This document shows positions 1 through 64,000 of a stretch of DNA of 64,000 nt, piece by piece (position 1 is the stretch's first letter; each line of letters starts with the position of its first letter). The stretch lies in contig JACNKC010000077.1 in assembly GCA_014382245.1 (NCBI GenBank), positions 7,395 to 71,394 of the forward strand. Reading direction: 5' to 3'. A program made the translations under genes and the position numbers. Origin of the DNA: Pseudomonadota bacterium (GTDB taxonomy: Bacteria > Desulfobacterota > Binatia > UBA1149). Under the pieces are notes generated by a model. It did no database searches. It was not told where the DNA came from and saw only the letters and a list, made by a program, of their open reading frames with translations.

Positions 1-98
1 AAATGGTGAGCCAGAGACGCAAGATGCTCGACTACCTCAAGCGAACGGCCTACGACCGCTACCTGTCATTGATCGAGCGGCTGGGCCTGCGCAAATAA
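1..98 (+). CDS. rpsO: 30S ribosomal protein S15, C-terminal end (partial at the window edge)
   Basis: The frame-3 translation ...[31 protein letters not shown] matches the conserved S15 C-terminus. Stop TAA is at 96-98. Confidence 0.85.
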
Positions 99-119
99 CT
101 GCACTACGCTGTATGGTGC

Positions 120-219
120 GAGGCTGGTGGTCCTGGCGGAATGATGGGGCGGGGGCGCCTCACTTCAACGAATTTTTTTGACTACTGTAATTCCCGGGAG
201 GGGAAAGGAGAGCTCTGTA
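120..219 (+). promoter_or_regulatory. rpsO-pnp intergenic leader
   Basis: A GC-rich segment (GGGGCGGGGGCGCC) is followed by a T7 run at 170-176. A strong Shine-Dalgarno sequence (GGAAAGGAG) ends about 8 nt before the pnp ATG. By analogy, E. coli pnp has a structured autoregulatory leader; the exact structure here is not resolved. Confidence 0.3.
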
Positions 220-2331
220 ATGATTAAAAAAGTAGAACTGGAACTGGGTGGCAAGACACTCACACTTGAAACCGGCCGCATAGCCAGGCAAGCCGATGGC
301 GCTGTGTTCGTAACCTACGGGGATACAGTGGTCCTCGTCACAGCGGTTTCAGCACACCGGGTTCGAGAGGGTATTGATTTTTTTCCACTGACAGTTGAGT
401 ACCAGGAAAAGACAGCCGCCGCCGGTAAAATCCCGGGTGGCTTCTTTAAGAGGGAAGGGCGCCCCAGCCCTGCCGAGATCCTGACCTGTCGCATTATAGA
501 CCGGCCCATACGTCCGCTTTTTCCCAAGGGCTATGGCTTTGAAACACAGATTATCGCCACCGTGCTGTCTTATGACCGCACTGCGGGTCCCGATGTGGCC
601 AGCCTCATCGGTGCCTCGGCGGCGTTGACAATTTCGGATATTCCCTTCGCCGGTCCCCTGGGTGCTGTCAGGCTCGGCCGTGTCGACGGTAAGGTTGTCA
701 TCAATCCCGGTGTTGACGAGATGGAGAACAGCGACATCGATATCCTGATGGCCGCGAGTCGCGACGCCATAGTGATGGTGGAGGGCGGAGCCAGCGAAGT
801 GCCCGAAGACGAGATTCTCGAGGCCCTTTACGAGGGACATGAGGCCATACAGCCCATACTCGATGCCCAGGACAAGCTGGCTTCGGAGGCCGGGTGCGAA
901 AAGCGCAGCTATACTCCGCCGGAGCGCGATGATGAACTCATCGAGAAGGTGCGTGAACTCGCGACCACGGGACTTGAGAAAGCTTATTCCGTAAAGGAAA
1001 AGCTTGAGCGTTACGCCGCGCTTGACGCCTTCAAGGCGGAGTTCATGGATCAGCTTCCCGAGGACCTGGCCGAGCGCGGTGGCGATGTCAGCTCTGCCCT
1101 GGGAGTCGTTAAGCAGGAAATGGTTCGGGGTGCGATCACCAAGGACCACAAGCGCCTCGATGGTCGCGGCCTGGCTGACGTACGCTCCATATCGGTAGAG
1201 ACCGGGGTGCTTCCGCGCACCCATGGCAGCTCCCTGTTTACGCGTGGTGAAACGCAGGCCCTGGTCACGGCGACGCTTGGTACAGGTGCCGATGAACAGC
1301 GAATCGATTCGCTGGCCGGTGATCACTTCAAGCGTTTCATGATGCATTACAACTTTCCCCCTTACTGTGTTGGTGAAGCCAAGATGCTGCGCAGCGCCGG
1401 CCGCCGGGAAATTGGCCACGGTATGCTGGCCGAACGGGCCCTCATCCCGGTATTGCCCGATCCTGAGGATTTTCCGTACACCTTCCGTGTCGTGTCAGAG
1501 ATCACAGAATCGAATGGTTCGTCGTCGATGGCCTCGGTCTGCGGCGGAGCCCTTGCCCTGATGGACTGCGGGGTGCCGATCAAGGCTCCTGTCGCGGGCA
1601 TAGCGATGGGTCTTATTCGCGAAGACGGTGAGCACACTGTGCTTTCCGACATACTGGGTGACGAAGATCACCTGGGCGACATGGATTTCAAGGTCGCGGG
1701 TACGGAGAAGGGTATAACCGCGGTGCAGATGGACATCAAGATCGACGGTATCCCCCGGGACGTAATGCGCGACGCGCTCTACCAGGCTCGGGACGGTCGC
1801 CTGCACATCCTTGGCGAGATGGCCAAGGGGCTTGCAGCTCCTCGGGAAGAAGTCTCCGAATACGCGCCGCGAATCGAAACGATGAAAATCGATCCTGATA
1901 AGATCCGTAACGTCATCGGCGCCGGCGGCAAGGTGATACGCGGTATAGTGGAGCAGACCGGATGCAAGATAGACGTGCAGGATGACGGCACGGTGCTGGT
2001 AGCCTCGTCGGACAGGGACTCCCTGCTCAAGGCGATGGACATCATCGAAGGGCTGACAGCTTCGCCGAAGATCGGCCGCATCTACGACGGTACGGTACGC
2101 AAGATCATGGCGTTCGGCGCTTTCGTCGAAATACTGCCAGGCACCGATGGACTGGTTCACATCTCGCAACTTGCCGAAGAGCGAGTCGAAAACGTGACCG
2201 ACGTTGTCAAGGAAGGCCAGCAGATCCGCGTCAAGGTGCTGGAGGTCGATCGGCAGGGTAAGATTCGCCTTAGCCTCAAGGAAGCCTTGGGGGATCAAGA
2301 CGGGGAGGCCGAAGCCAGCGTTGGCGCCTGA
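220..2331 (+). CDS. pnp: polyribonucleotide nucleotidyltransferase (PNPase)
   Basis: About 703 aa. The N-terminus [29 protein letters not shown] is typical, followed by two RNase PH domains plus KH and S1 domains. ATG 220 sits behind a strong SD. Stop TGA is at 2329-2331. Confidence 0.95.
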
Positions 2332-3580
2332 AGTTCGCTCTACCCGGCTCGAGAACGGCCTGCGGGTCGTTAGCGAGTCGGTGCGCGATGTCCCTTCTGT
2401 GTCCCTCGGCGTTTGGCTCGAAACCGGTTCGCGCCACGAGGGCCAGTCGACCAACGGCTTATGTCATTTTCTCGAGCACTTGTTTTTCAAGGGCACCGAG
2501 AAGAGAACCCCGCGACAGATCGCCGAAGAGATCGAAGGTGTCGGTGGCACCATCGATGCCTTCACCGACAAGGAGCAGACCTGCTTTTTGACGCGCACTC
2601 TCGCGGAACATCTGGAACTATCGGTAGATGTCCTTGCCGACCTGTTGCTCAATTCTACTTTTCTCCCGGAGGATATCGAACTCGAACGGGAAGTGATCAT
2701 ACATGAAATCCAGGACGCGGAAGCGATACCCGAGGATTACATCTACGATTTCTATCTCCACTCGTGGTGGCCCGGCCATCCGCTGGGCTTACCGGTGGCG
2801 GGTACGGTTGCCAGTGTCGCGGCTATCAGCCGCGATGAAATACTTGCACAGGCACGAAAGGCTGTTCGTTCGGACCACATCGTAGTGTCGGCCGCGGGCG
2901 CGGTTGACCATGAGCAGCTGGTGGACTGGTGCCGCGAGAAATTTGCAGGGCTCGTTCCCGCCGTCACAGAAAGTGAAACCGACCGACCGGATTACAACCC
3001 GGGGGTGTTTGTCTGCGAGCGCGAGCTGGACCAGGCCCACCTGCTTCTCGGCTTGCCCGGCATATCGGTAACCGATCCTCGTTACGCCGCAGCCGAGGTG
3101 CTCGTATCTGCGCTGGGGGGAGGAATGAGCTCGCGGCTCTTCCAGTCAGTGAGGGAGGAGCGGGGTAAGGCTTACTCGGTGTACGCGTTTCTCTCGCCTT
3201 ACCGCGACATAGGCTACACGGGCATCTACGCGGCCACTGGTGGAGGCGACGTCGAGGAAGTGCTGGACCTCGTTTTCAAGGAGCTCAAGGCGATCAAACA
3301 GCAAGGCCTGGACCCCGGCGAACTCGCCCGCACGCGCGAGCAGATCGCGGGGGCTTGCCTGCTGTCCCTGGAATCGATGGAGAGTCGGATGGGCCGAATT
3401 GCCCGTAACCAGCTCTATTTCGGCCGCGAGATTGCAGTAGAAGAGGTCGTGGCCGAAGTCCGCGCGGTGAGCAACCAACAAGTAATGGAGATTGCGCTCG
3501 ATATACTCAGCACTGACCGGGCCGGGCTGGCCCTGGTGGGCGATGCCGGCGTGGGCACCGTCTCTTTGCCCCTGGCCTGA
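2321..3580 (+). CDS. M16-family zinc peptidase (insulinase/PqqL-like)
   Basis: Carries the [11 protein letters not shown] inverted zinc motif (HxxEH) and the ...RLENGLRVV... N-terminus typical of M16 proteins. The likely start is TTG 2321, overlapping the pnp stop by 11 nt. The start is uncertain. Confidence 0.8.
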
Positions 3581-3592
3581 GTGCTACCCTGT

Positions 3593-4039
3593 ATGGGGTT
3601 GAAAATTGCTATAACGCGGGTTGGAGACGTAAGTGTCGATCTGCCGCAACGCATGACCGAGGGCTCCGTGGGAATGGACCTTCGCGCGGCCCTCGAACTC
3701 GCGCTGGAGCTGGCGCCCGGCGAACGCGCAGCAATACCCTGTGGGTTTGCGATTGCCATACCCCGGGGATACGAGGGCCAAGTAAGGCCGAGAAGCGGTC
3801 TCGCTCTCAAGCAGGGATTATGCGTCCCTAACTCTCCGGGGACCATAGACCCGGATTACCGGGGCGAGGTGGCGGTTATCGTTGCCAACTTCGGCAACGA
3901 GACGGTCTGCATAGAGCCGGGACAGCGTGTTGCGCAGCTGGTGATTTGTCCGGTCGCGGTAGCGGATTTTGACGAGGTCGAAGAGCTCGAGCCCTCGGAC
4001 AGGGGTTCTGGTGGTTTCGGCCATACCGGGAGCGCCTGA
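3593..4039 (+). CDS. dut: dUTP diphosphatase
   Basis: KIAITRV...GSVGMDLRA...GTIDPDYRGEV...RGSGGFGHTG matches the Dut motifs. ATG 3593 is preferred; GTG 3581 is also in frame. Confidence 0.9.
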   Translation: MGLKIAITRVGDVSVDLPQRMTEGSVGMDLRAALELALELAPGERAAIPCGFAIAIPRGYEGQVRPRSGLALKQGLCVPNSPGTIDPDYRGEVAVIVANFGNETVCIEPGQRVAQLVICPVAVADFDEVEELEPSDRGSGGFGHTGSA

Positions 4040-4096
4040 CAGCACCGGGTCTGTTTACACTGGGAGCTAGTCGGCTGAACCGGCCTTACTGGAGAT

Positions 4097-5386
4097 ATGA
4101 TACCTCGTTACACCAGGGATCGAATGGGGTCGACTTGGTCGGACCAGCATCGCTACGACCTCATGCTCGAAGTCGAGATCCGCGTTTGCGAGGCCCTCGC
4201 CAAGCGCTCGGTTATTCCGGCCGAAGCGGTCGACCGCATCCGCGCGAAAGCCAGTGTCGACGGCTCACGGGTGGCTGAAATCGAAGCCGAAGTGCATCAC
4301 GACGTGATAGCCTTCGTCAGCGCCGCCGCCGAAAGCGTGGGTGAAGACGGCCGTTACCTGCACTACGGTATGACGTCCTCGGACGTTCTTGACACCGCTT
4401 TTGCCCTGCAGCTGGTCGAAGCCGCAGACCAGCTGCTCGAAGGCGTCTCAACCCTGATGGAGGCCCTACGCTCGAGGGCGAGGGAGCATCGAGACACCCC
4501 TACTGCTGGTCGTTCTCACGGTATACACGCGCAACCCACGACGTTCGGACTCAAGTTGGCGGGTTGGTACGCCGAGCTCCAACGAGACCGATTCCGGCTC
4601 CTCACCGCACGAGAGACCATAGCCAGCGGCAAATTATCGGGTGCCGTCGGTACTTACGGTGTAAATGGCCCGGACATCGAGGCCGAGGTTCTCGACGGAC
4701 TTGGCCTGGAGGTCGAGCCGGTGGCGACACAGGTGGTTCCGCGGGACCGGCACGCTGAATTCTTCTGTACCCTTGCTGTATTGGCGGGTGGGTTGGAACG
4801 TTTTGCGACCGAAATCCGTCACCTGCAGAGAACCGAGGTGGGCGAAGTCCTCGAATCCTTCAGTAAGGGCCAGAAGGGCTCGTCTGCCATGCCCCACAAG
4901 CGCAACCCCATTCTGACCGAGAACATAAGCGGACTGGCGCGCCTGGTTCGTGCCAATTCACTGGCCGCACTTGAGAACATCGCCCTGTGGCACGAACGCG
5001 ACATCTCGCATTCGTCGGTGGAGCGGGTGATAGCTCCCGACTCGACCATTGCTCTGGATTTCATGCTCGCGCGCATGACCTCGGTGGTTACCGGCATGGA
5101 GGTTCGGCCCGAAGCAATGGCCGCTAACCTGGAGCGTACCGGCGGCAGGATGTTCTCCGAGAAGATCCTCCTGGCACTGGTAGAAAACGGTATATCCCGC
5201 GATGAAGCCTACCGCTGGGTTCAGCGTTGCGCACTGGCGGAAGGCGACTTCCGCACCAACGCCCAAAAAGATACCGATATAAGCCGCGTACTCGACGCAA
5301 GCAGGTTCGAGAAGGCGTTTGATATACAGGCCGCCCTGGGCCATGCGCACGAAGTATTTGACCGCGTTATAGAGGAGGGAACATAA
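4097..5386 (+). CDS. purB: adenylosuccinate lyase
   Basis: 429 aa. The sequence is lyase class I (fumarase/ASL family) with the ...GSSAMPHKRNP... signature. Confidence 0.93.
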   Translation: MIPRYTRDRMGSTWSDQHRYDLMLEVEIRVCEALAKRSVIPAEAVDRIRAKASVDGSRVAEIEAEVHHDVIAFVSAAAESVGEDGRYLHYGMTSSDVLDTAFALQLVEAADQLLEGVSTLMEALRSRAREHRDTPTAGRSHGIHAQPTTFGLKLAGWYAELQRDRFRLLTARETIASGKLSGAVGTYGVNGPDIEAEVLDGLGLEVEPVATQVVPRDRHAEFFCTLAVLAGGLERFATEIRHLQRTEVGEVLESFSKGQKGSSAMPHKRNPILTENISGLARLVRANSLAALENIALWHERDISHSSVERVIAPDSTIALDFMLARMTSVVTGMEVRPEAMAANLERTGGRMFSEKILLALVENGISRDEAYRWVQRCALAEGDFRTNAQKDTDISRVLDASRFEKAFDIQAALGHAHEVFDRVIEEGT

Positions 5387-5388
5387 CC

Positions 5389-6099
5389 ATGGCAACAAGC
5401 GGAAAAATGATTGCGGAGGGTAAGGCCAAGCGCATTTACGAGACCGATGATCCGGAATTCCTGATGTTTTATTTCAAGGACGACGCGACCGCGTTCAACG
5501 CGCAGAAAAAAGGCAGCATCGAGTCCAAGGGAATACTCAATAACAGGATATCTCGCCGCTTCTTTGAACTACTGCGGGAGAATGGAGTCGACAATCACTT
5601 TGTTGACTGTCCGTCGGAGCGCGAAATGCTGGTACGCAAGGTCGAGATCATTCCGGTCGAGACCGTGGTGCGCAATATCATAACCGGCAGCCTGCAGAAA
5701 CGCTGTGGGCGGCCGGAAGGCGAAACGCTACCGCGCCCCATAGTTGAGTATTTCTACAAGGACGATGACCTCGGCGATCCCATGATCAACGACGAGCACA
5801 TCCTGATCTTCTCATGGGCCACGCGCGAGGAACTCGACGAAATACACCGGCAGGCCCTGGCCGTGAACGCAGTCCTGGAACCGTTCATGCGCGAGAGGGG
5901 GGTTCTGCTGGTTGACTTCAAGCTGGAGTTCGGACGGGACTCTTCGGGCAATGTGTTGCTCGCTGACGAGATCTGTCCTGATACCTGCCGTTTCTGGGAT
6001 ATCGAAACCCGCAAGAAGCTGGACAAGGACAGGTTCAGGCAGGACATGGGTGGAGTTGAAGACGCCTACCAGGAAATTGCACGGCGAGTTGCCGGCTGA
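5389..6099 (+). CDS. purC: phosphoribosylaminoimidazole-succinocarboxamide synthase (SAICAR synthetase)
   Basis: 236 aa. The N-terminus GKAKRIYETDDPEFLMFYFKDDATAFN is characteristic of PurC. Confidence 0.93.
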   Translation: MATSGKMIAEGKAKRIYETDDPEFLMFYFKDDATAFNAQKKGSIESKGILNNRISRRFFELLRENGVDNHFVDCPSEREMLVRKVEIIPVETVVRNIITGSLQKRCGRPEGETLPRPIVEYFYKDDDLGDPMINDEHILIFSWATREELDEIHRQALAVNAVLEPFMRERGVLLVDFKLEFGRDSSGNVLLADEICPDTCRFWDIETRKKLDKDRFRQDMGGVEDAYQEIARRVAG

Positions 6100-6109
6100 A
6101 GGGGGAGAA

Positions 6110-6382
6110 ATGGATTTCGTTGCCAGGGTGTACGTGACTCCCAAGAAAGCGATTCTGGACCCGCAGGGTAAAGCCGTGGCTTCGTCTCTGCAGGCCCTTG
6201 GCTATGACGGCGTCGATGATGTTCGCCTGGGCCGTTACATTGAGCTGCAATTGAGTGGCGTTGCTGGAAGCAAAGCTGCAGAAAATCGCGTTGACGAAAT
6301 GTGCCGTCGCCTGTTGGCCAACGACGTGATCGAGGACTACCGCTTTGACATCGAGGAGAAGCTCGAGGAGCAGCGAGCCTGA
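6110..6382 (+). CDS. purS: phosphoribosylformylglycinamidine synthase subunit PurS
   Basis: About 90 aa, starting MDFVARVYVTPKKAILDPQGKAV... The ATG at 6110 lies inside a longer six-frame ORF, from which I trimmed it. Confidence 0.88.
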   Translation: MDFVARVYVTPKKAILDPQGKAVASSLQALGYDGVDDVRLGRYIELQLSGVAGSKAAENRVDEMCRRLLANDVIEDYRFDIEEKLEEQRA

Positions 6383-6384
6383 TC

Positions 6385-7065
6385 GTGACCTGGGGCGTAA
6401 TAGTTTTTCCTGGTTCCAACGATGATCGGGATACCCGGCGCGTGCTCGCGGATGTGATGGGCGCCAAGGTGCGAATGCTCTGGCACAAGGACACCGACCT
6501 CAAGGGAGTGGACGCGATCGTTTTGCCGGGTGGATTTTCTTACGGCGACTACCTCAGGGCAGGAGCCATCGCCAGGATCTCGCCCGTGATGGAAGAAGTT
6601 TCTCGATTTGCGAACGCAGGCGGCCCGGTGCTCGGAATCTGCAACGGCTTCCAAGTGCTATGCGAAGCAGGACTGCTGCCCGGCGCCCTCATACGCAACA
6701 GCGGCCTGCGCTTCGTTTGCCGGGATGAGCCGATCGAGGTTGCGAACACCGCGACCGCGTTCACCGCTTCCTGCTCGGGCGGCGAGGTTTTGCGCATCCC
6801 GGTAAAACACGGCTGCGGTTGTTATGTGCTCGAGAAAAACAGGCTCGAAGAACTCGAAGGACGAGGCGGGGTTGCCTTTCGTTACGCGGACACGGCGCCA
6901 AACGGCTCGGTTAACAACATAGCGGGCGTCTGCAACGAGCGCGGTAACGTTGTTGGGCTGATGCCGCACCCTGAGCACGCCGTCGATCCTGCTCTTGGCT
7001 TGGTGGATGGGCGCGTCTTGTTTGAGTCGGCCGCGGACTGGGCCGTTAACGGTGTAGCCGCGTGA
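6385..7065 (+). CDS. purQ: phosphoribosylformylglycinamidine synthase glutaminase subunit PurQ
   Basis: It has a class I glutamine amidotransferase fold (GGFSYGDY..., ...MPHPEH). Start is GTG 6385. Confidence 0.9.
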
Positions 7066-9320
7066 TTCACGGCAGCGACAGGACCATAGATGAAGCCCTG
7101 GCTGCCGAACACGGCCTCAGCGCTGAAGAATACGCGGCCATACTAGAGCATCTCGGGCGCACGCCGACGATAGAAGAGTTGGGCGTATTTTCGGTGATGT
7201 GGTCCGAGCACTGCAGCTACAAGAGTTCGCGGGTGCATCTCAAGAGGTTTCCGGTCTCGGGTCCGGCGGTGCTGCAGGGGCCTGGTGAGAACGCTGGAGC
7301 CGTGGACATCGGCGGTGGGATGGCTGCTATCTTCAAGATCGAGAGTCACAACCACCCCTCTTACGTCGAGCCCTACCAGGGGGCGGCGACAGGCGTGGGC
7401 GGAATACTTCGGGACATTTTCACCATGGGCGCGAGACCTGTGGCTAACATGAATGCCCTGTTTTTCGGCGAGCCCGAAGACGAACGCACCTCCTACCTCC
7501 TTTCCGGCGTGGTCTCAGGCGTAGGCGACTACGGCAACAGTGTCGGTGTGCCAACCGTTGGCGGGCAGGTCAACTTCGACGCCGCTTATAACGGCAACAT
7601 ACTCGTCAACGCTTTTTCGCTGGGCATAGCCAGGGCCGACAACATCTTCAGCGCGGTAGCGAGCGGCGAAGGAAACCCGGTACTTTACGTGGGCTCGCGC
7701 ACCGGTCGTGACGGTGTTCACGGCGCCAGCTTGCTCGCATCCTCCGAGTTCAAAGAAGAATCAGAGCAGATGAAGCCCACCGTGCAGGTAGGCGACCCCT
7801 TCGCAGAAAACCTCCTGATAGAGGCTTGCCTCGAAGTACTCAAGGGCGATGATGTGGTGGCTATACAAGACATGGGTGCCGCTGGCTTGACGAGTAGCTC
7901 GGCCGAGATGGCCGGTCGGGGCGGAGTGGGCATTTCTCTTGACCTCGACAAGGTTCCGCTACGCGATTCTTCGGTGAGTCCTTACGAAATACTGCTGTCG
8001 GAATCGCAGGAGCGAATGTTGCTCGTTGCCAGGCAGGGACGCCAAGGGGCCGTCGCCGAACTCTTTTCTCGCTGGGACCTCGAGTGCGTTGAAGTAGGAG
8101 TCGTCACCGGTGACGGAAGGTTGCGTGCGAGCTGGCGTGGCGAAGAGATACTCTCTATCCCCGTTGCTGCGCTTACCGACGACGCCCCCGCTTACCAGCG
8201 CCCAATCAAAGAACCAGCCACCCGGCCAGTCAGTAGTGGAGGGGTGCTCGGCGATGGTGAACTCTGCGAACCGGCTTCCGTGTTGTTGGAGATGTTGGCT
8301 TGTCCGGAACTTTGCAGCCGACGCTGGGTTTTTGAGCAATACGACTCCTGGGTAGGGGCCAATACCGTGATCCACCCGGGTGGCGATGCCGCCGTGATAA
8401 GGGTGGCCGAAACGGGTGCTGGACTGGCGATGACAGTGGATTGCAATCCTAACTACGTGGCAAGCGATCCATACCTGGGCGCCCAACACGCAATAGCCGA
8501 GGCGGTGCGAAATATATCAGTCACCGGCGCGACACCGCTCGCGGTGAGCGACTGCCTGAATTTCGGGAGCCCCGAAAAGCCCGAGGTGATGTGGCAGTTC
8601 AGCCAGGCGGTCGACGGGATGGCAGCAGCCTGTCGTCATTTCTGCACGCCGGTTATCTCGGGCAACGTGAGCTTTTATAACGATACTCGGGGCGAATCGA
8701 TCCCGCCGACGCCGGTGATCGCAATGGTCGGCCTGATGGCCGATTCAACCACTGCGGTGGGCTGTGCGGCCATCGGCCAAGGCCGCAGGATTTATCTACT
8801 CGGTGGCGGTGTGGCAACTCTTGAAGGCAGCGTTTTCGAGCGCCTTTACGCCAATAACCCCGTGGGTGGGGTACCCGCACTCGATCTCGATGCCGAGAAG
8901 GATTGCTCGGCTTTGTGCGTGGACCTGGTCCAGCAGGGTCTCGTCACCGCAGCCCACGATCTGTCGGAGGGCGGCTTGGCTGTCGCCCTTGCCGAGATGG
9001 TTGTACAGGAGGGCTCATGCGGCATTGTCGCCCGGGTACCCGATCATGGCCGCCTGGACAGTTCCATGTTCGGCGAGAGCGCTACGCGAATCCTGGTTGT
9101 TGTTGAAGCTGGGGATACAGATGCCGTCGAAGCTGCGGCATCGGCCAGCGGCGTGCCCTGTCGATTGCTCGGCGAAACCGGCGGCGATCGTTTCCGCCTG
9201 GAGCGCGACGGTGAGACGGGTGAGCGGCTGCTCGATCTCGAATTGGCACAGCTACGGGCAGCCCGCGAGCAGACCCTACCGACGATCGCTGCAGGCCTGA
9301 AGGATTTTGAAGCGGCATGA
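7062..9320 (+). CDS. purL: phosphoribosylformylglycinamidine synthase subunit PurL (FGAM synthase II)
   Basis: 752 aa with AIRS-like domains. The start GTG 7062 overlaps the purQ TGA (GTGA). Confidence 0.93.
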
Positions 9321-9348
9321 CGTCGAACAGCGCAGAGGCGGTGGCTTT

Positions 9349-10809
9349 GTGATTTACGACCGTCGCGAAGATCGCTTTAACGAAGAGTGCGGGGTCGTAG
9401 GGGTCTACGGCCGTCCGGAAGCCGCGAACCTTGCGTACCTGGGCCTGTATTCCTTGCAGCACAGGGGACAGGAGGGCGCCGGCATTGCCTCGAGCGACGG
9501 TAGCTCGCTGGTCCAACACAGGGGTCTTGGCCTGGTGGCCGATGTGTTTGACGAGGACGTCATACGGGCACTGGGCGGCGATATGGCCATTGGCCACAAC
9601 CGCTATTCTACCAGTGGACAGACGATGCTGCGTAACACCCAGCCTTTCGTGGTGGAGTACGCCCTGGGCCCCCTGGCGGTTGCCCACAACGGTAATTTTG
9701 TTAATACCGAGCTGCTCAGGGCTAACCTCGAGGCTCACGGGTCTATTTTTCAGTCGACGGTGGATACCGAGGTCCTCATACACCTCATCGCCAGCTACAA
9801 TCGTTCTACGCTGCTCGAGCGCACCATAGATGCGCTGAAGGTCGTTGAGGGCGCCTACTCGGTCTTGTTCATGTCTGACCGGGAAATGATTGCCGCCAGG
9901 GATCCAAACGGTTTCAGGCCCATGGTCATAGGCCGTTTCGAAGGCGGGGGCTACGTCGTGGCATCGGAAACCTGTGCCCTGGATCTCATGGAAGCCGAGT
10001 ACGTCAGGGAGGTGGAACCGGGAGAGCTGATTCATTTCAGGGACGGCAGCATGAAAAGCATACGTCCCTTTGAAAAGCGTGAGCGCCACGCCTGCATTTT
10101 TGAGCATATTTACTTCGCTCGCCCTGACAGCATGGTTTTCGGCACCCACGTTTACGGCAACCGCAAGGAGTTCGGCAGGCAACTGGCGCGCGAAGCACCA
10201 GTGGAAGCGGACATAGTGATACCGGTACCCGACTCGGGTGTGCCGGCAGCCCTGGGTTACGCCGAGGAATCAGGCATTCCCTTCGAGATGGGCCTCATCC
10301 GCAACCACTACGTGGGCAGGACATTCATCGAGCCGCAGGATTCGATCCGGCACTTCGGTGTAAAGGTCAAGCTCAACCCTCAGCGCGAAATCCTGACGGG
10401 GAAACGGGTTGTCATCGTTGACGACTCGATTGTGCGTGGTACCACGAGTCGTAAGATCATCCGCACGATACGCGCCGCAGGCGCGCGCGAGGTGCACTTC
10501 AGGGTGAGCGCCCCGCCCACTACCGGGCCCTGCTATTACGGGGTGGACACACCTACCCACGGGGAGCTGGTGGCCAATAACCATACCCTGGAAGAAATCC
10601 GCCAGTACATACTCGCCGATTCGTTGGCTTACCTGAGCGAAGCAGGTATGTACTCTTTTCTTGGCGGCAAAGATCCTGGTTTCTGCGACGCGTGTTTTAC
10701 GGGTCGCTATCCGCTGGGCGCAGCCGATACCGCCGCCGGTGGGCAAATGCACCTGTTCCAGTCCGGCGATAAGAAACGCGGTCCACGCCTGCGTGTCGTG
10801 AAAGAGTAA
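9349..10809 (+). CDS. purF: amidophosphoribosyltransferase
   Basis: Contains ...NEECGVVGVYG... with the Ntn-hydrolase catalytic Cys preceded by a propeptide, as in B. subtilis PurF. A PRTase domain follows, and the C-terminal Cys cluster suggests a 4Fe-4S type. GTG 9349 gives a 13-aa propeptide. TTG 9307 is an alternative start. Confidence 0.88.
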   Translation: MIYDRREDRFNEECGVVGVYGRPEAANLAYLGLYSLQHRGQEGAGIASSDGSSLVQHRGLGLVADVFDEDVIRALGGDMAIGHNRYSTSGQTMLRNTQPFVVEYALGPLAVAHNGNFVNTELLRANLEAHGSIFQSTVDTEVLIHLIASYNRSTLLERTIDALKVVEGAYSVLFMSDREMIAARDPNGFRPMVIGRFEGGGYVVASETCALDLMEAEYVREVEPGELIHFRDGSMKSIRPFEKRERHACIFEHIYFARPDSMVFGTHVYGNRKEFGRQLAREAPVEADIVIPVPDSGVPAALGYAEESGIPFEMGLIRNHYVGRTFIEPQDSIRHFGVKVKLNPQREILTGKRVVIVDDSIVRGTTSRKIIRTIRAAGAREVHFRVSAPPTTGPCYYGVDTPTHGELVANNHTLEEIRQYILADSLAYLSEAGMYSFLGGKDPGFCDACFTGRYPLGAADTAAGGQMHLFQSGDKKRGPRLRVVKE

Positions 10810-10833
10810 ACGCTGCGATTCGCGCGGCCCTTT

Positions 10834-12426
10834 TCAGATTACCGTCGGCCGACGCCAGGTACTGTTGTCGAGGTCAGGACAGTCTACATTGTAGTGCAGG
10901 CCGCGGCTTTCTCTCCTTACCCTGGCACATTGAATCAGCAGGTCGGCTACCAGTGCGAGGTTGCGCAGCTCGAGCAGGTCCCCCGTTATCCTGAAATCCC
11001 AATAGTACTGCTGGATCTCGTCGCGCAGCATGCTGATGCGCTTGGCCGCTCGCTCGAGCCTCCTGTCACTGCGCTCGATGCCCACGTAGTTCCACATGAG
11101 CCGACGGATCTCGTCCCAGTTGTGCTTGATGACCACCAATTCGCCTTCGTCGCTGGCATCACCCGTCACCCAGCTCGGAAATACGGGCGGGGCGATGTCG
11201 TCTTCGCTCGTCATTTGCCTGGCGTGTTCAGCCGCACGGTGGGCAAAGACCAGTGCTTCGAGAAGGGAGTTAGAAGCGAGCCGGTTTGCTCCGTGCAGGC
11301 CCGTCATGGCTACCTCGCCGATCGCGTATAGCCGGTCGAGATTGGTCGCACCCACAGAGTCGGTAACCACGCCTCCACAGAGGTAGTGGGCGGCGGGAAC
11401 CACGGGCACTCGCTCCGAAGGTACGTTTATGCCGAGTGAGCGGCACTTATCGAGTATTCGCGGAAAGCGCGTTCGCATGAAATCGTCGGCGAAACCCGTG
11501 AGGTCGAGGTGCACGTATTCCAAGCCTTCTTTTTTCATCTGGTGGTCAATAGCTCTCGCAACTATGTCCCGCGGCGCCAGTTCGGCGCGGTGATCGTAAG
11601 CCTCGAGGAAATAGTTCCCTGCCGGCGTACAAAGTTTTGCTCCTTCGCCGCGCAAGGCTTCGGTCACGAGAAATGACTTGGCGCTGGGGTGGTACAGGCA
11701 GGTTGGATGAAACTGCATGAACTCCAGGTTAGCAACGCGACAGCCTGCGCGCCTGGCCATCGCGAGGCCGTCTCCGCTGGCCACGTCGGGGTTGGATGTA
11801 TAGAGGTAGACCTTACCGGTTCCGCCGCTCGCGAGTACGGTGCGGCTGGCGACAATCGTGCGTACTTCGCTGCCGTCGGCATCGAGTACGTAGGCTCCCC
11901 AGCAGGAGGCTGCACCTTTGGACAATCCGAATTTTTCGTCGACCAGCAGATCGACGGCGTGGTGGCCTTCGAAGACATCGATTGACGCGTGATCCCGTAC
12001 CCTTAGCACCAACGCGCGTACAAGCTCGGCACCCGTTTGGTCGGCAGCGTGCAGTACACGCCGATGCCCATGCCCCCCCTCAAGGCCGAGAGCAAGCTCG
12101 CCAGAATCGCCCGCCATTGTCGAAAAACGTACTCCCAGCTCCAGGAGTTCCGCTATCCTCGCCGGACCCTCCGCCACGACATCACGAACTATATCTTCGG
12201 CGCACAGGCCCGCTCCTGCTGATATGGTGTCCGCAGCATGGCTTTCGAGGGAATCGTCGCTGTCCCATACCGTCGAGACACCCCCCTGGGCCATGGCCGT
12301 GTTGGAATCCAGCAGGGAGCGCTTGGTAACTAACGCAACCCTGCCATTATCCGCGACTTTGAGCGCAAAACTCAGTCCAGCGAGACCACTGCCGATAACA
12401 AGATAGTCGTAGCTTGTCAGATTCAC
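10834..12426 (-). CDS. nadB: L-aspartate oxidase
   Basis: FAD-binding N-terminus DYLVIGSGLAGL in a succinate dehydrogenase/fumarate reductase flavoprotein-like fold. The likely start is GTG 12426 (VNLTSYDY...). Confidence 0.88.
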   Translation of the reverse strand: MNLTSYDYLVIGSGLAGLSFALKVADNGRVALVTKRSLLDSNTAMAQGGVSTVWDSDDSLESHAADTISAGAGLCAEDIVRDVVAEGPARIAELLELGVRFSTMAGDSGELALGLEGGHGHRRVLHAADQTGAELVRALVLRVRDHASIDVFEGHHAVDLLVDEKFGLSKGAASCWGAYVLDADGSEVRTIVASRTVLASGGTGKVYLYTSNPDVASGDGLAMARRAGCRVANLEFMQFHPTCLYHPSAKSFLVTEALRGEGAKLCTPAGNYFLEAYDHRAELAPRDIVARAIDHQMKKEGLEYVHLDLTGFADDFMRTRFPRILDKCRSLGINVPSERVPVVPAAHYLCGGVVTDSVGATNLDRLYAIGEVAMTGLHGANRLASNSLLEALVFAHRAAEHARQMTSEDDIAPPVFPSWVTGDASDEGELVVIKHNWDEIRRLMWNYVGIERSDRRLERAAKRISMLRDEIQQYYWDFRITGDLLELRNLALVADLLIQCARVRRESRGLHYNVDCPDLDNSTWRRPTVI

Positions 12427-12539
12427 GGGAAGGTATGATAGACATTGGAAGCGAAGGAACAAGCCGCGCACCGGGTACCCGCTCTGCTACGTGCTGCGGC
12501 GTGGTTATTTGAAACCATGGCTGTCCAGGAGATGGGACG

Positions 12540-13151
12540 ATGACCGGTAATTGGCGGCAAAGATCCGACAGGGGAGCTTGGGTTCCCCACGCTCAAGTAC
12601 CAAACGTGCTGAGCGTGGCGCGAATCTGCGCGGTTCCCTTGTTGGTGTGGTTGTTGGACCGCCCCTCGCAGGGCTACGCGCTGACGGCCTTCGGGCTTTA
12701 TTTCATCGCGTCCATGACTGATATCCTCGACGGCTACCTGGCCCGTAAGTATGATCTGGAAAGCCCGCTCGGCAAGCTACTCGACCCCCTCGCCGACAAG
12801 TTACTCGTGGTTTCCGCCCTTCTGATGCTGGCCTTGATCAATAGGGAGCCAGGGATACCAGGCTGGTTCATGGTGATCGTAGTCGGCAGGGAAATAGCTG
12901 TGACCGGACTACGAAGTATCGCTGCCAGTGAGGGCCTGGTGCTCGGAGCCGAAGCCAGCGGCAAAATGAAAATGATCCTGCAGACGGTAGGCATCCACGC
13001 CCTCATACTCCACTACACCTATTTCGGGGTTAATTTTTATCTCCTGGGCATGGTGATGTTATCCATAGGTACGGTGGTCGGCCTGTGGTCGGCTGCTGGG
13101 TATCACTTGTCAGTATTCAGGCAGCTGGGTGGCCGACGTCTATTGGATTGA
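12540..13151 (+). CDS. pgsA: CDP-diacylglycerol--glycerol-3-phosphate 3-phosphatidyltransferase
   Basis: The CDP-alcohol phosphatidyltransferase motif DGYLARKYDLESPLGKLLDPLADK is present, and the protein is multi-TM. The true start may lie downstream of 12540. Confidence 0.78.
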   Translation: MTGNWRQRSDRGAWVPHAQVPNVLSVARICAVPLLVWLLDRPSQGYALTAFGLYFIASMTDILDGYLARKYDLESPLGKLLDPLADKLLVVSALLMLALINREPGIPGWFMVIVVGREIAVTGLRSIAASEGLVLGAEASGKMKMILQTVGIHALILHYTYFGVNFYLLGMVMLSIGTVVGLWSAAGYHLSVFRQLGGRRLLD

Positions 13152-13218
13152 GGCGACAAAGCCGAGGCGCACTTGCAAAGTGCATCGGGCGTGGTCAACA
13201 TATGGGTTCGCGTTTGAC

Positions 13219-13295
13219 GCGGGTGTAGCTCAGCTGGCTAGAGCATCTGCTTGCCATGCAGAAGGTCGTGGGTTCGAATCCCATCACCCGCTCCA
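13219..13295 (+). tRNA. tRNA-Gly (anticodon GCC)
   Basis: 77 nt. Acceptor arms GCGGGTG / CACCCGC, then T, then CCA. Anticodon stem-loop TCTGC-TTGCCAT-GCAGA, T-loop GGTTCGAATCC. Closely resembles E. coli tRNA-Gly3. Confidence 0.85.
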
Positions 13296-13462
13296 TTGAA
13301 TACGACGCTATTTCAGGTAGTTAAGCGCAGCTTCCCGCCGCCGTTGCTCATTGTTATCAGTGTCACTTTAGCACTGGACAATACTATTGATGGAGTAGTA
13401 GCATCATGGCAGGTAACGACGGCTGCCACGTCAGGGAGCTGCCGGTCACCGGGAGATAATGC

Positions 13463-14056
13463 GTGGAATCTACAGCTGAGAAAATACTCAACGTTGCAAC
13501 CGAATTGTTTGCCCGGGTTGGTTACGATGGCGTAGGGATACGAGACGTTGCGCGCGAAGCAGAGGTTACTCCAGGTGCCATCAACTATTACTTTGGTCGC
13601 AAGGAAGTGCTCTTCCGGGAGTGTGTAAGCGAACTGGTAAGAAGATACGTCGGGGACGCGCAAGGCTATATCGACCGCGACGACCTTTGCGGTCTCTACT
13701 TGAATTTTCAGGCTTGGGCCACGCGAAATCCCCAGCTACTCCGGCTTTGGGTCAGCGCTGAAATTTCTGACAACGAAGATCGGCGCGAGTTTATTCACGA
13801 CCACGTGGCTATGCCGATCTGGAAGATCCTCGCTAAAGAGATACCAGGCGATGCCCCGCCCGAGGACCGGATGATGTTGCTCACTTTTATTGGCAGCGTG
13901 CTGATGGCCGAAGTAGTGGACGACAATCTTCTGTGTAACATGATCGGGGGCGACGGCGTGAGAACCGATGAAGCCTGGAGCAGGATGAGGCTCGACATGC
14001 TGAGTCTCTGGGCCATGCGTGGGATAAACCAGAAAAGCACCGACATCGCTGTTTGA
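13463..14056 (+). CDS. TetR/AcrR family transcriptional regulator
   Basis: The N-terminal HTH ...ILNVATELFARVGYDGVGIRDVAREAEVTPGAINYYFGRKE is classic TetR. A CAGTG-N9-CACTG inverted repeat lies upstream, around 13360-13383. Confidence 0.8.
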   Translation: MESTAEKILNVATELFARVGYDGVGIRDVAREAEVTPGAINYYFGRKEVLFRECVSELVRRYVGDAQGYIDRDDLCGLYLNFQAWATRNPQLLRLWVSAEISDNEDRREFIHDHVAMPIWKILAKEIPGDAPPEDRMMLLTFIGSVLMAEVVDDNLLCNMIGGDGVRTDEAWSRMRLDMLSLWAMRGINQKSTDIAV

Positions 14057-14279
14057 TAGACCCCCGACCCGGCCCCACAGAAAGGACGTTCATTGGACCC
14101 CGGTCAGAGCGTGCACACAATAGGCAGATCGCAATCCCTGGCACTTGCAGAGGACGCCGTAGTTGGCGTCCCGGAACACTGACCGCCAGGCCGTCGGCTG
14201 ATCAGCCACGGGGCGTTGTAGCGACGCTATGCAAGTGGCTGCAGCTGGTGCTTCAGCGCCGGGCCGGCGTTAAAAAAAG

Positions 14280-14372
14280 TTAATTAATCCACCTGGGGGG
14301 GATTGTTCCCCGCTGGGGGATAGGTCAGTTTTGGAGTCAACGCGGCCCCCCGTACGGGGCCACGGGGGTCAT
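14280..14372 (+). promoter_or_regulatory. G-rich repeat/palindrome block immediately upstream of the FG-GAP gene
   Basis: TTAATTAA palindrome at 14281-14288. Two direct CTGGGGG(G)AT repeats. Perfect palindrome CCCCGTACGGGG at about 14346-14357. There are four or more G-runs on the + strand. The block ends at the ATG at 14373. Confidence 0.35.
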
Positions 14373-16838
14373 ATGGTTCAGAAAAAGACTAGGTTTTCTT
14401 ACTCGACGCTGCTCTTTGCTGGCCGCAACCTCGCGGTTGTCGTGATACTGTTCTGCGCTGCCGGGACAGCAAGTGCGCAAAAGGATGGGGATCTTCCATT
14501 CGATTGCGCTCCAGGTGACGGTTACGGGCGTACCGTCGTTTACGGTGGCGATTTCAACGGTGACGGTGTAGCCGATTTCGCCATAGGAGCGCCTTGCGCT
14601 TTCGTCAACGGTAAACTCGAGGCCGGCTACGTAGAAGTACGGTCGGGTGTTGACGGGCGCAGGTTGCTCAAGCGCAAAGGCAAGCAGGAGCGCCAGTTTT
14701 TTGGCAAGTCAGTGGCGTTTACTCACGACATCAATGGTGATGGCAAAGATGAGGTTGTGGTCGGTTCGCCGGGCTGGGACCGTCGCCCCTTGCCGGATCC
14801 CCTCACAGCTGAAGCGGTCCTACGACCCAACTACGGCGCCTTCCACGTATTTGAATCGCGGCGCGGTATAGCGTTGAGAGTTTTCGGCACTGCGCGGCAG
14901 GGCTACTTCGGCGAGACGGTGGCTGGTCTTGAAGACACCAACGGAGACGGAGTTGCTGACCTCGTTATCGGCGCTCCCGGTGAACGAAACACCGAGGGTA
15001 AGCGTTCGGGCGTGGTTTACGTGTATTCCGGGCAGCGCAGGAAAGCTTTAAGGAAAATAGAGGGCGAGCGGCTCGGCGATCGATTCGGACGTACTCTCGT
15101 TGCCGGCGGCGATCACGACGGCGACGGGGTAGCCGATTTTATCGCCGGGTCGCCAGTTCTGAGGGGTTTAGCCGGCGAGGAAAGCGGCGTACTCCGAGTG
15201 TACTCCGGCATTTCTCCCCAGGAGCTAATCCTCGATCTGCAGGGTGCCCGGCGTGACCACCTGGGTATATCTGCCGCGTCAGTTGGCGATGTAAACGGCG
15301 ACGGGCTTGACGACATTGCTTACGGATCCGAACTTGCCGACGATGTTGCGGTTAAAAAAGCGGGGACGGCTTCTGTGGCCAGTGCTTCAAATGGTTCGAG
15401 AATCCTGGGTGTAGTAGGTAGCCAACCGCAGAAAAATGCGCGTTTCGGTAGCTCGATTGCCGGTACTGGCGATATCAATGGCGACGGAGTGCCCGATGTT
15501 GTAACGGGTGCACCGCTGGCCGACTCGGCCGACGGCTTCACCCGGTTAGCGGATGCGGGACGCTTTCTGCTTTTTTCCGGCAGTGATGGGTCGCCGCTCC
15601 TGGAAGTCGAAGGGTCGCGGCATTCGCTGCTGCTCGGCCAGGCAGTAAGCGGGGGCCCGGATCTTGATGGAGACGGGGTGAGTGAAATCCTGGTGGCGGC
15701 GCCCGGCGCTGCCCCCCGGCAACGCAGGGGCGCGGGCTCAGTTACTGCCTGGTCACCGGTCAGCGGAGAACCAGTCCAGGTGTTCAAAGGCCGCCGCGGT
15801 CTCGAAACACGGGTGATAACCGTTGGCGTGGAGCCGAGAGAGGGGCGCTCGGGTTTCGCGGTTTTCGGCTTTCTGCCTGACCGCCGGCAGCGAGGACTCC
15901 GTGCCAATATCTTTGCGGGAACCCGCCCCGGTGTGATGTCGATTGATCTCATAGATGACAAGCCGAAGGCGGCGCCAGGCACACTGAAAGTGGTGGTAGG
16001 CTCCGGTGCTGGAGCCAAGCATGGCCTCGTTGCGGTAATCGATTCGGCAAGGCGAAATTCAGTTACAGCGGTATTCGACGGTATGCAGGGCGTGGTGGGC
16101 CTCGTGGGCTCCAACGCTGCTGGTGGCCACTTCCAGGATGAAGACACCTTGCAGATAATCGCAGTGCAGGCCGGTTCCCGTAACGGGGACGTCGTGGCCC
16201 AGGTCTTCGAGAGGTTCCACGGCCCAGAAGGTACGTGGAACCCGATTCGCCGTTTCAGGGTGTTTTCCCGCCTGGAAGAAGTTCTCAATAATGTGAGGAT
16301 AGACGCTGGGGGTGCGACTGCTGCTGCCGGCGAGCTGATTTCAAGCAGCGGAAAGCGCGATGAATTGTTAGTTGGTACGGAAAGTGGAGTCTCCGTTGTC
16401 AGGATATATTCAGGGACGGGGTCCCTACTGGAACAGTGGGTCGCCTACTCACCTAGCGACGGTCATCGAGGAGCCAGTGTAGCCATCGGTGATGTTAATG
16501 GCGACGGCAGTAACGACGTTGTTACAGTACCGCGTTACGGCGGTGCCCAGGTCAAGGCTTTTTCAGCAGATGGCGATCCGTTGATCATGCCCGGCCAGAT
16601 TGAACCGGTGCGCTTCGAAGCTTTCGGACCGGATTTTACCGGCGGCGCGACCCTGGCATTGGCCGACATTGATGACGATGGCGTACTGGAGGTTCTCCTG
16701 ACCCCTTTCCAGGTTAAGGGCGGCGCTGTGTCAGCCTACGAGTTCGACGGCAGCCTCGTCGAAGGTTGGGTCGACCTCAAGCCTTACACGACCGGCTACA
16801 CTTCGGTCGGGGGCACCGACGCTTTCCAGAGACTCTAA
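14373..16838 (+). CDS. secreted FG-GAP (integrin-alpha-like beta-propeller) repeat protein
   Basis: Signal peptide MVQKKTRFSYSTLLFAGRNLAVVVILFCAAGTASA. There are at least 10 repeats of the form DxNGDGxxDxxxGAP (for example DFNGDGVADFAIGAP and DINGDGKDEVVVGSP). Total length is about 822 aa. Confidence 0.8.
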   Translation: MVQKKTRFSYSTLLFAGRNLAVVVILFCAAGTASAQKDGDLPFDCAPGDGYGRTVVYGGDFNGDGVADFAIGAPCAFVNGKLEAGYVEVRSGVDGRRLLKRKGKQERQFFGKSVAFTHDINGDGKDEVVVGSPGWDRRPLPDPLTAEAVLRPNYGAFHVFESRRGIALRVFGTARQGYFGETVAGLEDTNGDGVADLVIGAPGERNTEGKRSGVVYVYSGQRRKALRKIEGERLGDRFGRTLVAGGDHDGDGVADFIAGSPVLRGLAGEESGVLRVYSGISPQELILDLQGARRDHLGISAASVGDVNGDGLDDIAYGSELADDVAVKKAGTASVASASNGSRILGVVGSQPQKNARFGSSIAGTGDINGDGVPDVVTGAPLADSADGFTRLADAGRFLLFSGSDGSPLLEVEGSRHSLLLGQAVSGGPDLDGDGVSEILVAAPGAAPRQRRGAGSVTAWSPVSGEPVQVFKGRRGLETRVITVGVEPREGRSGFAVFGFLPDRRQRGLRANIFAGTRPGVMSIDLIDDKPKAAPGTLKVVVGSGAGAKHGLVAVIDSARRNSVTAVFDGMQGVVGLVGSNAAGGHFQDEDTLQIIAVQAGSRNGDVVAQVFERFHGPEGTWNPIRRFRVFSRLEEVLNNVRIDAGGATAAAGELISSSGKRDELLVGTESGVSVVRIYSGTGSLLEQWVAYSPSDGHRGASVAIGDVNGDGSNDVVTVPRYGGAQVKAFSADGDPLIMPGQIEPVRFEAFGPDFTGGATLALADIDDDGVLEVLLTPFQVKGGAVSAYEFDGSLVEGWVDLKPYTTGYTSVGGTDAFQRL

Positions 16839-16858
16839 GCGCAGCTGCCAACCAGAAA

Positions 16859-16895
16859 GGCCACCCACGGCTGTGTTCTATTGTCCGTTGTGGCC
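16859..16895 (+). terminator. imperfect inverted repeat after the FG-GAP gene stop (candidate terminator)
   Basis: GGCCACCCACGG ... CCGTTGTGGCC arms with about a 14-nt loop, sitting 20 nt after TAA 16836-16838. No U-tract follows. Confidence 0.3.
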
Positions 16896-16922
16896 GCAAA
16901 CCGGCGAGTCTATTCTGCGCCT

Positions 16923-18125
16923 ATGAGCGAGCGCGAGCGGCGGCCTCTTGACGGTATCAAGGTCCTTGATTTCAGCCACGTCCTGGCTGGCCCATACTGC
17001 GGCCGTATACTCTGCGACCTCGGTGCCGAAGTCGTTAAGGTCGAAGCCCCGGCGGGAGACGTCTCGCGGAGGCTCGGAGCGCGAAGGGCGGGTATAAGCG
17101 GTTACTTCATGCAGCAGAACTGCGGCAAGCTGAATATCTCCATTGATCTCAAGACCGATGACGGGTGCTCCCTCGCTGAACGACTGGTGAAGACAGCCGA
17201 CGTGCTCATTGAAAATTTCAGGCCAGGGGTGATGCAGCGGGCGGGTTTGGGCCCGGAGGCGTCCCTGGCTGTTAACCGCGGGCTGGTCTATTGCTCGATA
17301 AGCGGCTTCGGCCACCAGAGCAGTTTGCGCGACAGGCCTGCCTTTGCCGGCATTGCGCACGCCACGACCGGAACTTTGTATCGGCAAGGCAAGTTCCACA
17401 GCCATGACCCCGAAGACTCGGTGCTGGCGATCGGCGACACGGTCAGCGGCATGCATTCTGTTATAGCCATACTGGCGGCCCTTCGGCTTCGCGAAAGCAG
17501 CGGGGAGGGGCAGTTCATCGACATGGCCATGCACGACGCGCTGCTTTCCATACAGGAGTGCGCACACTCTTATCTATTTGGAGAAGACGGAACAGGAGAC
17601 GACGTTTTCTGTTCCTGGATCTACCGCTGCGGGGATGAGTTCGTGGCCATGCCTTCTGATCCACGTGCTAACTGGGACCAACTCACGGTCGTTATGCAGC
17701 GACCGGAACTCCTGGCCGACAAACGTTACTTGACTCTCGGGCAGCGCAACGCCTGCCTTGATGAACTCGAAGCCCACGTGCAGGCCTGGGTTGCCGATGA
17801 GGGCAGCGCCGACGTCGTGGTTGATAAACTCTCAGCGGCGGGATTGCCGGGTGCTCGTGTACTGAGCCTGGCCGAGGCTCTCGATTCCGGGCAGGTGGCC
17901 GAACGCGCCATGGCGCCGGAAATGGACGACCGCAGTGGCTCGACTTGCCGGGTACTCAACACGCCGTATCGTTTTTCTAACGCGCGGGCCGGCGTAAGGG
18001 GGCGGCCAGCCTACAGGGGCGAGCACAACCGCGAGGTGCTTGAGCGCTGGCTCGCTGCGGAGTCCGACGAGGTAGATGCTTTGCTGGAGGCGGGGGTGCT
18101 GTCCGACCGCCTGCCGAGCGATTAG
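16923..18125 (+). CDS. CoA-transferase family III (CaiB/BaiF-like)
   Basis: RPLDGIKVLDFSHVLAGPYCGRILCDLGAEVVKVEAP is the hallmark N-terminus of this family. ATG 16923 is preferred over the upstream extension. Confidence 0.85.
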   Translation: MSERERRPLDGIKVLDFSHVLAGPYCGRILCDLGAEVVKVEAPAGDVSRRLGARRAGISGYFMQQNCGKLNISIDLKTDDGCSLAERLVKTADVLIENFRPGVMQRAGLGPEASLAVNRGLVYCSISGFGHQSSLRDRPAFAGIAHATTGTLYRQGKFHSHDPEDSVLAIGDTVSGMHSVIAILAALRLRESSGEGQFIDMAMHDALLSIQECAHSYLFGEDGTGDDVFCSWIYRCGDEFVAMPSDPRANWDQLTVVMQRPELLADKRYLTLGQRNACLDELEAHVQAWVADEGSADVVVDKLSAAGLPGARVLSLAEALDSGQVAERAMAPEMDDRSGSTCRVLNTPYRFSNARAGVRGRPAYRGEHNREVLERWLAAESDEVDALLEAGVLSDRLPSD

Positions 18126-18129
18126 CCGC

Positions 18130-18741
18130 TCAGGCAGGCTTTATCGCGGTTCCCCTGTATACGGGCAGCACTGTCCAGTCTTCCCTGCCGCAGGGTTTGA
18201 CCTGCAGCTCCTCGTAGCCGCTGTCACGAATCAGGTCTACCGAGTTGCGATTCAGGTTGCAGCCGCCCGCGATGCGGTTCCACAAGGGATTCAGCCTGTC
18301 CTGCATCTGTTGCGCTCTCGGGCCGCGGCTACGGGTATGTTCCACGTAAAGCAAGCGACCGCCGGGCTTAGTGACGCGACACATCTCCTCGAGCGCAGGC
18401 GCGGGCTCAGGTATCGTGCACAGAACCCAGGTGGCCACTACCGTGTCGAAGTAGTTGTCAGGCCAGGGCAGGTCTTCTGCACCCGCGTCTACCAGTTCGA
18501 TCGGCAGGTCTACTTCCAGGGCGCGTTGCTGCGCTCGCTTGAGCATGAAGGGGTCCGGCTCTACGCCGTGGAGAATCTCGATGTCCCCGTAACGCGCAAA
18601 GTTCATGCCGGTGCCGACACCGATCTCGAGCACCTTGCCACTTGCTTCTCCCACCACCTTGCCGCGCAGGTGGCGCAGTGGAAACATCATGAGGTCGAGC
18701 CCAGCGGCAACCCACGGATGCCCTTTGCACGCAGTAGTCAT
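18130..18741 (-). CDS. class I SAM-dependent methyltransferase (Methyltransf_11/UbiE-like)
   Basis: VLEIGVGTGMN is SAM motif I, and ...TKPGGRLLYVEH is motif III. Length 203 aa. Confidence 0.82.
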   Translation of the reverse strand: MTTACKGHPWVAAGLDLMMFPLRHLRGKVVGEASGKVLEIGVGTGMNFARYGDIEILHGVEPDPFMLKRAQQRALEVDLPIELVDAGAEDLPWPDNYFDTVVATWVLCTIPEPAPALEEMCRVTKPGGRLLYVEHTRSRGPRAQQMQDRLNPLWNRIAGGCNLNRNSVDLIRDSGYEELQVKPCGREDWTVLPVYRGTAIKPA

Positions 18742-18789
18742 GCAGCCAACCTATACCAGCCCGGTATTTAATTGTAGGTCAGCACGGCA

Positions 18790-18820
18790 GGGCGGCGACC
18801 CCGTAGGGGAATCGCCGCCC
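18790..18820 (-). terminator. strong GC hairpin after the membrane-protein gene (candidate intrinsic terminator)
   Basis: GGGCGGCGA-CCCCGTAGGGGAA-TCGCCGCCC: perfect 9-bp arms with an inner CCCC/GGGG stem. It sits about 35 nt downstream of the stop of the 18854-19615 gene. No U-tract follows. Confidence 0.4.
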
Positions 18821-18853
18821 GCAGTACTGGAAGGCCAGTGCAATTGGGAAGTT

Positions 18854-19615
18854 TCAGGCTCCTTCGACCTTGGCCGATCGAGCGTAGAGCTGAAACACCA
18901 GGTGCCAGCCCACCAGGATGATGACCAGCAAGCCGACGACACCGGCCCCCGCGAAGGCGCCCGTGTGGGTGTTGATCATGGTCCAGAGCAACGGCACAGA
19001 CATGTAGGTGTTGTGGCGCGACCGACCACCGGCAAGTGCGGGCAGCGCCGCGTCCGGGGCCTCGCCAGCCTTCACGGCCGCAATGATCTGTTGCTGGGCC
19101 GGCCAGATGCGGAACCATACGTTGAAAGCCATCGCCGTGCCGAACATCGAGCCGATGTGAATAGACATGCCTCGGTAACCGTAACCTGCCCATTCGGTCA
19201 TCAGGTAAGCCACGACAGCGGTAAAAACGAAGCCCACTGAGTAGGCCACCCTGAGGTTGCCAGCGGCCGGGCTCTTGAACCAGGCGTCGTAAATAAATAC
19301 GCCGAGAAGTGTAACCCCCAGCATTACCAGGTTGGCGGTGGTGAGCAGCTCGCCTTCACCGTCGAGCAAGGCGCCGCCGTGATAGAAAACCAGCAGTAAC
19401 AAGAGGACACCGGTCACCCAGGTCCAGGCCGCTCCCCAACGAAACCAGAACAGCGCCCTCGGCATCAGCTCGGGCACCACGGTGCCGGCCGCACCCGCTT
19501 CTTTCATCTTCGCTGCGAAGGGGATGTTGACGAAGTTAAAAAACCAGAGCAGGCCGATCCAGAGAACGCCTGCGATCACGTGTATCCAACGAAAGAGCGG
19601 CTCAAGGTATTCCAT
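18854..19615 (-). CDS. polytopic membrane protein (HemJ/CopD/PuuD-N-terminal-like; function unknown)
   Basis: MEYLEPLFRWIHVIAGVLWIGLLWFFNFVN... with several TM helices. A strong SD (AAGGAG) lies 7 nt upstream of ATG 19615. The family assignment is tentative. Confidence 0.5.
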   Translation of the reverse strand: MEYLEPLFRWIHVIAGVLWIGLLWFFNFVNIPFAAKMKEAGAAGTVVPELMPRALFWFRWGAAWTWVTGVLLLLLVFYHGGALLDGEGELLTTANLVMLGVTLLGVFIYDAWFKSPAAGNLRVAYSVGFVFTAVVAYLMTEWAGYGYRGMSIHIGSMFGTAMAFNVWFRIWPAQQQIIAAVKAGEAPDAALPALAGGRSRHNTYMSVPLLWTMINTHTGAFAGAGVVGLLVIILVGWHLVFQLYARSAKVEGA

Positions 19616-19744
19616 CGTTTTCTCCTTTTGTATGGGCCCGTAAAAGGCCAACCCCGATTGTAGTTGCGCAGCGGGGGGGAATCCAGACCCGGAAGGTCGA
19701 TAATGCGGCTAACAATCGCCTTGCCGGCTGGATAAGTCGGCTTA

Positions 19745-21115
19745 TCAGCGGCCTGTCGAGATGATGTAAGAAAGGGAAAAGACGTTCTCGCTGGTGCCCT
19801 GGGCGTCACCGAAGTTGAAATACCAGCCTTCTTCGCCCGGGTACTCGCGCGAGGGCAAGGTGCAGTAAGTGGCGTGGTCCAACAGCATGTCGAACATGGT
19901 TACGGCGGGCAGGAACTGCTGCTCGTAATCGTACACAGCTGTTTTTGCGCCGGGAAACGGTCGACGGCCTATCTTCCACTGGTTGAACCAGGCCTTCCAC
20001 AGCTGTTCTTCATGGTCGTACATCTCGGCATAGGGGATGACAAAACTCTGTTGGTCGAGATAGACGATGCGCCGGGAGTAGGCATAACCCGGAAGCCGCG
20101 AACGTCCTTCTATAATCCACAAGTCGCGCAGTTCCCAGGTATCGTCAAAAATAAAATCAGCGGTGCCGGTGGCCCTTCGCCCTGGAAAGTGTCGCGTGTG
20201 CATGGGCGCGAGCATTTTTTTTCGACCCAACAAACTCCAATCCATCCATGCAACGCTACCAGCCCAACCGGCGTAACTGTCCAGATCAGTGTCCTGGCCG
20301 AAGAGGGCTTCCGATCTTTGCGCGGTAGATAGCCTGCGTACTCGCTTGAGCAAAGGGTAGTACAGCCAACTGTCGTCTTGCCTCGCCGGATCGAGGTAGC
20401 GGTTGTAGCTCAGTCCCACACCCTTGAGGTCGAAAGGCTCTATTATTGGATGCAGGGACTCTCGGTAGCGAATACCATCGGGGGTGGGCCAGCCGGGCTT
20501 CGGCTCGTGGTAAAGGCGCCCGACGTGGTACAAACGTCTGAAGTGGCCGAGCACGAAATGTCGTTCCACCAGCATGCCGCGGTCGCTGCGTAAGCTGCCA
20601 GTGTCGCAGTCAAAATTACGGATGTCGAGGTCGTCCACCAGGATGCGGTTTTCGTAGTTGAACATCAGCTTGACCGCGAGGTCCGGGTCGTCGTCAGAAA
20701 GCGAAGGAAAGGGGAGACCCGCAACGTAGTTTTCAAGCGCCAATCCGTCGGCGGAAAGCTGCACCTGCGCAGAGTACTTTTCAGTAGCCGCGAGGCGGGC
20801 GGGCTCCAGTGGTATGAGACGGCTTTCCACCACCTCGATGGGAAGATCTCGGCCCAGGGCCCAGTTTGCCGACGGGGGCAACCAGCGGCCGTAGACCTTC
20901 GCATCTGCCGCAGAAAGAAGCTGGCCCGGCGCAGGCGGCTCGGCGTCAAGTATCGAGGGCGGTGTGCTCTTCTCCCCCTGATTGGCCCTCAACTCCGCGG
21001 TAGCCGGGCTGCTCAAAAGCGACGAGAAAGCCAGGGCTGAAACCGTGGCAAACAGTTTCAGACTGAAGTCGGGCGGGCTATACTTATCGACTGACAAAGG
21101 ACTTTCCTCGGCCAT
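19745..21115 (-). CDS. DUF1329 family protein (LolA-like outer-membrane lipoprotein-sorting fold), secreted
   Basis: Contains the conserved WLYYPLLKRVRRLSTAQRSEALFGQDTDLDSY block (the WxYxPxLRRVRR motif of DUF1329). Predicted signal peptide KLFATVSALAFSSLLSSPATA. I trimmed the start to ATG 21115; the long N-terminal extension in the ORF track is low-complexity and overlaps metH. Confidence 0.65.
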   Translation of the reverse strand: MAEESPLSVDKYSPPDFSLKLFATVSALAFSSLLSSPATAELRANQGEKSTPPSILDAEPPAPGQLLSAADAKVYGRWLPPSANWALGRDLPIEVVESRLIPLEPARLAATEKYSAQVQLSADGLALENYVAGLPFPSLSDDDPDLAVKLMFNYENRILVDDLDIRNFDCDTGSLRSDRGMLVERHFVLGHFRRLYHVGRLYHEPKPGWPTPDGIRYRESLHPIIEPFDLKGVGLSYNRYLDPARQDDSWLYYPLLKRVRRLSTAQRSEALFGQDTDLDSYAGWAGSVAWMDWSLLGRKKMLAPMHTRHFPGRRATGTADFIFDDTWELRDLWIIEGRSRLPGYAYSRRIVYLDQQSFVIPYAEMYDHEEQLWKAWFNQWKIGRRPFPGAKTAVYDYEQQFLPAVTMFDMLLDHATYCTLPSREYPGEEGWYFNFGDAQGTSENVFSLSYIISTGR

Positions 21116-24100
21116 GATAACAGACCGCCAAAAACAACTTAAAGCCCTGCTTGAACAGAGGATCCTGGTGCTCGACGGCGCCACCGGCACAAGCCTGCAG
21201 GAAATAGAGCTCACGGCCGAAGACTTCGGTGGGCCGGCGCTCGAGGGCTGTAACGAGAACCTGGTAGTCACGCGCCCCGACGTCGTAGAGGCTGTCCACC
21301 GCGGCTTTCTCGAGGCTGGAGCCGATATCATCGAAACCAATACTTTCGGCTCAAGCTCGGTTGTACTCGAGGAGTACGAGCTCGCCGACCGCGCCCGCGA
21401 ATTGAGCCGCCTGGGTTCCGAAATTGCCCGCAAGGCAGCCGACCAGGCGTCCACCAGCGGACAAACGCGCTTCGTCGCGGGTTCGATGGGGCCCACCACC
21501 CGGGCCCTGTCTGTCACCGGGGGCATAAGCTGGGAAGAACTCGCCGCATCTTACCAGGAACAAGCCGCCGGCCTGCTCGAGGGCGGATCGGATTTCCTGC
21601 TTGTCGAAACCTGCCAGGACACCCTCAACATCAAGGCAGCACTGGAAGGCATAGACCGGGCAGAAAAAGAACTGGGCGTCGAAGCGCTGGTGGCCGTGCA
21701 GGGCACCGTTGAAACCATGGGTACTCTCCTGGCCGGCCAGGACGTTGAAGCCTTGTACGTTTCGTTGGAGCACAGGGAGCTTTTATGGATGGGGCTCAAC
21801 TGCGCGACCGGCCCTGATTTCATGACCGACCACCTGCGAACTCTGGCCGATATCTCGCGCTTTCCGGTTGCGTGTATTCCCAACGCCGGGCTTCCCGACG
21901 AGGAGGGCAACTACAACGAAGACCCCGAGCGCCTCGCAGGCAAGTTGCGGCAGTTTGCAGAGCAGGGCTGGCTCAATGTTGTGGGTGGGTGCTGTGGCAC
22001 CGTGCCCGAACACGTGCGCGCAATTGCAGAGGCTGTTAAGGACTGCAGCCCGCGTAAAGCGGCTCCTCGACTACGCAGCGTCGTGTCGGGTATCGAGGCC
22101 TGCGAAATAAGCGATGAGAAGCGACCAGTGCTCGTTGGCGAGCGAACCAACGTGCTGGGTAGCCGCCGTTTCAAGCGGCTGATAGCAGAGCGCAAGTTTG
22201 AAGAAGCAGCCGAAGTCGGCCGCGGGCAGGTGCGACGCGGAGCCGCGATCATGGACGTCTGCCTGCAGGACCCTGACGGAGACGAGTTGAATGATCTTCC
22301 GGTGTTCCTTGAGCTCCTGGTCAAGAAGATCAAGGTTCCCATCATGGTCGACACCACCGACGTGGAGGTGCTCGAAGCGGTTCTCCCGGTTCTCCAGGGA
22401 AAGTGCGTCATAAACTCGATCAACCTCGAAGACGGAGAAGAAAAGTTTGAGCAGGTCGTGCCCCTTCTGCGCCGCTTCGGCGGTGCCGCGGTGGTGGGTT
22501 GTATAGACGAGGACCCCGAACAGGCCCAGGCTGTTACCCGTGAGCGCAAGCTCGAGGTGGCCCGGAACTCCAGTGTACTGCTCACCGAAAAATACGGGCT
22601 CCCGATCGAGGACATATTTATTGATCCCCTGGTGTTTCCGGTAGGAACCGGCGACCGCAACTACGTGGGCTCGGGCATAGAAACCATCGAAGGCATACGC
22701 CTGATCAAGCGCGATCTGCCTGGATGCAAGACCATACTGGGCATTTCCAATGTCTCCTTCGGCCTGCCCACCGCCGGTCGCGAGGTGCTCAACAGCGTGT
22801 TTCTACACCACTGCGTAGAGGCGGGCCTTGATATGGCCATAGTCAGCACCGAGTCACTGGCTCCTTACAGCCGCATACCTCACGAAGAACGACGACTGTG
22901 CGACGATCTCCTCGAAGACCGGGGAGATGATCCGATCGCGGCTTTTGCCGCTCACTTCAAGGACGTACAGCCGGTCGTTTCCGAGGACGAACGGGCGGCC
23001 CTGTCTGCCGAAGAACGCATCAGCTTGTGCGTTCTCGAGGGCAGCAAGCAGGGGCTTGAAGAATCACTTGAAGAATTCCGGCAGGGCAAGGAAGCCCTCG
23101 ATGTCATAAACGGCCCCCTGATGGCCGGCATGGACGAGGTCGGCAAACGTTTTTCTGCAAACGAAATGATCGTCGCCGAGGTCCTGCAGTCCGCCGAGGC
23201 CATGAAGGCCGGTGTCGGCTACCTCGAACAGTTCATGGACAAGAACACTACCGCGAGCCGGGGTCGCATTCTCCTTGCAACGGTAAAGGGCGACGTACAC
23301 GACATCGGTAAAAACCTGGTAGACATTATTCTCTCCAACAACGGTTTCGAGATCATCAACCTGGGTATTCGAGTTCCGCCCGAGGACCTTCTCGCGGCCT
23401 GCCGGGAACACTCACCCGACCTGATCGGCTTGTCGGGGCTGTTGGTCAAAAGCGCCAGGCAGATGGTCACCACAGCCACCGATCTCGCGGCAGCTGGCGT
23501 AGATGTCCCCTTGCTCGTAGGCGGCGCGGCATTGTCCAATCGCTTTACTCGACTCAAGATCGCACCGGAATACCCGGGGCCGGTCGTATACGCCCGCGAT
23601 GCCATGCTTGGACTCGAACTGGCCGGACGGCTTCGTAACGAAGACGAACTGCCCAGCCTGGTTTCCGAGTTGGAAGCGGAGAGGCAGCAGCTCGAAGAAT
23701 CAGAGCAACGTAGTGCTGCGCGTCGACGCAGCGAAGGCGACCGCGAATATGCGCCGCCGAAACTGGCCCCTCCAGGGGAACTTCCGCGAGCGCCGGACTA
23801 CCGGCTGCACGTTGAACGCGACCGCGATCCAGCCGAGTTATTTGACTGGATAAACCCGGCTATGCTGTACGGTCGGCACCTGGGTTTCAAGGGCAATTTT
23901 GCAAACGCCCTTGCCGCTGGAGATGCAAAAGCGATCGAGCTGCGCAGCGAAGTAGAAAAAGTGCAGGACTGGACCTGTTCACTTGAGGATGTCGCTGCGT
24001 CTGCCGTGTATCGCTTCTTCTCGGCCCGCGGCGATGGCGAGAGCCTCGTAGTATATCCTTCGGGGCCACAATCGGAGAGCTCGACTTTCGTTTTCGGCAG

Positions 24101-24623
24101 GCAGCAGCGCGACGGGGGATTGTGCTTGTCTGACTACGTTTCGCCCTGCGGGGACGACAACATCGCGATGTTCGTCACCAGTTTCGGTCCTGGTGTGCGC
24201 GGGCATGCCGATAAACTGATCAAGGATGGCGAATTTCTCAAGGCTCATATTTTTCAGGCACTGGCACTGGAGACAGCAGAGGCTTACGCGGAGTTTCTTC
24301 ACTCCCGCTTGAGAGCCGCCTGGGGTTTTGCCGACCCCGCTGAACTCAGCCGAGCCGACCTGTTCAAGGCCCGTTACCACGGCAAGCGATATTCCTTTGG
24401 TTACCCGGCCTGTCCTCGACTCGAAGACCAATCCCTTCTTTTCGAGTTTCTTGAGGTCTCTGCAAGCCTGGGAGTGGAACTCACCGAGGGTTTTATGATG
24501 GAACCCGAATCGTCGGTAAGCGCGGTGGTATTTCACCACCCCGAGGCGAGTTACTTCAGCCTGAACGAGGCAGATTCCGAGTTGCTGGACCGAAACCTGG
24601 GGGAGCCTCCTCCCGGCGCTTGA
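21114..24623 (+). CDS. metH: cobalamin-dependent methionine synthase
   Basis: About 1169 aa. The N-terminus MITDRQKQLKALLEQRILVLDGATGTSLQ is typical. Includes the Hcy-binding domain, a pterin-binding (GCCGT) domain, a B12-binding domain (DVHDIGKN) and an AdoMet reactivation domain. Confidence 0.95.
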   Translation: MITDRQKQLKALLEQRILVLDGATGTSLQEIELTAEDFGGPALEGCNENLVVTRPDVVEAVHRGFLEAGADIIETNTFGSSSVVLEEYELADRARELSRLGSEIARKAADQASTSGQTRFVAGSMGPTTRALSVTGGISWEELAASYQEQAAGLLEGGSDFLLVETCQDTLNIKAALEGIDRAEKELGVEALVAVQGTVETMGTLLAGQDVEALYVSLEHRELLWMGLNCATGPDFMTDHLRTLADISRFPVACIPNAGLPDEEGNYNEDPERLAGKLRQFAEQGWLNVVGGCCGTVPEHVRAIAEAVKDCSPRKAAPRLRSVVSGIEACEISDEKRPVLVGERTNVLGSRRFKRLIAERKFEEAAEVGRGQVRRGAAIMDVCLQDPDGDELNDLPVFLELLVKKIKVPIMVDTTDVEVLEAVLPVLQGKCVINSINLEDGEEKFEQVVPLLRRFGGAAVVGCIDEDPEQAQAVTRERKLEVARNSSVLLTEKYGLPIEDIFIDPLVFPVGTGDRNYVGSGIETIEGIRLIKRDLPGCKTILGISNVSFGLPTAGREVLNSVFLHHCVEAGLDMAIVSTESLAPYSRIPHEERRLCDDLLEDRGDDPIAAFAAHFKDVQPVVSEDERAALSAEERISLCVLEGSKQGLEESLEEFRQGKEALDVINGPLMAGMDEVGKRFSANEMIVAEVLQSAEAMKAGVGYLEQFMDKNTTASRGRILLATVKGDVHDIGKNLVDIILSNNGFEIINLGIRVPPEDLLAACREHSPDLIGLSGLLVKSARQMVTTATDLAAAGVDVPLLVGGAALSNRFTRLKIAPEYPGPVVYARDAMLGLELAGRLRNEDELPSLVSELEAERQQLEESEQRSAARRRSEGDREYAPPKLAPPGELPRAPDYRLHVERDRDPAELFDWINPAMLYGRHLGFKGNFANALAAGDAKAIELRSEVEKVQDWTCSLEDVAASAVYRFFSARGDGESLVVYPSGPQSESSTFVFGRQQRDGGLCLSDYVSPCGDDNIAMFVTSFGPGVRGHADKLIKDGEFLKAHIFQALALETAEAYAEFLHSRLRAAWGFADPAELSRADLFKARYHGKRYSFGYPACPRLEDQSLLFEFLEVSASLGVELTEGFMMEPESSVSAVVFHHPEASYFSLNEADSELLDRNLGEPPPGA

Positions 24624-25584
24624 AAATAATTCCCGCTACCACGCCTGCCAACAGGCCGCCGAGGTGCGCGGTGTTGTCGCGGCCCGGACCGAAACCTATC
24701 GCCATGCCGTAAATAGCGGCCATAGCGCCGATTACCTGCCAGGATGGCCTTGAGCCTGAGCTGCGCCGCCCGGGCAAGGACAGGCCCGCCAGTGCCCCGA
24801 GAATACCAGCCACGCCCCCCGAGGCACCTGCCTTGACCGCCATGGACGGGGTCAGAATATGGCTCGCAACGTTGCCCGCAATACCCGCAACCATGAAAGT
24901 GAGAAGGAAAGGCCAGGCTCTCATCTCACGGGCCAGGTGGGGTCCGAGTATCCACAGCATGACCATGTTCGACATGATGTGGCCAAGGTCGAAGTGTAGA
25001 AAAACGGCGCTGAGCAACCGCCAGTACTCGCCCGCTTCGACCAGGCTCCATGTTATGGCACCCATTTGGATCATGCGCGCTTTTCCCACCGGGTCGAGGC
25101 CACCGTGGGTGAAGAAAAACGCGGCCAGGCAGGCAGCGGTGATGGCAATTACTACGCCGAGTTGTTCAGGGCGTGAATCCGACACCGTTTCGGCTCCCTC
25201 CGGATCGTCGGACTGCAGTATTTCGGGGTATTCTTCGGCCAGCAGCTCGTTGGCCCGCTCGAGCTGCTCGGCCGGGACGAGCACGGTGAACGAATTCTTT
25301 GAACGGGCTTGCAGCCGGGAAGCGAGACCCATTGAAGCAAAAAGTAACGCCAGTGCGTCGGCTTCCGCTTTCGGGAGGCCGCTTCGTACGGCAACCGAAG
25401 CCATGGTTTCGCCGCTGGACGAGGAGCCTGCCTTGCTCATGGGGTAAGACTGCCACAAGCTGCCCTTCGGGGATACAGGCCGGGTGGCGGATTGCAGAGC
25501 CCAGCCCGTATCGAAGGTGAACCAAGGCGTGGACAACAAGCAAGCGACCGAGGGGACAGGCTCCAGCGATACCGAGATCTTCAT
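24556..25584 (-). CDS. rhomboid-family intramembrane serine protease with an N-terminal soluble extension
   Basis: The C-terminal half has the rhomboid motifs ...WRLLSAVFLHFDLGHIMSNM... and ...GASGGVAGILGA... (GxSG) plus a conserved His. Its 3' end overlaps the metH 3' end convergently by 68 nt. The start is uncertain; ATG 25584 is chosen, and 25632 and 25608 are alternatives. Confidence 0.7.
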   Translation of the reverse strand: MKISVSLEPVPSVACLLSTPWFTFDTGWALQSATRPVSPKGSLWQSYPMSKAGSSSSGETMASVAVRSGLPKAEADALALLFASMGLASRLQARSKNSFTVLVPAEQLERANELLAEEYPEILQSDDPEGAETVSDSRPEQLGVVIAITAACLAAFFFTHGGLDPVGKARMIQMGAITWSLVEAGEYWRLLSAVFLHFDLGHIMSNMVMLWILGPHLAREMRAWPFLLTFMVAGIAGNVASHILTPSMAVKAGASGGVAGILGALAGLSLPGRRSSGSRPSWQVIGAMAAIYGMAIGFGPGRDNTAHLGGLLAGVVAGIIFKRREEAPPGFGPATRNLPRSG

Positions 25585-26338
25585 GACCGCGGTAGCGGGG
25601 CTCTGCATGGTTTTCGTTTTCGGTGGGATCATCTTCGAGGGATTAAAAGCCGGCGGCGATACGTCGGGCTACGTTACCTTGCTGGCCCTCATTGCACCCG
25701 TTGAATCGGTGCGGCCACTGTACTTTGCCTTCGTAATGCTGCCCGCCCTCGTGGCCTTTCTCGCCGTCGGCGTACCCGTGCTGGTGAGGATCCTGCTCAG
25801 AATCAGGCAGGCCCAAGCCGGTGACCGGGCATTTCTTTTTGCGTTGGCGCTCTGTTGCCTCTTGCTCTACGTCGACGGAGCGGCCGGTAACGCGTCACTT
25901 CTGGGCCAGCTGTTGGCGCTTGGCATTGGCCTGCGTGGGGGTTCAAGAACGATAAAGCGGCTTGCTACAAAACTAGCGGGAGGCCTGTGCCTGCTGACGG
26001 CCTCCAGCCTGGCACTTTTGATTTGGATGGGAGCCAGGGTTCAAGCCGGGGCCCCCCCGGGGGTAGCGGTGCTTCCGACGCTGGTCATGCTCACTTGTTT
26101 TCTATTGCTGTTGAGCATGGTCTCGGCGGCACTGGCCCAGCGGGGGCGGCTGGCAAGCCTGGCAGCCATCCTGCTGTGGTGTGCGGCCCTGGGATGGTAT
26201 CCACTGGCCGTGACCGGCACGGAACTACTGGCAGCGGCAGTTGATATGCAGGCGGCGGCCGGGCTCGTCGTGATCTTTGTACTGCTGGCCGACGGGGCCC
26301 TGCTCGTTGTTGCAAGGCGTTCCATGGGCCAGGCCTGA
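25583..26338 (+). CDS. hypothetical multi-pass membrane protein
   Basis: Hydrophobic, Ala/Leu-rich ORF with about 7 TM segments and no recognisable family. The ATG at 25583 shares a TCATGA palindrome with the divergent rhomboid start. Confidence 0.4.
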   Translation: MTAVAGLCMVFVFGGIIFEGLKAGGDTSGYVTLLALIAPVESVRPLYFAFVMLPALVAFLAVGVPVLVRILLRIRQAQAGDRAFLFALALCCLLLYVDGAAGNASLLGQLLALGIGLRGGSRTIKRLATKLAGGLCLLTASSLALLIWMGARVQAGAPPGVAVLPTLVMLTCFLLLLSMVSAALAQRGRLASLAAILLWCAALGWYPLAVTGTELLAAAVDMQAAAGLVVIFVLLADGALLVVARRSMGQA

Positions 26339-26399
26339 CCTCCCGGCTGCAGGCGGACGAGCGCTTCCCTTTGACGTCTCCGTCGTTCATTTTACGGCG

Positions 26400-27635
26400 G
26401 TGTCCGAGCAGGTACTCAAAAACAGTGAAGCCCTCTACGACCGGGCTCGTCGGGTTATTCCGGGTGGGCTCTATGGCCACCAGGCCCGCGGCCTGCTCAC
26501 CCGCGGCAGTCACCCGGTTTTTCTTGAGTCTGCGTCGGGCTGCCGTCTCAAGGACGTAGACGGTAACGAGTACATCGATTTTCTCTGCGCCTATGGGCCG
26601 ATGGTCGTCGGGTACGGAAACGAGGCTGTAGAGCGAGCAGCGGCCTTGCAGAGAGAGGCCTGCGACACCATGAACGTGCCTGCGCCCGCGATGGTGGAAC
26701 TCGCCGAGAAACTCGTCGGGCTGACTCCCGGCGCCGACTGGGCGCTTTTTGCCAAGAACGGCTCAGACGTTACGACCTGGTCGCTGGCCGTCGCGCGCGC
26801 GGCAACCGGGCGTGACAAAGTGGCCATGGTGGCGGGCACCTACCACGGGGTGCACGGCTGGTGCAACCAACTCGAAAAGGGTTTTCCGGGCAGCGAACGC
26901 TCGGCTGTCGTCAACTTTGATTGGAACGACCTCGATTCGCTCGATCGTTGCCTGGCGGTAGAGGGTGGGTTGGCCGCGGTCATGGTAACACCGTTTCGTC
27001 ACGAGGCATTCAGTGATTCGCAGCTACCCACCGACGGCTTTCTCGAGGGCGTCCGGCAGCGCTGCAGCAAACACGGGGCCGTGATGATAGTGGACGACGT
27101 TCGCGCCGGTTTCCGCCTTCACCTGGGTGGCTCAAGCCAGTTGTGGGGTGTGACGCCCGACCTGTTGCTCTACTCCAAGGCGCTGGCCAACGGCTACCCC
27201 CTGTCGGCCATGCTGGGTACCGACAGCCTGCGCTCGGCCGCCCGTGAAGTCTTCTACACCGGTACTTTCGGCACGCAGGCTGTACCCCTGGCAGCCGCCC
27301 TGGCTACACTGGAACTCCTCGAGGCCGCGGACGGCCCATCGGTCATGCGAGGGCGAGGAGAGAGCCTTTGCTCGGGCTTGCGGGAGCAGGCGCAGGCGGC
27401 TGGTTTCGGGGTAACTATCAGCGGCCCGGCCGCCATACCTTTCATGACTTTTAACGACGACAGCGAATTCGACCTGTCGCGGCGCTTCGCGGGACTGTGC
27501 GCCGACGGGGGTGTCTTTATTCACCCACTTCATAACTGGTTCCTGTCTACGGCCCACCGCGCCGAGGATGTTGAACAGGCACTTTCCATAACAGCGGAAG
27601 CCTTCTCCAGGCTCGCGCAGGAAAGGGGAGGGTGA
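26400..27635 (+). CDS. class III (omega) aminotransferase, HemL/GSA-aminomutase-like
   Basis: ...RARRVIPGGLYGH...YIDFLCAYGPMVVGYGN... belongs to the PLP-dependent AT-III family. The likely start is GTG 26400. Confidence 0.82.
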   Translation: MSEQVLKNSEALYDRARRVIPGGLYGHQARGLLTRGSHPVFLESASGCRLKDVDGNEYIDFLCAYGPMVVGYGNEAVERAAALQREACDTMNVPAPAMVELAEKLVGLTPGADWALFAKNGSDVTTWSLAVARAATGRDKVAMVAGTYHGVHGWCNQLEKGFPGSERSAVVNFDWNDLDSLDRCLAVEGGLAAVMVTPFRHEAFSDSQLPTDGFLEGVRQRCSKHGAVMIVDDVRAGFRLHLGGSSQLWGVTPDLLLYSKALANGYPLSAMLGTDSLRSAAREVFYTGTFGTQAVPLAAALATLELLEAADGPSVMRGRGESLCSGLREQAQAAGFGVTISGPAAIPFMTFNDDSEFDLSRRFAGLCADGGVFIHPLHNWFLSTAHRAEDVEQALSITAEAFSRLAQERGG

Positions 27636-27952
27636 GCACCATTACCCTGCTCCACCGGGGGCGTAAAAGCGGCGAGCTCTACGAGGTGCAGGTCTGGGCA
27701 GCTACACTCGATGGAACGCTGTACGTTGCCAGTCTCGATGATTCGCGCAACTGGGTTCGCAACCTTCGGGCCGCGGGATCGGTCGGGTTGTTGGAGGCCG
27801 AGCAGGAGCGCGCTTATACCGTGACCGAAGTGAATGACGACGCGTTGTTATTAAGATTCAGAAGACAGACGCGCAGGGATCATCCCTTCGCGGCCAGGCT
27901 GTTGCCGTTATTCAACCGCGGATCTCGATCCGTTTTATTCAAACTCACCTAG
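27632..27952 (+). CDS. F420H2-dependent reductase family protein (Ddn-like, DUF385/PF04075), short
   Basis: LLHRGRKSGELYEVQVWAATLDGTLYVAS...SRNWVRNLRAAGSV parallels the Ddn motifs TTGRKTGQPR...VIVAAS...NPMWYLNLKANPKV. The start GTG overlaps the upstream stop (GTGA). At 106 aa it may be C-terminally short. Confidence 0.55.
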   Translation: MSTITLLHRGRKSGELYEVQVWAATLDGTLYVASLDDSRNWVRNLRAAGSVGLLEAEQERAYTVTEVNDDALLLRFRRQTRRDHPFAARLLPLFNRGSRSVLFKLT

Positions 27953-27968
27953 AGCAGGGAGAGCGACT

Positions 27969-28301
27969 GTGCCGATACCTGAGAAACATTTTTTCGTATG
28001 TACCAACCGTCGCCCCCCGGGCGTAGAAGTTCCATCCTGTGGAGTCCAGGATGGTTTCGAAATACTTGCCGCCCTGCGCGAAGAACGGGACCGGCGCGGC
28101 CTGGCGGCCAGCGTTTTTATCACCGCCACCGGCTGCCTCGGACCCTGTCCTGCCAACGGGGGTACCGTCGTCGTCTACCCCGATGGCTCCTGGTACACCG
28201 GCCTCAGCACCACTGATGTTGCCGAAATAGGAGAACAGCACATGGCTGGTGGCAAGCCGGTGTCGCGGCTCCTCGATAAAGAGTTTTCCCGCGTCGAGTA
28301 G
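27969..28301 (+). CDS. thioredoxin-like [2Fe-2S] ferredoxin
   Basis: HFFVCTNRR...SCG...TGCLGPCPANGGTVVVYPDGSWY shows the Cys pattern and fold signature of Trx-like 2Fe-2S ferredoxins. Confidence 0.72.
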   Translation: MPIPEKHFFVCTNRRPPGVEVPSCGVQDGFEILAALREERDRRGLAASVFITATGCLGPCPANGGTVVVYPDGSWYTGLSTTDVAEIGEQHMAGGKPVSRLLDKEFSRVE

Positions 28302-28323
28302 CTGTCGGCCGTAGGCCGGCAGC
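28301..28323. terminator. hairpin between convergent stop codons (possible bidirectional terminator)
   Basis: GCTGTCGGCC-GTA-GGCCGGCAGC, a 9-10 bp stem with one mismatch. It lies exactly between the ferredoxin TAG (28299-28301) and the reverse TGA (28324-28326). Confidence 0.35.
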
Positions 28324-29379
28324 TCAGCTGACGAGTTCGGCCACCATGTCTCCGGCTTCTGACGTGCTGCAGCCCATCGCGCCGGCCGACATGGATTTCA
28401 AGCGCTTTGAAAGCACCTCGGTGATGGCCTTTTCCACGCGCACCGAGGCGTCTTTCTCGCCGAGGTGACTGAGCATCATCTGGCAGGCCGAGATCGCCGC
28501 CATGGGATTGATCACTCCCTGGCCGGTGTACTTGGGCGCCGAGCCCCCGATGGGCTCGAACATGGAAACGCCTTCGGGGTTGATGTTGCCTCCGGCAGCA
28601 ATACCCATCCCCCCCTGGATCATGGCACCGAGGTCAGTGATGATGTCGCCGAACATGTTGTCGGTCACTATGACGTCAAACCATTCCGGGTTCTTGACCA
28701 TCCACATACAGGTAGCGTCCACGTGGGCGTAGTCCCGCTTGATGTCGGGGAACTCGTTCTCGCCCAACTCGTTGAAAACCCGCTCCCACAGATCAAACGC
28801 ATAAGTCAGCACGTTGGTCTTCCCGCAAAGCGTCAAGGTGTTGTTCTTGCCACGGTCCCGGGTCGCCTCAAAAGCGTATCGCAGGCATCGCTCGACACCC
28901 TTGCGGGTGTTGATGGATTCCTGCACGGCGACTTCGTCTGGAGTACCTTTTTTCAAAATACCACCCGCACCCGCGTAAAGTCCCTCTGTGTTTTCGCGCA
29001 CGACCAGGAAGTTTATGTCTTCCGGCCCCTTGTCCTTCAAGGGTGTTTCCACGCCGGGGTAAAGTTTTACCGGGCGGAGGTTTATATACTGGTCCAGCTC
29101 AAAGCGCAGGCGCAGAAGTATACCTTTTTCCAGTATTCCTGGTTTGACTTGGGGGTGGCCAATCGCGCCGAGTAATATCGCATCCAGGCCACGGAACTCC
29201 TCGACGACGGAGTCCGGAAGGATCTCGCCGGTTGACAGGTACCGCTCTCCCCCGATGTCGTAGTTTGTGGTTTCGTATTGAAATTCGCACCCTTGTGCCG
29301 CCGCCTGCAGCACCTTGAGCGCTTCCGCCGTAACCTCGGGCCCGGTACCATCTCCTGGAATAACACCGATCTTGTACAA
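28324..29379 (-). CDS. isocitrate/isopropylmalate dehydrogenase family enzyme (LeuB/tartrate dehydrogenase-like)
   Basis: YKIGVIPGDGTGPEV...NLRPVKLYPG... matches the family. The likely start is TTG 29379, with a GGAGGA SD 6 nt upstream. The ORF-track N-terminal extension was trimmed. Confidence 0.82.
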   Translation of the reverse strand: MYKIGVIPGDGTGPEVTAEALKVLQAAAQGCEFQYETTNYDIGGERYLSTGEILPDSVVEEFRGLDAILLGAIGHPQVKPGILEKGILLRLRFELDQYINLRPVKLYPGVETPLKDKGPEDINFLVVRENTEGLYAGAGGILKKGTPDEVAVQESINTRKGVERCLRYAFEATRDRGKNNTLTLCGKTNVLTYAFDLWERVFNELGENEFPDIKRDYAHVDATCMWMVKNPEWFDVIVTDNMFGDIITDLGAMIQGGMGIAAGGNINPEGVSMFEPIGGSAPKYTGQGVINPMAAISACQMMLSHLGEKDASVRVEKAITEVLSKRLKSMSAGAMGCSTSEAGDMVAELVS

Positions 29380-29565
29380 TGGTCGTCCTCCATTGGTCGC
29401 TCTTGAAGAGCGATAATCCCGAACTATTGCAGCAACGTGGGTCCTGAACAAGCTAGAATGGTTTCAGCGTAGTACAGGTGGCTAAAAGCGCGAAACGGGG
29501 TTGAGAACCTGTTGGGGCGCTGCAATACTTTATGAGTAGCGTACCGAGCCACGCTAAACGTTTCA

Positions 29566-29641
29566 GGCGGCGTGCCCAAGTGGTTAAGGGAGAGGTCTGC
29601 AAAACCTCCATTCAGCGGTTCGAATCCGCTCGCCGCCTCCA
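29566..29641 (+). tRNA. tRNA-Cys (anticodon GCA)
   Basis: Acceptor GGCGGCG / CGCCGCC, then T, then CCA. Anticodon stem-loop GAGGT-CTGCAAA-ACCTC. T-arm AGCGGTTCGAATCCGCT. Confidence 0.85.
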
Positions 29642-29696
29642 TCCTTATTCTGATGAGCCGCAGTGGCGGCTTGGTTTCTGCAGTGACGGGCAGGAC

Positions 29697-30443
29697 TCAA
29701 GCTCGGGCAACGACCGCGTCGTCGCTCCAGACCGGCCTGTATTCGGGAGCAACTTCTACTCCGAGCCGTTGACGAACTTCAGTCAGTGGCCGCGCGAGCA
29801 GGGCCTCCCAGTCCTGGGCCGGTAGCAGGCCGGCCTCTAGGCCACTGCGGCGACCGCGCCGCACGACCGCCGGTACCCAGAAGTGTCTCATCTGAAGACT
29901 TTTCAAAGTAGCAAGAAAAACTATAAGGCGAATGCCCCGGTTTCGCGTCTGTGCCCATGTGAAGGCCAGCAGCGCGTCCTCGCCGACGAGATCGCAGCCG
30001 TAGCCGGTGACCACGTGCCACAGATCGTGCATGTCGCGCAGCCGTGTACTAAGTGTTTCGGCCCGTGGGTCGATAAACTCGATTACCTGCGCTTTTTGCT
30101 TGCTGGCTTCTGGGAGGCCGTTGGCCGAAAGCTGTTCGGTGTTTACGAAGTCAAGGTAGGCTCGCCCCAGGCTGCCTTCTGGCAGGCCCGCAAGCATTCG
30201 TTTGTCGCGTAGGACCTCGAGCAGGGCCTCCGGGTGGCGGGTTATGACTCGGCGACCCACCTCGTCCGCTTCCACCCGCCGAAACAGCCGCTCGAAGCCG
30301 GAGCCCGAAAGGGCGCTGATGATGATAAACACCTGGCCGGTGTCGTCCGGGTCAGCGAAGAGTTTCCTGATGGCTCTCCACGCCACCAATGGCTTGAGTT
30401 TCACGTCGTTTGTTATGCGCTGTCTGGCCACCGGGAGCTCCAA
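29697..30443 (-). CDS. Coq4-family protein (ubiquinone biosynthesis Coq4 homolog)
   Basis: HDLWHVVTGYGCDLVGEDALLAF is the Coq4 HDxxH-x11-E zinc motif. Confidence 0.65.
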   Translation of the reverse strand: MELPVARQRITNDVKLKPLVAWRAIRKLFADPDDTGQVFIIISALSGSGFERLFRRVEADEVGRRVITRHPEALLEVLRDKRMLAGLPEGSLGRAYLDFVNTEQLSANGLPEASKQKAQVIEFIDPRAETLSTRLRDMHDLWHVVTGYGCDLVGEDALLAFTWAQTRNRGIRLIVFLATLKSLQMRHFWVPAVVRRGRRSGLEAGLLPAQDWEALLARPLTEVRQRLGVEVAPEYRPVWSDDAVVARA

Positions 30444-30504
30444 CAGCTATTGTCATTTGCTGTGGTCGGTGAGTCAACGCTGGCTGGCAAAACAGGCACC
30501 CCAG

Positions 30505-30591
30505 GCCGGGATGGCGGAACTGGTAGACGCAGGGGACTTAAAATCCCCTGGGCGTAAGCCCGTCCGGGTTCAACTCCCGGTCCCGGCACCA
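30505..30591 (+). tRNA. tRNA-Leu (anticodon TAA)
   Basis: 87 nt with a long variable arm. Acceptor GCCGGGA / TCCCGGC, then A, then CCA. Anticodon loop CTTAAAA in a GGGGA/TCCCC stem. Confidence 0.85.
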
Positions 30592-30600
30592 TTATTTCAA

Positions 30601-30985
30601 TGACTGACTGGACTTCCCCCGGTTCTGTGGACAGAAGGATGGTATGCCCCGGGTTTCCCGGAGTCCGATTATTGGAATTTGGTGCTGCTCTCCATAGGAG
30701 GGCACCATGGGCAGACGGGGATATACATCGGAGTTTCGGCGTCCCGTACTCGAGTTGATCGGTACCGGGCGACCAGTGCGAGAGGTCGCCGGCGATCTCG
30801 GGATCAGCGAGCAGACGATCTACACGTGGAGGCGCCAGGATCGGATCGACCGGGGGTTGGAGCCGGGCCTGGCCTCGACCGAGCGTGCAGAATTGGTCGC
30901 CGCCCGAAAGCGTGTGCGCGAGTTGGAGACCGAGCTGGCAGTGCACCGACGCGCAGCCGAGTTGCTCAAGGAGAAGGCCCGCCCA
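30601..30985 (+). mobile_element. IS3-family insertion-sequence remnant (left end plus orfA only)
   Basis: A putative left inverted repeat TGACTGACTGGACTTCCCCC sits at 30601-30620, directly after tRNA-Leu. The 30707-30983 ORF encodes an IS3 OrfA-like HTH/leucine-zipper protein (MGRRGYTSEFRRPVLELIG...DLGISEQTIYTWRRQDRIDRG...RKRVRELETELAVHRRAAELLKEKA). There is no orfB and no right inverted repeat. Confidence 0.6.
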
Positions 30986-31621
30986 AAAGCAGGTACGCGG
31001 CAGCAGCCATACTCGGAGGCATTGTCAGGCGATCCGGCAGCTGATGGCTACGTGCTGCTGGTGGATCAGAAGGGCCCACGTATTGTAGCCGACAACATTG
31101 CACTCACCAACGAACTTCGAATTGATCCGACCGGGCAGTACCTCTACCTTGCTGAGTCGATGGCGAGCCGTATCCTGCGATTTCCGATTCTGGAAGATGG
31201 AGGCCTCGGTGAGAGAGAGATTGCCGGCCCGGATGTGTTCGGCCCGGCTGACTGGCCAGACGGTATCGCATTCGATGCCGAAGGTAACCTCTGGATTACA
31301 TTTTTTACCACCAATGAATTGAAGATATTAACGCCCGGGGGTGACGTACATACGGTTTTCAGTGACCGGCAGACTGAGGCCGTTGAACTCGTGGCCAGGG
31401 AATTCGCTGCGAGAGACATGTCCATCCCGGACGTGTTTGCCTGTGCCGGTCCACGCGTCGGACTGTGCGCCAGCGTAAATTTTGGTGGCCCGGACCTGCG
31501 AGATGTCTACATCGGTTCGCTGGCCATGGACCGGGTACTCACGTTTCGCTCACCCGTTCCCGGTCATCCCATGCCGCATTGGAATCGGTATATTAATATG
31601 GAGAAAACCCCGGTGGCGTAA
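30986..31621 (+). pseudogene. 5'-truncated SMP-30/gluconolactonase/LRE-like gene fragment
   Basis: The C-terminal SGL motifs DGIAFDAEGNLWIT and GGPDLRDVYIGS are present, but the N-terminal roughly one-third of the family is missing. It is read in-frame with the IS3 orfA fragment as a single 304-aa chimeric ORF (30707-31621). Confidence 0.55.
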
Positions 31622-31740
31622 CCGTAGATCAGCAATTCGACGACAAAGCGTGCCAAGTGATCTTCAGGAAGCCAGTCCTGCATAGAGGGAGGAAACAAAT
31701 AGTCTGTTTCTCTATCAGCGGTTATGAAATTTCCCATCAC
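31564..31740 (-). mobile_element. IS5/IS1182-family (DUF772) transposase N-terminal remnant
   Basis: A 58-aa minus-strand ORF, VMGNFITADRETDYLFPPSMQDWLPEDHLARFVVELLIYGYATGVFS..., carries the DUF772 signature (LxPxSLDDWLPEDHxxRF ... LLYGYATGV), then diverges and stops. The local sequence is more AT-rich than its surroundings. Confidence 0.55.
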
Positions 31741-31810
31741 CTTATTCCTGTCTCTCCAGCTAGCCGTGATTATCTCACTTTGATCCAGTTAGGTTAAGTC
31801 CGACAGGCTG

Positions 31811-33262
31811 CTAGTAGCGATAGTGGGCAGGCTTGTATGGCCCTTCCACCGGGATTCCCAGGTATTCGGCCTGCTCCGGAGTGAGCTCGGTGAGTTGCAC
31901 GCCGAGTTGGCCGAGATGAAGGCGGGCGACTTCCTCGTCGAGGGTCTTGGGCAGCATGTAAACATTGTTCTCGTAGTTGCCAGCGTTCTCGTGCAGCTCG
32001 ATCTGGGCCAGCACCTGGTTGGTGAAGGAAGCACTCATCACGAACGAAGGGTGGCCCGTGGCGCAACCCAGGTTCAGCAACCGGCCCTCGGCCAGGATCA
32101 TTACGCTGTGGCCGTCGGGAAAGATCCACTCGTCGTATTGGGGCTTGATGGTAACGTTCTTGATACCCGGTATCTTTTTCAGCCCGGCCATATCGATCTC
32201 GTTGTCAAAGTGGCCGATGTTGCCCACGATCGCCTTGTCCTTCATGCGCGCCATGTGGTCGGCGGTAATGATGTTGAAGTTGCCCGTGGTGGTGACGAAT
32301 ATATCCGCTTGCCCTACCACGTTCTCGAGGGTGTTGACTTCGTATCCTTCCATCGCGGCCTGGAGTGCGCAGATAGGATCAATCTCGGTGACGATTACCC
32401 GGCAGCCCTGGCCCCGCAGGCTCTGGGCGCTACCCTTGCCCACTTCTCCGTATCCGCAGACCAAGGCCACCTTGCCGCCGAGCATCACGTCCGAGGCTCG
32501 CATCAGCCCGTCGGGCAGGCTGTGGCGACAGCCGTAGACGTTGTCGAATTTACTCTTGGTGACCGAGTCGTTGACGTTGATGGCGGGAAAGAGCAGTTCG
32601 CCCTTCTCGGCCATCTGGTAGAGGCGGTGCACACCGGTGGTGGTTTCCTCGGACACGCCGCGCAGGCCTTCGGCGATGTTCGTCCAGGTGCCCGGGTGGG
32701 CGGCGAGGGTGCGGCTGAGCAGTCCGAGGATCACTCCGTATTCCTCCGAGTCGGTTTCGGGGTTAAAGGCGGGCACCTTCCCGCTCTTTTCGAATTCGGC
32801 AGCCTTGTGAACCAGCAGGGTGGCGTCGCCTCCGTCGTCGACGATGAGGTCGGGACCACCGCCATCGGGCCACATAAGGGCAGCCTCGGTGCAGTCCCAG
32901 TATTCTTCGAGGCTCTCGCCCTTCCACGCATACACGGGTATGCCCCTGGGCGCGTCCACGCTGCCATCCGGGCCCACCACCACAGCGGCGGCGGCATGGT
33001 CCTGGGTGGAGAAGATGTTGCAGCTCACCCAGCGCACGTCGGCCCCGAGATCCACCAGGGTCTCGATCAGCACCGCGGTCTGAATGGTCATGTGGAGGCT
33101 ACCCATGATCCTGGCGTTGGCGAGGGGCTTCTTGCCCGCGTAGCGTTCGCGCAGGGCCATCAACCCCGGCATTTCGTGCTCGGCCAGGCGAATTTCCTTG
33201 CGGCCGAATTCGGCCTCGTTAATGTCGGCTATTTTGAAAGGCTGTTCGGTCAATTTGATCAT
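31811..33262 (-). CDS. ahcY: adenosylhomocysteinase
   Basis: About 483 aa, starting [35 protein letters not shown], with an NAD-binding domain. I trimmed it to ATG 33262, which has a GAGGGGAA SD. The antisense six-frame ORF at 31823-33331 is an artifact. Confidence 0.93.
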
Positions 33263-33734
33263 GAGTTCCCCTCGCGTGGTGTTGCGCCCCAGGTCGGCCG
33301 GGTCTGGGCCGCGGTTGAAACGCGGCATTGAGATATGTTGAGCTGCGTTTCGTCGAAGAAATACGCCCAGACGCGGGTTCAAAGCGGGCTGGACCCGAAC
33401 TGAACCTTTGCATACGGACGCAGTCTTCCGGGATCTCGGCTGCGTGTCAAGGCGAATACCCTGCTTTGACGGGCGTTTCGGACCCGTGCCTCTCTGGACC
33501 TCAAGTTACTCAGCCCGGTCTCAACACCCAACAAAGCCGTAGAGGGTAACCGAGTCGAAACGCCGTTGCGCAGGTAAAAGGTCGACAGGGCAGGGGGATA
33601 GATCCCTCGATCTCAAGTTCGGCGACATCGATCTCGTCTCCGACCGGGACGAAGCTGCTCTCTAGAAAACTGCTACCGAGTTTGTTTGCAACCAGCTCAT
33701 GGGTTCCCCCTTTCGTGTAGAGCCCGCTGTGAGT

Positions 33735-35813
33735 TCACGCCCGGTCTTCGAGCCTGTAGTCTCCATCATCGTCAACAACAGCCCTCCATCCCGGATAGAC
33801 GACAATGGTCGTGAAATCAGCTTCGATTATGGCCGGTCCTTCAATGGCGTGCCCGGGCAACAAGTCTGTATCACTATATATCGCTGTCTCCGCGAAACCT
33901 TCGCCGAGGTTGGCCCGCCTGCTCTCGCGAACAGGAGCTGGACCCTCAGCTGGCTGAGCCTTGCTGCCGAACTCAAGCCCCGGAACATCGGTGGAGGTCT
34001 GCAGCCTCACACCCGTGATTTCTGGAGTCTCTCGTTCCCTGTGGTGACCGTATTCTTTCTCGTGGACAGCGTGAAACGCCTCGCAGCTCCTTCGGGGTAA
34101 CTCAGCGTCTACGAAAGCCGCGCCGCTGTTGCCCCTCTCTTCGTGTACGACTACCGAGAGACTCCAGTTTTGGCCGGGATAGCGGAGGTTGAGAAGATAC
34201 CTGCTCTGCACCTGTCCCGGTGCAAAACCTGCAGCTGCAAAATAAGCAAAGGACTTGTCCAGCAACTCCCGCCACAAGCCGCTGAGTCTGGCCAGGTCAA
34301 TATCGGGCAACGGGCTGAGCAGTGCGCGCTCTTCGTCAATGGCCGGACGGGCGACCAGTGCTCCAAGGGCCGAAAAAGCCGGCGAGAAGCGGGGAATGAG
34401 CACGCGTTTGATTCCAAGGGCACGGGCTTGCACGCCGGCAAAGACCGGGCCGTTGCCGCCGTAAGCGAGCATCGTGAGCTCACGGGGATCCACGCCCCGG
34501 CCCGCGGTGGCCCGGCGGACAGCCTGGGTCATCGTAGCGTTAACAAGGCGCCAGCAGTCGTGGGCCGCTTGCTCGACGTCGAGGCCAAGGGGGCCAGCCA
34601 CGTGGGCTCGCATGGCTTCTTCGACGCCCTCGCGACTGAGCTGAAAGCCACCCCCCGCGAAGGTAGCAGTCTCGGACAACAGGCCCAGCAGGAGATTGGC
34701 ATCGGTGACCGTGGGCTCTCTTCCTCCACGGCCATAGCACACCGGGCCGGGGTCGGACCCTGCGCTACCCGGGCCAACGCTAAGCGAGCCGCTTCGTGCA
34801 CTGCACAACGACCCGCCACCGGCTCCCAGGGTTTCGACTTTCACCATGGGAGTGGCCACAAGGTAGCGATGGTGCCAGTTCCAACCGGCCTCGGCTGGCG
34901 CGGTGCCAGCCCGCACCAGTGCCACGTCGTAACTGGTCCCGCCCATGTCGACACAGAGCAGATCGGGCTCGTCTTTTCTTGCGGCGATGGCGGCGGCGCC
35001 GACCACTCCACCCGCAGGCCCGGAAGCTAATACACGTACCGGGCTACCGCGAAGGTAGTCCCTGGTCATCACTCCGCCACTGGACTGCATCACCAGGAGG
35101 TCGTTCTGGTAGCCGCCCGCACGCAATTGTTGCTCAAGTCGATCGAGATAGCCGCTCACCCGTGGCCCTATGTAAGCGTTTACCACCGTGGTGCTCGTTC
35201 GCTCGAATTCCGGTGCTCTCGGCAGGACCTGGTGAGACAGTGATTGTTCGGCTCCCGGCATCTCTTCTGAAATGATCTCGGAAAGTCTGAGCTCGTGAGC
35301 GGGGTTTACAAACGAAAACAGCAGGCTCACTGCCACCGACTCAACACCCTGGGATGCCAGGCGTTTTACGGCGAGTCGGGCGGTACTTTCATCCAGCTCC
35401 TGGTAGACCGAGCCGTCGAACAGCACCCGCTCATCGATTACCAGTCTTCGACGCCTTGGTACCAGGGGTATGGGTGGGGGAAGGCGGACATCCCAGATGT
35501 CTTCTTTGAAGCCTCTCCTCAGCTCGATCTCGTCTCGAAAACCGCTGGTCGTAAGCAGGCCGGTGAGGGCACCGCTGCCTTCGATGAGCGTGTTGTCGCC
35601 AACCGTAGTGCCATGAACTACCGCGTCGAGACGGCCCAGCAGTGAAGCCGTGTCGAGATCGAGGCGCCGGGCGAGTTTTTCCAGGCCGTTGATAACCGCA
35701 TTAGAGCGGTCGCCTGGCGTACTGAGCACCTTGTCGAGAATCAGTCCCCGGTCAGTCTGCAGGGCGAAATCGGTAAAGGTCCCGCCAATGTCGATTCCAA
35801 CGCGCCAGCCCAT
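33735..35813 (-). CDS. hydantoinase/oxoprolinase family protein, subunit A (HyuA-like)
   Basis: MGWRVGIDIGGTFTDFAL... is the Hydantoinase_A N-terminus. Its start overlaps the hyuB stop (TGATG). Confidence 0.88.
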   Translation of the reverse strand: MGWRVGIDIGGTFTDFALQTDRGLILDKVLSTPGDRSNAVINGLEKLARRLDLDTASLLGRLDAVVHGTTVGDNTLIEGSGALTGLLTTSGFRDEIELRRGFKEDIWDVRLPPPIPLVPRRRRLVIDERVLFDGSVYQELDESTARLAVKRLASQGVESVAVSLLFSFVNPAHELRLSEIISEEMPGAEQSLSHQVLPRAPEFERTSTTVVNAYIGPRVSGYLDRLEQQLRAGGYQNDLLVMQSSGGVMTRDYLRGSPVRVLASGPAGGVVGAAAIAARKDEPDLLCVDMGGTSYDVALVRAGTAPAEAGWNWHHRYLVATPMVKVETLGAGGGSLCSARSGSLSVGPGSAGSDPGPVCYGRGGREPTVTDANLLLGLLSETATFAGGGFQLSREGVEEAMRAHVAGPLGLDVEQAAHDCWRLVNATMTQAVRRATAGRGVDPRELTMLAYGGNGPVFAGVQARALGIKRVLIPRFSPAFSALGALVARPAIDEERALLSPLPDIDLARLSGLWRELLDKSFAYFAAAGFAPGQVQSRYLLNLRYPGQNWSLSVVVHEERGNSGAAFVDAELPRRSCEAFHAVHEKEYGHHRERETPEITGVRLQTSTDVPGLEFGSKAQPAEGPAPVRESRRANLGEGFAETAIYSDTDLLPGHAIEGPAIIEADFTTIVVYPGWRAVVDDDGDYRLEDRA

Positions 35814-37651
35814 CAGTTCGAAGATTCAGGTTCGGGATCTGTAGACCGTTCGGCAGTGAGAAGTTGGCGAAGGTCGTTGGTGGCGGGCAAGTCGATTTCG
35901 AGGTCCCCCTGCTCCAGCGTTCCGGTCAGCACGACACCGTACCGGGAGCGCGCTCCTTCCGGGCTCACGTACTCGTCGAGAATGTCTTCTAAAACGGCGG
36001 CGGGGTCGCGTAGAAGCGGGTTCTCAAATCCACCGCCACCGCCATACTGGTACGCTATCACCGCGCCCGCAGGCAACTGGGCGCGAAGCGAATTTTCTAC
36101 CTCGTACTCCTCGGGTGTGCCCACGCAGAAACGGTTGCCGTAGGGGCTGCCGGGGTCTCCACCCCTGAGGCCGTTGAGCGGATGCTTCTGCGAAACCATC
36201 CAGGCAATCGCCATGGTTGGTTCAAGAACTTTCTTGCTGTTGAGCGTGCCAGGTTGCCCGCGCCAGCGCCCGGCACCGCCCGTGTCAGTAGTCATTTCAC
36301 GCGACAGGTTGATAACCGGGAAACGGCTCTCTGCGTCTTCGGCTTGCGCGAGCACGAGATTGCCAAGACCGCTGCACATCGACCCCCATCCGTCGACACC
36401 CTGGGTTGCCGACGCGTCGGAAGCCCTGACGTCAACGCCCTGGTCCATCCACATGTTGCCGTGTTCGTCGACACCAACCACGGCGTTGGGCATGCCGAGC
36501 TTGTACACCTGCGGAGAGGAGCGTTCCGGAAGAATCTCGGACAGGGCCACGCAGATAGCTTCGGCGATCTCGCAGGCCGGGTGAAAAGCTCCCAGCGCTG
36601 CTGGCTTGTTGGGCGGAGGCTGCAGGATGGTGCCGTATGGAATGACCAGGTCGACCGCGTTGAACAAGCCCTCGTTCTTGGCGATGGTCGGGTCAACCAT
36701 CGATGCCAACTGGGCCATGGCATAACCTCGGCTGTTGGAGAAAGTATTCCATACGTTGGAGAGCTCTGGCCTGTCGTCGCTGCCCGTCATGTCGACGGTC
36801 AATTGGTCGCCGGCAACAGTACAATTAACGTGAACGTGCACGTCCGGGTTGCCCGCCGTGTCCTGGTCAATGAAGACATCGGCTTCGTAGGACCCATCGG
36901 GCCAGCTCTCCACTTCGGTCCTGAAACGTCGCTCGGTCTCGTCGATGTTGTAGTTGATCGCTGCCTTGATGCGGTCGTCGCCTTCGCGGTCAACCAACTC
37001 GCCCAGCAGGCTGGCACCGAGTTGCGCCGCGGCGATCATCGCCGAAATGTCGCCCTCGAAAGAGGGGAGGCGGTTGTTGCGCACCAACATGTCCACTGCG
37101 TCACCGCGCTTGCGGCCGCGGTGAACCAGCTTGAGGCGGGGAATGGCCATGCCTTCCTGGAAAATATCGACAGCGTCGGGCGAAAAACCACCGGGGTCCT
37201 TGCCCCCGGTGTCGCCCTGGTGGGCTTGCAGTGCAGCGATGAGCAACACCTTGCCGTCACGGTCGAATACCGGCGCGTAAACCGTGTAATCGGGTAGGTG
37301 GCCTCCGCCGTAGTCGGGGTCGTTGCCGACGAAGACGTCCCCCGCTCCCCAGTCATCTGCTTCGTGGTTCTCGAGTCCCCACCTCACAGCCATCGGTGAA
37401 ATGAAGAGTAGCTGGGGAATGCCCACCGAAAGCCCGGCGAGCCTACCGTTTCCGTCCATGATGCTACCGTTGCGCTCGTTGGACTGGTTGATGATAGCCG
37501 AGGAAGCCGATCGCCCCAGCAGCGTCGCGGTCTCAAAGCATACTGTTTCGAAGGCGCCGCGTATTATGTCCGCGCTTACTGCGTCTATCTGGCCCGCGCC
37601 ATCCAGGGCTGCCCGCCTGGCAGCCAACCTGAAGTTTAGCTCTTCGCTCAA
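35813..37651 (-). CDS. hydantoinase B/oxoprolinase family protein (HyuB-like)
   Basis: Hydantoinase_B homology runs from ...IDAVSADIIRGAFETV... through the C-terminus. The start is uncertain; TTG 37651 is a candidate, and the ORF-track extension to 37963 would overlap the divergent TetR. Confidence 0.8.
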   Translation of the reverse strand: MSEELNFRLAARRAALDGAGQIDAVSADIIRGAFETVCFETATLLGRSASSAIINQSNERNGSIMDGNGRLAGLSVGIPQLLFISPMAVRWGLENHEADDWGAGDVFVGNDPDYGGGHLPDYTVYAPVFDRDGKVLLIAALQAHQGDTGGKDPGGFSPDAVDIFQEGMAIPRLKLVHRGRKRGDAVDMLVRNNRLPSFEGDISAMIAAAQLGASLLGELVDREGDDRIKAAINYNIDETERRFRTEVESWPDGSYEADVFIDQDTAGNPDVHVHVNCTVAGDQLTVDMTGSDDRPELSNVWNTFSNSRGYAMAQLASMVDPTIAKNEGLFNAVDLVIPYGTILQPPPNKPAALGAFHPACEIAEAICVALSEILPERSSPQVYKLGMPNAVVGVDEHGNMWMDQGVDVRASDASATQGVDGWGSMCSGLGNLVLAQAEDAESRFPVINLSREMTTDTGGAGRWRGQPGTLNSKKVLEPTMAIAWMVSQKHPLNGLRGGDPGSPYGNRFCVGTPEEYEVENSLRAQLPAGAVIAYQYGGGGGFENPLLRDPAAVLEDILDEYVSPEGARSRYGVVLTGTLEQGDLEIDLPATNDLRQLLTAERSTDPEPESSN

Positions 37652-37798
37652 TTTGATCGCCTGGCTGCAGAACCGTGAACTCGTGAAAGGGATTATAATC
37701 TTGGCGACAATCCTGCAAGAGCCCCCGTGACCGTCTGAACTGCAACAGGCGGAATGTAACAGATTGACGAAGTGTGTCCAATTTGTTAGATTCAGCAC

Positions 37799-38476
37799 GT
37801 GGACGGGAAACCAGGCTTCTTGAAGGAGAATCCCGCGGCGCCGGGAAATCGCTTGCTGCCGACCGAGGGCCAGCTGCGGACCGGCCCCTTCGCGCGCGGG
37901 ACCGTACGCGAGGCTACACGGGAACGTATTCTTGAGGGCGCCATGAAAGCAGTGTCCAGCCACGGACTCTCCAAGCTAGAAATGACCGATGTCAGCGCCA
38001 GCGCCGGGGTTTCCCGGGGCACGCTGTACCGATACTTCTCGAACCGGGAGGAGTTGCTTCACAGCCTCACTATTCGCGAAGCCCAGGACTTCTGGAAGCG
38101 CTGCGTGGAGGCGCTGGAGGCCTGCGAGAGGGATGACGAGCGCCTGAAGTTGCTGATGCTTCACGCCACCCGCTACGTCAGTGACCACGCCGCCCTGCAA
38201 CGCTTACTTGAGACCGACCCGGCCTTTGTCCTTTGCTCGCTCAGGCAGAGTTTTACCTCGGTGCGCGACGAGCTGGGGAGACTGCTCGCGCCGGCCCTGG
38301 AGAACAGCGGGCCGGTAAAAGCAGGCGTTGTTTCGGTGGACCAGCTGGTGGATTGGCTGACACGCATTCTCGTCACCACTTACCTCTTTCCGATCGAAGA
38401 CAGCGCTGCCATGGAGAGCGCCATGGAGTCCATGCACGGCCTGCTGGTCGGGCTGAGAGGATCTGATGAAGCGTGA
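37799..38476 (+). CDS. TetR/AcrR family transcriptional regulator (head of the oxidative cluster)
   Basis: HTH ...GLSKLEMTDVSASAGVSRGTLYRYFSNREEL. The start may be downstream of 37799. Confidence 0.78.
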   Translation: MDGKPGFLKENPAAPGNRLLPTEGQLRTGPFARGTVREATRERILEGAMKAVSSHGLSKLEMTDVSASAGVSRGTLYRYFSNREELLHSLTIREAQDFWKRCVEALEACERDDERLKLLMLHATRYVSDHAALQRLLETDPAFVLCSLRQSFTSVRDELGRLLAPALENSGPVKAGVVSVDQLVDWLTRILVTTYLFPIEDSAAMESAMESMHGLLVGLRGSDEA

Positions 38477-39419
38477 CTTTCCTTTTCCGCTGCCGAACGG
38501 TTGGTTCCAGGTAGCGTGGTCGGACGAACTTGCTCGCGGTGAGCTCAAGCGACTGAAGTACTTCGGGAAAGAACTCGTGCTTTACCGTGGCGAAAACGGC
38601 AACGCGCACGCGCTTGACGCCTACTGCCCCCATCTCGGTGCCGACCTTGGTTGCGGGGGCAGGGTCGTGGGCAACAACCTCCGCTGCCCATTCCACCACT
38701 GGGAATTCGACGGTGACGGAGCATGTGTCGAGATACCTTACGCGAACAGGATTCCACCGAAAGCGTCGCTGAAATCCTGGCTGGTAGTAGAGAAAAACGG
38801 CATGATATACGCCCACTACCACCAGCAGGGAGAGGCTCCCGTCTTTGACGTACCCGACCTGCCCGAGTTTGGTGATGAGCAGTGGACCCCGTTTATCAAG
38901 CGGGACTTCATCGTCCGTAGCCGCAACCAGGAGCTGGCCGAGAACACCTGCGACCCGGCTCACTTCAAGTACGTGCACGGCACCGCCGGGCTGCCTACCG
39001 CCGAAGCCGATTTCGATGGCCCACTGCTCAAGGTCAAGCTGGACTACCCCATAGAAACCCGGAGCGGTGAGAAGCACGGTGAGGTTTCGATCTGCAGCTG
39101 GGGCTACGGCATAGGCATCACGCGCTTCACCGGCATAGTAGAAACTACCGTGTTCGTCGGCGGCACCCCGGTGGACGACGAATACGTCCACAATCGCATG
39201 TCTTTCACCCTCAAGAAACTGGACAGCGACGAAGCGACGAAGGCTGTGGGTGAAGCTTTTGTCAACGAGATCTCGCGGCAGTTCACCGAGGACATCCCGA
39301 TCTGGGAAAACAAGATTTACCTTGACCGTCCACTACTCTGCGACGGCGACGGCCCGATAGCCGTCATGCGCAGGTGGGGGCAGCAATTCTATTCGCCGTC
39401 GCCCGGGAGCTCCACGTGA
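38466..39419 (+). CDS. Rieske [2Fe-2S] non-heme iron oxygenase, alpha-subunit-like (KshA/phthalate-dioxygenase-like), copy 1
   Basis: Rieske site CPHLGADLG...CPFHHW (CxH-x17-CxxH). Mononuclear iron motif DPAHFKYVHG (D-x2-H-x4-H). Length 317 aa. Overlaps the TetR 3' end by 11 nt. Confidence 0.83.
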   Translation: MKRDFPFPLPNGWFQVAWSDELARGELKRLKYFGKELVLYRGENGNAHALDAYCPHLGADLGCGGRVVGNNLRCPFHHWEFDGDGACVEIPYANRIPPKASLKSWLVVEKNGMIYAHYHQQGEAPVFDVPDLPEFGDEQWTPFIKRDFIVRSRNQELAENTCDPAHFKYVHGTAGLPTAEADFDGPLLKVKLDYPIETRSGEKHGEVSICSWGYGIGITRFTGIVETTVFVGGTPVDDEYVHNRMSFTLKKLDSDEATKAVGEAFVNEISRQFTEDIPIWENKIYLDRPLLCDGDGPIAVMRRWGQQFYSPSPGSST

Positions 39420-40411
39420 GCAATGAAGACCGATGTTCTTCCCGCGGGCGTGATTCCAACAGGTACCCTTTTCCGGCTTATCCCAACGGCTGGTTTCGCG
39501 TCGCCTATTCGGACGAACTTCGTGCGGGACAGGTCCTATCGCTGGAGCTGTTCGGCACGCGGCTGGTGGCCTTCAGGACCGTGCAAGGAACCCCGTTCGT
39601 GCTGGACGCTTATTGCCCGCACATGGGAGCCGACATGGGGGTGGGCGGTCGCGTAGACGGTGAGGCCCTGCGCTGTCCTTTCCACGACTGGCTGTGGAGT
39701 GGCGACGGCCGTTGCCTGGAGGTCCCTTACGCCAGTCGTATCCCGGCCAGGGCCATGACCAGGGCCTTCGAGGTTGTCGAGAAAAACGGCATACTCATGG
39801 CCTGGTGGCACTCTGAAGGCGAAGCGCCGCAGTGGCAGGTGCCCGACGTGGACGCGTTCTCCTCGTCCGGATGGCGCGAGCCCGTAGTAAAACACTGGAA
39901 AGTAAACGCCCGCTGGCTGGACATGAACGAAAACTGCGTTGACCAGGCCCACTTTCGCTACATACACGGCACCCTGGCTATTCCCGCCACCCAGGCCTCT
40001 CATGACGGTCACGTCTTCAGGGCGGAGTCTCACATTCGCCAGAAAGCCCCGGGGGGAGAAGCCGAGGGCTGCCTGGTCACCGTCGACCACGGACCCGGAT
40101 TCCAGGTCGTCACCCTCGCCGGGCTTATCGATACAGTGCTCTTGAACACCGCCACCCCCATGGACGAGGAAACCACCGACGTCAGCTTCATGTACACGGT
40201 GAAAACCGAGGGGCACCCGCGTAAGGAAAAACTGGCCGCCGCGGTCGTCGATGACCTCGTAACCCAGTTCCACAACGACCTGCCCATATGGGAAAACAAG
40301 TCATACTGGAGCCGGCCTATGCTCTGCGACGGTGATGGCCCCATAGGCGAATACCGGGACTGGATGAAGCAATTCTTTACAGAAGCGCCGGGAAAGGAAA
40401 AAACGCCATGA
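39416..40411 (+). CDS. Rieske [2Fe-2S] non-heme iron oxygenase, copy 2 (tandem paralog)
   Basis: The N-terminus NRYPFPAYPNGWFRVAYSDE parallels copy 1. Motifs CPHMGADMG...CPFHDW and DQAHFRYIHG. The start GTG 39416 overlaps the upstream TGA (GTGA). Confidence 0.83.
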   Translation: MSNEDRCSSRGRDSNRYPFPAYPNGWFRVAYSDELRAGQVLSLELFGTRLVAFRTVQGTPFVLDAYCPHMGADMGVGGRVDGEALRCPFHDWLWSGDGRCLEVPYASRIPARAMTRAFEVVEKNGILMAWWHSEGEAPQWQVPDVDAFSSSGWREPVVKHWKVNARWLDMNENCVDQAHFRYIHGTLAIPATQASHDGHVFRAESHIRQKAPGGEAEGCLVTVDHGPGFQVVTLAGLIDTVLLNTATPMDEETTDVSFMYTVKTEGHPRKEKLAAAVVDDLVTQFHNDLPIWENKSYWSRPMLCDGDGPIGEYRDWMKQFFTEAPGKEKTP

Positions 40412-41526
40412 AAGATTACAAGGTCATTGACTGTGACCAGCACGTCATCGAACCGCCCGAGCTCTGGGAAGAGTGGCTGCCGAAGGAATTCGCGGACCGG
40501 GCGCCGCGCCTGGTCAAGGACGAGGACGGCGGGGACGCGTGGTTGCTCGGCGAGCACAAGGAGGCGATCGGCTTGGTAGCGGCCAAGGGTGTTTCGCCCA
40601 AGGATCTCAAGTGGACCGGCACCCGCTACGCCGATTTGCACCCTGGCATATTTCGCTCGGCCGAACGGCTCGAACTGATGGACGAGGACGGCATTGACGC
40701 GGCGGTTTTCTTTCCCCCCCAACGCACGATGATCTACTTCATGACGCTGAAAGACGCCGAATTCCATCTAGCGGGCATGCGCGCGTATAATGATTTTATA
40801 AGCGACTGGGTATCGGTAGACCGGAGCAGGCTCGGGGCTATCTGGCAGATGCCGGCAACGGGTGCCGACGACGCGGCAGCCGAGCTACGCCGGGCTGCCG
40901 CTGCCGGGGCCGTGGGTGTGGGGCTGGCTTCCTGGCCCAGTGGTGAAATGGTTCTCTCTGCTGCCGACGATCCGTTCTGGGCTGTCGCCGACGAACTGAA
41001 GATGCCGGTGCACGTCCACATCGGCCTCACGCCGGCGAGGCAACCGGTAAAGCGCGTTGCCGCACGCAAAGGTGGGGCCGCGCAGCTCGTCCTGTTGGCA
41101 GGCACGATGTCACGTATGCCCTTGATAATCGCCGAGATGATATTCAACGAAGTATTCGACCGTTTCCCGGGCCTGGTCATGGTCGGTGGGGAAGTCGGAG
41201 CGGGCTGGGTTCCTTACCTTCTCAGTGAAATGGATGACCGTTACCGGCGTAACCGTTACTGGTGCGATGTAAACCTGGAACTGGAGCCGAGCGAATACTT
41301 CCAGCGTAACTGGAAGGTGGGTTTCCTGAGGGATCCCTACGGCGTGCGCAACTGTCGCGACGTTGGTGTTGAAAACATGATGTGGTGCAGTGACTTCCCC
41401 CACCACATCAACGACTGGCCCAACTCCGGCCAACTTATAGCTGAAATGAGCAAAGGCGTAGACGCGGATGACGCCAGGAAGTTATTCTGCGAAAATGCAG
41501 GTCGGCTCTACGGCTTTACCACCTAG
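40408..41526 (+). CDS. amidohydrolase-2 family protein (ACMSD/LigW-like metal-dependent hydrolase/decarboxylase)
   Basis: MKDYKVIDCDQHVIEPPELW at the N-terminus and ...WCSDFPHH... at the C-terminus are typical of PF04909. The ATG overlaps the upstream stop (ATGA). Confidence 0.8.
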   Translation: MKDYKVIDCDQHVIEPPELWEEWLPKEFADRAPRLVKDEDGGDAWLLGEHKEAIGLVAAKGVSPKDLKWTGTRYADLHPGIFRSAERLELMDEDGIDAAVFFPPQRTMIYFMTLKDAEFHLAGMRAYNDFISDWVSVDRSRLGAIWQMPATGADDAAAELRRAAAAGAVGVGLASWPSGEMVLSAADDPFWAVADELKMPVHVHIGLTPARQPVKRVAARKGGAAQLVLLAGTMSRMPLIIAEMIFNEVFDRFPGLVMVGGEVGAGWVPYLLSEMDDRYRRNRYWCDVNLELEPSEYFQRNWKVGFLRDPYGVRNCRDVGVENMMWCSDFPHHINDWPNSGQLIAEMSKGVDADDARKLFCENAGRLYGFTT

Positions 41527-41554
41527 GCTCGATAGCAGAAGGATATACAGAAAA

Positions 41555-42763
41555 ATGGCTGGAAATGATTTCGATCCTGGCGAGCTGAGTCTTTTCGACC
41601 CGCGTTTCATAAGCGACCCCCACCCGGTGTACCGAAAGGTTCGCGCGCAATGCCCGGTGGCGGTCGACCCCTTTGCAGGCAACCCCATGCTGACGCGACA
41701 CGAAGACATCGCCGATGCCCTGCGCACGCCCGGTGTCTACTCCTCGGGTATGGACGCCACTGCGCTGGGCAACCAGCGCCCGCTGATCCCGCTGCAGGTC
41801 GACCCCCCGTTGCACACCGAATACCGTAAGCTGCTCGACCCCCGTTTTTCGCGGGCGCGCGTGCGCGAACTCGAAGGAGACGTCCGTCAGCTCGCCGGCC
41901 GCTTGGTCAATGACTTTGTTGAAAACGGACGTTGCGAATTCAACAGCGAATTCGCGATCCCGTTTCCCTGCTCCGTGTTCCTCGGCCTCATGGGGCTGCC
42001 CTTGGAAGATCTCGACACCTTCCTGGCGCTGAAAAACGGTATTATCAGGCCGCCGGCTACGGACCAGCAAGACGCCGAGGCAGCGCGTGAAAGAGCAGCC
42101 AGGAAGATAGACGATTACTTCACCCGCGCGCTGGCCAGGAAGAAAAAGAACCCCGGCGAAGATCTCATGAGTTGGTTCCTTGGCGCTGAGATCGAGGGAC
42201 GCAAGCTCACCCACGACGAGGTACTCGGGATTTGTTTTCTTTTCCTGCTGGGCGGCCTCGACACTGTCACGGCAACCCTGGGTTGCTCGGTTGAGTGGTT
42301 GGCGCGTAACCCGGTGGATCGCGCAAGGTTGGTCGCCGACCCGTCGCTGCTACCCGGGGCTGTTGACGAGTTGTTGCGTTTTCACACGCCGGTGGTCGGC
42401 GTAGCCAGGGTCCTGCGGCGGGGGGTTACCCTGGGCGGTCACGAGTACGAAGCGGGACAACCCATCACCCTGTTGCTGGGCTCAGCTAACACAGACAGCG
42501 ACGCCTTCAAGGAAGGCGACAGCGTAAAATTTGACCGGGAGCCCAATCCCCACCTGGCCTTCGGTGCCGGACCCCACCGTTGCCTGGGCTCCCACCTGGC
42601 TCGAATGGAATTAAAAATAGCTCTCGAAGAACTGCACAAGCGTATTCCCTCCTACGCTATAGCCGACGGCGAGAAGGTTCGCTTCGGCTTGGCCATTCGC
42701 GAAGTAGAATGCCTCCCGTTGGTGTTTCCTCCCGGAATCCGAACCCAGGCCGATGCGTCCTAG
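41555..42763 (+). CDS. cytochrome P450
   Basis: Heme-thiolate loop FGAGPHRCLGSHLARMELKIAL. I-helix and ExxR are present. An AAGGA SD precedes ATG 41555. Length 402 aa. Confidence 0.9.
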   Translation: MAGNDFDPGELSLFDPRFISDPHPVYRKVRAQCPVAVDPFAGNPMLTRHEDIADALRTPGVYSSGMDATALGNQRPLIPLQVDPPLHTEYRKLLDPRFSRARVRELEGDVRQLAGRLVNDFVENGRCEFNSEFAIPFPCSVFLGLMGLPLEDLDTFLALKNGIIRPPATDQQDAEAARERAARKIDDYFTRALARKKKNPGEDLMSWFLGAEIEGRKLTHDEVLGICFLFLLGGLDTVTATLGCSVEWLARNPVDRARLVADPSLLPGAVDELLRFHTPVVGVARVLRRGVTLGGHEYEAGQPITLLLGSANTDSDAFKEGDSVKFDREPNPHLAFGAGPHRCLGSHLARMELKIALEELHKRIPSYAIADGEKVRFGLAIREVECLPLVFPPGIRTQADAS

Positions 42764-44028
42764 TGCGGCTGTTGCTGGACCAAACCCGTTGCGTGGGGCA
42801 CGGCCGCTGCTACGAACTCGCGTCCGGCCTGTTCGGCGAAGACGATCGCGGGCACTGCGTGTTGCTGGCGAGCGAGGCCGACTGCGATGACGAGGGGGCC
42901 AGGAAAGCGATCGCCAATTGCCCCGAGGGCGCTATATCCATGGCCCAGGATGGTCACGCTGAAGCAGACACCTGGGACCTCTTCTGCGATCGCCTCAAGG
43001 AAGCCGGAAAGGTCATCAGCGAGGCTCGCGCGCCCGGCGACGAGCTGACAAGGGCCGAAGGATATCGATACTTGTCCCGACTGACCCGGCTCGCGCTTGA
43101 AAAACACCTTGAGCACGCCGATCCGGCAGCGCCGACTTTCTACAGTCTCAGCCACGAAACGGCCAAGATCGGCTGCGATAACCCGGATAGTTTTTACCAG
43201 AATGCCGTACTCGATGGGCAATTCGAATACCGAGTCAGCGGCACGCGCGGCACGGCCGCCTACCTGGGCATAGGCGCTTATTATGGCAACTACGGCAGCG
43301 ACGCGCCGTCCGGCTGCAGCGGCTATCTCGAAGGAGCGCAACTGGAATTGGATGAGCAGGGCGGTTTCGAGCTTTTACTGGGTGGCGAGAAGAAGCCTGG
43401 CAACTGGATCGCCTTGCGCCCGGACAGCTCAATGCTCATCGTCAGGCAGGTGTTCCTGGATCGGGTCAACGAGGCCGCGGGCAATCTGGCCATTGAGCGA
43501 ACCGGCGGCAATTCACCGCGCATGCTGGACATAACCGCGTTGGAAGATGGATTGGATGCCGCCGCGGCTTTTGTTAAAGGCACCGCGGTGATGTTTGCCG
43601 AGTGGGCCGAGGAGTTCGAACGCTGCCCCGGGGAGCTCATCGCCATGGACAGTGCCCGTACCGCGGGTGCCCACGGGGATCCAAACATTTCGTTTTACAT
43701 GGGCGCGTGGCAACTGGAAGAGGGCGAAGCGCTGCTGGTCGAGCTAGTCGCACCGCCTTGCCTGTACTGGAACTTCCAGTTGAACAATCACTGGATGGAG
43801 TCGCTCGATTACCGTTGGCAGCGCATCCACGTCAACTCGCATGATGCAGTAGAAGACTCGGACGGGGTAGTCCGGATCGTGATCAGCCCGAGCGACCCCG
43901 GTTTGCCTAACTACCTGCACACCAGCGGCCACGGTCACGGAACCATGGGTTTAAGGTGCATCAAGGGGCGAGCTCCGTTCTCGATCCAGACGAAACGCTG
44001 CCGTATTTCCGAGCTCGGGGGTGTTTAA
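42763..44028 (+). CDS. ferredoxin (3Fe-4S/4Fe-4S type) fused in-frame to a DUF1254/DUF1214 domain protein
   Basis: GTG 42763 overlaps the P450 TAG (TAGTG). The first roughly 65 aa, VRLLLDQTRCVGHGRCYELASGLFGEDDRG...DCDDEGARKAIANCPEGAI, match the C-x5-C...CP P450-partner ferredoxins. No stop precedes the roughly 350-aa DUF1254 (DNPDSFYQNAVLD) and DUF1214 (GNWIALRP...LIVRQVF; GLPNYLHTSGHG) part. Confidence 0.65.
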   Translation: MRLLLDQTRCVGHGRCYELASGLFGEDDRGHCVLLASEADCDDEGARKAIANCPEGAISMAQDGHAEADTWDLFCDRLKEAGKVISEARAPGDELTRAEGYRYLSRLTRLALEKHLEHADPAAPTFYSLSHETAKIGCDNPDSFYQNAVLDGQFEYRVSGTRGTAAYLGIGAYYGNYGSDAPSGCSGYLEGAQLELDEQGGFELLLGGEKKPGNWIALRPDSSMLIVRQVFLDRVNEAAGNLAIERTGGNSPRMLDITALEDGLDAAAAFVKGTAVMFAEWAEEFERCPGELIAMDSARTAGAHGDPNISFYMGAWQLEEGEALLVELVAPPCLYWNFQLNNHWMESLDYRWQRIHVNSHDAVEDSDGVVRIVISPSDPGLPNYLHTSGHGHGTMGLRCIKGRAPFSIQTKRCRISELGGV

Positions 44029-44112
44029 AAAACCCCTGACTTTACAGATGCTTATGGCCTTACTGGCGACTGACTACCTGACTTGTTAGTGCTGGCCACA
44101 GCCCGGGAGTTT

Positions 44113-45225
44113 TCAGTTCTCCTGCGAAAAACCCGTCCGTCCCTCACCGGGAGGCGCGAGGTCGAGAAGCCCGGCCAAAAGATTAGTGCAGGTATTATTC
44201 AGCTCGAAAGCGTAGCCAGCGGCTTCATCCATCAGCTCGTAGCGCACCAGTTGTTGAGAAATCCGCATCATGATCACCGAAAATCGAAAACCCGCAAACA
44301 CCTCCCAGTAGTGGAGGTCTCCCAGTTCTCTGCCCGCGCAGCGCTGGTAGTATTCAAGCGATTCTTCGTAGGAGCAGAAACCCTCGAGCCGCGGGGTAGA
44401 GATGCCCTCGCTGTGATGACGGTCCAGGAAGATACCCCAGGCCACGTCCTGCTCCGCGGTGCCGATGCAGGCCATCTCCCAGTCGAGTACGGCGGCGGGG
44501 CGACAATCGTCATCGAAAATAACGTTGCCGATACGGGCATCTCCCCAGGACACAACGGGGTGATCAACCGCTGGGGCGTTCTTTCGTAACCACTCACGGG
44601 CCACCTCCACTACTGGTTGCTCTCGGCCGCGCGAGGCCCAGTGAAAAAAATCATCGTAGTTGTCCAGCTGTGCCTGCAACACGTCCGATGAGCCAGCACC
44701 CGCGAGAAAATCGAAGCCCATGTTTTTCCAATCGAGACTGTGCACCCCGGCCATGCACTCAAAGCCCCCCAGCCATACCTGGTTGCGTTCTTTCGGCGAG
44801 AGTTCATGCAACCAGCCTTCGCTGTGGTAGGGCGGGTTATCACCAGGGACACGGCCTTTTACGTGTCGCATCACGTAAAACGGAGCGCCGAACACCGACT
44901 GGTCGTCGTTTTCGGTCCACAAGACCGACGGCACCGGCACCGGGCTATCGGCGAGCTTTTGCATACACAAATATTGCAGCGAGAGGTCGTAGTCCGGAAA
45001 CACAGTGAAGCCTTGTGGCTGAATGCGTACAACGCAGCTTTCACTCTGCCTGCCATCGTCCCAGGTGACATCGCAGAGCAGCGTGTCGTTCGAGAAGCCA
45101 GAAGAAGCGGGCGAAACGAGTTCACTCACTAACAGTTTTTGGGGGCGATCCAGCTTGCGATCCAGCCAGCCATAAAATTGCGCCCGGTCTCGGTCGAGAT
45201 CTCGCTGCCACATGGTCGGCATCGC
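44113..45225 (-). CDS. phosphotransferase family protein (APH/choline-kinase-like fold)
   Basis: Brenner/catalytic region ...VVSWGDARIGNVIFDDD...AVLDWEMACIGTAEQDVAW. The start is uncertain (ATG 45225 or 45216; ORF-track start 45276). Confidence 0.72.
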   Translation of the reverse strand, partial: AMPTMWQRDLDRDRAQFYGWLDRKLDRPQKLLVSELVSPASSGFSNDTLLCDVTWDDGRQSESCVVRIQPQGFTVFPDYDLSLQYLCMQKLADSPVPVPSVLWTENDDQSVFGAPFYVMRHVKGRVPGDNPPYHSEGWLHELSPKERNQVWLGGFECMAGVHSLDWKNMGFDFLAGAGSSDVLQAQLDNYDDFFHWASRGREQPVVEVAREWLRKNAPAVDHPVVSWGDARIGNVIFDDDCRPAAVLDWEMACIGTAEQDVAWGIFLDRHHSEGISTPRLEGFCSYEESLEYYQRCAGRELGDLHYWEVFAGFRFSVIMMRISQQLVRYELMDEAAGYAFELNNTCTNLLAGLLDLAPPGEGRTGFSQEN

Positions 45226-45235
45226 GGTAGCTTCC

Positions 45236-46039
45236 TCAGCGGTCCCAGGCGATGTTTTGACCCCACGAGGAGCCAAGCATCGCCGCCGGCGTGTTCTTGT
45301 TTATGTGGCCGATAAGGCCGCCGTAGATTCCGTATCCCACGAGTTCCTGCAAGCGCGGATCAAAGTCGCGCACCCTCTCCCGGGGAATGCCCAGTTGTTG
45401 GTTTTCCTGCTGCCGTATGTAGCCGGCACAATAGTTCATGGCGACCCCCAACCTGGCCCCATCGCTGGCGTTACGTCCACCACCGTGCCACATGGAACCG
45501 TTCCACAGCAACACGTCACCCCGCTTCATTTCCGCGGCAACGGTTTCAAGCGGGACGCCGTACTCCGGAACGTCCTCGCGCAGGTGAGAGCCCGGTATGA
45601 TACGAGTGGCCCCGTTCAGCTCGGTAAACTCGGTCAGTGCCCACATGGTGTTACAGACCAGGGCCGGGTGGGGACGCGCAATAGGAATGAGCTGGTCATC
45701 GGCGTGCAGGGGTTGGGCTAATTCACCGGGTAGTATTTTGATCGACGACAAGGACGACACCAGGCAGCCGCTGTCGAGGACGCCTTCAACGACAGGCAAC
45801 ACGGCTGGGTGTACTGGTATTTTCTCAAAAACCGGGTCAAGGGCCAGCAAGTTGTAGATTCTCAGCGTGTTGACACCTTCGAAATCGTTACCGGCGGGCT
45901 CGACAGATAATTCCTTCTCGAGGCGGCTGACGGCGGCTTCAATTTCGTCTATCAACCCTGGATCAACCGAGTCTTCAACAACGGTGTAACCCTGCTTTTC
46001 TACCCTCGCGAGGTGCGCAGCTATTTCGGTTTCGCTCAA
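45236..46039 (-). CDS. phytanoyl-CoA dioxygenase (PhyH) family Fe(II)/2-oxoglutarate oxygenase
   Basis: PhyH motifs ...PLHADDQ... (H-x-D), ...IIPGSHLRE... and ...GSMWHGGGRN. The proposed start TTG 46039 overlaps the TGA of the DIO-like gene (TTGA); GTG 46087 is an alternative. Confidence 0.75.
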   Translation of the reverse strand: MSETEIAAHLARVEKQGYTVVEDSVDPGLIDEIEAAVSRLEKELSVEPAGNDFEGVNTLRIYNLLALDPVFEKIPVHPAVLPVVEGVLDSGCLVSSLSSIKILPGELAQPLHADDQLIPIARPHPALVCNTMWALTEFTELNGATRIIPGSHLREDVPEYGVPLETVAAEMKRGDVLLWNGSMWHGGGRNASDGARLGVAMNYCAGYIRQQENQQLGIPRERVRDFDPRLQELVGYGIYGGLIGHINKNTPAAMLGSSWGQNIAWDR

Positions 46040-46785
46040 CTGGCCACTGCCTGTTCGCGAGAATAGGAGGAGATAGCCTCTTCCCACTCGGCCGGTAGGA
46101 AGAACATGGGACCGGGCCCGCTCTTGTAAACCACGCTACCGTCCAATCCGACCAGCGCCAGGCGTTCGGGAATCGCGTTCCACGCGTTCGATACGGCATT
46201 GTCCATGCCATCAACGAGGGCTGGCGGCTCAAGCGCGGTTTGTAACATGCACGCCTGGCCAGCGTCTATCCTCTGGTCGATGCTCGTGGGTTGGGTAAAA
46301 ACTACACCGTCTGCAAGGTTCTCGTCCACCTGCCAGCCATCGCTCGGGTGAATTTCCTTGATGTAAACAACGTAAAAATCGACCTGGTCTTTCCAGCGAC
46401 GGTAGATCTCGTTAACGGCACCAGCCTGGTACCGGAAGGGCGGTCAAGTGTAGCTGCCAAAAACGAGAGCGACCGGCCGTTTGCCGAAATGATCTGAGAG
46501 GGTGACCGCCGGACCGTCCTTGTCGTTGAGCCGAGCGAGAGTGAAGTCAGTCGCAGCCTGTCCGGCCTGCAGCGATCCCGGCTCGGCCGCCATGGATTCG
46601 GTCAGGTGCTGGGCCGACAGGGGATTCTCCATCGCCGCGGCCAAGCGCCCCCAGCCTTCTTCGCCCAGCTCTGCATCTACGGCCTTGAAATTGAGTCCCT
46701 GCTGTTCTGCCAGGGCCTGGACCAGTTCCCGAATTTTTGCTGTTTCCATGGGGCCTAATCTGAGACAGGGGTCGGCCTCTTGCAA
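46036..46785 (-). CDS. iodothyronine-deiodinase-like thioredoxin-fold selenoprotein (in-frame UGA = selenocysteine)
   Basis: Two same-frame ORFs (46444-46785 and 46036-46329) are separated only by TGA 46444-46446. Reading through gives ...KRPVALVFGSYT-U-PPFRYQAGAVNEIYRRWKDQVDFYVVYIKEIHPSDGWQV...VDGMDNAVSNAWNAIPERLALVGLDGSVVYKSGPGP..., collinear with the vertebrate deiodinase core (FGSxTUPPF; VYIxEAHPSDGW; DRMDN...YG; GGKGP). The start is TTG 46785 or ATG 46749. Confidence 0.72.
46416..46434 (-). other. candidate bacterial SECIS hairpin downstream of the UGA
   Basis: The mRNA reads UGA-CCGCCCUUC-[CGGUACC-AGGCU-GGUGCCG]. This is a 7-bp stem (one G-U pair) with a 5-nt loop, starting 10 nt after the UGA, within the positional window of bacterial SECIS elements. 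Confidence 0.4.
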
Positions 46786-46814
46786 GCAGAATCCCTGGCG
46801 GTGGCGCCGGCGCG

Positions 46815-47792
46815 TCAGGCTGTTTCAGCCTGGGCGCTGATGCCCGCTACAGTCAGACCTGCCTGCTCGAGCAAGCGGCGGTCAGCGCCGGTGTCGGGAT
46901 TACCGGTGGTCAGCAGTTTCTCGCCAAAGAAAATCGAATTTGCGCCCGCCATGAAGCACAACATCTGGGCTTCTTCTGAGAGGCGGCTGCGGCCTGCTGA
47001 CAGCCTGACCACTGAAGCCGGCATCAGCACCCTGGCGCAGGCCACCATGCGCACCAACTCCAACGCTTCCACCGGTTCGCGGTCGCCCAGGGGTGTGCCC
47101 TTTACCGGCACCAGCGCGTTGACCGGCACGCTCTCCGGGTGCCTGGGCAGGTTGGCCAGTTCGACCAGCATGGCGCAGCGATCGTTGATGCTTTCGCCCA
47201 TCCCGATTATGCCGCCGCAACACACGTTAATACCGGCTTCGCGAACGTGGGCTAGTGTTTCGAGTCGTTCATCAAAGTTGCGGGTCGTGATGATCTTGTC
47301 GTAGTACTCGCGGGAAGTGTCGATGTTGTGGTTGTATGACGTAAGTCCGGCATCCTTGAGCTCGCCCGCCTGCTCGGCGTTGATCATGCCCAGGGTCACG
47401 CAGCTCTCCATGCCGAGGGAGTTGACCCCACGCACCATGTCGAGGACCGAGTCGAACTGGCTGCCCGAACGTACGTCCCGCCACGCGGCCCCCATGCAGA
47501 AACGGGTTGCGCCGGCGTCCCTGGCCTCCGACGCCGAGGCCAGGACAGCCTCTACGTCGATCAGCGCCTCGTTCTCAACGTCGGCCTCGTAGTGAGCGCT
47601 CTGGGGACAGTAGGAACAGTCCTCGGGGCAACCGCCCGTCTTGATTGAAAGCAGCGAACAGAGCTGAACCTGCCTGGGGTCGTGGTGCTGGCGGTGTATG
47701 CCCTGGGCCAGGTAGAGCAGCTCGCTCAGGGGCGTGTCGTGGATCTCGCGGGCTTCGGCCACCGCCCAGTCGTGTCTAAGTCCTTCGGTCAT
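46815..47792 (-). CDS. bioB: biotin synthase
   Basis: Radical-SAM CPEDCSYC plus the BioB-specific C-terminal region. Length 325 aa. Confidence 0.93.
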
Positions 47793-47848
47793 CCTCCTTT
47801 TTTAGGCCGAGTCCCTCGCTGCTTCAAACCCACGAAGTGGGGGCGGGC

Positions 47849-49057
47849 TCAGCTGGGTGGGTGACCGGACAGCGTGATCACAGTGATTTCCCTTGGGGTC
47901 GCGATGCGTACCGGCTGCCCGGTCATCCCCAGGCCCCGGTTCACGTGCAGGCAGGACCCCTCGCTGTGGTAAGTACCGCGTGGGTACCTGGTCATAAAAC
48001 GCGCCAGGGATAACCGTACCCGCCCGGGCAGAGGCAGTGACAATTGCCCGCCATGGGTGTGGCCAGCCAGGACGAGATTCAAGCCAAGTTCGGCCGCCTG
48101 GGGAAACAAGTCGGGGCGATGCGCGAGAAGAATACTGGGCTCCCCGGCCGGCAGCGCGACTGCGAGTTCGCCGAGGACCGGGTCTTTTAACAGGCCCCTG
48201 GCCCAGTCCTTGCCACGATCGTCGAGACCAATCAGGTGCAGCCGGGCCCCGCCAACATCCACCACTGTGCCCCTGTCGCGCAACACCTCGAAGTCGGTCC
48301 AGGAGTGGAGGGCGGCCGTCACGGCATCGGCGCCGGTCGCTCGATCATGATTGCCCAGTATGGCGTAAACACCATGACGAGCGCGGAGATCGCCCAGTGC
48401 GGGAAATGTCTGCGGGGCATGTTGAAGGCCATCGGTGATGTCCCCGGTAATACACAGAAGGTCGGGTTCAAGAGCGTTTATGATCGAAACGTAACGGCTG
48501 ATGCGTTCAGCCGACATGAAGCGCCCGAGGTGGATATCACTCAGTTGCACCAGGCGCAGGCCCTCGAGATTCGTAGCGAGGTCGGGAACCGCGACCGATA
48601 TCTGGTTGATGTGCAGCTCGGCCTGCCCACGCGTGTACCCCCAGGCCATGGCCGCGAATACCGCGAGCAGTCCCGCGGTGGTGAGTTGCCGAGCGATTTC
48701 GTGTGCGCCGGGCGAAAGCGGCAGTGTGGGCGATGCTCCAAGCGCGTACAGCACAACACCGGTAAGGGAGCCTACGACCCACGCGAAAACGAGGAAGGAG
48801 GAAGCGAAGATTGAGCTGAACGCCAGCCCTGTCCAGGCTCGCTGTATCCGCGCAGTGATCTTACCGCGCGGCGAAAGAGACAGCAGCGACCGGTTAACTA
48901 AGAAAAAACTCAGCGGAGCAGCCAGGTGCACCAACCAACCGCCTGTGAATCGGGGACCGAACAACCACGAAATCAGCCACCAGGCACAAGCCCACTGCGA
49001 AAGAGCTACGAAACCCAGCAGTAGTGAAAAGAAATGTCTCCAGAAAAAGGAGACCAA
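47849..49057 (-). CDS. membrane-anchored metallophosphoesterase (calcineurin-like)
   Basis: N-terminal TM helices, then LVQLSDIHLG..., ...CITGDITD... and ...GNHD/GHTHGGQ phosphoesterase motifs. Confidence 0.8.
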   Translation of the reverse strand: MVSFFWRHFFSLLLGFVALSQWACAWWLISWLFGPRFTGGWLVHLAAPLSFFLVNRSLLSLSPRGKITARIQRAWTGLAFSSIFASSFLVFAWVVGSLTGVVLYALGASPTLPLSPGAHEIARQLTTAGLLAVFAAMAWGYTRGQAELHINQISVAVPDLATNLEGLRLVQLSDIHLGRFMSAERISRYVSIINALEPDLLCITGDITDGLQHAPQTFPALGDLRARHGVYAILGNHDRATGADAVTAALHSWTDFEVLRDRGTVVDVGGARLHLIGLDDRGKDWARGLLKDPVLGELAVALPAGEPSILLAHRPDLFPQAAELGLNLVLAGHTHGGQLSLPLPGRVRLSLARFMTRYPRGTYHSEGSCLHVNRGLGMTGQPVRIATPREITVITLSGHPPS

Positions 49058-49059
49058 TG

Positions 49060-49329
49060 TCAGGCAGGCATACGCCGAACCAGCTTGTCTCGCATGCGCT
49101 CGCAGTGCCGGTCAACGGTGGCCCGCAGCGCACTCAGACTTTCGTCATCAGAGTCGCCGTGGAGGCTCTCGATCCTGTTGACCAGCGAGTCCAACCTCAT
49201 GCGCACCTCGTTGAGCTCGCACACCATGCTCGAGAGTTGTTCGGTTTTTTTTATACGCTCTCGCGCACTGCTTGTTTTGATTGTCGATTCCACTGCGACT
49301 GTTCCCCCCGCTGCCGGTTGTGTACCCAC
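49060..49329 (-). CDS. small hypothetical protein (possible coiled coil)
   Basis: An 89-aa ORF directly abutting the downstream gene (3-nt gap). No recognisable family; coding status is uncertain. Confidence 0.3.
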   Translation of the reverse strand: MGTQPAAGGTVAVESTIKTSSARERIKKTEQLSSMVCELNEVRMRLDSLVNRIESLHGDSDDESLSALRATVDRHCERMRDKLVRRMPA

Positions 49330-49410
49330 ACCTCATTAAAGGCCGATGGCCACAAGAAGTCCACGCCCGATGGTGCGTAAGTCGGCAGGGCGCGTCGGGG
49401 CCCTGCGTGT

Positions 49411-50160
49411 TCAGGTGAACAGGTCGTCTTCGGGCGGCCGAAGGAGCTCAATGGCACTGCCGGCACCCAGTTCGGCGCCGCTACCTCGCACCAGTACGGC
49501 CGGCACTCCAGCATCCTTTTTCATGGCAATACCGGCTGCGGCAGCCAGCTGGTCGGCGACCGCGAGGGATGTGTGCTCGAGGGTTCTTCCCGTCCAGTCA
49601 CGGCCGCCCTCCCTGTTGTCGACGGGCAACAAGCCCGCGCAGCCTATGGCCAGGTCGATCTGCCCCAATCTCCAGGCGCGGCCGAAGGTATCCGAAATGA
49701 TCACGCCGACCTGCGCTTCGTAGTGGACAGCAAGCCGCGACATCAGTCGGAGCGCCGACTTGTCCGAATCTTCGGGCAGGAGGGTAGCGTCGCCCTCGAC
49801 GGCCTGGTTTGAGCAGTCAACGCCCGAGTTGGCGGCAACAAAGCCGGGACCGGTGCGAGTGATGAGATGCCCGTCCTTCTTGCGCAGGATTTGGCTCGCT
49901 TCGAGTAGCGCCAGCTCTACGACGGCCGGGTCCTTATCGTGCGCATTGGCAAACTCAAGGGCCTCGTCCGAGGGCTCGACCTCGGACAGCTTGCGTACCC
50001 TTCCTTCGGCCCGTGACACGACCTTCTGGCATACGACCAGGACGTCGCCGGATTTTACGCCGACCTTCTGCTTGTCGATAGCATCGATGAGCAAGGCGGC
50101 GAGATCGTTCCCAGGCAGGACCATGGGGACGCCTTCGATGGGTATCAACATGGTTACCAT
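49411..50160 (-). CDS. cofE: coenzyme F420-0:L-glutamate ligase
   Basis: 249 aa. ...GVKSGDVLVVCQKVVSRAEGR..., ...VAANSGVDCSN... and ...IISDTFGRAWRLGQIDLAIGCAGL match the F420_ligase family (PF01996). Confidence 0.8.
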   Translation of the reverse strand: MVTMLIPIEGVPMVLPGNDLAALLIDAIDKQKVGVKSGDVLVVCQKVVSRAEGRVRKLSEVEPSDEALEFANAHDKDPAVVELALLEASQILRKKDGHLITRTGPGFVAANSGVDCSNQAVEGDATLLPEDSDKSALRLMSRLAVHYEAQVGVIISDTFGRAWRLGQIDLAIGCAGLLPVDNREGGRDWTGRTLEHTSLAVADQLAAAAGIAMKKDAGVPAVLVRGSGAELGAGSAIELLRPPEDDLFT

Positions 50161-50161
50161 T

Positions 50162-51130
50162 TCAGCGTTCCGTCCCGCCGAGCGGTATCTTCAAGAGAAA
50201 CCGCGCGAGTGCCAGCGAACGCCGCTTACTATTCAGCAGGGTGTTGCGCTCAAGCAGGCGGGGCCAGGTGGCTTCAGGCCGCCGTGGTGCGTCCCCGGGC
50301 GAAACGACCAGCGACGTCGCGAGGCCCTCGTAAAAGTCTGCTATGCCAGCGCTTCCTCGACCCGCACCAAGGCTTTTCATCATAGCGACCAAGGGGCCCT
50401 TCACCGCCCGACCATTGACCAGTGGACTGACCGCAATGGTCTTGCGGCACACGGCCCCCAGCGCTGCGCGTAGACCCGGAATCGCAAGCATGGGCGCAAT
50501 GCTTACGTAGGGGTTGCTGGGAGCGATTATTACCTTGTCGGCCGATGCCAGGGCCTCGCTGACCCCGGGCGCCATGCTGGCCCCGGACGCGCCCTTGTAA
50601 GTGATGCCGTCCACCCTCGGGCGGGCGCCTTGCTTGACGAACCACTCCTGGAAGGCAAAACGGCGTCTACCCGACCTGAGCACGGTACGCACCGGGTCGT
50701 TGCTCATGGGCAATACCGAGGTCCGAATACCCAGTTGTGTGCAGATTCGCCGGGTAGCCTGGGCAAGAGAGGAGCCCTCTCTCAACAAGTGGCTACGGTA
50801 AATGTGAAGGGCGAGGTCCTGGTCGCCAAGCGAGAACCATTGGTCACCGAAATAACGACCCAGCCAGGGCAGGGCGTTCCGGGTATCGCCGCGTATACCC
50901 CAGCCCCTCTTGATCGGGGCAAGCCCGGCCAGTGTGTACGCCACCGTGTCGAGGTCCGGAGATACCTGCAGTCCATAAAAACTCTCGTCGTCTCCCGTGT
51001 TGACGATCACGGTCAACCTGCGGGGATCAACGACTTCAGCGAGTCCCCTAAGGAGTCGGCAGGCTCCCACTCCACCCGCCAGCAGGGTGATTCGTGGGTT
51101 GGCCGGCAAGGCGTCCATCATCGCTTTCAT
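50162..51130 (-). CDS. cofD: 2-phospho-L-lactate transferase (LPPG:FO transferase)
   Basis: ...ITLLAGGVGACRLLRGL...VIVNTGDD... matches the CofD/UPF0052 N-terminal motif. The annotated start overlaps the cofH 3' end by about 80 nt; the real start is unresolved. Confidence 0.78.
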   Translation of the reverse strand: MKAMMDALPANPRITLLAGGVGACRLLRGLAEVVDPRRLTVIVNTGDDESFYGLQVSPDLDTVAYTLAGLAPIKRGWGIRGDTRNALPWLGRYFGDQWFSLGDQDLALHIYRSHLLREGSSLAQATRRICTQLGIRTSVLPMSNDPVRTVLRSGRRRFAFQEWFVKQGARPRVDGITYKGASGASMAPGVSEALASADKVIIAPSNPYVSIAPMLAIPGLRAALGAVCRKTIAVSPLVNGRAVKGPLVAMMKSLGAGRGSAGIADFYEGLATSLVVSPGDAPRRPEATWPRLLERNTLLNSKRRSLALARFLLKIPLGGTER

Positions 51131-52304
51131 CCAACAGCTCGTACAGGGTGTTCCGTTGCCGGGGTTCTCTACCCCGCGACATGATCATGCTCCTGAGTTC
51201 ATCGGCCGAAGTGTACTCTCCTGAATCCGCACCCGCTTCGCGCGAGATGCTCTCTTCCATCAGGGTGCCGCCAACATCATTGCAACCCGCGTCGAGACTC
51301 AGGGTTGCCAACTCGCGACCGAGCTTGACCCAGGAACTCTGCAGGTTATCAACCAGCCCGTCCAGCATCAGTCGGCTGGTTGCGTACACGGCTATGTCGA
51401 GACGCCCCTGTGGCACCGGGGATACCAGGCCCTCGGCGTAAAGCTGGGTGTTCTGCCAGATAAAACGCAAGGGTACGAACTCGCTGAGTCCACCGGTGTT
51501 GCGCTGGATGCCGCGCAGTACCTCGATGTGTTCGGCCATGTGCCGCGGTGTTTCCAAGTGGCCGTAGAGCATGGTGGAGGTCGTAGGCAAACCCACCTCG
51601 TGGGCGGTGGTCACGATCTCTATCCAGCTGTCGGTGTCGAGCTTGTCGTGGGTAAGGACCTTGCGGATCTCCGGGTCAAAAATTTCCGCGGCGGTACCGG
51701 GCATGGTATTCAACCCCGCTTCGAGGAGTAGCTCGAGATACGGCCGGTAGGCCAGGTTCATTCGATGGGCGCCGTACTGGATCTCCATCGGCGAAAACGC
51801 GTGAATATGAAGGTCGGGGTAGGCCCCGCGCACCGCTCGGAGCAGTTGCAGGTAGCCGTCGTCGGGCATAACCGGGTTGAGTCCACCCTGCATGCATACC
51901 TCGGTAGCTCCCAGCGCCACGCCCTCGCCGATACGGTGGAGAACGTCAGAGACATCGCGGTCGTAAGCCCGGGGACTGTTCTTGAGGTGGGCGAAGGAGC
52001 AGAACTTGCAGCCCACGAAACAAACGTTAGTCCAGTTCACGTTGCGGTTGATGACATAGGTCACCGTATCGCCTACCGCGCGCCGCCTCAGCTCGTCGGC
52101 GACTCCCACGAGGGCGGCCAGCGAATCGCCTTGCAAAGCAAACAGCTCGCTAGCCTCGTCTACGGTCGGCGCTCGGCCGGCCAGCGAACGCTCGAGGATG
52201 GCCGCCAGGCCGGGCGGAGTGGCCGCCAGGCGGTTTTCGAGATCCCGCTGGTCCGCAAAGAGGTACTCGACTCTCTCGGGTGACTGTTCGGTCTGGTAAC
52301 TCAC
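51048..52304 (-). CDS. cofH: FO synthase subunit 2 (7,8-didemethyl-8-hydroxy-5-deazariboflavin synthase), radical SAM
   Basis: CFVGCKFC radical-SAM cluster motif and the CofH-type C-terminal domain. It is a gene separate from cofG. Confidence 0.83.
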   Translation of the reverse strand: MSYQTEQSPERVEYLFADQRDLENRLAATPPGLAAILERSLAGRAPTVDEASELFALQGDSLAALVGVADELRRRAVGDTVTYVINRNVNWTNVCFVGCKFCSFAHLKNSPRAYDRDVSDVLHRIGEGVALGATEVCMQGGLNPVMPDDGYLQLLRAVRGAYPDLHIHAFSPMEIQYGAHRMNLAYRPYLELLLEAGLNTMPGTAAEIFDPEIRKVLTHDKLDTDSWIEIVTTAHEVGLPTTSTMLYGHLETPRHMAEHIEVLRGIQRNTGGLSEFVPLRFIWQNTQLYAEGLVSPVPQGRLDIAVYATSRLMLDGLVDNLQSSWVKLGRELATLSLDAGCNDVGGTLMEESISREAGADSGEYTSADELRSMIMSRGREPRQRNTLYELLDESDDGRLAGQPTNHPAGGWSGSLPTP

Positions 52305-53515
52305 AGGGTTGCACCCCCCTGGGCCGTGATCGCCGCGGGCAGCTCCGCAAAGCGTTCAACCGCCAATCGCATGTCAGGATCCAGGAACTCGTCGTTCACG
52401 TACTCAGGATAAACCGGCAAGCGGGGCTCGAGTTCGAAACCCAGCCCGGAACAGGTCTGCGCCAGGTCTTCTAGATGAGGCCAGGGGTCGCCGGGGTTAA
52501 CGTAGTCCGCGGTCACCGGAGAGATGCCACCCCAATCGTTTATACCGGCATTAACCAGGCGCGCGTGCCCCTGGGGGCTGAGGTTGGGCGGTGCCTGGAT
52601 GTTCATAGCTGGTCCCAGGATCAGGCGGGCGATCGCCACGCAGCGTATGAACTCGTCTTCTGTCGGTTCCGGAAATCCGCTCATCGGCGTGGAGTCCTTG
52701 TGCCTGAAGTTCTGTATGATGACTTCCTGCAGGTGACCGTACTGCTCGTGTAATCGGCGCAATTCGAGGAGGCTCGCGATTCTTTCAGCCTCGGTTTCAC
52801 CAATGCCCACGAGGATGCCGCTGGTGAAGGGTATCCGGAGCTCGCCCGCGTCGGCGATCATGCTGACCCTTGCCGCCGGATCCTTGTCGGGCGCAAACTG
52901 GTGAGGCATTCCTCGTGCGCGCAAACGGGGGCTGACATTCTCGAGCATCAAGCCGAAGCTCACGTTCAGCGGTCGCAGGTTGCGCATCTCATCGTGCGAG
53001 AGCAGCCCCGCGTTGGTGTGCGGCAGCAGATCTGCTTCGAGGGCCAGCGAGCAGGCAAGGCCCACGTACTCGGCCGTGCTCGCGGCTCCCCATCGTTCGA
53101 GCTCGGCACTGAACCCGCGAAAAGCGATCTCGGGTTTGTCGCCAAGGCACATGAGGGCTTCTATGCAGCCGGCTGCTTTACCCCGTTCAGACCACTGGCG
53201 GATCTCGTCAGGGGTCATGGTCCATTCGCCTGCCTCGCCGGGATCCCGGCGAAAGGTGCAGTACGTACACCTGTCCCGGCATAGATTGGTCACAGGGAGA
53301 AAGACCTTCGGGGACCAGGTGAGCACTCGGTCCCGATCGCGGTCGCGCTGCCGGCAGGCCAGCTCACAGATTTCTGCGGTCAGGGACCACTCGCGGTCGC
53401 CGTCAGCACTCCCGCGGGGACTGCCAGCGTGCAGAAGGGCATAAGCATCGTCGTCGCCCAGGCGCTCAAAAGCGCGGGCCCTGGCGAGCGCCCTGTCTAG
53501 AGGATTACCGACCAT
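52301..53515 (-). CDS. cofG: FO synthase subunit 1, radical SAM
   Basis: Motifs ...VFLPVTNLCRDRCTYCTF... The start overlaps the cofH start region by 4 nt. Confidence 0.83.
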   Translation of the reverse strand: MVGNPLDRALARARAFERLGDDDAYALLHAGSPRGSADGDREWSLTAEICELACRQRDRDRDRVLTWSPKVFLPVTNLCRDRCTYCTFRRDPGEAGEWTMTPDEIRQWSERGKAAGCIEALMCLGDKPEIAFRGFSAELERWGAASTAEYVGLACSLALEADLLPHTNAGLLSHDEMRNLRPLNVSFGLMLENVSPRLRARGMPHQFAPDKDPAARVSMIADAGELRIPFTSGILVGIGETEAERIASLLELRRLHEQYGHLQEVIIQNFRHKDSTPMSGFPEPTEDEFIRCVAIARLILGPAMNIQAPPNLSPQGHARLVNAGINDWGGISPVTADYVNPGDPWPHLEDLAQTCSGLGFELEPRLPVYPEYVNDEFLDPDMRLAVERFAELPAAITAQGGATL

Positions 53516-53588
53516 CTCGGTCGCTGATAGTAGAGCAATCCGCTGCTCTTGCCCAACCCCGAAAGCCCTGCCGGGAGCCGATCGGCTG

Positions 53589-54983
53589 CTACTGCGCGTC
53601 GGGCTGCTCTATGCCGAGCTTGTCCATGCGGTATTTCAGAATCCGCCTGGTCGTGCCCAGGGTCCGCGCGGCCCGGGTCTGGTTGTGCCGGGCCCGGCTG
53701 AGGGCCTCTTCGATGATGTCCTTTTCAAACTCGTCCACGGCGAGGTTGAGGCTCTTGCGTCCATCGAGCACCATCTGCCGCGTGCCCGGTCCCGCAGTAG
53801 AGGGCCCCGCCGCCATGTCAGGCGGTAGGCTGTTGACCCCGATCTCATCGCAGTCCGGCGCCAGTACCAGGGTTCTCTCGATCACGTTCTCCAGTTCGCG
53901 CACGTTGCCCGGCCAGGGATAGCCGAGCAGCTGCTCCACTGTCTCCTGGCCCAGCGTCCTCGAAGGCAGACCGTGCTCCCTGGTTTTCTTTTCGACGAAG
54001 TGGCGAATCAGCAGCGGAATGTCTTCAGGCCTGTCGCGCAGGGGAGGGAGGGTCACCGTGACCACGTTCAACCGGTAGTACAGGTCTGCCCTGAACGCGC
54101 CTTCATCAATCAGCTTGCGCAGGTCCCTGTGGGTGGCAGCCACCACGCGCACGTCCACTTGCAAGGGGCCCGAGCCGCCCACCCGCATGATCTCGCCTTC
54201 TTCGAGCACCCTCAGCAACTTGGCTTGCAAGGACGGGCTCATCTCTCCTATTTCGTCAAGGAACAGGGTGCCCTTGTCAGCGATTTCGAACTGGCCGGTC
54301 TTTTTTGCCGACGCGTCGGTGAACGAACCTTTTTCGTGACCGAACAGTTCGCTCTCGAGCAGGTTGTCGGGAATCACCGCGCAATTAATAATGACCAGGG
54401 TCTCACTGGCCCTCGGGCTGTTGTAGTGAATAGCCTTGGCGATGAGTTCTTTGCCGGTGCCTGACTCGCCGCTGATGAGCACCGTGGTTTTGAGCGGGGC
54501 CACTCGACCCACGGTATTGAAGACGTCCTGCATAAGGGAGGATTCGCCGATCATGTTGTCCACGGAGTAGTGAGAACCAACTTCACTGCGGAGTTGGTCA
54601 ACCTCGCGAAGCAGGGCGGCATTTTTGATTGCACGCGAGGCGACCATGCGCAGCTCGTCGACATCGAAGGGCTTGGTGATGTAGTCAAAGGCTCCCAGTT
54701 TCATGGCCTTCACTGCCGTGCGCACCGTCTTGGTGGCCGTCAACATGACTACTGGTAGGGCAGCATCACCCTCGCGGATGTGCTCGAGCACTTCGAGCCC
54801 ATCGATACCCGGCATGAGTATGTCGAGAAAGGCGAGGTCGGGACTGTTGTCCTTCAACCACTCGATGGCGTCTTCGCCACAGGGCTGGGTCACCGTCTCC
54901 CAATCGTCCTTGAGTACCATGCGCACCGATTCGCGCACGCCAGCCTCGTCATCAACTATCAGAACTACCGGTTTGCCTGTCAT
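53589..54983 (-). CDS. sigma-54-dependent Fis-family response regulator (NtrC-type)
   Basis: Receiver domain VLIVDDEAGVRESV...D. AAA+ sigma-54 activator domain with GESGTGKE, GAFTDA-type and LYYRLNVVTVTLPPLRDR motifs. C-terminal Fis HTH. Length 464 aa. Confidence 0.9.
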   Translation of the reverse strand: MTGKPVVLIVDDEAGVRESVRMVLKDDWETVTQPCGEDAIEWLKDNSPDLAFLDILMPGIDGLEVLEHIREGDAALPVVMLTATKTVRTAVKAMKLGAFDYITKPFDVDELRMVASRAIKNAALLREVDQLRSEVGSHYSVDNMIGESSLMQDVFNTVGRVAPLKTTVLISGESGTGKELIAKAIHYNSPRASETLVIINCAVIPDNLLESELFGHEKGSFTDASAKKTGQFEIADKGTLFLDEIGEMSPSLQAKLLRVLEEGEIMRVGGSGPLQVDVRVVAATHRDLRKLIDEGAFRADLYYRLNVVTVTLPPLRDRPEDIPLLIRHFVEKKTREHGLPSRTLGQETVEQLLGYPWPGNVRELENVIERTLVLAPDCDEIGVNSLPPDMAAGPSTAGPGTRQMVLDGRKSLNLAVDEFEKDIIEEALSRARHNQTRAARTLGTTRRILKYRMDKLGIEQPDAQ

Positions 54984-56667
54984 CTACCTCATCCTCCACC
55001 GCCCTTGGCAGTTTCCACGTCAGTCTCGATCCATCCTTGGTATTGGTCACACCGAGGTCACCCCTGTTACGCCTGCTCAGTTCACGGGCCAGCGCCAGTC
55101 GCCATGAAGCCGGCGGCCCACCTCCCGAAGTCATGCCAGCCAGGGCCGCGAGTTGCCCTGAACTACCCGGCACGTCGACCACCATCGCTCCGTCTTCGCT
55201 TACGGTCACCATCGCCGCGGACCCGCGTGGCAGGGTTTCAACAACGGCGTCCACCATGCAGTCGATCGCAAAACAAAGCTGTTGCAGGTCGGCTTCTACG
55301 CGCCACCCCCGCGGCAGATCAATGTGTACCGCTGCGCGGGCCTCATCGCCCCGGTCGATGAGCGCGTGCTCAAACAACTCAGCCACGTCGGCCGTTATCG
55401 GGTCGGGAAGCGAGAACCCCTCGTACTCGACAAGCGTGTCAACGATGCCGCTCAAGCGATCGCAGGCCCCCCTGGCCAGGCGCGCGAGCTCGTTGTCTTC
55501 AGGCGCAATAGAACTGAAGGTTTTCAGTGTCGTCAGCGGATTTCGCAGGTCATGGGCCAGGTGAGCAAGCAGCTGTTCCAGGGGGAGAGGCTCGCCAATA
55601 TCCTCACCGCCATCGCTCTCCGCAACAACGCGGGCCGGAGCGGGAATCGACTGCAAGGTCGGACGGGTCACGCGCTCGACTCCGAACACGATGTCTTCGG
55701 CCTCCAGCTCACGACGCCCGCCGGGTTCGCAGAGCAACAACGCACGACTCCTGCGCAGCACGACTTCGAGCTCGGTAGTGTTGCCCGGCCAGGCGTAAGC
55801 CTGCAGGCGTTCGGCAGCCGAAGCAGCAAGGCAGAACGGAGAGCTGCCGGAGTTCTCGAAAGCGGCGAGCATTGCCCGCGCTAGCTCCGGGATGCAGAAG
55901 GCCTGTTCCCTGAGTGGAGGCAGCAGGGCCGTGAGGCCAGCCACCCTGTAGTACAGTGCCCTTACGAGTCGGCCGTCGGTAGCGAGGCTCTCGGGGCCTT
56001 CGGCCATGCCGGCGACCACGCTGCAACCTGAAACCGCCAGCAGAACCGCCAGTTGTTCTTGCTCGGCGTGGCTGCGCAGCTCGATATCTGGAAGGTAAAC
56101 CACACCCCGCTCGCAAGCAGCTATGAGGCCGGCCGCATCCGCAGCAGCCGTGACGACGATGAACTCGCTGTCGGGGCCTCGCAAAGCAGCCAACGCCGCG
56201 GCCACGTTTTCTTTTCCAACACCTGGCTCACCCACCAGCACGAGCGGGACCTGGCCGGCCGCGGCTTGCTTGAGGACGGGTTCGGCGTGGGCCGGAATCC
56301 AGGGAAAAGTGAGCCACGCGGCTGGCAATGCTTCTTCGCCTACACGGCCACCCGAGCAAAGCCTGGCCACGGCCGCGCTCAACTCAAAGAGGGCAAAAGG
56401 GTGCGGCAGCACTTCCCGACCGGGGCCTTCCAGCGAGCCGCCCCGGGCTGCGCTATCAACCAGGAGCAGCGACGGCGCCGAGCTGCCGATTTCGACAGCG
56501 GCAGAGTCACAGCAATTGACCACCACGGCGTCGGCCTTCGCCAAAGCGGCGGGATCGGCTGATCTGCTCAAGGTCCAGCCCTCGGGCAATACTTCCTCCA
56601 CGGCAACCACGAAACGCCCAAGAGAGTCCAGGAGCAGCAGCTCAGGCATGGATGAGGCCCTCGGCAT
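54952..56667 (-). CDS. atypical regulatory protein: degenerate sigma-54-activator-like AAA domain fused to a histidine-kinase-like module
   Basis: Walker A GEPGVGKE, ...LYYRVAGLTALLPPLRE... and ...YAWPGNTTELEVV... resemble EBP central domains, but the GAFTGA region is deleted. The C-terminus has a HisKA H-box (LAHLAHDLRNPLTT) and a degenerate HATPase_c. The start may be ATG 56649 (an 8-nt overlap with the upstream gene). Confidence 0.55.
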   Translation of the reverse strand: MPRASSMPELLLLDSLGRFVVAVEEVLPEGWTLSRSADPAALAKADAVVVNCCDSAAVEIGSSAPSLLLVDSAARGGSLEGPGREVLPHPFALFELSAAVARLCSGGRVGEEALPAAWLTFPWIPAHAEPVLKQAAAGQVPLVLVGEPGVGKENVAAALAALRGPDSEFIVVTAAADAAGLIAACERGVVYLPDIELRSHAEQEQLAVLLAVSGCSVVAGMAEGPESLATDGRLVRALYYRVAGLTALLPPLREQAFCIPELARAMLAAFENSGSSPFCLAASAAERLQAYAWPGNTTELEVVLRRSRALLLCEPGGRRELEAEDIVFGVERVTRPTLQSIPAPARVVAESDGGEDIGEPLPLEQLLAHLAHDLRNPLTTLKTFSSIAPEDNELARLARGACDRLSGIVDTLVEYEGFSLPDPITADVAELFEHALIDRGDEARAAVHIDLPRGWRVEADLQQLCFAIDCMVDAVVETLPRGSAAMVTVSEDGAMVVDVPGSSGQLAALAGMTSGGGPPASWRLALARELSRRNRGDLGVTNTKDGSRLTWKLPRAVEDEVDDRQTGSSDS

Positions 56668-58930
56668 AAAGGTTGTCGGTCGCCTGTTCGAGAGCCGGGG
56701 AATCGACAGGCAGGGTTATGGTAAAGGTCGTACCACTGCCCGGCGTGCTGTCGACAGCGACCGAGCCACCGTGATTGAGTACCAGCTGCCTGGCGATGGC
56801 GAGTCCGAGCCCGGTGCCCTCTGTCCTGGTAGTAAAAAACGGTTCGAAGGCCTGTTCGACCTGCTCTTCGCTCATGCCGCAGCCATCGTCAGAGATCGTA
56901 AGCGTGGCTGCGTCGGATCCGTTGATCCAACCCCGCCCGGTGCTCACCGTGACACAGCCCTTGCTCCTGCCTTCGCAAGCCTGGATCGCGTTGTGAACTA
57001 TGTTGACGAGGACCTGGTTGATCTTATCCTCGTCGGCGATAACGGGAGGAACCGACGCGTCGGTTTCGATACTCAGCGATACTCCGCTCTTTCGCGCGTG
57101 GCTGTCCAGCAGCGTCGCCACCCGTTCGACCAGCTCGTCGAGGTTCAGCGGGTTTCGTTCGTGCGTGGCCGGGCGCGCAAAAGTAAGAAGCTCGTTAACC
57201 AGGGCAGTTATCCGATCGACCTCGGACAAGGTCAGGTCAAGAAAGGATTCCCGGTACTCTTCGTCGAGGTAACGTTCGGGTAATAGCTGCGTAAAGGTTC
57301 TTATCGAAACCAGCGGGTTGCGAATTTCGTGCGCAAGCACGGCTGCCATGGTGCCGATGGTGGCCAAACGCTCGGAGTGTTGCAACACCTCGTTGCTGCG
57401 CGACAGCGCTTCGTTCAAGCGGACGCTGAGAACGGCCACGGCCAGTTGCCCGGCCAGGGCATCGAGCAGCTCCAGGTCGTGGCGAGAAAATATCCGCGCG
57501 TCGCGTCGCGGACCGAGCAGCATCAAGCCCACGAACTGTTCCCGCGCGACCAGTGGCACCACCACGTCGCTCTCGTAGCGCTCCATTTCGAGGCAACCCT
57601 GCGCGGCCAGCGAAAGCGGCGCGGCGGCCTGTTCGGCTTCTTCGCGCACAGTCGGGGCGCGCAATGACAACGCCCAACCTGCCACCGGGTTGCCGGTTTC
57701 CAACTCCTCGGGCCAGTGTCCCCCGTGAGGCCGGGCCCCGTGGAGGACGTAGTGACCCTTGCCTTTCTCCAGGTAGATCGCGCAGGAAGCCACGCCGTGC
57801 CGCGACGCCAGGGTGCGGGCAACCCGCGACACCATCTCATCGGTGTCGCGAAGCAGGCAAAGCTCCCGGCTCAACTCCAAGACAGCGTCGCGATGCCCGC
57901 GACCATCTTCGAGCAGCGATTCCTCTATACGACTGCCGGCACGTTGCGAGAGGCGGGGGTAGAGGAGAATGCCGCCCACCAGCAGTCCACACGCGAGCAG
58001 CGAGAAGCGGGGTGATACCTGCCCGAAGCTTGCCTCCTGGCCCAGGGCGAGCAGCACCCAGCAAACAGAGCCCACCGCGGCCAGCACCGCCGAGTTGGCA
58101 AGAGTTCGCGCGAGGGCCTGGTCGAGGTCCATCAAGCGGTGGCGAAAAAATGCAAACGACATCAACCACGCCAGGGCGATGCTGCCCGTAGACCCCACGA
58201 GATAGCCGGAAGCCCAGGACGCGGTCCAGTCTGCCGGCGCTGAAAAACGCAAAAAGCCATGCGCAGCACAAACCCAGGCCAGGCCCGCTCCCAGGCGCAG
58301 GTAGCGGGCCTGGTTGCGCTTGAGACCCACGTTTTCACCAGCGGCAGTATGCAGCGAGAGAAACAACACGGCGACCACCAGCATCACGTAGACGGGAACC
58401 AGGCCGCCCATGGGCCCGGCCACCAGGGTCCAGCGAACTTCACCGCTGCCGGCGGTCACCGCCTGTACACCTCCCACGGTGGCCGCGGCGTAGGTACAGG
58501 CCACCAGGGCGACTGCCCCCGCGTAAGCAGCCCTGAGAGTCGGTTTTTCGGGCGTACCGAAGAGCAGCCGTACCGTGTGGAGGAAAAGCAGCGGCGCCAG
58601 TATCGTTCCAAGCAGGAGCTGTTCCGACCAGGCCCTGGCAGCGAGTTCAGAAAGTGGCCGCGTAAGGGCAAAGGCAGCTACGTTGGCGATCACCATTGCC
58701 AGGCAGAAGGCAAAGAAAAGCTGGTGAAGAAGCCGACCGGGCCGACGCGCGAATACAAGCACGCCCAGGAACAGGTGGAATGCCGCCGCTGCAAGGGGGA
58801 GTGCGCTGACCGCGGTCACCCGCGTTCCTCCCTGCTCGCGACCAATGCCGCTGTTGCATTCAGCTTTACGCCCACCCAGACCCCTCAGCGGCTTACCGAC
58901 CAGCCTGTCGGCAACACCCAGCGGCCCCAA
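56642..58930 (-). CDS. sensor histidine kinase (polytopic membrane sensor + GAF + HisKA + HATPase_c)
   Basis: About 7 N-terminal TM helices and a GAF-like region. H-box MAAVLAHEIRNPL. N/G boxes ...HNAIQA...DDGCGM...GTGLGLAIARQLV...GSGTTFTITLP. The start is possibly downstream of 58930. Confidence 0.85.
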   Translation of the reverse strand: MGPLGVADRLVGKPLRGLGGRKAECNSGIGREQGGTRVTAVSALPLAAAAFHLFLGVLVFARRPGRLLHQLFFAFCLAMVIANVAAFALTRPLSELAARAWSEQLLLGTILAPLLFLHTVRLLFGTPEKPTLRAAYAGAVALVACTYAAATVGGVQAVTAGSGEVRWTLVAGPMGGLVPVYVMLVVAVLFLSLHTAAGENVGLKRNQARYLRLGAGLAWVCAAHGFLRFSAPADWTASWASGYLVGSTGSIALAWLMSFAFFRHRLMDLDQALARTLANSAVLAAVGSVCWVLLALGQEASFGQVSPRFSLLACGLLVGGILLYPRLSQRAGSRIEESLLEDGRGHRDAVLELSRELCLLRDTDEMVSRVARTLASRHGVASCAIYLEKGKGHYVLHGARPHGGHWPEELETGNPVAGWALSLRAPTVREEAEQAAAPLSLAAQGCLEMERYESDVVVPLVAREQFVGLMLLGPRRDARIFSRHDLELLDALAGQLAVAVLSVRLNEALSRSNEVLQHSERLATIGTMAAVLAHEIRNPLVSIRTFTQLLPERYLDEEYRESFLDLTLSEVDRITALVNELLTFARPATHERNPLNLDELVERVATLLDSHARKSGVSLSIETDASVPPVIADEDKINQVLVNIVHNAIQACEGRSKGCVTVSTGRGWINGSDAATLTISDDGCGMSEEQVEQAFEPFFTTRTEGTGLGLAIARQLVLNHGGSVAVDSTPGSGTTFTITLPVDSPALEQATDNLYAEGLIHA

Positions 58931-59059
58931 GACGCCGCCCTAGAGACAAGATACAGTCCAAAGCTGTACACGGCAATAGCGCCGCGAGAGTAAGACACCG
59001 TTCAGGTGTTGTTTTTTGTGGACATTCGCGGGGTCGAGCCTACAACTATCGACCGCACA

Positions 59060-59389
59060 CTAACGAACAGGCACCAACCAGCGGCGAAGCAACGCCGCCG
59101 AGGAGAGCAGTAGCCCAAGGAGCACGAATAACTTGCCGCCACTGGCGACCACCCTGTACTGTTCGCGCTTGCCCAGGGCGTTTTCGTAGACGGCGTCGCT
59201 TTCATCCGAATCGTGTAGAAGCGAAGCGGTGTCGGTAGCAGTGACCCGTACTGCCTGGTTGAGCGTCCGTACCGCGGTAATGTCATCGCCGTACTGGGAG
59301 ACCTTGGAAAGACCCATCCACCAGTTGCCCGCTCCGAGGAGGAGAAGCGCGACGCCCAGCGCCAGTACCCGGGATGACCTGCGTTGCAC
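59060..59389 (-). CDS. small two-TM membrane protein (hypothetical)
   Basis: A 109-aa ORF with two hydrophobic segments (ALGVALLLLGAGNWW; LFVLLGLLLSSAALL). No recognisable family. Confidence 0.35.
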   Translation of the reverse strand: MQRRSSRVLALGVALLLLGAGNWWMGLSKVSQYGDDITAVRTLNQAVRVTATDTASLLHDSDESDAVYENALGKREQYRVVASGGKLFVLLGLLLSSAALLRRWLVPVR

Positions 59390-59402
59390 AGGGTAATATT
59401 AG

Positions 59403-59414
59403 CCTCTCGAGAGG
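59403..59414. promoter_or_regulatory. perfect 12-bp palindrome CCTCTCGAGAGG in the divergent intergenic region upstream of lipB
   Basis: The sequence is its own reverse complement. It sits between the divergent starts at 59389 (reverse) and 59486 (forward). Confidence 0.3.
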
Positions 59415-59485
59415 GTTTATACCAAGGCCCGGACCGGCGAACAGCCGCGCTTGAGAGCCAGAAACGGGCGGGCTAGGTTTGGACG

Positions 59486-60154
59486 GTGAAATCAAACAAA
59501 AATGGCTGCCGTGAGCAGGATTGGGGGAGGCTCGACTACGCAGCTGCCATGAAGCGACAGCGCGCGCTCGCCAGTCTCCGTGCGGCAGGCAGATGTCGCG
59601 ACACCATCGTCAGGGTCGCGCATCCGCCAACGATCACCCTGGGTCGACACGCCCCCCTGGACGACCTGCTGCTGGACAGCAAACAGCTGCAATCGAGGGG
59701 TATAGCGCTGCAGCGCAGCGACCGCGGCGGCAGGGCCACCTGGCACGGCCCGGGGCAGGCCGTGGTCTACCCCGTGGTGTCCCTGTCCGAGTTGCAGATG
59801 GGTGTAGCCGCCTGGGTGTGCCTGCTCGAGTCGGCGGTCATAGAAGTGCTGCAAGGCTACGGCGTAGACGCTGAGCGCCGAGGAGGTTCGCCGGGCATAT
59901 GGACCCAGCTGGGCAAAATTGCGTCGCTGGGCCTCAGGGTGAGCAGGGGCGTAAGTTACCATGGCGTGGCACTCAACGTCGGCTTGGATGTCAGTGGATT
60001 TGAGGTTATTGTCACCTGCGGCGTTGAAGGCGAGCGGGTGACCAGCCTCGAAGCTCACGGCGCTTCGGCCCTTGAACCCGCCGTTGTATCGCGGCAACTG
60101 AGCGCCGCTGTTTCGACCCGATTACACGGCTCGGCTCCATATGAAAAAGAATGA
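59486..60154 (+). CDS. lipB: lipoyl(octanoyl) transferase
   Basis: ...RVAHPPTITLGR... with RGG..TWHGPGQ catalytic motifs and ...KIASLGLRVSRGVSYHG..., matching the BPL/LPL catalytic domain. GTG start at 59486. Confidence 0.85.
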   Translation: MKSNKNGCREQDWGRLDYAAAMKRQRALASLRAAGRCRDTIVRVAHPPTITLGRHAPLDDLLLDSKQLQSRGIALQRSDRGGRATWHGPGQAVVYPVVSLSELQMGVAAWVCLLESAVIEVLQGYGVDAERRGGSPGIWTQLGKIASLGLRVSRGVSYHGVALNVGLDVSGFEVIVTCGVEGERVTSLEAHGASALEPAVVSRQLSAAVSTRLHGSAPYEKE

Positions 60155-61136
60155 ACGCGACGGCCAGTCTCTCACCAGCGCCATGCTCGAAGGCGACAGG
60201 GTTGCCCTTGCGCGCCTGATAACAGCGGTCGAAAACCGCGGCAGCGACACGGCCGCTATAATGTCGAGGGTCTACGCGCGCTGCGGCGACACCTTCATCA
60301 TAGGAATCACGGGTCCGCCGGGCGCGGGTAAATCAACCATCACCAGCTGCCTGGTCCAACACCTGAGGGCGAAAGACCAGTCGGTCGGGGTAGTTGCAAT
60401 TGACCCGTCGAGCCCTTTTTCCGGCGGCTCGGTACTGGGCGACCGCATTCGCATGCAGGATCACTTTCTTGACCCCGAGGTGTTCATCCGCAGCCTTTCC
60501 ACGCGCGGTAGCCACGGTGGACTGGCGAGGGCCGGCCGAGACGTCGCACGTATCTTCGGCGCCTATGGCAAGGACGTGGTCATTATCGAAACCGTCGGGG
60601 TAGGCCAGACCGAACTCGACATCATGGAAGTAGCCGACACGGTGGCCGTCGTGCTCGTGCCCGAGTCAGGGGACACCGTGCAGGTCATGAAAGCCGGCCT
60701 GCTCGAAATCGCCGACCTTTTCGTGGTCAACAAGGCGGATCGTGAAGGCGCGGTGCGCATGAAAACCGAACTGCAGACCATGCTCTCGCTGAGAGCCGGA
60801 AACGGCGGGGAAAACTCCTGGGAAGTTCCGGTTCTGCTCACCGAAGCCCACAACGGCAAGGGAACAGAGGAAATCCTCAACGGCTGCCTGGCCCATCATG
60901 AACGCCCCGGAGACGAGGAGCGGAGCCGCAATCGCGGAGAACGCCTGCGTGAAGAAGTAATTGAGATCTGCACCGAGGAACTGGTCAGGCGTCTCCACGA
61001 ACGCAGCGATGATGCGCCTCTGGCGCCGGTACTCGAGCGCGTGGCCAGTGGAGAGCAGGACCCCTACGCCGCGGCCCTGGAAATTATCAACGACGATGGC
61101 AGTCTCGCCCGGGTGCTGTCGGGGGGAGACGAGTAG
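60141..61136 (+). CDS. meaB: methylmalonyl-CoA mutase-associated GTPase MeaB/ArgK
   Basis: P-loop GITGPPGAGKST, plus ...DPSSPFSGGSVLGDRIRM... and ...NKADR..., belonging to the G3E family. Confidence 0.88.
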   Translation: MKKNERDGQSLTSAMLEGDRVALARLITAVENRGSDTAAIMSRVYARCGDTFIIGITGPPGAGKSTITSCLVQHLRAKDQSVGVVAIDPSSPFSGGSVLGDRIRMQDHFLDPEVFIRSLSTRGSHGGLARAGRDVARIFGAYGKDVVIIETVGVGQTELDIMEVADTVAVVLVPESGDTVQVMKAGLLEIADLFVVNKADREGAVRMKTELQTMLSLRAGNGGENSWEVPVLLTEAHNGKGTEEILNGCLAHHERPGDEERSRNRGERLREEVIEICTEELVRRLHERSDDAPLAPVLERVASGEQDPYAAALEIINDDGSLARVLSGGDE

Positions 61137-61189
61137 GGTCAAGGCTGCTTGACTTCGGAACAGCCCATTTTCATCCTGCACGATTCAGT

Positions 61190-61266
61190 GGCGAGGTAGC
61201 TCAGGCGGTTAGAGCGAGGGTCTCATAATCCCTAGGTCGTGAGTTCGAGTCTCACCTTCGCCACCA
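61190..61266 (+). tRNA. tRNA with CAT anticodon (elongator Met, or Ile2 read via lysidine)
   Basis: Acceptor GGCGAGG / CTTCGCC, then A, then CCA. D-arm GCTCAGGCGGTTAGAGC. Anticodon loop CTCATAA. T-arm GTGAGTTCGAGTCTCAC. It lacks the initiator features (C1:A72 and the three G:C pairs adjacent to the loop). Confidence 0.78.
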
Positions 61267-61349
61267 TTTTTTCCTTCAAGTACGAATACTTGGGGCAGTG
61301 TCTCTGGCCCGCTGCCGATTATGGGGTGATGGCTCGCCGCGAGGAAACG

Positions 61350-62828
61350 TCAGTCCCGGCCGAAGGCACTGTCGTTGAGGTCAACGGCGATTTCCCAGGC
61401 CGTGTCGCCCAGGCAGTCAGTGTCCAGCGGATCCGTGACCAGGCAGTAGCCCAGGCCCGTCTGGTCGTCACAGCGCGCAGGCTCAGCGTTAACCCTGGCC
61501 CTTAGCTTGTCGGTACTTGCAGCCGTGTCAGCCAGGCAATCGGTTTCCAGGCCGGCGGCGAGGGCCTTGACCTCGCAGCGCGACAGCAGCCTGGCCATAC
61601 GGGTGACCGCACGGGCGACTTTTCGCGCCAACAACTGCTGGCAGCGGCTCGCAGAATCAGTGCCTGCCAGGACGGCGGGCAGGTCGGGCGGGCTATCGCC
61701 GATGACGCCGGATAGAAAATCTCCGGTGAACACATCCTGGCGACAACGCTGGCAATCAGCCGAGTCTGACATCGTCGCCAACTCAATATCTTCGCAGGGC
61801 GAAGCGCACGTAGCTTGCCAGTTCATAGAGTAGGGGGTCAGCCCCTTGCCGGCACAGGTCCTATCGTCGCTACCACCGATCCGCTTGTCCAGGCGAAGGT
61901 CTGCTCTCGCAACGCCGAGGTCACGCGCGCCCGAGTCGCAGGCCAGCCCGTCAACCTCGTCGGTGTAACACTCACTCCATTCCTTGATTACGTTCTTCGA
62001 GTATCTGAAAAATGATCTCGCCGTACGTGCCTGGCAGGACACCCGTTGATCGATGGGTGCCAGGTCTCTCACCGTCGCCAGTACCAGCACCTGTATAGAA
62101 ACCACGGGCTCGTCGGGGTCGTTGCTGCTGACTTCAAGATCAACGAACTGGAATACGTCTGAAAGCGGAATGAAGTCCAGCTGCAGATCCACCGATTCGC
62201 CCACCTGGACGTCAAACGGCAGGCCCGGTCCGCTCACAACCAGGTCGGCCGGGCCTCCCGGCGCGAGGCCGTAACCAGACACCGTCAGGGCCTGGCTGGA
62301 GCCATTGTTGTATACCGTCAGCACCGCGGAACTGCTGTCGCCCACCTCGGCCGACATGCTGATAGAAACTGGCGACAAGCGAATGTCTAGCGGCTCAAGG
62401 CAAGTGGCCACCATGGGTGTTATCCACTGGTCATAGCCGCTGGGCGCGTCGAGAGCTGTAAAGTAATCAGCGCAGGAGTATCCGGGCAGGGTCTCCCAGG
62501 TCAGTAGTTCGTCGAGATTGCTGAACCCATCCCCATCGCTGTCTATCGCCTCGACGTCATCCAGCGACTGCTCGATGCTCTTGCCCAGGTAGAGGTGCTG
62601 CTGAACTGAAGCTCCATATAGATTGCGAGCGCCGGTTCCTGCCCACTTTAAATGGCAAACCCCACAGGCGTCGAGCTTAGATTCATCGGCGATGGAATAC
62701 CGGGCCTTGAGAGTCTCAAAGTAGGTAGGCCTGGCCTCAACGCCGCCGACACTGGCCAGCAGGAAAGCTCCAGCCGCCGCAAGCATAGCGACTTTTCCCG
62801 CCAGTAATCTTTTGCATAGCGCGATCAT
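61350..62828 (-). CDS. secreted cysteine-rich protein, paralog A (unknown function)
   Basis: Signal peptide MIALCKRLLAGKVAMLAAAGAFLLASVGG. A single CGVCH motif. A Ca-binding-like DSDGDGFSNLDEL motif. A C-terminal Cys-rich module (…ADCQRCRQD…) is shared with the upstream paralog. Confidence 0.55.
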   Translation of the reverse strand: MIALCKRLLAGKVAMLAAAGAFLLASVGGVEARPTYFETLKARYSIADESKLDACGVCHLKWAGTGARNLYGASVQQHLYLGKSIEQSLDDVEAIDSDGDGFSNLDELLTWETLPGYSCADYFTALDAPSGYDQWITPMVATCLEPLDIRLSPVSISMSAEVGDSSSAVLTVYNNGSSQALTVSGYGLAPGGPADLVVSGPGLPFDVQVGESVDLQLDFIPLSDVFQFVDLEVSSNDPDEPVVSIQVLVLATVRDLAPIDQRVSCQARTARSFFRYSKNVIKEWSECYTDEVDGLACDSGARDLGVARADLRLDKRIGGSDDRTCAGKGLTPYSMNWQATCASPCEDIELATMSDSADCQRCRQDVFTGDFLSGVIGDSPPDLPAVLAGTDSASRCQQLLARKVARAVTRMARLLSRCEVKALAAGLETDCLADTAASTDKLRARVNAEPARCDDQTGLGYCLVTDPLDTDCLGDTAWEIAVDLNDSAFGRD

Positions 62829-62829
62829 G

Positions 62830-64000
62830 TCAGGGCCTCAGCTCCGCAAATGACGGAGAAACCATCGCCGGCGCCAGGTCCGAGACCGCGGTTTCAACAC
62901 AGGCCGCCGCCGCTGCTGCGTCGTTGCCCTCGGCGCAGCCTGGTAGCACACCCGTGTCATCACAGCGCTTGACGATCTTGCGCGCCGATTTTTCAATCGC
63001 CCGGGCTATGCGTCCCTCCGGGTCGGTGTTGCAGTCGAGCGGGCCTCCGCCCGGGTTCTTGAGCTTTTTCTTTTCACAGCGCGCGAGCTCTTTGGTCCAA
63101 CGCCGGGACAATGACGCCGAAGCTGAAGCCAGCGCCCGCTGGCAGACGTCGGGTACACCCGGTCCGCTCGCAGCGGGGAGCGAGGGCGGTATCACGCCGT
63201 AAGCCGATTCCATGGTCGCGCCAACGAGTTGGTCGGCCAGGCAGCGATTGCAGTCGGCAAGGTCACTAGCGTCGAACAGCAACTCGCCGGCACAGGGAGC
63301 AGGACACCAGCCGGGGTGCCCGAGCGAGGCCGGGGTTAATCCCGCTCCTGCGCAGAACCTGTCGCCGGCGCCGCCCAGCTTGGATTCCAGCCTGTCCCTT
63401 GCCGTGGCCACCTTGGCCGAGAGCAAGGCCCCATCGCAAGTCAGACCACCGGCTTCGAGATAGAAACACTTGCGCCATTGTCGCAAAACGTTCTTGAAAT
63501 AACGCGAGCCGGCCTTCCACGAATTCAACGAACAACCTGCGAGTTTATCCTCGTCGGTCTCTACCACGACCCGCGCCATCTCTACCGGCAGGGATCGATT
63601 GTAGGTGTTCCAGAGGTCGTAAAGTATCGGTCCGGCTGCGTTGGTTACGTTTTCGTCACGCAGAAACTCTATGTATTCACGCGTCGCGGTCTGGTAGAAA
63701 AGCGACACCTCGGCCTTCACTGCGCCTGCACCCACGGGGTAGACTATGTCTTCCCAGTACTGCCCCTCGGGATAGTCATCGGGCACCGGCGTGGCATCCA
63801 CCGCGTCGTACTGGGCCTTGACCCAGCCCCTGGGTGGAATGCGATTGTCGTGCTCCCTCACGTTAGCCAGGGCGAGGTGCTGGGTGGGACCAGGCACAAT
63901 TCCCAGCAGGGCGGCAAGCGCCGGGGAGGTGCCGTGCAGGGCTTCCCATGTGTGCAATGAAGCGTCGTAGTCTGGGTCGCCCAGCTCCGCGTGAACACCC
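62830..64000 (-). CDS. cysteine-rich protein, paralog B (5' end beyond the window)
   Basis: The frame is open to the window edge. The C-terminal module (...RYFKNVLRQWRKCFYLEAGG...ADCNRCLADQ...) is collinear with paralog A. The stop lies 1 nt before the paralog A start. Confidence 0.5.
   Translation of the reverse strand, partial: GVHAELGDPDYDASLHTWEALHGTSPALAALLGIVPGPTQHLALANVREHDNRIPPRGWVKAQYDAVDATPVPDDYPEGQYWEDIVYPVGAGAVKAEVSLFYQTATREYIEFLRDENVTNAAGPILYDLWNTYNRSLPVEMARVVVETDEDKLAGCSLNSWKAGSRYFKNVLRQWRKCFYLEAGGLTCDGALLSAKVATARDRLESKLGGAGDRFCAGAGLTPASLGHPGWCPAPCAGELLFDASDLADCNRCLADQLVGATMESAYGVIPPSLPAASGPGVPDVCQRALASASASLSRRWTKELARCEKKKLKNPGGGPLDCNTDPEGRIARAIEKSARKIVKRCDDTGVLPGCAEGNDAAAAAACVETAVSDLAPAMVSPSFAELRP

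Follow-up and report, generated by a model that had tools for sequence, protein, structure and literature searches.

The window examined here is a 64-kb stretch of DNA from an uncultured marine Binatia (Binatota) bacterium, and the features of the locus under study are collected in Table 1. Domains at the locus were assigned with Pfam, and the gene starts were refined using independent assemblies of the host organism. The Pfam search and the gene tables bore out the nine genes, the domain inventory and the convergent layout that the original prediction had described between 37799 and 46785, with a gap of 84 nt (44029-44112) separating the converging plus- and minus-strand genes. The TetR gene stands first on the plus strand and overlaps the Rieske 1 gene by 11 nt. 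Since the starts and stops of neighboring plus-strand genes overlap by 1-11 nt or sit 28 nt apart, a single operon is plausible. It was noted that a HyuB-HyuA pair (33735-37651), with HyuB divergent from the TetR operon, lies outside the region first delimited.

Table 1. Coordinates of the genes, domains and intergenic region of the locus, numbered along the window.
Feature	Coordinates	Strand	Basis or remark
HyuA, hydantoinase/oxoprolinase A subunit, 692 aa	33735..35813	-	Pfam Hydant_A_N, Hydantoinase_A, Hydant_A_C
HyuB, hydantoinase B subunit, 612 aa	35813..37651	-	Pfam Hydantoinase_B
HyuB-TetR divergent intergenic region, 168 nt	37652..37819		
TetR-family regulator, 218 aa	37820..38476	+	PF00440, 4.8e-13; alternative start 37799
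Rieske 1, KshA-like mono-oxygenase, 317 aa	38466..39419	+	Pfam Rieske + KshA_C
Rieske 2, KshA-like mono-oxygenase, 331 aa	39416..40411	+	Pfam Rieske + KshA_C
PF04909 (Amidohydro_2) protein, PtmU3/DitZ-related, 372 aa	40408..41526	+	Pfam, PDB matches
Class I cytochrome P450, 402 aa	41555..42763	+	PF00067
Ferredoxin domain, ~65 aa, N-terminal in 421-aa fusion	42763..42960	+	Fer4_15/Fer4_13
DUF1214-like domain, remainder of 421-aa fusion	42961..44028	+	PDB 6ans, 1e-96
APH-family kinase, 369 aa	44113..45222	-	PF01636
PhyH-family 2-oxoglutarate/Fe(II) dioxygenase, 267 aa	45236..46039	-	PF05721
Deiodinase-like (DIO-like) thioredoxin-fold protein, 237 aa	46036..46749	-	PF00837, 7e-27

No flavin reductase domain was found in the nine genes or among the annotated genes elsewhere in the window, in agreement with the earlier statement that a KshB- or FdR-type reductase is missing. 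A CoA ligase, a dehydrogenase and a ring-cleavage enzyme are likewise missing from the cluster. None of its proteins reached an NCBIfam equivalog cut-off, and their identity to characterized enzymes is only about 30-40%.

The two Rieske proteins, which share 42% identity, are indeed paralogous KshA-like mono-oxygenases. Rieske 1 matched KshA structures at 2e-48 to 2e-42 and carries the motifs C54xH56...C74xxH77 and D163xxH166xxxxH171, while the alignment of Rieske 2 with KshA1 (4e-46) spans the whole protein and keeps the iron ligands. Similar to the KshAB 3-ketosteroid 9alpha-hydroxylases of Rhodococcus and Mycobacterium, both possess the Rieske and KshA_C architecture and the ligands of the [2Fe-2S] cluster and the mononuclear iron. 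However, they fall short of the solved KshA chains by approximately 55-75 residues and occur as tandem paralogues, and steroid-nucleus genes, kstD and hsa among them, are missing from the window. The sole NCBIfam match was a partial one to a methylsterol monooxygenase model (78 bits against a 600-bit cut-off).

The PF04909 protein had been read as an ACMSD/LigW-like decarboxylase, an assignment that did not hold. Its best PDB matches were PtmU3 (3e-38) and DitZ (5e-31), compared to about 1e-10 for LigW and ACMSD, and by sequence it is far closer to these two, which belong to the amidohydrolase-related dinuclear oxygenases (AROs) and hydroxylate diterpenoids. PtmU3 acts in biosynthesis as a beta-hydroxylase of diterpenoids linked to CoA (PMC7782822), and DitZ is a characterized ARO that hydroxylates a diterpenoid (PMC13154177). 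With the AROs (PtmU3, DitZ, AibH1H2, SfbO) the protein shares the PF04909 TIM-barrel fold, the N-terminal D-x-H, the C-terminal D-x-P-H and the metal-ligand-aligned His and Glu. The six positions kept (D10-x-H12, H204, E262, D329 and H332) are the counterparts of the six AibH2 ligands (PMC7782822), and D-x-H is missing from the characterized hydrolases and decarboxylases of the amidohydrolase fold (PMC13154177). Genomic association with Rieske-domain proteins, the route by which AROs were discovered (PMC10811679), is likewise shared. However, the Rieske neighbors in the window are full-length KshA-type proteins of 317-331 aa rather than small Rieske ferredoxins of <250 aa, and no cognate reductase is encoded in the window. 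Its C-terminal motif ends D-F-P-H-H-I, with Ile334 where the published ARO motif has Asp or Glu, and this last position was Ile or Gly in 36/36 orthologues with the region present. Because of this replacement, we regard the protein as only a putative oxygenase.

The P450 carries the heme motif FGAGPHRCLG and ExxR, and its closest solved structures were CYP143, CYP125, CYP142 and CYP101 (7e-63 to 1e-49). Its stop codon coincides with the start of the ferredoxin gene, whose product carries the cluster motif CxxHxxC...CP and matches the ferredoxin part of the Mtb ferredoxin-CYP143 fusion 8amq as well as ferredoxin 4id8. This arrangement resembles class I systems in which a P450 is paired with a small [3Fe-4S]/[4Fe-4S] ferredoxin (8amq; the steroid C26-monooxygenases CYP125 and CYP142), and the ferredoxin domain is likely the redox partner of the P450. 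A stand-alone ferredoxin homologue (48-61% identity) follows the P450 at two related loci in other bacteria, L028 and L059. The differences are that the ferredoxin in the window is fused to a DUF1214 protein, being neither free nor P450-fused, and that no ferredoxin reductase lies near the cluster.

The proposed ferredoxin::DUF1254/DUF1214 protein held up as a fusion but only in part as a domain assignment. The 421-aa reading frame was recovered in seven independent assemblies (L001-L007) and was cut at a contig end in an eighth (L008), so the fusion is real; it was seen in the species-level lineage of the host only. DUF1214 scored 21.6 bits, under the Pfam cut-off of 25, although its homologues do carry PF06742, and DUF1254 was not detected by Pfam. 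The best structural match, 6ans, is an uncharacterized protein. More than 2,300 DUF1214-like homologues of about 365 aa lack a ferredoxin, and in Binatia relatives the DUF1214 protein is a separate gene directly 3' of the PF04909 gene. Altogether, the operon is predicted from sequence to encode four O2-activating enzymes, namely two KshA-type Rieske proteins, one PtmU3/DitZ-like ARO and one class I P450.

HyuB and HyuA form an ATP-dependent hydantoinase-family enzyme that is divergently transcribed and belongs to the same functional unit as the operon. The 168-nt region between HyuB and TetR is likely their shared control region. Two of the three sigma-70-like matches found in 33.5-48 kb fall within it (37753-37792), one per strand, in a total not above chance; no palindrome was found in the intergenic region. 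The TetR regulator reached no NCBIfam equivalog and is 82-85% conserved in Binatia relatives. Among solved structures, HyuB was closest to caprolactamase (6yra_B, 3e-60) and N-methylhydantoinase (7e-57), with which the pair shares the two-subunit A/B architecture. Ketone carboxylases such as acetophenone carboxylase (6e-33) match HyuB less well than these hydrolases of lactams and hydantoins do, the acetophenone and acetone carboxylases being more distant relatives. Unlike other members of this family, the pair in the window shows tight gene linkage, maintained across phyla, with a Rieske oxygenase and an ARO-like protein, and a search of our literature library found no paper connecting such a pair with these partners.

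The hydrolase-like matches of HyuB would fit an N-heterocyclic substrate at least as well as an alicyclic one. In such a lactam or N-heterocycle pathway, HyuAB might hydrolyze lactams or hydantoins at the expense of ATP and the PF04909 protein would be a true hydrolase or decarboxylase, with the Rieske proteins removing N- or O-methyl groups and the P450 serving as an accessory hydroxylase on an alkylated cyclic amide. Consistent with these roles, weaker matches of the Rieske proteins (5e-16 to 7e-9) include the demethylases DdmC and NdmA/B, the acidic residue that closes the ARO motif is missing from the PF04909 protein, and hydrolases and decarboxylases occur in PF04909 (PMC10811679). However, KshA outranks every other Rieske match by a wide margin, and the PF04909 protein retains D-x-H, its match to PtmU3/DitZ exceeding that to every characterized decarboxylase by about 27 orders of magnitude. 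The neighborhoods of its relatives are also of the CoA/beta-oxidation type rather than the nitrogen-metabolism type, and we consider a lactam pathway unlikely.

Orthologues of the PF04909 protein (62-93% identity) were located at 82 places in two scans (38 genome, 44 metagenome), of which 72 were non-redundant. The linkage survey covered Myxococcota-type, Halieaceae and metagenome loci with orthologues at 62-80% identity. A KshA-like Rieske gene was the commonest partner: 14-15 of 50 loci had one as the next gene upstream, of the Rieske 2 type except in L059; Rieske 1 orthologues (54-62%) were found upstream in L022, L028 and L059. HyuB-HyuA followed immediately downstream in 10 of the 49 loci with enough flank (HyuB 73-77%, HyuA 62-65% identical to those of the window), with HyuA directly after HyuB, 3' of the PF04909 gene, in the Myxococcota-type loci. 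The other recurrent partners were a P450 with a small ferredoxin, or an ACAD-kinase pair. P450 orthologues (47-54%) stood beside the PF04909 gene in L028 (Rieske1-Rieske2-ARO-P450-ferredoxin), L059 (Rieske-ARO-P450-ferredoxin) and L072/L091 (P450-Rieske-ARO-HyuB-HyuA). Only the plus-strand oxygenase operon and the two HyuAB genes recur as a unit in other bacteria, so the functional unit extends from 33735 to 44028 rather than from 37799 to 46785, with the PF04909 gene as its conserved core.

Not all of the unit is equally stable, as many orthologue loci contain none of these partners, which vary by lineage. Sister Binatia retain TetR-ARO-DUF1214 and HyuAB without any Rieske or P450 gene, and the Rieske and P450 oxygenases are for this reason dispensable additions to the core. 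Compared with sister Binatia, the window shows gene-precise differences at four places: the Rieske pair, the P450-ferredoxin, PhyH, and an RPE65 oxygenase present in the relatives only. Paralogues of the module families are also abundant in these genomes, including the DUF1214 homologues P0005 and P0107, both listed with a longest contig of 35,165 bases, and PF04909 paralogues within loci that hold the orthologue. Such patterns could point to a permissive Binatia site that gains and loses oxygenases, each with its own substrate, where only the ARO-HyuAB core is a real unit. We find this improbable, as the Rieske1-Rieske2-ARO-P450-ferredoxin order of the window recurs in L028, which is from a phylum different from that of the host, and the start/stop overlaps along the operon indicate co-translation.

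The minus-strand genes follow a different pattern. The DIO-like gene is one reading frame with an in-frame TGA (46444-46446) inside FGSYT-U-PPF, aligning with the Cys of FGSYT-C-PPF in homologues, and the TGA and both flanks are kept in L010, L018 and L050. A hairpin with an 8-bp stem (46416-46434) begins 9 nt past the TGA. The gene is predicted from these features to encode a selenocysteine member of a family known since 2005 from the Sargasso Sea selenoproteome (PMC1088965). It is an ordinary member, sharing the PF00837 fold, the UGA at the catalytic Sec/Cys position and the short downstream hairpin with G in its apical loop (PMC1088965), and no link to oxygenases was found for it.

The PhyH protein carries H112xD114 and belongs to a very large, well-conserved family (>7,500 matches; best non-self 61-67% identical). 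In the distant relative L102, which has the CofH...BioB gene order in common with the window, BioB and PhyH are adjacent without DIO or APH, and this adjacency is old synteny. The closest structures to the APH kinase were 9fsg, the Rv3168-like 3ats and the ACAD11 kinase domain. With the kinase preceding the PF04909 orthologue in Halieaceae it shares 28% identity. The gene belongs to the Binatia backbone, and its connection with the oxygenase module is uncertain. The three minus-strand genes form the tail of a co-directional CofH...BioB array and are neighbors by descent rather than members of the module.

The original prediction had joined both convergent operons into one dehalogenating and oxidizing island for halogenated phenolics or halotyrosines, in which the DIO-like selenoprotein would be the reductive dehalogenase. 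The physical adjacency of the two operons and the deiodinase active-site motif with selenocysteine accord with such a system, and Rieske ring-hydroxylating oxygenases, though of a different subfamily, are encoded near two further DIO-like genes (L013, L014). However, the two operons were found together only in close Binatia, where synteny is inherited, and a DIO-like or PhyH gene occurred at 0/68 non-redundant PF04909-orthologue loci outside Binatia. Three DIO-like homologues elsewhere had no PhyH, APH, KshA-like or PF04909 neighbor, PhyH was inherited with BioB, and sister Binatia keep DIO and APH without the Rieske, P450 and PhyH oxygenases. Dehalogenation had been drawn solely from the family name, and neither dehalogenase activity nor any other function is known for bacterial DIO-like proteins, for which a generic redox role was proposed (PMC1088965). 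The window contains no aromatic ring-cleavage enzyme, the G+C of the variable segments (0.58-0.61) equals that of the backbone, and no mobility genes adjoin the cluster. We judge a dehalogenating island very improbable, and the co-location criterion set by the original prediction itself comes close to refuting it; the 'steroid-like' proposal is compatible with KshA, CYP143/125/142 and PtmU3/DitZ as the nearest characterized homologues.

The neighborhoods of relatives are rich in genes for CoA-dependent lipid or steroid-type catabolism. These include acyl-CoA synthetase, enoyl-CoA hydratase, ACAD pairs, an SCP-x type thiolase, a ChsH2-like DUF35 protein, a 3beta-HSD-like dehydrogenase and a sterol-sensing-domain RND transporter. 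A TetR-headed operon flanked by divergent catabolic genes is a usual arrangement in degradation. Both observations count against biosynthetic tailoring, in which the oxygenases would modify a natural product of the cell's own making, such as a terpenoid, in the way that PtmU3 works in the case of platensimycin, instead of breaking down an external compound. The biosynthetic role of PtmU3 itself, the fungal meroterpenoid tailoring enzymes that are the nearest solved relatives of PhyH, and an RND efflux pair directly downstream in L028 would suit tailoring. However, no terpene cyclase, prenyltransferase, PKS or NRPS was found across the 64-kb window, and we hold this explanation to be quite improbable.

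A precedent for oxygenases converging on one alicyclic skeleton is the dit cluster of Pseudomonas abietaniphila, in which the P450 DitQ and the Rieske dioxygenase DitA both attack that skeleton during abietane diterpenoid degradation (PMC13063091); DitZ is the ARO described above as a diterpenoid hydroxylase (PMC13154177). In contrast to the window proteins, DitA is an alpha/beta ring-hydroxylating dioxygenase rather than KshA-type, the dit ring-cleavage and dehydrogenase genes are absent from the window, and the sequence relationships are distant. HyuAB is unmentioned among the dit genes named in PMC13063091, a subset of the 19 dit genes.

From the gene content, motifs and cross-phylum gene linkage observed, we infer that the TetR-controlled oxygenase operon and HyuAB act on a hydrophobic alicyclic, terpenoid- or steroid-like substrate, a reading to which we give roughly even chances. 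The TetR repressor would free the divergent promoters in the presence of the substrate or of an early product. The oxygenases would then hydroxylate separate positions of one hydrophobic alicyclic skeleton, possibly carried as an acid or CoA thioester, with the fused ferredoxin relaying electrons to the P450, and possibly to the other oxygenases, from a reductase encoded elsewhere in the genome. HyuAB would use ATP either for carboxylation of a ketone formed in this way or for ring opening of a cyclic amide, and its product may enter CoA-dependent breakdown of the beta-oxidation type.

The gene content of the locus was established from the ORF listing and Pfam matches, and gene starts were refined against eight independent assemblies of this organism. 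All genes named in the original prediction were recovered in the convergent layout that it described (see table), with the two strands meeting over 44029-44112. The plus-strand genes are joined by start/stop overlaps of 1-11 nt with a single exception, a 28-nt gap, and thus constitute an apparent single operon headed by its own regulator. The predicted lack of a reductase also held, as no flavin reductase domain was found in the cluster or among the annotated genes across the rest of the 64-kb window. The protein predicted to join a ferredoxin to DUF1254/DUF1214 proved to be a ferredoxin fusion within one 421-aa ORF, in which DUF1254 was undetectable and DUF1214 stayed below threshold as a Pfam call. 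None of the cluster's proteins, the Rieske pair among them, reached an NCBIfam equivalog cut-off, so the substrates assigned to them here are predicted ones. No inverted repeat was found as a candidate TetR operator in the HyuB/TetR intergenic region (37652-37819), promoter and terminator counts did not exceed those of shuffled sequences, and no terminator was found in the convergent gap. The Rfam scan returned four tRNAs only, with no match to a SECIS or riboswitch model.

Features of the locus and of the remainder of the window
Feature	Position	Strand	Basis or remark
Second TetR, then 835-aa FG-GAP repeat protein and family III CoA-transferase	13463-18125	+	
tRNA-Leu	30505-30591		
HTH_Tnp_1 plus SMP-30/gluconolactonase-like (SGL) ORF	30707-31621	+	
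HyuA and HyuB (hydantoinase-family subunits)	33735-37651	-	divergent from TetR
TetR regulator	37820-38476	+	ORF/Pfam; heads operon
Rieske + KshA_C protein 1	38466-39419	+	Pfam
Rieske + KshA_C protein 2	39416-40411	+	Pfam
Amidohydro_2 (PF04909)	40408-41526	+	Pfam
P450	41555-42763	+	Pfam
Ferredoxin::DUF1214-like protein, 421 aa	42763-44028	+	N-terminal ~65 residues form the Fer4_15 ferredoxin
APH-family kinase	44113-45222	-	Pfam
PhyH dioxygenase	45236-46039	-	Pfam
Deiodinase-like (DIO-like) protein	46036-46749	-	Pfam
F420 biosynthesis set (CofE, CofD, two CofG/H-type radical SAM)	49411-53515	-	
Two large adjoining ORFs, 492 and 375 aa	61350-63957	-	no Pfam match at E <= 0.01

The amidohydrolase had originally been assigned a decarboxylase role. 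It was noted that its PF04909 domain (Pfam, 1.4e-27; residues 7-370) shows the TIM-barrel fold of a recently delineated oxygenase family, the amidohydrolase-related dinuclear oxygenases (AROs), and that against all PDB sequences it matched the AROs PtmU3 (3e-38) and DitZ (5e-31) far ahead of LigW and ACMSD (only ~1e-10). PtmU3 is a non-heme diiron beta-hydroxylase whose substrates are CoA-linked diterpenoids (PMC7782822), and DitZ is named as a diiron diterpenoid hydroxylase in PMC13154177, which cites ChemRxiv 10.26434/chemrxiv-2023-pfz5g for it. Two motifs mark ARO family membership, D-x-H on the N-terminal first beta strand and D-x-P-H-x-[D/E] toward the C-terminus (PMC13154177). In the window protein the first of these reads D10-Q-H12, which is D-S-H in the aligned PtmU3 and D-D-H in DitZ, and the surrounding DCDQHVIE is kept in its orthologues. 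The candidate first-shell ligands H204 (in VHIG) and E262 (in GGEVG) likewise align with PtmU3 and DitZ residues; the ligands of AibH2 include His211 and the bridging Glu265 (PMC7782822). At the C-terminus the window protein instead reads D329-F-P-H332-H-I334, so that six of the seven ARO motif and ligand positions are kept, the last acidic residue is replaced, and the protein lies outside the family as strictly defined by motif. The same DFPHH[I/G] was observed in all 36 orthologues having the C-terminal region, and the residue equivalent to I334 in AibH2 is second-sphere only (PMC7782822).

We then searched exhaustively and without profiles for relatives of the PF04909 protein, which gave 415 representatives of sequence clusters at E <= 1e-30. 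Of the nearest ones that are full-length (within P0326-P0475 of our numbered homologues), 62 carried D-x-H with the canonical C-terminal motif, and about as many carried D-x-P-H with a non-acidic last residue, five of the full-length nearest representatives having P-H-H. The non-acidic variant is therefore frequent among these sequences and would be missed by the published filter, which would leave out a large block of PtmU3/DitZ relatives. Homology and ligand conservation together favor a putative oxygenase over a decarboxylase, and the protein probably adds a third type of oxygenase to the operon, beside the Rieske proteins and the P450.

A genomic association with Rieske proteins led to the discovery of the AROs (PMC10811679), and for the PtmU3/DitZ type such Rieske ferredoxin neighbors are largely missing (PMC13154177). 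Low-potential AROs typically adjoin a small Rieske ferredoxin that mediates electron transfer, whereas the PF04909 gene here adjoins full-length Rieske oxygenases with intact catalytic iron sites. We considered whether the two Rieske proteins might serve as mere electron carriers for the ARO-like protein, in the manner of AibG, and rejected this because the catalytic iron site is complete in both. The paralogs share 42% identity and align over their full length to KshA (2e-48 to 4e-46), each possessing the Rieske C-x-H...C-x-x-H motif, the 2-His-1-carboxylate iron site and the KshA_C domain, and fall approximately 55-75 residues short of the KshA chains of known structure. No KshB-type reductase and no kstD- or hsa-type steroid-nucleus genes were found in the 64-kb window.

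Among solved structures, the P450 was closest to CYP143, CYP125, CYP142 and CYP101. It contains the heme-thiolate motif FGAGPHRCLG and, as its ExxR, ELLR, and the ferredoxin begins at its stop codon, as in a class I P450/ferredoxin pair; the ferredoxin domain possesses CxxHxxC...CP and matches the ferredoxin of the Mycobacterium tuberculosis ferredoxin-CYP143 fusion. No ferredoxin reductase was found in the window, and the reductases of class I P450s are often encoded elsewhere. The fusion of this ferredoxin to DUF1214 was seen only in the lineage of the window. The closest DUF1214 homologs outside that lineage (58-60% identity) were directly followed by a Sulfotransfer_3 gene in 3/3 cases (L011 10001-12344, L103 6001-8344 and L104 6001-8373), which is possibly a conserved pair, and the literature search returned no functional paper on DUF1214. 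HyuB was closest to caprolactamase (3e-60) and N-methylhydantoinase (7e-57), with a weaker match to acetophenone carboxylase (6e-33), and the APH-family kinase is similar to proteins of the Rv3168 type and to the ACAD11 kinase domain.

We sought to characterize the genetic contexts of the PF04909 protein in other bacteria. Scans of one genome per GTDB species and of JGI metagenomes gave 38 and 44 loci, respectively, and tblastn of the window proteins on these resolved 68 non-redundant loci outside Binatia, with orthologs at 60-80% identity; ORFs in the related loci were called by codon log-odds. An exact-sequence match assigns the window to a MAG labeled 'Proteobacteria bacterium' (MBC82931xx), with proteins that cluster at 90% or more with 'Candidatus Binatota' MAGs. 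Species representatives labeled Candidatus Binatia carried the PF04909 protein at 92-93% identity. Outside Binatia, a KshA-like Rieske gene lay immediately upstream of the PF04909 ortholog in 14-15 of the 50 loci whose flanks were long enough, and HyuB-HyuA lay immediately downstream in 10 of 49 (HyuB 73-77% and HyuA 62-65% identical to those of the window). In 15-18 of 50, belonging to Halieaceae, the immediate upstream neighbor was an APH-family kinase 28-31% identical to the window kinase and preceded by an acyl-CoA dehydrogenase (ACAD), an order that recalls the ACAD10/11-type pairing of kinase and dehydrogenase. Across Halioglobus and Haliea (L033 2376-11101 and approximately 15 other Halieaceae loci), the ortholog closes a run of 4-5 ACADs, an enoyl-CoA hydratase and the APH-type kinase.

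The oxygenase arrangement itself was encountered outside Binatia. A Myxococcota locus (L028) has the order Rieske1-Rieske2-ARO-P450 followed by a stand-alone 64-aa ferredoxin (48% identity to the window ferredoxin domain), locus L059 reads Rieske-ARO-P450-ferredoxin, and L072/L091 reads P450-Rieske-ARO-HyuB-HyuA. Because of these recurring arrangements and the neighbor frequencies, HyuA and HyuB belong to the module, despite being divergent from TetR and outside the interval first proposed. Pfam matches flanking the PF04909 loci included an acyl-CoA synthetase, an enoyl-CoA hydratase, several acyl-CoA dehydrogenases and an SCP-x type thiolase, as well as a ChsH2-like DUF35 protein, a 3beta-HSD-like dehydrogenase, an NMO-family protein and a sterol-sensing-domain RND transporter, which is the vocabulary of steroid and terpenoid breakdown via CoA. 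The literature search returned no paper joining hydantoinase, Rieske, amidohydrolase and steroid, and the Binatota papers mentioning P450 and Rieske proteins were general surveys only. The Rieske - ARO-like - HyuBA / P450-ferredoxin module with its non-canonical ARO motif, for which no description was found in the literature searched, is the most interesting remainder of the locus.

The minus-strand genes behaved differently. The co-location expected of an island spanning both strands was not observed, as neither the DIO-like gene nor PhyH accompanied the PF04909 ortholog in any of the 68 loci outside Binatia (0/68 each). Three DIO-like homologs (40-52% identity) had no PhyH, APH, KshA-like or PF04909 neighbor. 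The closest Cys-type homolog (52%; L013 201-3488) lies in a tight, co-directional series of luciferase-like monooxygenase, Rieske ring-hydroxylating oxygenase (RHO) alpha subunit, DIO and DUF218; the second context is MarR-DUF2141-DIO-DsbA, and the third comprises ribosomal protein and TonB receptor genes. A Ring_hydroxyl_A gene was also noted near the DIO-like gene in L014, which with L013 makes two cases, too few for a link between DIO and Rieske RHOs. The PhyH family is very large and strongly conserved, and gave more than 7,500 matches, the best non-self ones at 61-67% identity, from Acidimicrobiia, Binatia and others. A distant relative (L102) has CofH-CofD-CofE-metallophosphatase-...-BioB-PhyH in the order of the window, without DIO or APH, and the adjacency of BioB and PhyH therefore represents old synteny. 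That PhyH was gained together with the Rieske and P450 genes, which would have linked the two strands, was rejected because this adjacency is ancestral. The supposed DIO-PhyH-kinase operon makes up the last part of a long run of genes in one orientation; the F420 biosynthesis set, which is a full one, was noted to share this orientation with metallophosphatase, BioB, DIO-like, PhyH and APH.

A single reading frame makes up the DIO-like gene, with a TGA at 46444-46446, in FGSYT-U-PPF, where full-length homologs have the catalytic Cys. The TGA and flanking coding sequence are conserved in all Binatia relatives checked, as expected of a selenoprotein UGA; automatic gene callers split the gene into pieces of 113 and 97 aa. 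A hairpin (8-bp stem, apical loop GGC; 46416-46434) begins 9 nt past the TGA, folds no better than shuffled sequences (z-score 0.3) and has no Rfam match. The Cys homolog in L013 has a similar sequence in the hairpin region because the peptide is similar. The gene is an ordinary predicted member of the bacterial deiodinase-like selenoproteins. Such proteins were described in 2005, with a redox role proposed rather than deiodination (PMC1088965), and reductive dehalogenase activity was not reported for bacterial members in the literature found. With this proposed role and no tie to the oxygenases in the 68 loci, dehalogenation, the idea behind the appeal of the finding, is not supported.

We also examined how the locus varies among close relatives. 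Five sister Binatia loci (L010, L018, L050, L056 and L057) share the backbone HyuA-HyuB / TetR-ARO-DUF1214 / APH-DIO-BioB, at approximately 84-93% nucleotide identity as measured in L010, L018 and L050, with L056 and L057 compared at the protein level. Exactly three segments are missing in these relatives, namely 38447-40408 (the Rieske pair), 41521-42966 (P450 and ferredoxin) and 45225-46027 (PhyH), with gene-precise breakpoints in the three aligned loci. Between AdoHcyase and HyuA, L018 (3614-4986) and L010 (2576-3982) carry an RPE65-family oxygenase of the carotenoid-cleavage type, the corresponding interval of the window being just 68 nt (33494-33561). Oxygenase genes seem to enter or leave the locus singly.

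Variable presence is a feature of islands, and the cluster was examined for others. No mobility genes, atypical composition or tRNA-flanked borders were found at the cluster. The G+C content of the variable segments (0.58-0.61) equals that of the backbone (0.605 for the window), and for these reasons a horizontally acquired island is not supported. The only mobility-related signature nearby is the HTH_Tnp_1 ORF, which adjoins tRNA-Leu and is a single gene in the other assemblies too. Flanking genes are of the housekeeping kind, with AdoHcyase to the left and, to the right, BioB, a metallophosphatase and genes for F420 biosynthesis, and the rest of the window includes PNPase, purine biosynthesis, MetH, isocitrate dehydrogenase and similar genes. 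Only one enzyme of the window handles CoA, the family III CoA-transferase, which lies approximately 20 kb away from the cluster. Because the order Rieske1-Rieske2-ARO-P450-ferredoxin occurs in another phylum, ancestral presence of the oxygenase genes followed by loss in the sister lineage appears at least as likely as gain.

Of the original reading, the oxidative, steroid-like part is plausible, while dehalogenation, the decarboxylase role and the two-strand island are not supported. In the mechanism that we propose, TetR would gate a set of two KshA-type Rieske oxygenases, one ARO-like oxygenase and one P450 with its own ferredoxin, which would hydroxylate one hydrophobic alicyclic substrate at several positions. 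HyuAB may then perform an ATP-dependent step, either carboxylation of a ketone arising by hydroxylation and dehydrogenation, by analogy with acetophenone and acetone carboxylases, or opening of a cyclic amide, and reducing equivalents would be supplied by an unlinked reductase. The linkage and motifs of these genes are observed; we infer the substrate class, reaction order and electron path. The dit pathway, in which one diterpenoid is attacked by both a P450 and a Rieske dioxygenase (PMC13063091), offers a system-level precedent for such a multi-oxygenase set, and DitZ is an ARO diterpenoid hydroxylase (PMC13154177). We give about an even chance to the module together with its independence from the DIO-like gene, and regard a terpenoid or steroid substrate class as a tentative assignment, somewhat less probable than that.

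A broader and rather unlikely proposal is that PF04909 proteins with D-x-H and D-F-P-H-H-[I/G] form an unrecognized ARO branch outside the published motif, in a fixed association with KshA-type Rieske proteins and the ATP-dependent HyuAB (in Halieaceae, with the ACAD-kinase pair), and serve an undescribed, widespread route that opens recalcitrant alicyclic organic matter of terpenoid or sterol origin in uncultured marine Binatia, Myxococcota and Halieaceae. The gene-precise presence and absence of oxygenases between sister Binatia constitutes a natural experiment on pathway assembly and loss. If the multi-oxygenase mechanism proposed above holds, the Rieske, ARO-like, P450/ferredoxin and HyuAB genes would provide a concrete, testable gene set for the attack on hydrophobic rings by abundant uncultured marine bacteria, and the ARO superfamily would be widened to sequences missed by the published motif filter.

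Follow-up and report, generated by a model that had tools for sequence, protein, structure and literature searches.

The window, by which we mean the whole 64-kb stretch of DNA that was analyzed, comes from an uncultured Binatia/UBP10-like bacterium. On its forward strand it carries an operon that opens with a TetR-family regulator and whose end is marked by a convergent APH-family phosphotransferase gene (44113..45222, minus strand). Between these lie genes for two KshA-like Rieske oxygenases, an Amidohydro_2 family protein and a cytochrome P450, followed by an open reading frame in which a ferredoxin domain is joined through a short linker to a DUF1214-type body (Table 1). The TetR and APH genes were taken from the gene table and calls of a locus identical to the window (L163), which also supplied the start codon of the second Rieske oxygenase; the P450 start, ATG 41555, was read from the sequence and agrees with the call at that locus. 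A promoter-like site is found at 37764-37792, ahead of the TetR gene; a scan for promoters and terminators gave the same counts as in shuffled sequence. No ferredoxin reductase is encoded within the 64-kb window, which leaves a gap in the electron chain as encoded here.

Table 1. Features of the operon and of the fusion gene (window coordinates).
Feature	Coordinates	Strand	Basis or remark
TetR-family regulator	37820..38476	+	First gene of the operon; Pfam TetR_N in the L163 gene table
KshA-like Rieske oxygenase 1	38466..39419	+	Pfam Rieske 81 bits, KshA_C 123 bits
KshA-like Rieske oxygenase 2	39416..40411	+	Pfam Rieske 68 bits, KshA_C 130 bits
Amidohydro_2 family protein	40408..41526	+	Pfam PF04909, 97.6 bits
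Cytochrome P450, 402 aa	41555..42763	+	Pfam p450 77.8 bits
Fusion ORF (ferredoxin domain, short linker, DUF1214-type body), 421 aa	42763..44028	+	
Ferredoxin domain, aa 1-61, [3Fe-4S]-type motif CxxHxxC...CP	42763..42945	+	Fer4_15 38.4 bits
Cluster-binding motif C10, H13, C16 ... C53-P54	42790..42924	+	Regex scan, six frames
Junction, aa 62-70, AQDGHAEAD	42946..42972	+	Ferredoxin C-terminal tail joined to variable N-terminal tail of the body
6ANS-like DUF1214 body, aa 71-421	42973..44025	+	Two N-terminal helices, beta-sandwich, long helix, second beta-sandwich
APH-family phosphotransferase, convergent	44113..45222	-	Pfam APH 81.7 bits; L163 gene call

The fusion frame runs on the plus strand from GTG 42763 to TAA 44026-44028 and specifies 421 residues. 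The P450 stop codon, TAG, occupies 42761-42763, and its G is the first base of the fusion GTG, giving the sequence TAGTG. A preliminary description of this DNA had called attention to the overlap and to a frame that continues from the ferredoxin into a body of about 350 residues; both are read directly in the sequence, with one base in common between the two codons and zero stop codons between the two parts. P450 and ferredoxin occupy separate reading frames, the P450 polypeptide closing with its TAG. A start at TTG 42580, which would yield a 482-aa ORF, was rejected because of its 184-nt overlap with the P450 and because a conserved N-terminus, M-R/K-L/V-L/V-L-D, is found at the GTG in the window, in a divergent relative of the fusion (L002) and in a free ferredoxin (L168). 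Most aligned free ferredoxins stop at or near the equivalents of residues 61-66, the L168 protein having a longer tail, and family conservation of the body begins at W71. Divergence from L002 peaks in the linker (pN 0.42); the tryptic peptide of the fusion protein that spans the junction is AIANCPEGAISMAQDGHAEADTWDLFCDR.

The identical fusion protein is found on 15 contigs. Five loci were read, each from a different sample; two strain variants are represented among them, and their DNA identity is 99.7-100%. A single SNP separates their fusion genes and leaves the protein unchanged. An independent NCBI MAG record, MBC8293160.1, gives a protein of 418 aa. L002, with ~74-76% identity in the DUF1214 part, has the same coupling of a GTG over the P450 stop and the same gapless, stop-free, in-frame junction. 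Synonymous sites between the window and L002 are saturated (pS 0.76-0.89), and pN is 0.235 for the ferredoxin, 0.155 for the body and 0.118 for the P450. The earlier proposal of a natural fusion, start-coupled to the P450, is upheld by these data. One might still suppose that two separate genes were merged by a sequencing or assembly error, through an erased stop codon or a frameshift, since just one protein cluster in the database is called as a fusion; however, the agreement among contigs, samples and strain variants, the separate MAG record and the open junction in strongly diverged L002 DNA reduce the chance of such an artefact to practically nil, and at the level of the assemblies it was rejected. 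The fusion is thus real, conserved and old, and is kept in at least two species-level lineages under purifying selection. GenBank names the protein just “ferredoxin”, and the automatic gene call in L002 removed the ferredoxin domain; both entries can now be corrected.

Translation of this ORF could in principle give rise to two products. The relevant DUF1214 protein would then come from internal initiation near M61, the full-length fusion being simply the form in which the ferredoxin gets made. The codons for CPEGA hold Shine-Dalgarno-like GAGG/GGAGG sequences: in the window ATG 42943 is preceded at a distance of 10 nt by GAGGG, and in L002 a TTG, the start picked by the gene caller, has GGAGG 5 nt ahead of it. 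Furthermore, the free-standing body of the closest (sister) lineage starts a few residues downstream. However, conservation of the CPEGA residues in itself dictates the Shine-Dalgarno-like bases, and internal start codons are not conserved, the candidates lying at non-homologous positions: the window ATG (M61) is GTT in L002, and the L002 TTG is ATA in the window. M61 was also rejected as the homologue of the sister start, as DNA alignment puts the sister ATG opposite the H66 codon of the window. Because no stop codon follows the ferredoxin, this domain can be obtained solely as part of the fusion; the fusion protein must therefore exist anyway. Taken together, these points make internal initiation as the source of the relevant protein decidedly improbable.

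In the ferredoxin domain, residues 5-60 of the fusion protein match Pfam Fer4_15 (38.4 bits, cut-off 22.4) and Fer4_13 (31.3 bits, cut-off 24.5). The C-x5-C...CP pattern that had been noticed at the N-terminus corresponds to C10-x2-H13-x2-C16 ... C53-P54, the letters in the window being C10-V-G-H13-G-R-C16 with His at the variable position, and the motif positions are invariant over 22 aligned sequences. The preliminary description had placed the domain among ferredoxins that serve P450s, and its motif is indeed that of the CxxHxxC(x)nCP class, for which [3Fe-4S] binding and support of adjacent CYPs were shown experimentally (PMC6237146). The best PDB matches, 8AMQ (FdxE-CYP143) and 4ID8, are both P450 partners, Mycobacterium tuberculosis FdxE and Rhodopseudomonas palustris 4ID8 being the nearest solved relatives. 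Two further features of the class can be compared: the adjoining CYP gene is present, here with a one-base overlap, and the small free protein of ~60-100 aa is absent, there being no stop after the domain and the product reaching 421 aa. In the AlphaFold2 model of the fusion the body is confident; the ferredoxin reaches a pLDDT of 30-45, a consequence of the missing alignment depth in that region, and the model is uninformative as to domain packing.

The lack of a confident model (explained as it is by the shallow alignment) and the lack of a reductase gene nearby would suit a ferredoxin part that is a decaying remnant, read merely as a leader, with the P450 served by another ferredoxin. This is very unlikely. 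All cluster ligands are intact, as are 14 of the 14 invariant columns of the 22-sequence alignment; the Pfam score exceeds its cut-off; and pN/pS relative to L002 is ~0.26 (pN 0.235, pS 0.89). Moreover, a six-frame regex scan of the 64-kb window found the motif at 42790..42924 to be the sole ferredoxin motif in a family-supported ORF.

The relatives of this domain outside the fusion clade bear out its assignment as a P450 partner. At all five loci read (L168, L170, L171, L172 and L173), a free ferredoxin of 63-84 aa, 57-63% identical to the domain of the window, lies directly 3' of an orthologous P450, which is 52-56% identical in the four compared (L168 and L170-L172). L171 is further syntenic in having hydantoinase B, TetR and a Rieske gene. 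These context homologues were chosen by a word-indexed search with residues 1-105, which returned short ferredoxins only and missed the self-match P0001, so that it carries no weight as to fusions. P450 and free ferredoxin form a conserved two-gene cassette; no DUF1214 gene lies near these orthologous cassettes.

The body had been described as a DUF1254+DUF1214 pair of domains, and HMM searches uphold the second half of this call at the family level and not the first. On the fusion protein itself PF06742 (DUF1214) scores 20.9 bits (E 5e-4), below the 25-bit cut-off, and the PF06863 (DUF1254) HMM has zero match; an N-terminal DUF1254 domain of the 2P3Y type is absent. At the family level, 62 of 66 aligned homologues match DUF1214 at E<=1 (best E 4.9e-11), most homologues have precomputed PF06742 matches, and the family profile finds PDB 6ANS with an E value of 5.7e-144. 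The body shows full-length homology to this solved member and the same fold, and at the family level its assignment to DUF1214 appears secure. More than 2,300 homologues were found. Invariant Cys, His and Asp residues are numerous in the family, C75, C333, H390, D139 and D142 among them, and the invariant set also includes H131, N140, H304, D306, N308, E346 and D349; conceivably, such residues make up a site for a metal or for redox chemistry. The body folds as a double beta-sandwich, and no redox function is known for any similar PDB structure; a literature search gave no functional work on DUF1214 and nothing relevant on 6ANS. In the tree the fusion clade has a long branch, and at positions that the family conserves it carries other residues; this could reflect a shift in the function of the body once the ferredoxin had been attached.

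Does the fusion tell us what DUF1214 proteins do? The preliminary description had suggested a redox-linked role for the family and proposed a survey for recurring fusions or P450-adjacent DUF1214 genes. The linkage search combined tblastn, ORF extension upstream of every body gene and a sensitive ferredoxin HMM built from 128 homologues. The fusion was found only in the species of the window and in L002, that is, in one small clade of uncultured marine bacteria. Among the 160 other family loci, none had a ferredoxin within 6 kb, and 10 had a P450 within that distance, a rate probably close to the background of these P450-rich genomes by our own, uncontrolled estimate. Long open frames upstream of body genes had no ferredoxin motifs and were dismissed as GC-rich noise. 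A phmmer search with residues 1-105 against 1.84 billion representative proteins gave no junction-spanning protein among the best 150 of 533 matches, a count that leaves room for hidden fusions, as the window's own fusion sits behind a non-fused cluster representative. Genes that usually lie beside those of the body family encode sulfotransferase, SDR, LLM and acyl-CoA enzymes rather than redox carriers. Finally, the sister lineage, 86-88% identical, has the order TetR-Amidohydro_2-DUF1214-APH and is without P450 and ferredoxin, DUF1214 being kept at the same place. The tree topology, (L002,(window, sister)), implies that the fusion was ancestral and was later lost in the sister lineage. Family-wide linkage to ferredoxin or P450 was rejected on these grounds, and the data give no support to a redox role shared by all DUF1214 proteins, for which the fold likewise offers no lead.

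The same observations bear on the idea that this is a “Rosetta-stone” fusion, in which the body works physically with the P450 system and the fusion reports its true function. The body might then bind or deliver a hydrophobic substrate, act on the product of the P450 or take up electrons from the ferredoxin. Purifying selection in two lineages together with the lack of a conserved internal start codon, the single tightly packed operon with three oxygenases, the long branch of the fusion clade and the very high conservation of the body, whose invariant polar, Cys and His residues suggest an active or binding site, all speak for it. Yet the sister lineage dropped P450 and ferredoxin while DUF1214 stayed, the orthologous P450-ferredoxin cassettes operate with no DUF1214 nearby, and both the ferredoxin and P450 counts and the company that the family keeps are at odds with a general partnership. 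We thus consider this reading unlikely. A more local version, in which a 6ANS-like DUF1214 protein was recruited in this Binatia clade as a physical part of the P450/Rieske system, is quite doubtful as well; the recruited protein could be a substrate-binding or delivery module or a second, ferredoxin-dependent catalytic site. If true, such a tether would provide a first clue, and one open to experiment, as to what the widespread 6ANS family does, offering a concrete experiment for a family with a solved structure and thousands of members.

The evidence points instead to a lineage-restricted fusion through stop-codon loss. We favor, with a probability of roughly 60%, the view that one polypeptide has arisen from two normally separate proteins, the ferredoxin of the P450 having become tethered to the DUF1214 product. 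Its N-terminal 61 residues would be a [3Fe-4S]-type ferredoxin dedicated to the P450 of the gene just before it, and the TAGTG overlap probably couples translation of this ferredoxin to the end of P450 translation. We infer that the ferredoxin domain would take electrons from a ferredoxin reductase whose gene lies elsewhere and pass them to the P450; the two KshA-like Rieske oxygenases of the operon are possibly a second target. The C-terminal 350 residues would be a 6ANS-like DUF1214 protein whose gene, by its position between Amidohydro_2 and APH, appears to predate the fusion in this lineage. Most likely, the ferredoxin stop codon was lost and the ferredoxin tail came to run into the variable N-terminal tail of the body, the product being kept thereafter by purifying selection in the lineages mentioned. 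The likeliest part for the body itself is that of a co-expressed partner in the pathway, or simply of a tolerated passenger, and not of an electron acceptor. Long retention could mean that the tether is useful, not neutral. Since the fusion is limited to one small group, it says little on the DUF1214 family in general. A natural P450 ferredoxin under purifying selection on a non-P450 partner holds some interest for the engineering of P450 redox chains.

CYP-associated [3Fe-4S] ferredoxins include M. tuberculosis Fdx (Rv0763c) and FdxE (Rv1786), Mycobacterium marinum Fdx1/5/8/10 and the R. palustris HaA2 protein 4ID8. The domain described here resembles them in its Fer4_15/Fer4_13 matches, the His motif, an acidic domain of ~60 residues and the adjoining P450 gene. 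Unlike these free proteins of 61-70 aa, however, it runs at its C-terminus into an unrelated domain of 350 residues, and its Binatia/UBP10-like host differs from the actinobacterium or alphaproteobacterium in which the known examples occur. The body finds its counterpart in 6ANS, an uncharacterized Burkholderia cenocepacia protein solved by structural genomics, with DUF1214-annotated homologues of ~365 aa. In contrast to the fusion protein, 6ANS and its >2,300 homologues have no ferredoxin domain, and the clade of the window is a long-branch variant just under the Pfam DUF1214 cut-off. Vibrio parahaemolyticus VPA0735 (2P3Y) and VPA0106 (3U07), the reference DUF1254+DUF1214 structures, show just 9-14% identity to the protein of the window, and differ from it in that the latter has no DUF1254 HMM match.

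Natural fusions of P450s with redox partners also exist, as in the CYP51-ferredoxin of Methylococcus capsulatus and in the CYP116B/P450RhF class. An engineered example is the FdxE-CYP143 fusion seen in 8AMQ (PMC9868604). In these proteins the ferredoxin is carried by the P450 itself, whereas in the window the P450 is a separate polypeptide, without the joint redox and heme domains that define a self-sufficient enzyme, and the partner is a domain of unknown function. What the two arrangements share is a P450 ferredoxin covalently tethered to a protein of the same cluster, and the P450 fusions show that a tethered ferredoxin can function.

The same 421-residue protein (P0122), in which an N-terminal ferredoxin is joined to a DUF1214-type body, is present on 15 contigs. 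In five samples (loci L163-L167) the DNA is 99.7-100% identical to the window over 10-17 kb; two of these are strain variants, with 35-43 SNPs, and the fusion gene itself differs at one site only, a C-to-T change at gene position 639 that does not alter the protein. A divergent relative from a Logan assembly (L002; identity in the body 74-76%) shares this architecture: its frame is open from a GTG overlapping the P450 stop (GTGA), and its product, MKVVLDRNRCVGHGRCYE...NCPEGALS, continues directly into the body, 415 aa in all. Comparison of the two shows saturation at synonymous sites (pS 0.76-0.89), whereas non-synonymous divergence, lowest in the P450 (0.118), rises through the body (0.155) and the ferredoxin (0.235) to 0.42 in the 12-codon linker; the ferredoxin-linker-body junction aligns without gaps. 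The saturation, the ferredoxin value and the gapless junction together indicate that the ferredoxin domain is under purifying selection and that the in-frame junction has outlasted a long divergence. The identical protein on 15 contigs and the same open junction in L002 thus bear out the preliminary description, which had proposed a natural fusion. The automatic gene call for L002 (P0003) begins at an internal TTG and cuts off the ferredoxin domain; the GGAGG before this TTG belongs to the codons for the conserved CPEGA residues. Since automatic calling can remove the domain, like fusions could be under-reported in protein databases.

Coordinates of the features discussed (window positions unless a locus is named)
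Feature	Position	Strand	Details
Single ORF	30707-31621	+	304 aa; transposase HTH (HTH_Tnp_1) aa 2-78, SGL (SMP-30/gluconolactonase-like) aa 114-215
Region compared with sister lineage	37820-44028		
P450 gene	41555-42763	+	ATG 41555 start, TAG 42761-42763 stop, 402 aa
Fusion ORF	42763-44028	+	GTG 42763 start, TAA 44026-44028 stop, 421 aa
DUF1214-type body	42973-44025	+	aa 71-421
F420 biosynthesis cluster	49411-53515	-	F420_ligase/CofE, CofD, CofH, further radical-SAM gene
Sensor kinase to response regulator	54952-58930	-	GAF-HisKA-HATPase kinase, 571-aa ORF, canonical sigma-54 response regulator
L002, automatic gene call P0003	1601-2677		
L005, Sulfotransfer_3 example	7094-8332		
L171, segment syntenic with window	1-3692		hydantoinase B(-), TetR, Rieske (KshA_C), P450, free ferredoxin (63 aa); DUF1214 absent

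The mechanical ORF list agrees with the raw sequence on where the frame ends, and the P450 start read from the sequence agrees with an independent gene call in L163. The overlap claimed between the two genes (TAGTG) is real, the last G of the TAG being the first base of the GTG. In an alignment of relatives, the conserved N-terminus M-R/K-L/V-L/V-L-D-x-x-R-C-V-G-H-G-R-C starts at this GTG; for this reason, and because of a 184-nt overlap with the P450 gene, the start of the longest mechanical ORF, TTG 42580, was rejected. The NCBI record of the protein (MBC8293160.1, 418 aa, named "ferredoxin") starts at a TTG three codons past the GTG; the ferredoxin domain is part of the product from either start. 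Upstream of the GTG the raw sequence has no clear Shine-Dalgarno site. The ferredoxin would be translated by termination-reinitiation at TAGTG.

That the N-terminal part is a ferredoxin of the P450-partner type, as had been suggested, is confirmed by Pfam matches on aa 5-60 to Fer4_15 (38.4 bits; cut-off 22.4) and Fer4_13 (31.3 bits; cut-off 24.5) and by the cluster motif C10-x2-H13-x2-C16 ... C53-P54. The best solved relatives, Mycobacterium tuberculosis FdxE (in an engineered FdxE-CYP143 construct, 8AMQ) and the Rhodopseudomonas palustris HaA2 ferredoxin 4ID8, are P450 partners sharing the CxxHxxC motif. Genes for ferredoxins of the CXX?XXC(X)nCP class lie next to CYP genes; the proteins have been isolated with [3Fe-4S] clusters and support the associated P450s (Child et al., PMC6237146). 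When L002, L168 and 19 free-standing homologues are aligned with it, the window's domain has hardly any gaps and retains each of the 14 invariant positions; most of the free ferredoxins end at or near the equivalents of aa 61-66, the tail of L168 being longer. By sequence criteria, then, it belongs to the CxxHxxC [3Fe-4S] P450-partner ferredoxins, which are free-standing, whereas this one is not. It carries the sole ferredoxin motif in an ORF with family support in the 64 kb. The window's P450 and two Rieske oxygenases all need electrons, and no ferredoxin reductase homologue was found at 1-64000 (tblastn with the L031 reductase as query); a reductase must therefore be encoded elsewhere.

The body had been described as DUF1254 plus DUF1214, and only the latter assignment stands, at the level of the family. 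On the fusion ORF itself DUF1214 scores 20.9 bits at aa 332-398, under the cut-off of 25, DUF1254 gives no Pfam match, and NCBIfam has no model for the protein. The body nevertheless belongs to a very strongly conserved family with dozens of invariant residues (2,317 homologues scored, typically 357-390 aa, about 85% of the query covered, in its C-terminal part). In a scan at E<=1, DUF1214 was found in 62 of 66 family members (best E 4.9e-11) and DUF1254 in 15, all below threshold (best E 0.0032). Judged from these profiles, DUF1214 is thus a sound call for the family, and "DUF1254" denotes at most a remote structural resemblance. Against solved structures the family profile has one match, the uncharacterised Burkholderia cenocepacia protein 6ANS (E 5.7e-144), and the body is a member of this 6ANS-like DUF1214 subfamily. 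The fusion clade and its sister group lie on a long branch and depart from nearly invariant family positions (for example LRCIKG vs LRWVKA, RQVFLD vs RQNFLD), which accounts for the sub-threshold score. Nothing useful on the family's function was found in the literature.

How widespread is the fusion? We fetched 160 further body-family loci from genome and metagenome collections, mostly MAGs of Binatia, Myxococcota and "Deltaproteobacteria", with some Gammaproteobacteria, Bacteroidota and Chloroflexota. Across the family loci, tblastn with the ferredoxin matched in L002 only; upstream extension of every body ORF disclosed no ferredoxin motif; and a ferredoxin profile HMM (128 homologues, 124 with the motif His) had no match in the 160. 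A P450 lies within 6 kb in 10/160 (11/162 with L002) and directly adjoins the body gene only in L030 and L117 of the 160, a rate that, with no control set, we suspect to be near background because P450s abound in these genomes. With aa 1-105 as query (ferredoxin, linker and body start), an exhaustive phmmer search of 1.84 billion representative proteins gave 533 matches. Of the best 150, nearly all are free-standing ferredoxins some 60-135 aa long; the rest are a handful of N-terminal pieces of the body and longer outliers. None of these 150 spans ferredoxin and body, though the window's fusion is a non-representative cluster member in that database and others may be hidden likewise. All this indicates a very narrow, lineage-restricted distribution. 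The commonest immediate neighbour of 6ANS-like DUF1214 genes is Sulfotransfer_3 (PF13469), in 45/162 loci (L005, L007 and L008 among them); in 29 of the 45 it follows immediately downstream, co-directional and no more than 150 nt away. The window's copy has no such neighbour. For the family's function, this adjacency may be more telling than the fusion.

The closest body relatives (86-88% identical) are six loci, L001, L003, L004 and L083-L085, from MAGs labelled UBP10 and Candidatus Binatia. They are syntenic with the window (hydantoinase A/B, TetR, Amidohydro_2, DUF1214, APH, a T4-deiodinase-like gene, BioB) and are without both Rieske genes, the P450 and ferredoxin, and PhyH, of which 40-aa remnants persist between the APH and T4-deiodinase-like genes. 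The pattern resembles a step-by-step loss of oxygenase genes from a single operon. Since the neighbour-joining topology is (L002,(window, sister group)), on a long branch, the most parsimonious reading is that the clade's ancestor had the fusion and that the sister group lost it along with the P450. Close free-standing relatives of the ferredoxin directly follow an orthologous P450 in 5/5 loci read (L168, L170-L173), the P450s being 52-56% identical to the window's in the four compared, so that P450-ferredoxin is, by gene order, evidently a conserved cassette normally ending in a free ferredoxin of 63-84 aa; DUF1214 is normally a free protein. The more distant synteny of L171 (HydB 66%, TetR 53%, Rieske 57%, P450 56%, ferredoxin 57% identical) implies that the TetR-Rieske-P450-ferredoxin module predates the fusion. 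In one lineage, the ferredoxin and DUF1214 genes would have come to adjoin and the stop codon between them would then have been lost, the linker being the C-terminal tail of the ferredoxin itself plus the variable N-terminal tail of the body.

Elsewhere in the window, the 304-aa ORF may be a chimera that arose by insertion, or else a gene that an IS element has interrupted, and the 571-aa ORF is unusual in having both a sigma-54 activator AAA+ region and a HisKA domain. The F420 cluster downstream of the fusion fits the many luciferase-like, possibly F420-dependent, oxidoreductases that adjoin family members in other genomes.

The ferredoxin domain probably carries electrons to the P450 encoded upstream, as its cognate partner, and might also serve the two KshA-like Rieske oxygenases. 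Candidate internal starts (ATG at M61 in the window, TTG in L002) lie at non-homologous positions, making a conserved separate body product unlikely; the ferredoxin can be made only as a fusion. A redox-linked role for the DUF1214 family, as first envisaged, is not borne out: with no ferredoxin in the 160 further loci, the distribution data argue against a redox link for the family as a whole. The long retention of the fusion and the long branch of its clade are compatible with a functional association peculiar to this lineage. The fusion is real, conserved and lineage-restricted, and its parts are known ones; unless the tether turns out to be functional, its interest is modest. The Fer4_15-DUF1214 architecture appears to be undescribed, and it differs from the known natural P450 redox fusions in that the ferredoxin is fused to a partner other than a P450.

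Follow-up and report, generated by a model that had tools for sequence, protein, structure and literature searches.

A predicted deiodinase-like selenoprotein gene in a probably lineage-specific run of closely spaced genes from marine Candidatus Binatota

The minus strand of positions 44113-47792 of the window (the whole 64-kb stretch of DNA that was analysed, which comes from a metagenome-assembled genome (MAG) of marine "Candidatus Binatota") carries four co-directional genes. Pfam profiles confirm the families of all four, namely bioB, a deiodinase-like (DIO-like) gene, a PhyH-family gene and a gene encoding an APH-fold kinase, and their scores agree with an earlier, sequence-only reading that had placed the same families on this strand. 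The genes, and the elements found within and between them, are the following, with the basis of each assignment in brackets.

46815-47792, minus strand: bioB, biotin synthase, 325 aa (TIGR00433, Pfam)
46750-46814, minus strand: intergenic region between bioB and the DIO-like gene, 65 nt, with the conserved block TGCTTGCAAGAGGCC (alignment with relatives)
46036-46749, minus strand: predicted deiodinase-like selenoprotein gene, 237 aa, with Sec102 (PF00837, structure match)
46444-46446, minus strand: predicted UGA selenocysteine codon, residue 102 of the DIO-like protein (in-frame TGA, homologue alignment)
46416-46434, minus strand: predicted bacterial SECIS-type hairpin with an 8-bp stem and a GGC apical loop, the stem beginning 9 nt past the UGA (fold prediction)
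46036-46039, minus strand: TTGA overlap of the PhyH start codon TTG and the DIO-like stop codon TGA (direct sequence reading)
45236-46039, minus strand: PhyH-family Fe(II)/2-oxoglutarate dioxygenase, 267 aa (PF05721)
45231-45237, minus strand: kinase ribosome-binding site GAGGAAG, 8 nt before the ATG and overlapping the PhyH stop codon (direct sequence reading)
44113-45222, minus strand: APH-fold kinase of the Rv3168-like subfamily, 369 aa (PF01636, PDB matches)

The bioB product scores 392.5 bits against TIGR00433 (cutoff 225), which makes it a biotin synthase equivalog; it contains the Radical_SAM and BATS domains, and the identical protein MBC8293165.1 is annotated as BioB. The DIO-like protein reaches 94.6 bits with the Pfam T4_deiodinase profile (PF00837, cutoff 27), and matches the catalytic domain of mouse Dio3 (4tr3) with an E-value of 1e-20. 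For the PhyH protein, the PF05721 score is 109 bits (cutoff 22), and its homologues, which are 262-286 aa long, cover 94-100% of the window protein. Its orthogroup is highly conserved, with 61-67% identity across Binatia, Acidimicrobiales and Limnocylindrales, and residues His112, Asp114, His185 and Arg196 are invariant in 12 orthologues. (We also considered ectoine hydroxylase, which was rejected at 23.3 bits against the TIGR02408 cutoff of 336.5.) The kinase scores 81.8 bits with PF01636 (cutoff 23.2), and the 355-382 aa of its homologues among the matches listed fit the 369-aa form. An identity as an aminoglycoside-resistance APH(3′) was likewise rejected, with an NCBIfam equivalog score of 23.7 bits against a cutoff of 205.

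TGA otherwise serves as a stop codon in this organism, and all four genes end in it. Their spacing is tight, although two of the junctions differ from those first proposed. The overlap of the DIO-like TGA with the PhyH TTG is borne out both by the sequence and by public gene calls on identical contigs, which start PhyH at the same TTGA and yield the same 267-aa protein; in a sister lineage described below, TTGA (L099) or TTTGA (L095) precedes a PhyH remnant. On the other hand, the gap between bioB and the DIO-like gene, initially given as 29 nt, rests on a non-conserved TTG at 46785. Since the close relatives L084 and L099 have TAG or TAA in frame between this TTG and the ATG at 46749, and thus interrupt the frame, the gap is 65 nt, counted from an ATG that is conserved in the alignment with relatives. 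PhyH and the kinase, previously thought to overlap by about 10-14 nt, are instead separated by 13 nt (PhyH stop at 45236-45238, kinase ATG at 45220-45222), with the GAGGAAG ribosome-binding site at the junction. Such packing is not unusual, and short gaps or overlaps are typical of the region: according to gene calls on the identical 21-kb contig L083, 7 of 17 same-strand junctions overlap by 1-32 nt, including three 4-nt overlaps. A pattern scan gave no promoter-like sites, although consensus scans may not suit the host phylum, and three terminator-like sites against 4.1 expected, all within coding sequence and none in the intergenic gaps. The palindrome CTTGCAAG has three matches in the window against 0.93 expected, an enrichment that is not significant (8 of 100 shuffles reach three).

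The sequence-only reading had taken this packing as the mark of a functional trio of selenoenzyme, hydroxylase and kinase, and had named a lack of neighbourhood conservation as a result that would refute it. The neighbourhood proved not to be conserved. PhyH, APH and bioB neighbours are absent from all 162 DIO-like loci, many of these loci being short (about 104 have at least 1.5 kb downstream, and 85 at least 3 kb). This count includes 80 Cys-type genomic loci, none with such a homologue inside 8 kb, and 80 Sec-type metagenomic loci, again with none. The earlier suggestion that bioB is simply a neighbour was right. Even the two closest DIO-like relatives have unlike surroundings, with luciferase-like, Rieske and DUF218 genes on either side in L081 (52% identical), and an MFS transporter gene next downstream in L082 (57% identical). 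Among the DIO-like loci retrieved, mostly from Acidobacteriota MAGs, the recurrent neighbours are TPR, multihaem cytochrome c and FG-GAP genes.

The other two families give a similar picture. We sampled four contexts of PhyH orthologues at 64-67% identity, which are mutually unrelated, and three of them contain no kinase. In the fourth (L220), PhyH is followed at a distance of 112 nt by an APH-fold gene, and a glutathione-peroxidase gene lies upstream in divergent orientation; this APH-fold protein has no significant similarity to the window kinase. Three contexts of kinase homologues at 57-59% identity are also mutually unrelated, and none of the three contains a PhyH or DIO-like neighbour. 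In L092, the gene ahead of the kinase homologue resembles di-iron oxygenases weakly, below the threshold, and there is no relationship between what lies upstream of the kinase homologue in L092 and in L094. A conserved functional cluster should recur in independent lineages, and in the loci sampled this combination does not.

Further information comes from a sister lineage with about 87-90% DNA identity to the window, represented by at least 23 contigs. Here bioB, the DIO-like gene and the kinase gene have been kept, and PhyH is reduced to 5′ and 3′ remnants. These remnants imply that the common ancestor of both Binatota lineages already had the gene order of the window. The DIO-like gene (pN/pS 0.18-0.35) and the kinase gene (pN/pS 0.10-0.12) are nevertheless intact and constrained in the sister lineage, and from the deletion we infer that PhyH is a dispensable accessory oxygenase. 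The sister lineage also lacks a P450 gene and ferredoxin domain (window positions 41521-42966) and both Rieske genes (about 38447-40400), with all flanking genes kept. Four oxygenase-related genes therefore vary together.

In our assessment, with a probability of roughly 75%, the locus is a lineage-specific run of chromosomal genes, close together and pointing the same way, in a MAG of marine Candidatus Binatota, and does not correspond to a conserved pathway. The four genes may be co-transcribed at the tail of a longer array, which comprises cofGH, cofD, cofE, a metallophosphoesterase gene, bioB, the DIO-like gene, PhyH and the kinase gene. Within it, coupling of PhyH translation to DIO-like termination via the TTGA is plausible, in which case the yield of PhyH may depend on the success of selenocysteine insertion, and the kinase, 13 nt past PhyH, would be translated from its own ribosome-binding site. 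The DIO-like protein, PhyH and the kinase would act on separate substrates, with the presence of PhyH, presumably in an accessory role, covarying with that of other oxygenase genes at the locus. The combination of genes does not reveal a new pathway; it is a lineage-specific, unremarkable accident of local synteny.

We weighed several other explanations. An unlikely one is that PhyH belongs functionally with the convergent cluster on the opposite strand, which comprises a TetR gene, two KshA-like Rieske oxygenases, an amidohydrolase, a P450 and a ferredoxin-DUF1214 gene, and not with its same-strand neighbours. The joint absence of PhyH, the P450, the ferredoxin domain and both Rieske genes from the sister lineage points in this direction. 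However, this is a single contrast of presence and absence, drawn between two lineages. Its three differences arose by separate deletions or insertions and not as one block, and PhyH orthologues elsewhere do not adjoin P450 or KshA-like genes.

It is also quite unlikely that PhyH and the kinase alone form a functional pair, in which PhyH would add a hydroxyl group that the kinase then phosphorylates, and that the DIO-like gene is incidental. The two genes are 13 nt apart, an APH-fold gene lies directly downstream in one of the four PhyH-orthologue loci (L220), and the position of the L092 kinase homologue behind a possible, sub-threshold di-iron oxygenase relative could be read in the same way. 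Against this, the L220 protein does not significantly resemble the window kinase, the upstream genes in L092 and L094 are unrelated, and the kinase is strongly constrained where PhyH has been deleted. Furthermore, APH-fold genes are said to be numerous in such genomes, so that PhyH/APH adjacency in one locus of four could be due to chance.

The trio that was originally proposed, in which the co-translated DIO-like protein, PhyH and kinase work successively on a common substrate that may be halogenated and phenolic, is very improbable, and has already been largely refuted by the lack of neighbourhood conservation. The TTGA overlap with the kinase gene only 13 nt beyond PhyH, the ancestral gene order indicated by the PhyH remnants, and the loosely parallel set in L220 (glutathione peroxidase, PhyH and APH-fold gene) would all fit this proposal. 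However, neither partner occurs at any of the 162 DIO-like loci, the three kinase contexts contain no PhyH or DIO-like gene, three of four PhyH contexts have no kinase at all, and the L220 APH-fold gene is unrelated to that of the window. In addition, a successful sister lineage has lost PhyH, with its DIO-like and kinase genes still under constraint. We attach just as little credence to a lineage-specific three-step route in which the DIO-like protein would be a cytoplasmic reductive dehalogenase of marine organohalogens, the coupled PhyH would be selenium-dependent (because ribosomes halting at UGA-102 would never get to the coupled start) and the kinase would process the hydroxylated product, the route having later been abandoned by the sister lineage.

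The proposal that the DIO-like gene encodes a selenoprotein has fared better than that of the trio. The motif FGSYT-U-PPFR, in which U corresponds to the TGA, aligns with FGSYTCPPFR of homologues and so sets Sec opposite Cys. Past the TGA the frame is open for 135 further codons, and pN/pS is 0.18-0.19, compared with 0.24-0.35 before the TGA; judged from these ratios, the downstream frame is under purifying selection. The TGA is kept in lineages that are about 12% apart in DNA, and some 50 nt surrounding the TGA and hairpin are invariant among lineages, synonymous sites included. The hairpin is the centroid structure of the predicted fold in the window. Of 85 Sec-type DIO-like sequences that were folded, most have it at the equivalent position. 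It also shows covariation among 82 Sec-type genes: 75.4% of cells are paired versus 55.8% in shuffles, and there are 97 double-change cells versus 43, with none of 500 shuffles attaining the observed values. Like the bacterial SECIS elements defined in PMC1088965, it lies close 3′ of the UGA and has a small apical loop with a G. The aligned Cys, the covarying hairpin and the constrained downstream frame mark the TGA as a genuine selenocysteine codon.

The contrary reading, that translation ends at the TGA and the DIO-like gene is a split pseudogene, is barely credible: public annotation does imply it, with fragments of 113 or 101 aa plus 97 aa, no selA, selB, selD or tRNA-Sec lies within the 64-kb window (the sole AIRS-domain match is PurL) and an Rfam search of the SECIS region matched no family, but the TGA falls exactly at the catalytic Cys/Sec position, 135 open and constrained codons follow it, both TGA and hairpin are invariant across lineages with the hairpin covarying in 82 homologues, and the selenoprotein family is documented in bacteria (PMC1088965, PMC13188914). 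Some DIO-like homologue entries begin immediately past the Cys/Sec position, and in L082 the cause is a gene split at the TGA. The division of the window gene into two hypothetical ORFs is an instance of this recurring error in automated selenoprotein gene calling.

The encoded protein has a hydrophilic N-terminal extension of about 60 aa. Its highest 19-residue hydropathy is only 0.78, which makes a membrane segment unlikely, and it appears to be soluble. It does not reach the NCBIfam model NF038285 'deiodinase family protein' (174 bits against a cutoff of 250), and the match spans only model positions 131-340 of 347, so that it lacks the N-terminal portion of this architecture. Relatives with more than 50% identity number two (P0001 and L082). 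The soluble, N-terminally extended DIO-like subfamily is seen in marine Binatota and a few relatives. The protein has a thioredoxin/peroxiredoxin fold whose active-site residue is Sec102, encoded by UGA and directed by the hairpin 9 nt downstream; with a selenolate and a conserved Ser-Thr-Tyr-Glu-His network, it would most likely be a redox enzyme or a non-thyronine dehalogenase. The importance of these observations is modest: Candidatus Binatota gains a well-supported, predicted Sec-containing deiodinase-like gene with its SECIS element, and a small soluble subfamily is defined that keeps most of the catalytic network of animal deiodinases, has no thyronine clamp, and could serve as a convenient model for the function of bacterial deiodinase-like proteins.

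Comparison with known systems places each of the three enzymes. Among solved structures, those of the fungal meroterpenoid enzymes AndA, SptF and PrhA come nearest to PhyH. It has the fold of the family, together with the His-x-Asp...His iron ligands and the arginine for 2-oxoglutarate, but its similarity to characterised enzymes goes no further than E-values of 1e-22 to 1e-17, and it belongs to a separate, highly conserved bacterial orthogroup. The kinase shares the APH fold with Rv3168-like kinases (9fsg, 1e-49; 3ats, 1e-43) and, more distantly, with the kinase domain of ACAD10/ACAD11 (ACAD11 kinase domain, 2e-16); in contrast to the latter, it has no acyl-CoA dehydrogenase domain, either fused or adjacent.

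With the animal iodothyronine deiodinases Dio1-3 (4tr3, 9h48; PMC11592359), the DIO-like protein shares the FGSxT-U-PPF motif and the deiodinase-specific insertion. Dio3 residues Ser167, Thr169, Tyr197, Glu200, His202 and Trp207 correspond to Ser99, Thr101, Tyr129, Glu132, His134 and Trp139 of the window protein. The proton-relay residues of deiodinases are Ser, Thr, Tyr, Glu, His and a second His, Dio3 His219 (PMC11592359). Five of these six are kept (Ser99, Thr101, Tyr129, Glu132 and His134), and the position of His219 is occupied by Pro154, although both of the closest relatives have His there. Unlike Dio1-3, the protein has no N-terminal membrane anchor, and the substrate-carboxylate clamp (Dio3 Arg275, Dio2 Lys241) is replaced by Pro212; thyronines are not expected to be its substrates. 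Furthermore, the SECIS through which Sec is decoded is of the bacterial type and lies within the coding sequence, whereas Dio1-3 use a 3′-UTR element.

Bacterial deiodinase-like selenoproteins were described in 2005 by Zhang, Fomenko and Gladyshev in the Sargasso Sea selenoproteome (PMC1088965), and are listed in a 2026 review (PMC13188914); the family has Sec and Cys forms and a presumed redox role (PMC1088965, PMC13188914). The window gene resembles them in its PF00837 domain, in its predicted UGA-encoded Sec where homologues have Cys, and in its SECIS hairpin with a G in a small apical loop directly 3′ of the UGA. Its product is apparently soluble and extended, whereas several of the more distant relatives in the alignment (P0003, P0006, P0007, P0009 and P0023) start with a hydrophobic stretch, and its motif is U-P-P-F, as in animal deiodinases, in contrast to the U-x-x-C of the example in the review (PMC13188914). 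The window gene is a further member of this family known since 2005, from a host phylum, Binatota, that is absent from both accounts (PMC1088965, PMC13188914).

Four consecutive genes occupy this part of the minus strand, and profile scores bear out the identities that the sequence-only reading had assigned to all of them: bioB, a gene for a deiodinase-like (DIO-like) selenoprotein, a PhyH-family dioxygenase gene and a gene for an APH-fold kinase.

Features of the four-gene row
44113-47792, minus strand: four consecutive genes, bioB, DIO-like, PhyH and kinase (read from the sequence)
46815-47792, minus strand: bioB (392 bits on TIGR00433)
46749 to 46036, minus strand: DIO-like gene with a T4_deiodinase domain (94.6 bits on PF00837)
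after the DIO-like gene, minus strand: PhyH-family dioxygenase gene (109 bits)
45236-45238, minus strand: PhyH stop TGA (read from the sequence)
45231-45237, minus strand: GAGGAAG ribosome-binding site, overlapping the PhyH stop (read from the sequence)
45220-45222, minus strand: kinase ATG (read from the sequence)
after PhyH, minus strand: APH-fold kinase gene (81.8 bits)

Proteins encoded in the window are identical to the deposited MAG proteins MBC8293161, MBC8293162 and MBC8293165, which are labelled Proteobacteria, Deltaproteobacteria or Candidatus Binatota, and 18 metagenome contigs carry the same locus. The remainder of the window is chromosomal housekeeping sequence (pnp, purBCQLF, metH, ahcY, icd, cofGHDE, lipB, meaB). 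Directly upstream of bioB and its neighbours, and in the same orientation, lies a full set of F420 biosynthesis genes (cofD, cofE and two radical-SAM CofG/CofH genes; 49411-53515, minus strand), itself preceded by a sigma-54 two-component pair. Elsewhere in the window, an ORF at 30505-31621, just past a tRNA-Leu (30505-30591), combines an N-terminal HTH_Tnp_1 transposase match with an SMP-30/gluconolactonase match; it may be what is left of an insertion sequence, either fused to a neighbouring gene or misjoined with it.

The DIO-like frame contains one in-frame TGA (46444-46446), which is the selenocysteine codon for residue 102. That the gene encodes a selenoprotein, as first proposed, is supported by alignment with cysteine-containing homologues, by covariation in a hairpin, by the invariance of the region around the TGA and by constraint on both sides of it. 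Read through, the codon gives FGSYT-U-PPFR, which aligns with FGSYTCPPFR of homologues. Several database entries for homologues start just past the TGA position, and in the closest Sec-type relative (L082, 57% identical), which has the same TGA, the gene is split at this codon. A SECIS hairpin of 8 bp with a GGC loop begins 9 nt 3′ of the UGA. Shuffled versions of the 65-nt stretch around the UGA fold no less stably than the native one (z = 0.30), so it is covariation, not energy, that supports this hairpin. For positions 43500-48500, Rfam yielded no SECIS family or other RNA, its sole match being at chance level (E 4.4).

With a degenerate DNA pattern for FGSYT-TGA-PPF, at least 120 stretches were recovered from metagenomes, 80 of which were kept as loci, and most of the Sec-type sequences retrieved have a hairpin at the same position. 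When 82 distinct sequences are aligned without gaps, 75.4% of the cells of the 7-bp core are paired, compared with 55.8% upon shuffling; double changes affect 97 cells against 43, and the covariation score is 0.441 against 0.176, with none of 500 shuffles reaching the observed values. The covariation is also better in register 0 than in every slid register. Moreover, sister lineages whose DNA diverges by about 12% show no change in the TGA or in about 50 nt around it, even at synonymous sites. The pN/pS ratio of the DIO-like gene is 0.18-0.19 past the TGA and 0.24-0.35 ahead of it, so that selection acts on the two halves as on one protein. All four genes, the DIO-like gene included, use TGA as their stop, which makes a reassigned genetic code unlikely. 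No Sec machinery was found within the 64-kb window.

Public gene calls split the selenoprotein gene (window 46036-46785; 8438-9187 on L083, a 21-kb contig identical to the window) into hypothetical ORFs of 113 or 101 aa plus 97 aa. The NCBI numbering has two entries between PhyH (MBC8293162) and bioB (MBC8293165), an indication that the selenoprotein is missing from the deposited MAG annotation. In our alignment of 18 DIO-like sequences (A1), P0006 reads FGSYTWPPFR and P0007 FGSYTRPPFR, with W and R in place of Sec/Cys; a Sec TGA translated under an alternative genetic code may account for the W. On one 281-kb metagenome contig (L155), two Sec-type DIO-like genes lie 1.6 kb from each other on opposite strands (1595-1621, minus strand, and 3230-3256, plus strand).

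Concerning the junctions between the genes, the TTGA overlap of the DIO-like stop with the PhyH TTG start (46036-46039) is real and can be read directly from the sequence. The same PhyH of 267 aa is given by public gene calls on identical contigs, and homologues of 262-286 aa span 94-100% of this form; the homologue lengths and coverage rule out the GTG at 46087 as the start. The other two spacings in the sequence-only reading had to be revised. Its 29-nt gap between bioB and the DIO-like gene depends on a TTG at 46785, yet two close relatives (L084 and L099) have an in-frame stop, TAG or TAA, between this TTG and the ATG at 46749, which is kept in all lineages, and the gap is therefore 65 nt. 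The proposed 10-14-nt overlap of PhyH and kinase is absent, and a 13-nt gap is found instead. The kinase product has 369 aa, in line with homologues among the matches listed (355-382 aa), whose lengths, together with sister-lineage divergence upstream of the ATG, rule out a start at the TTG at 45276. On L083, 7 of 17 junctions between same-strand genes are overlaps, and short gaps or overlaps are usual in the region.

Scanning for consensus sites revealed no promoter-like site and three terminator-like sites, all within genes, where 4.1 would be expected by chance. A candidate −35/−10 pair (TTGCAA, 17 nt, CAGATT) for a leaderless start at ATG 46749 fails the scan criteria, and we regard it as unsupported speculation. 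The block TGCTTGCAAGAGGCC at 46772-46786 is fully conserved in the spacer between bioB and the DIO-like gene, while lineages differ elsewhere in this spacer, and it might be a promoter or operator. It includes the palindrome CTTGCAAG, which shows no enrichment across the window, so we dropped it as a regulator site.

One transcript may span the four genes and the upstream array. No clear ribosome-binding site precedes the TTG of PhyH, whose initiation probably depends on ribosomes terminating at the DIO-like stop; such coupling would link PhyH output to the efficiency of Sec insertion. The kinase has a ribosome-binding site of its own. We infer that the three enzymes serve separate reactions.

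The sequence-only reading had instead taken the DIO-like protein, PhyH and the kinase as a co-translated combination acting in one pathway, with conservation of the neighbourhood as its own check. Our genome pattern scan required a Cys codon and so returned only Cys-type homologues, and was complemented by the TGA-containing pattern on metagenomes. No homologue of PhyH, the kinase or bioB (E 1e-5 or better) occurs in any of 80 Cys-type genomic loci, covering up to 8 kb on each side and mainly from MAGs titled Acidobacteriota, Opitutaceae or Planctomycetota, nor in any of 80 Sec-type metagenome loci. Overall, 0 of 162 DIO-like loci (about 104 with at least 1.5 kb downstream, 85 with at least 3 kb) have one of these genes. 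The neighbourhood is thus not conserved, and the pathway interpretation is not supported, although the gene identities, the selenoprotein and one overlap stand.

Other neighbours are found instead. Of the two closest relatives of the DIO-like gene, the one in L081 is preceded by luciferase-like and Rieske genes and followed by a DUF218 gene, and in L082 an MFS transporter gene overlaps the DIO-like stop codon. Across the Cys-type and Sec-type loci (L001-L080 and L100-L179, e.g. L016, L025, L033 and L073; mostly Acidobacteriota MAGs by record title), recurring neighbours encode an FG-GAP/ASPIC-type protein (38 loci), TPR proteins (31) and multihaem cytochrome c (29), and a large protein, a putative TonB-dependent receptor, is encoded nearby in 50 loci. 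This recurring neighbourhood may reflect an extracytoplasmic role for that DIO-like branch.

The association with PhyH also varies among close relatives. At least 23 sister contigs, with DNA 87-90% identical to the window and a kinase about 92% identical, are collinear with it from cofD to the end of the DIO-like gene, become so again at the kinase ATG, and lack PhyH. In these contigs, the 40-90 nt between the DIO-like stop and the kinase ATG still encode the first ~20 PhyH codons (NEALLAEHTTRLKEQGYMALE after the TTG), and the last few bases ahead of the PhyH stop are also retained. The common ancestor therefore had PhyH, and the sister lineage lost it by internal deletion. Without PhyH, both the DIO-like gene, which retains its TGA, and the kinase (pN/pS 0.10-0.12) are still under purifying selection. 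The sister lineage (L095, L099) also lacks window positions 41521-42966, comprising a P450 gene and the ferredoxin domain fused to a DUF1214 protein, and positions ~38447-40400, containing both KshA-like Rieske oxygenase genes. In the window, the DUF1214-like gene (42766-44028, plus strand) is convergent with the kinase, its start and the P450 stop share 1 nt, and its product (421 aa in public calls) has a fused N-terminal 4Fe-4S ferredoxin domain, whereas the sister version has 357 aa and no such domain. The PhyH, P450/ferredoxin and Rieske differences are three separate indels, all oxygenase-related and with flanking genes retained, and the oxygenase content of the locus is therefore variable.

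PhyH and the kinase belong to large orthogroups without a characterised member. The PhyH orthogroup is very conserved (61-67% identity across phyla), and its members in one Binatia genome, one Acidimicrobiales genome and two other long contigs occur in four unrelated contexts. A tblastn search of plasmids with PhyH returned only paralogues of at most 43% identity, of no use for orthologue context, and the PhyH alignment gave no match in a scan of viral contigs. Homologues of the kinase (57-59% identity) occupy three unrelated contexts without PhyH or a DIO-like gene; an upstream gene considered as a conserved kinase partner (L092, L094) was ruled out, since the two genes are unrelated to each other. 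One locus (L220:5338-8050) loosely resembles the window trio in combining a thioredoxin-fold enzyme, PhyH and a kinase: its PhyH orthologue (67% identical) has a divergent Cys-type glutathione peroxidase gene upstream and an APH-fold gene 112 nt downstream, with an acyl-CoA dehydrogenase gene two genes beyond the latter. As the APH-fold protein has no significant similarity to the window kinase, we regard this single case with a non-homologous kinase as a loose end.

Among known systems, the nearest solved structures to PhyH, whose iron ligands His112, Asp114 and His185 are intact, are fungal meroterpenoid dioxygenases. Those nearest to the kinase are 9fsg and 3ats (Rv3168); a literature search on PDB entry 9FSG found nothing. 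The DIO-like protein keeps counterparts of Dio3 Ser167, Thr169, Sec170, Tyr197, Glu200, His202 and Trp207 (residue roles from PMC11592359), but differs from Dio3 in having Pro where Dio3 has the Arg275 clamp and His219, and in lacking a membrane anchor. Judged from these residues, the protein could plausibly use its selenolate for redox or dehalogenation chemistry, on a substrate other than a thyronine. Deiodinase-like selenoproteins of bacteria were described from Sargasso Sea data in 2005 (PMC1088965), both as Sec and as Cys forms and together with bacterial SECIS elements, and a 2026 review (PMC13188914) still lists their function as unknown; neither paper mentions the host phylum of the present gene. 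The DIO-like gene is thus an added member of the bacterial family described in 2005, and belongs to a rare soluble subfamily.
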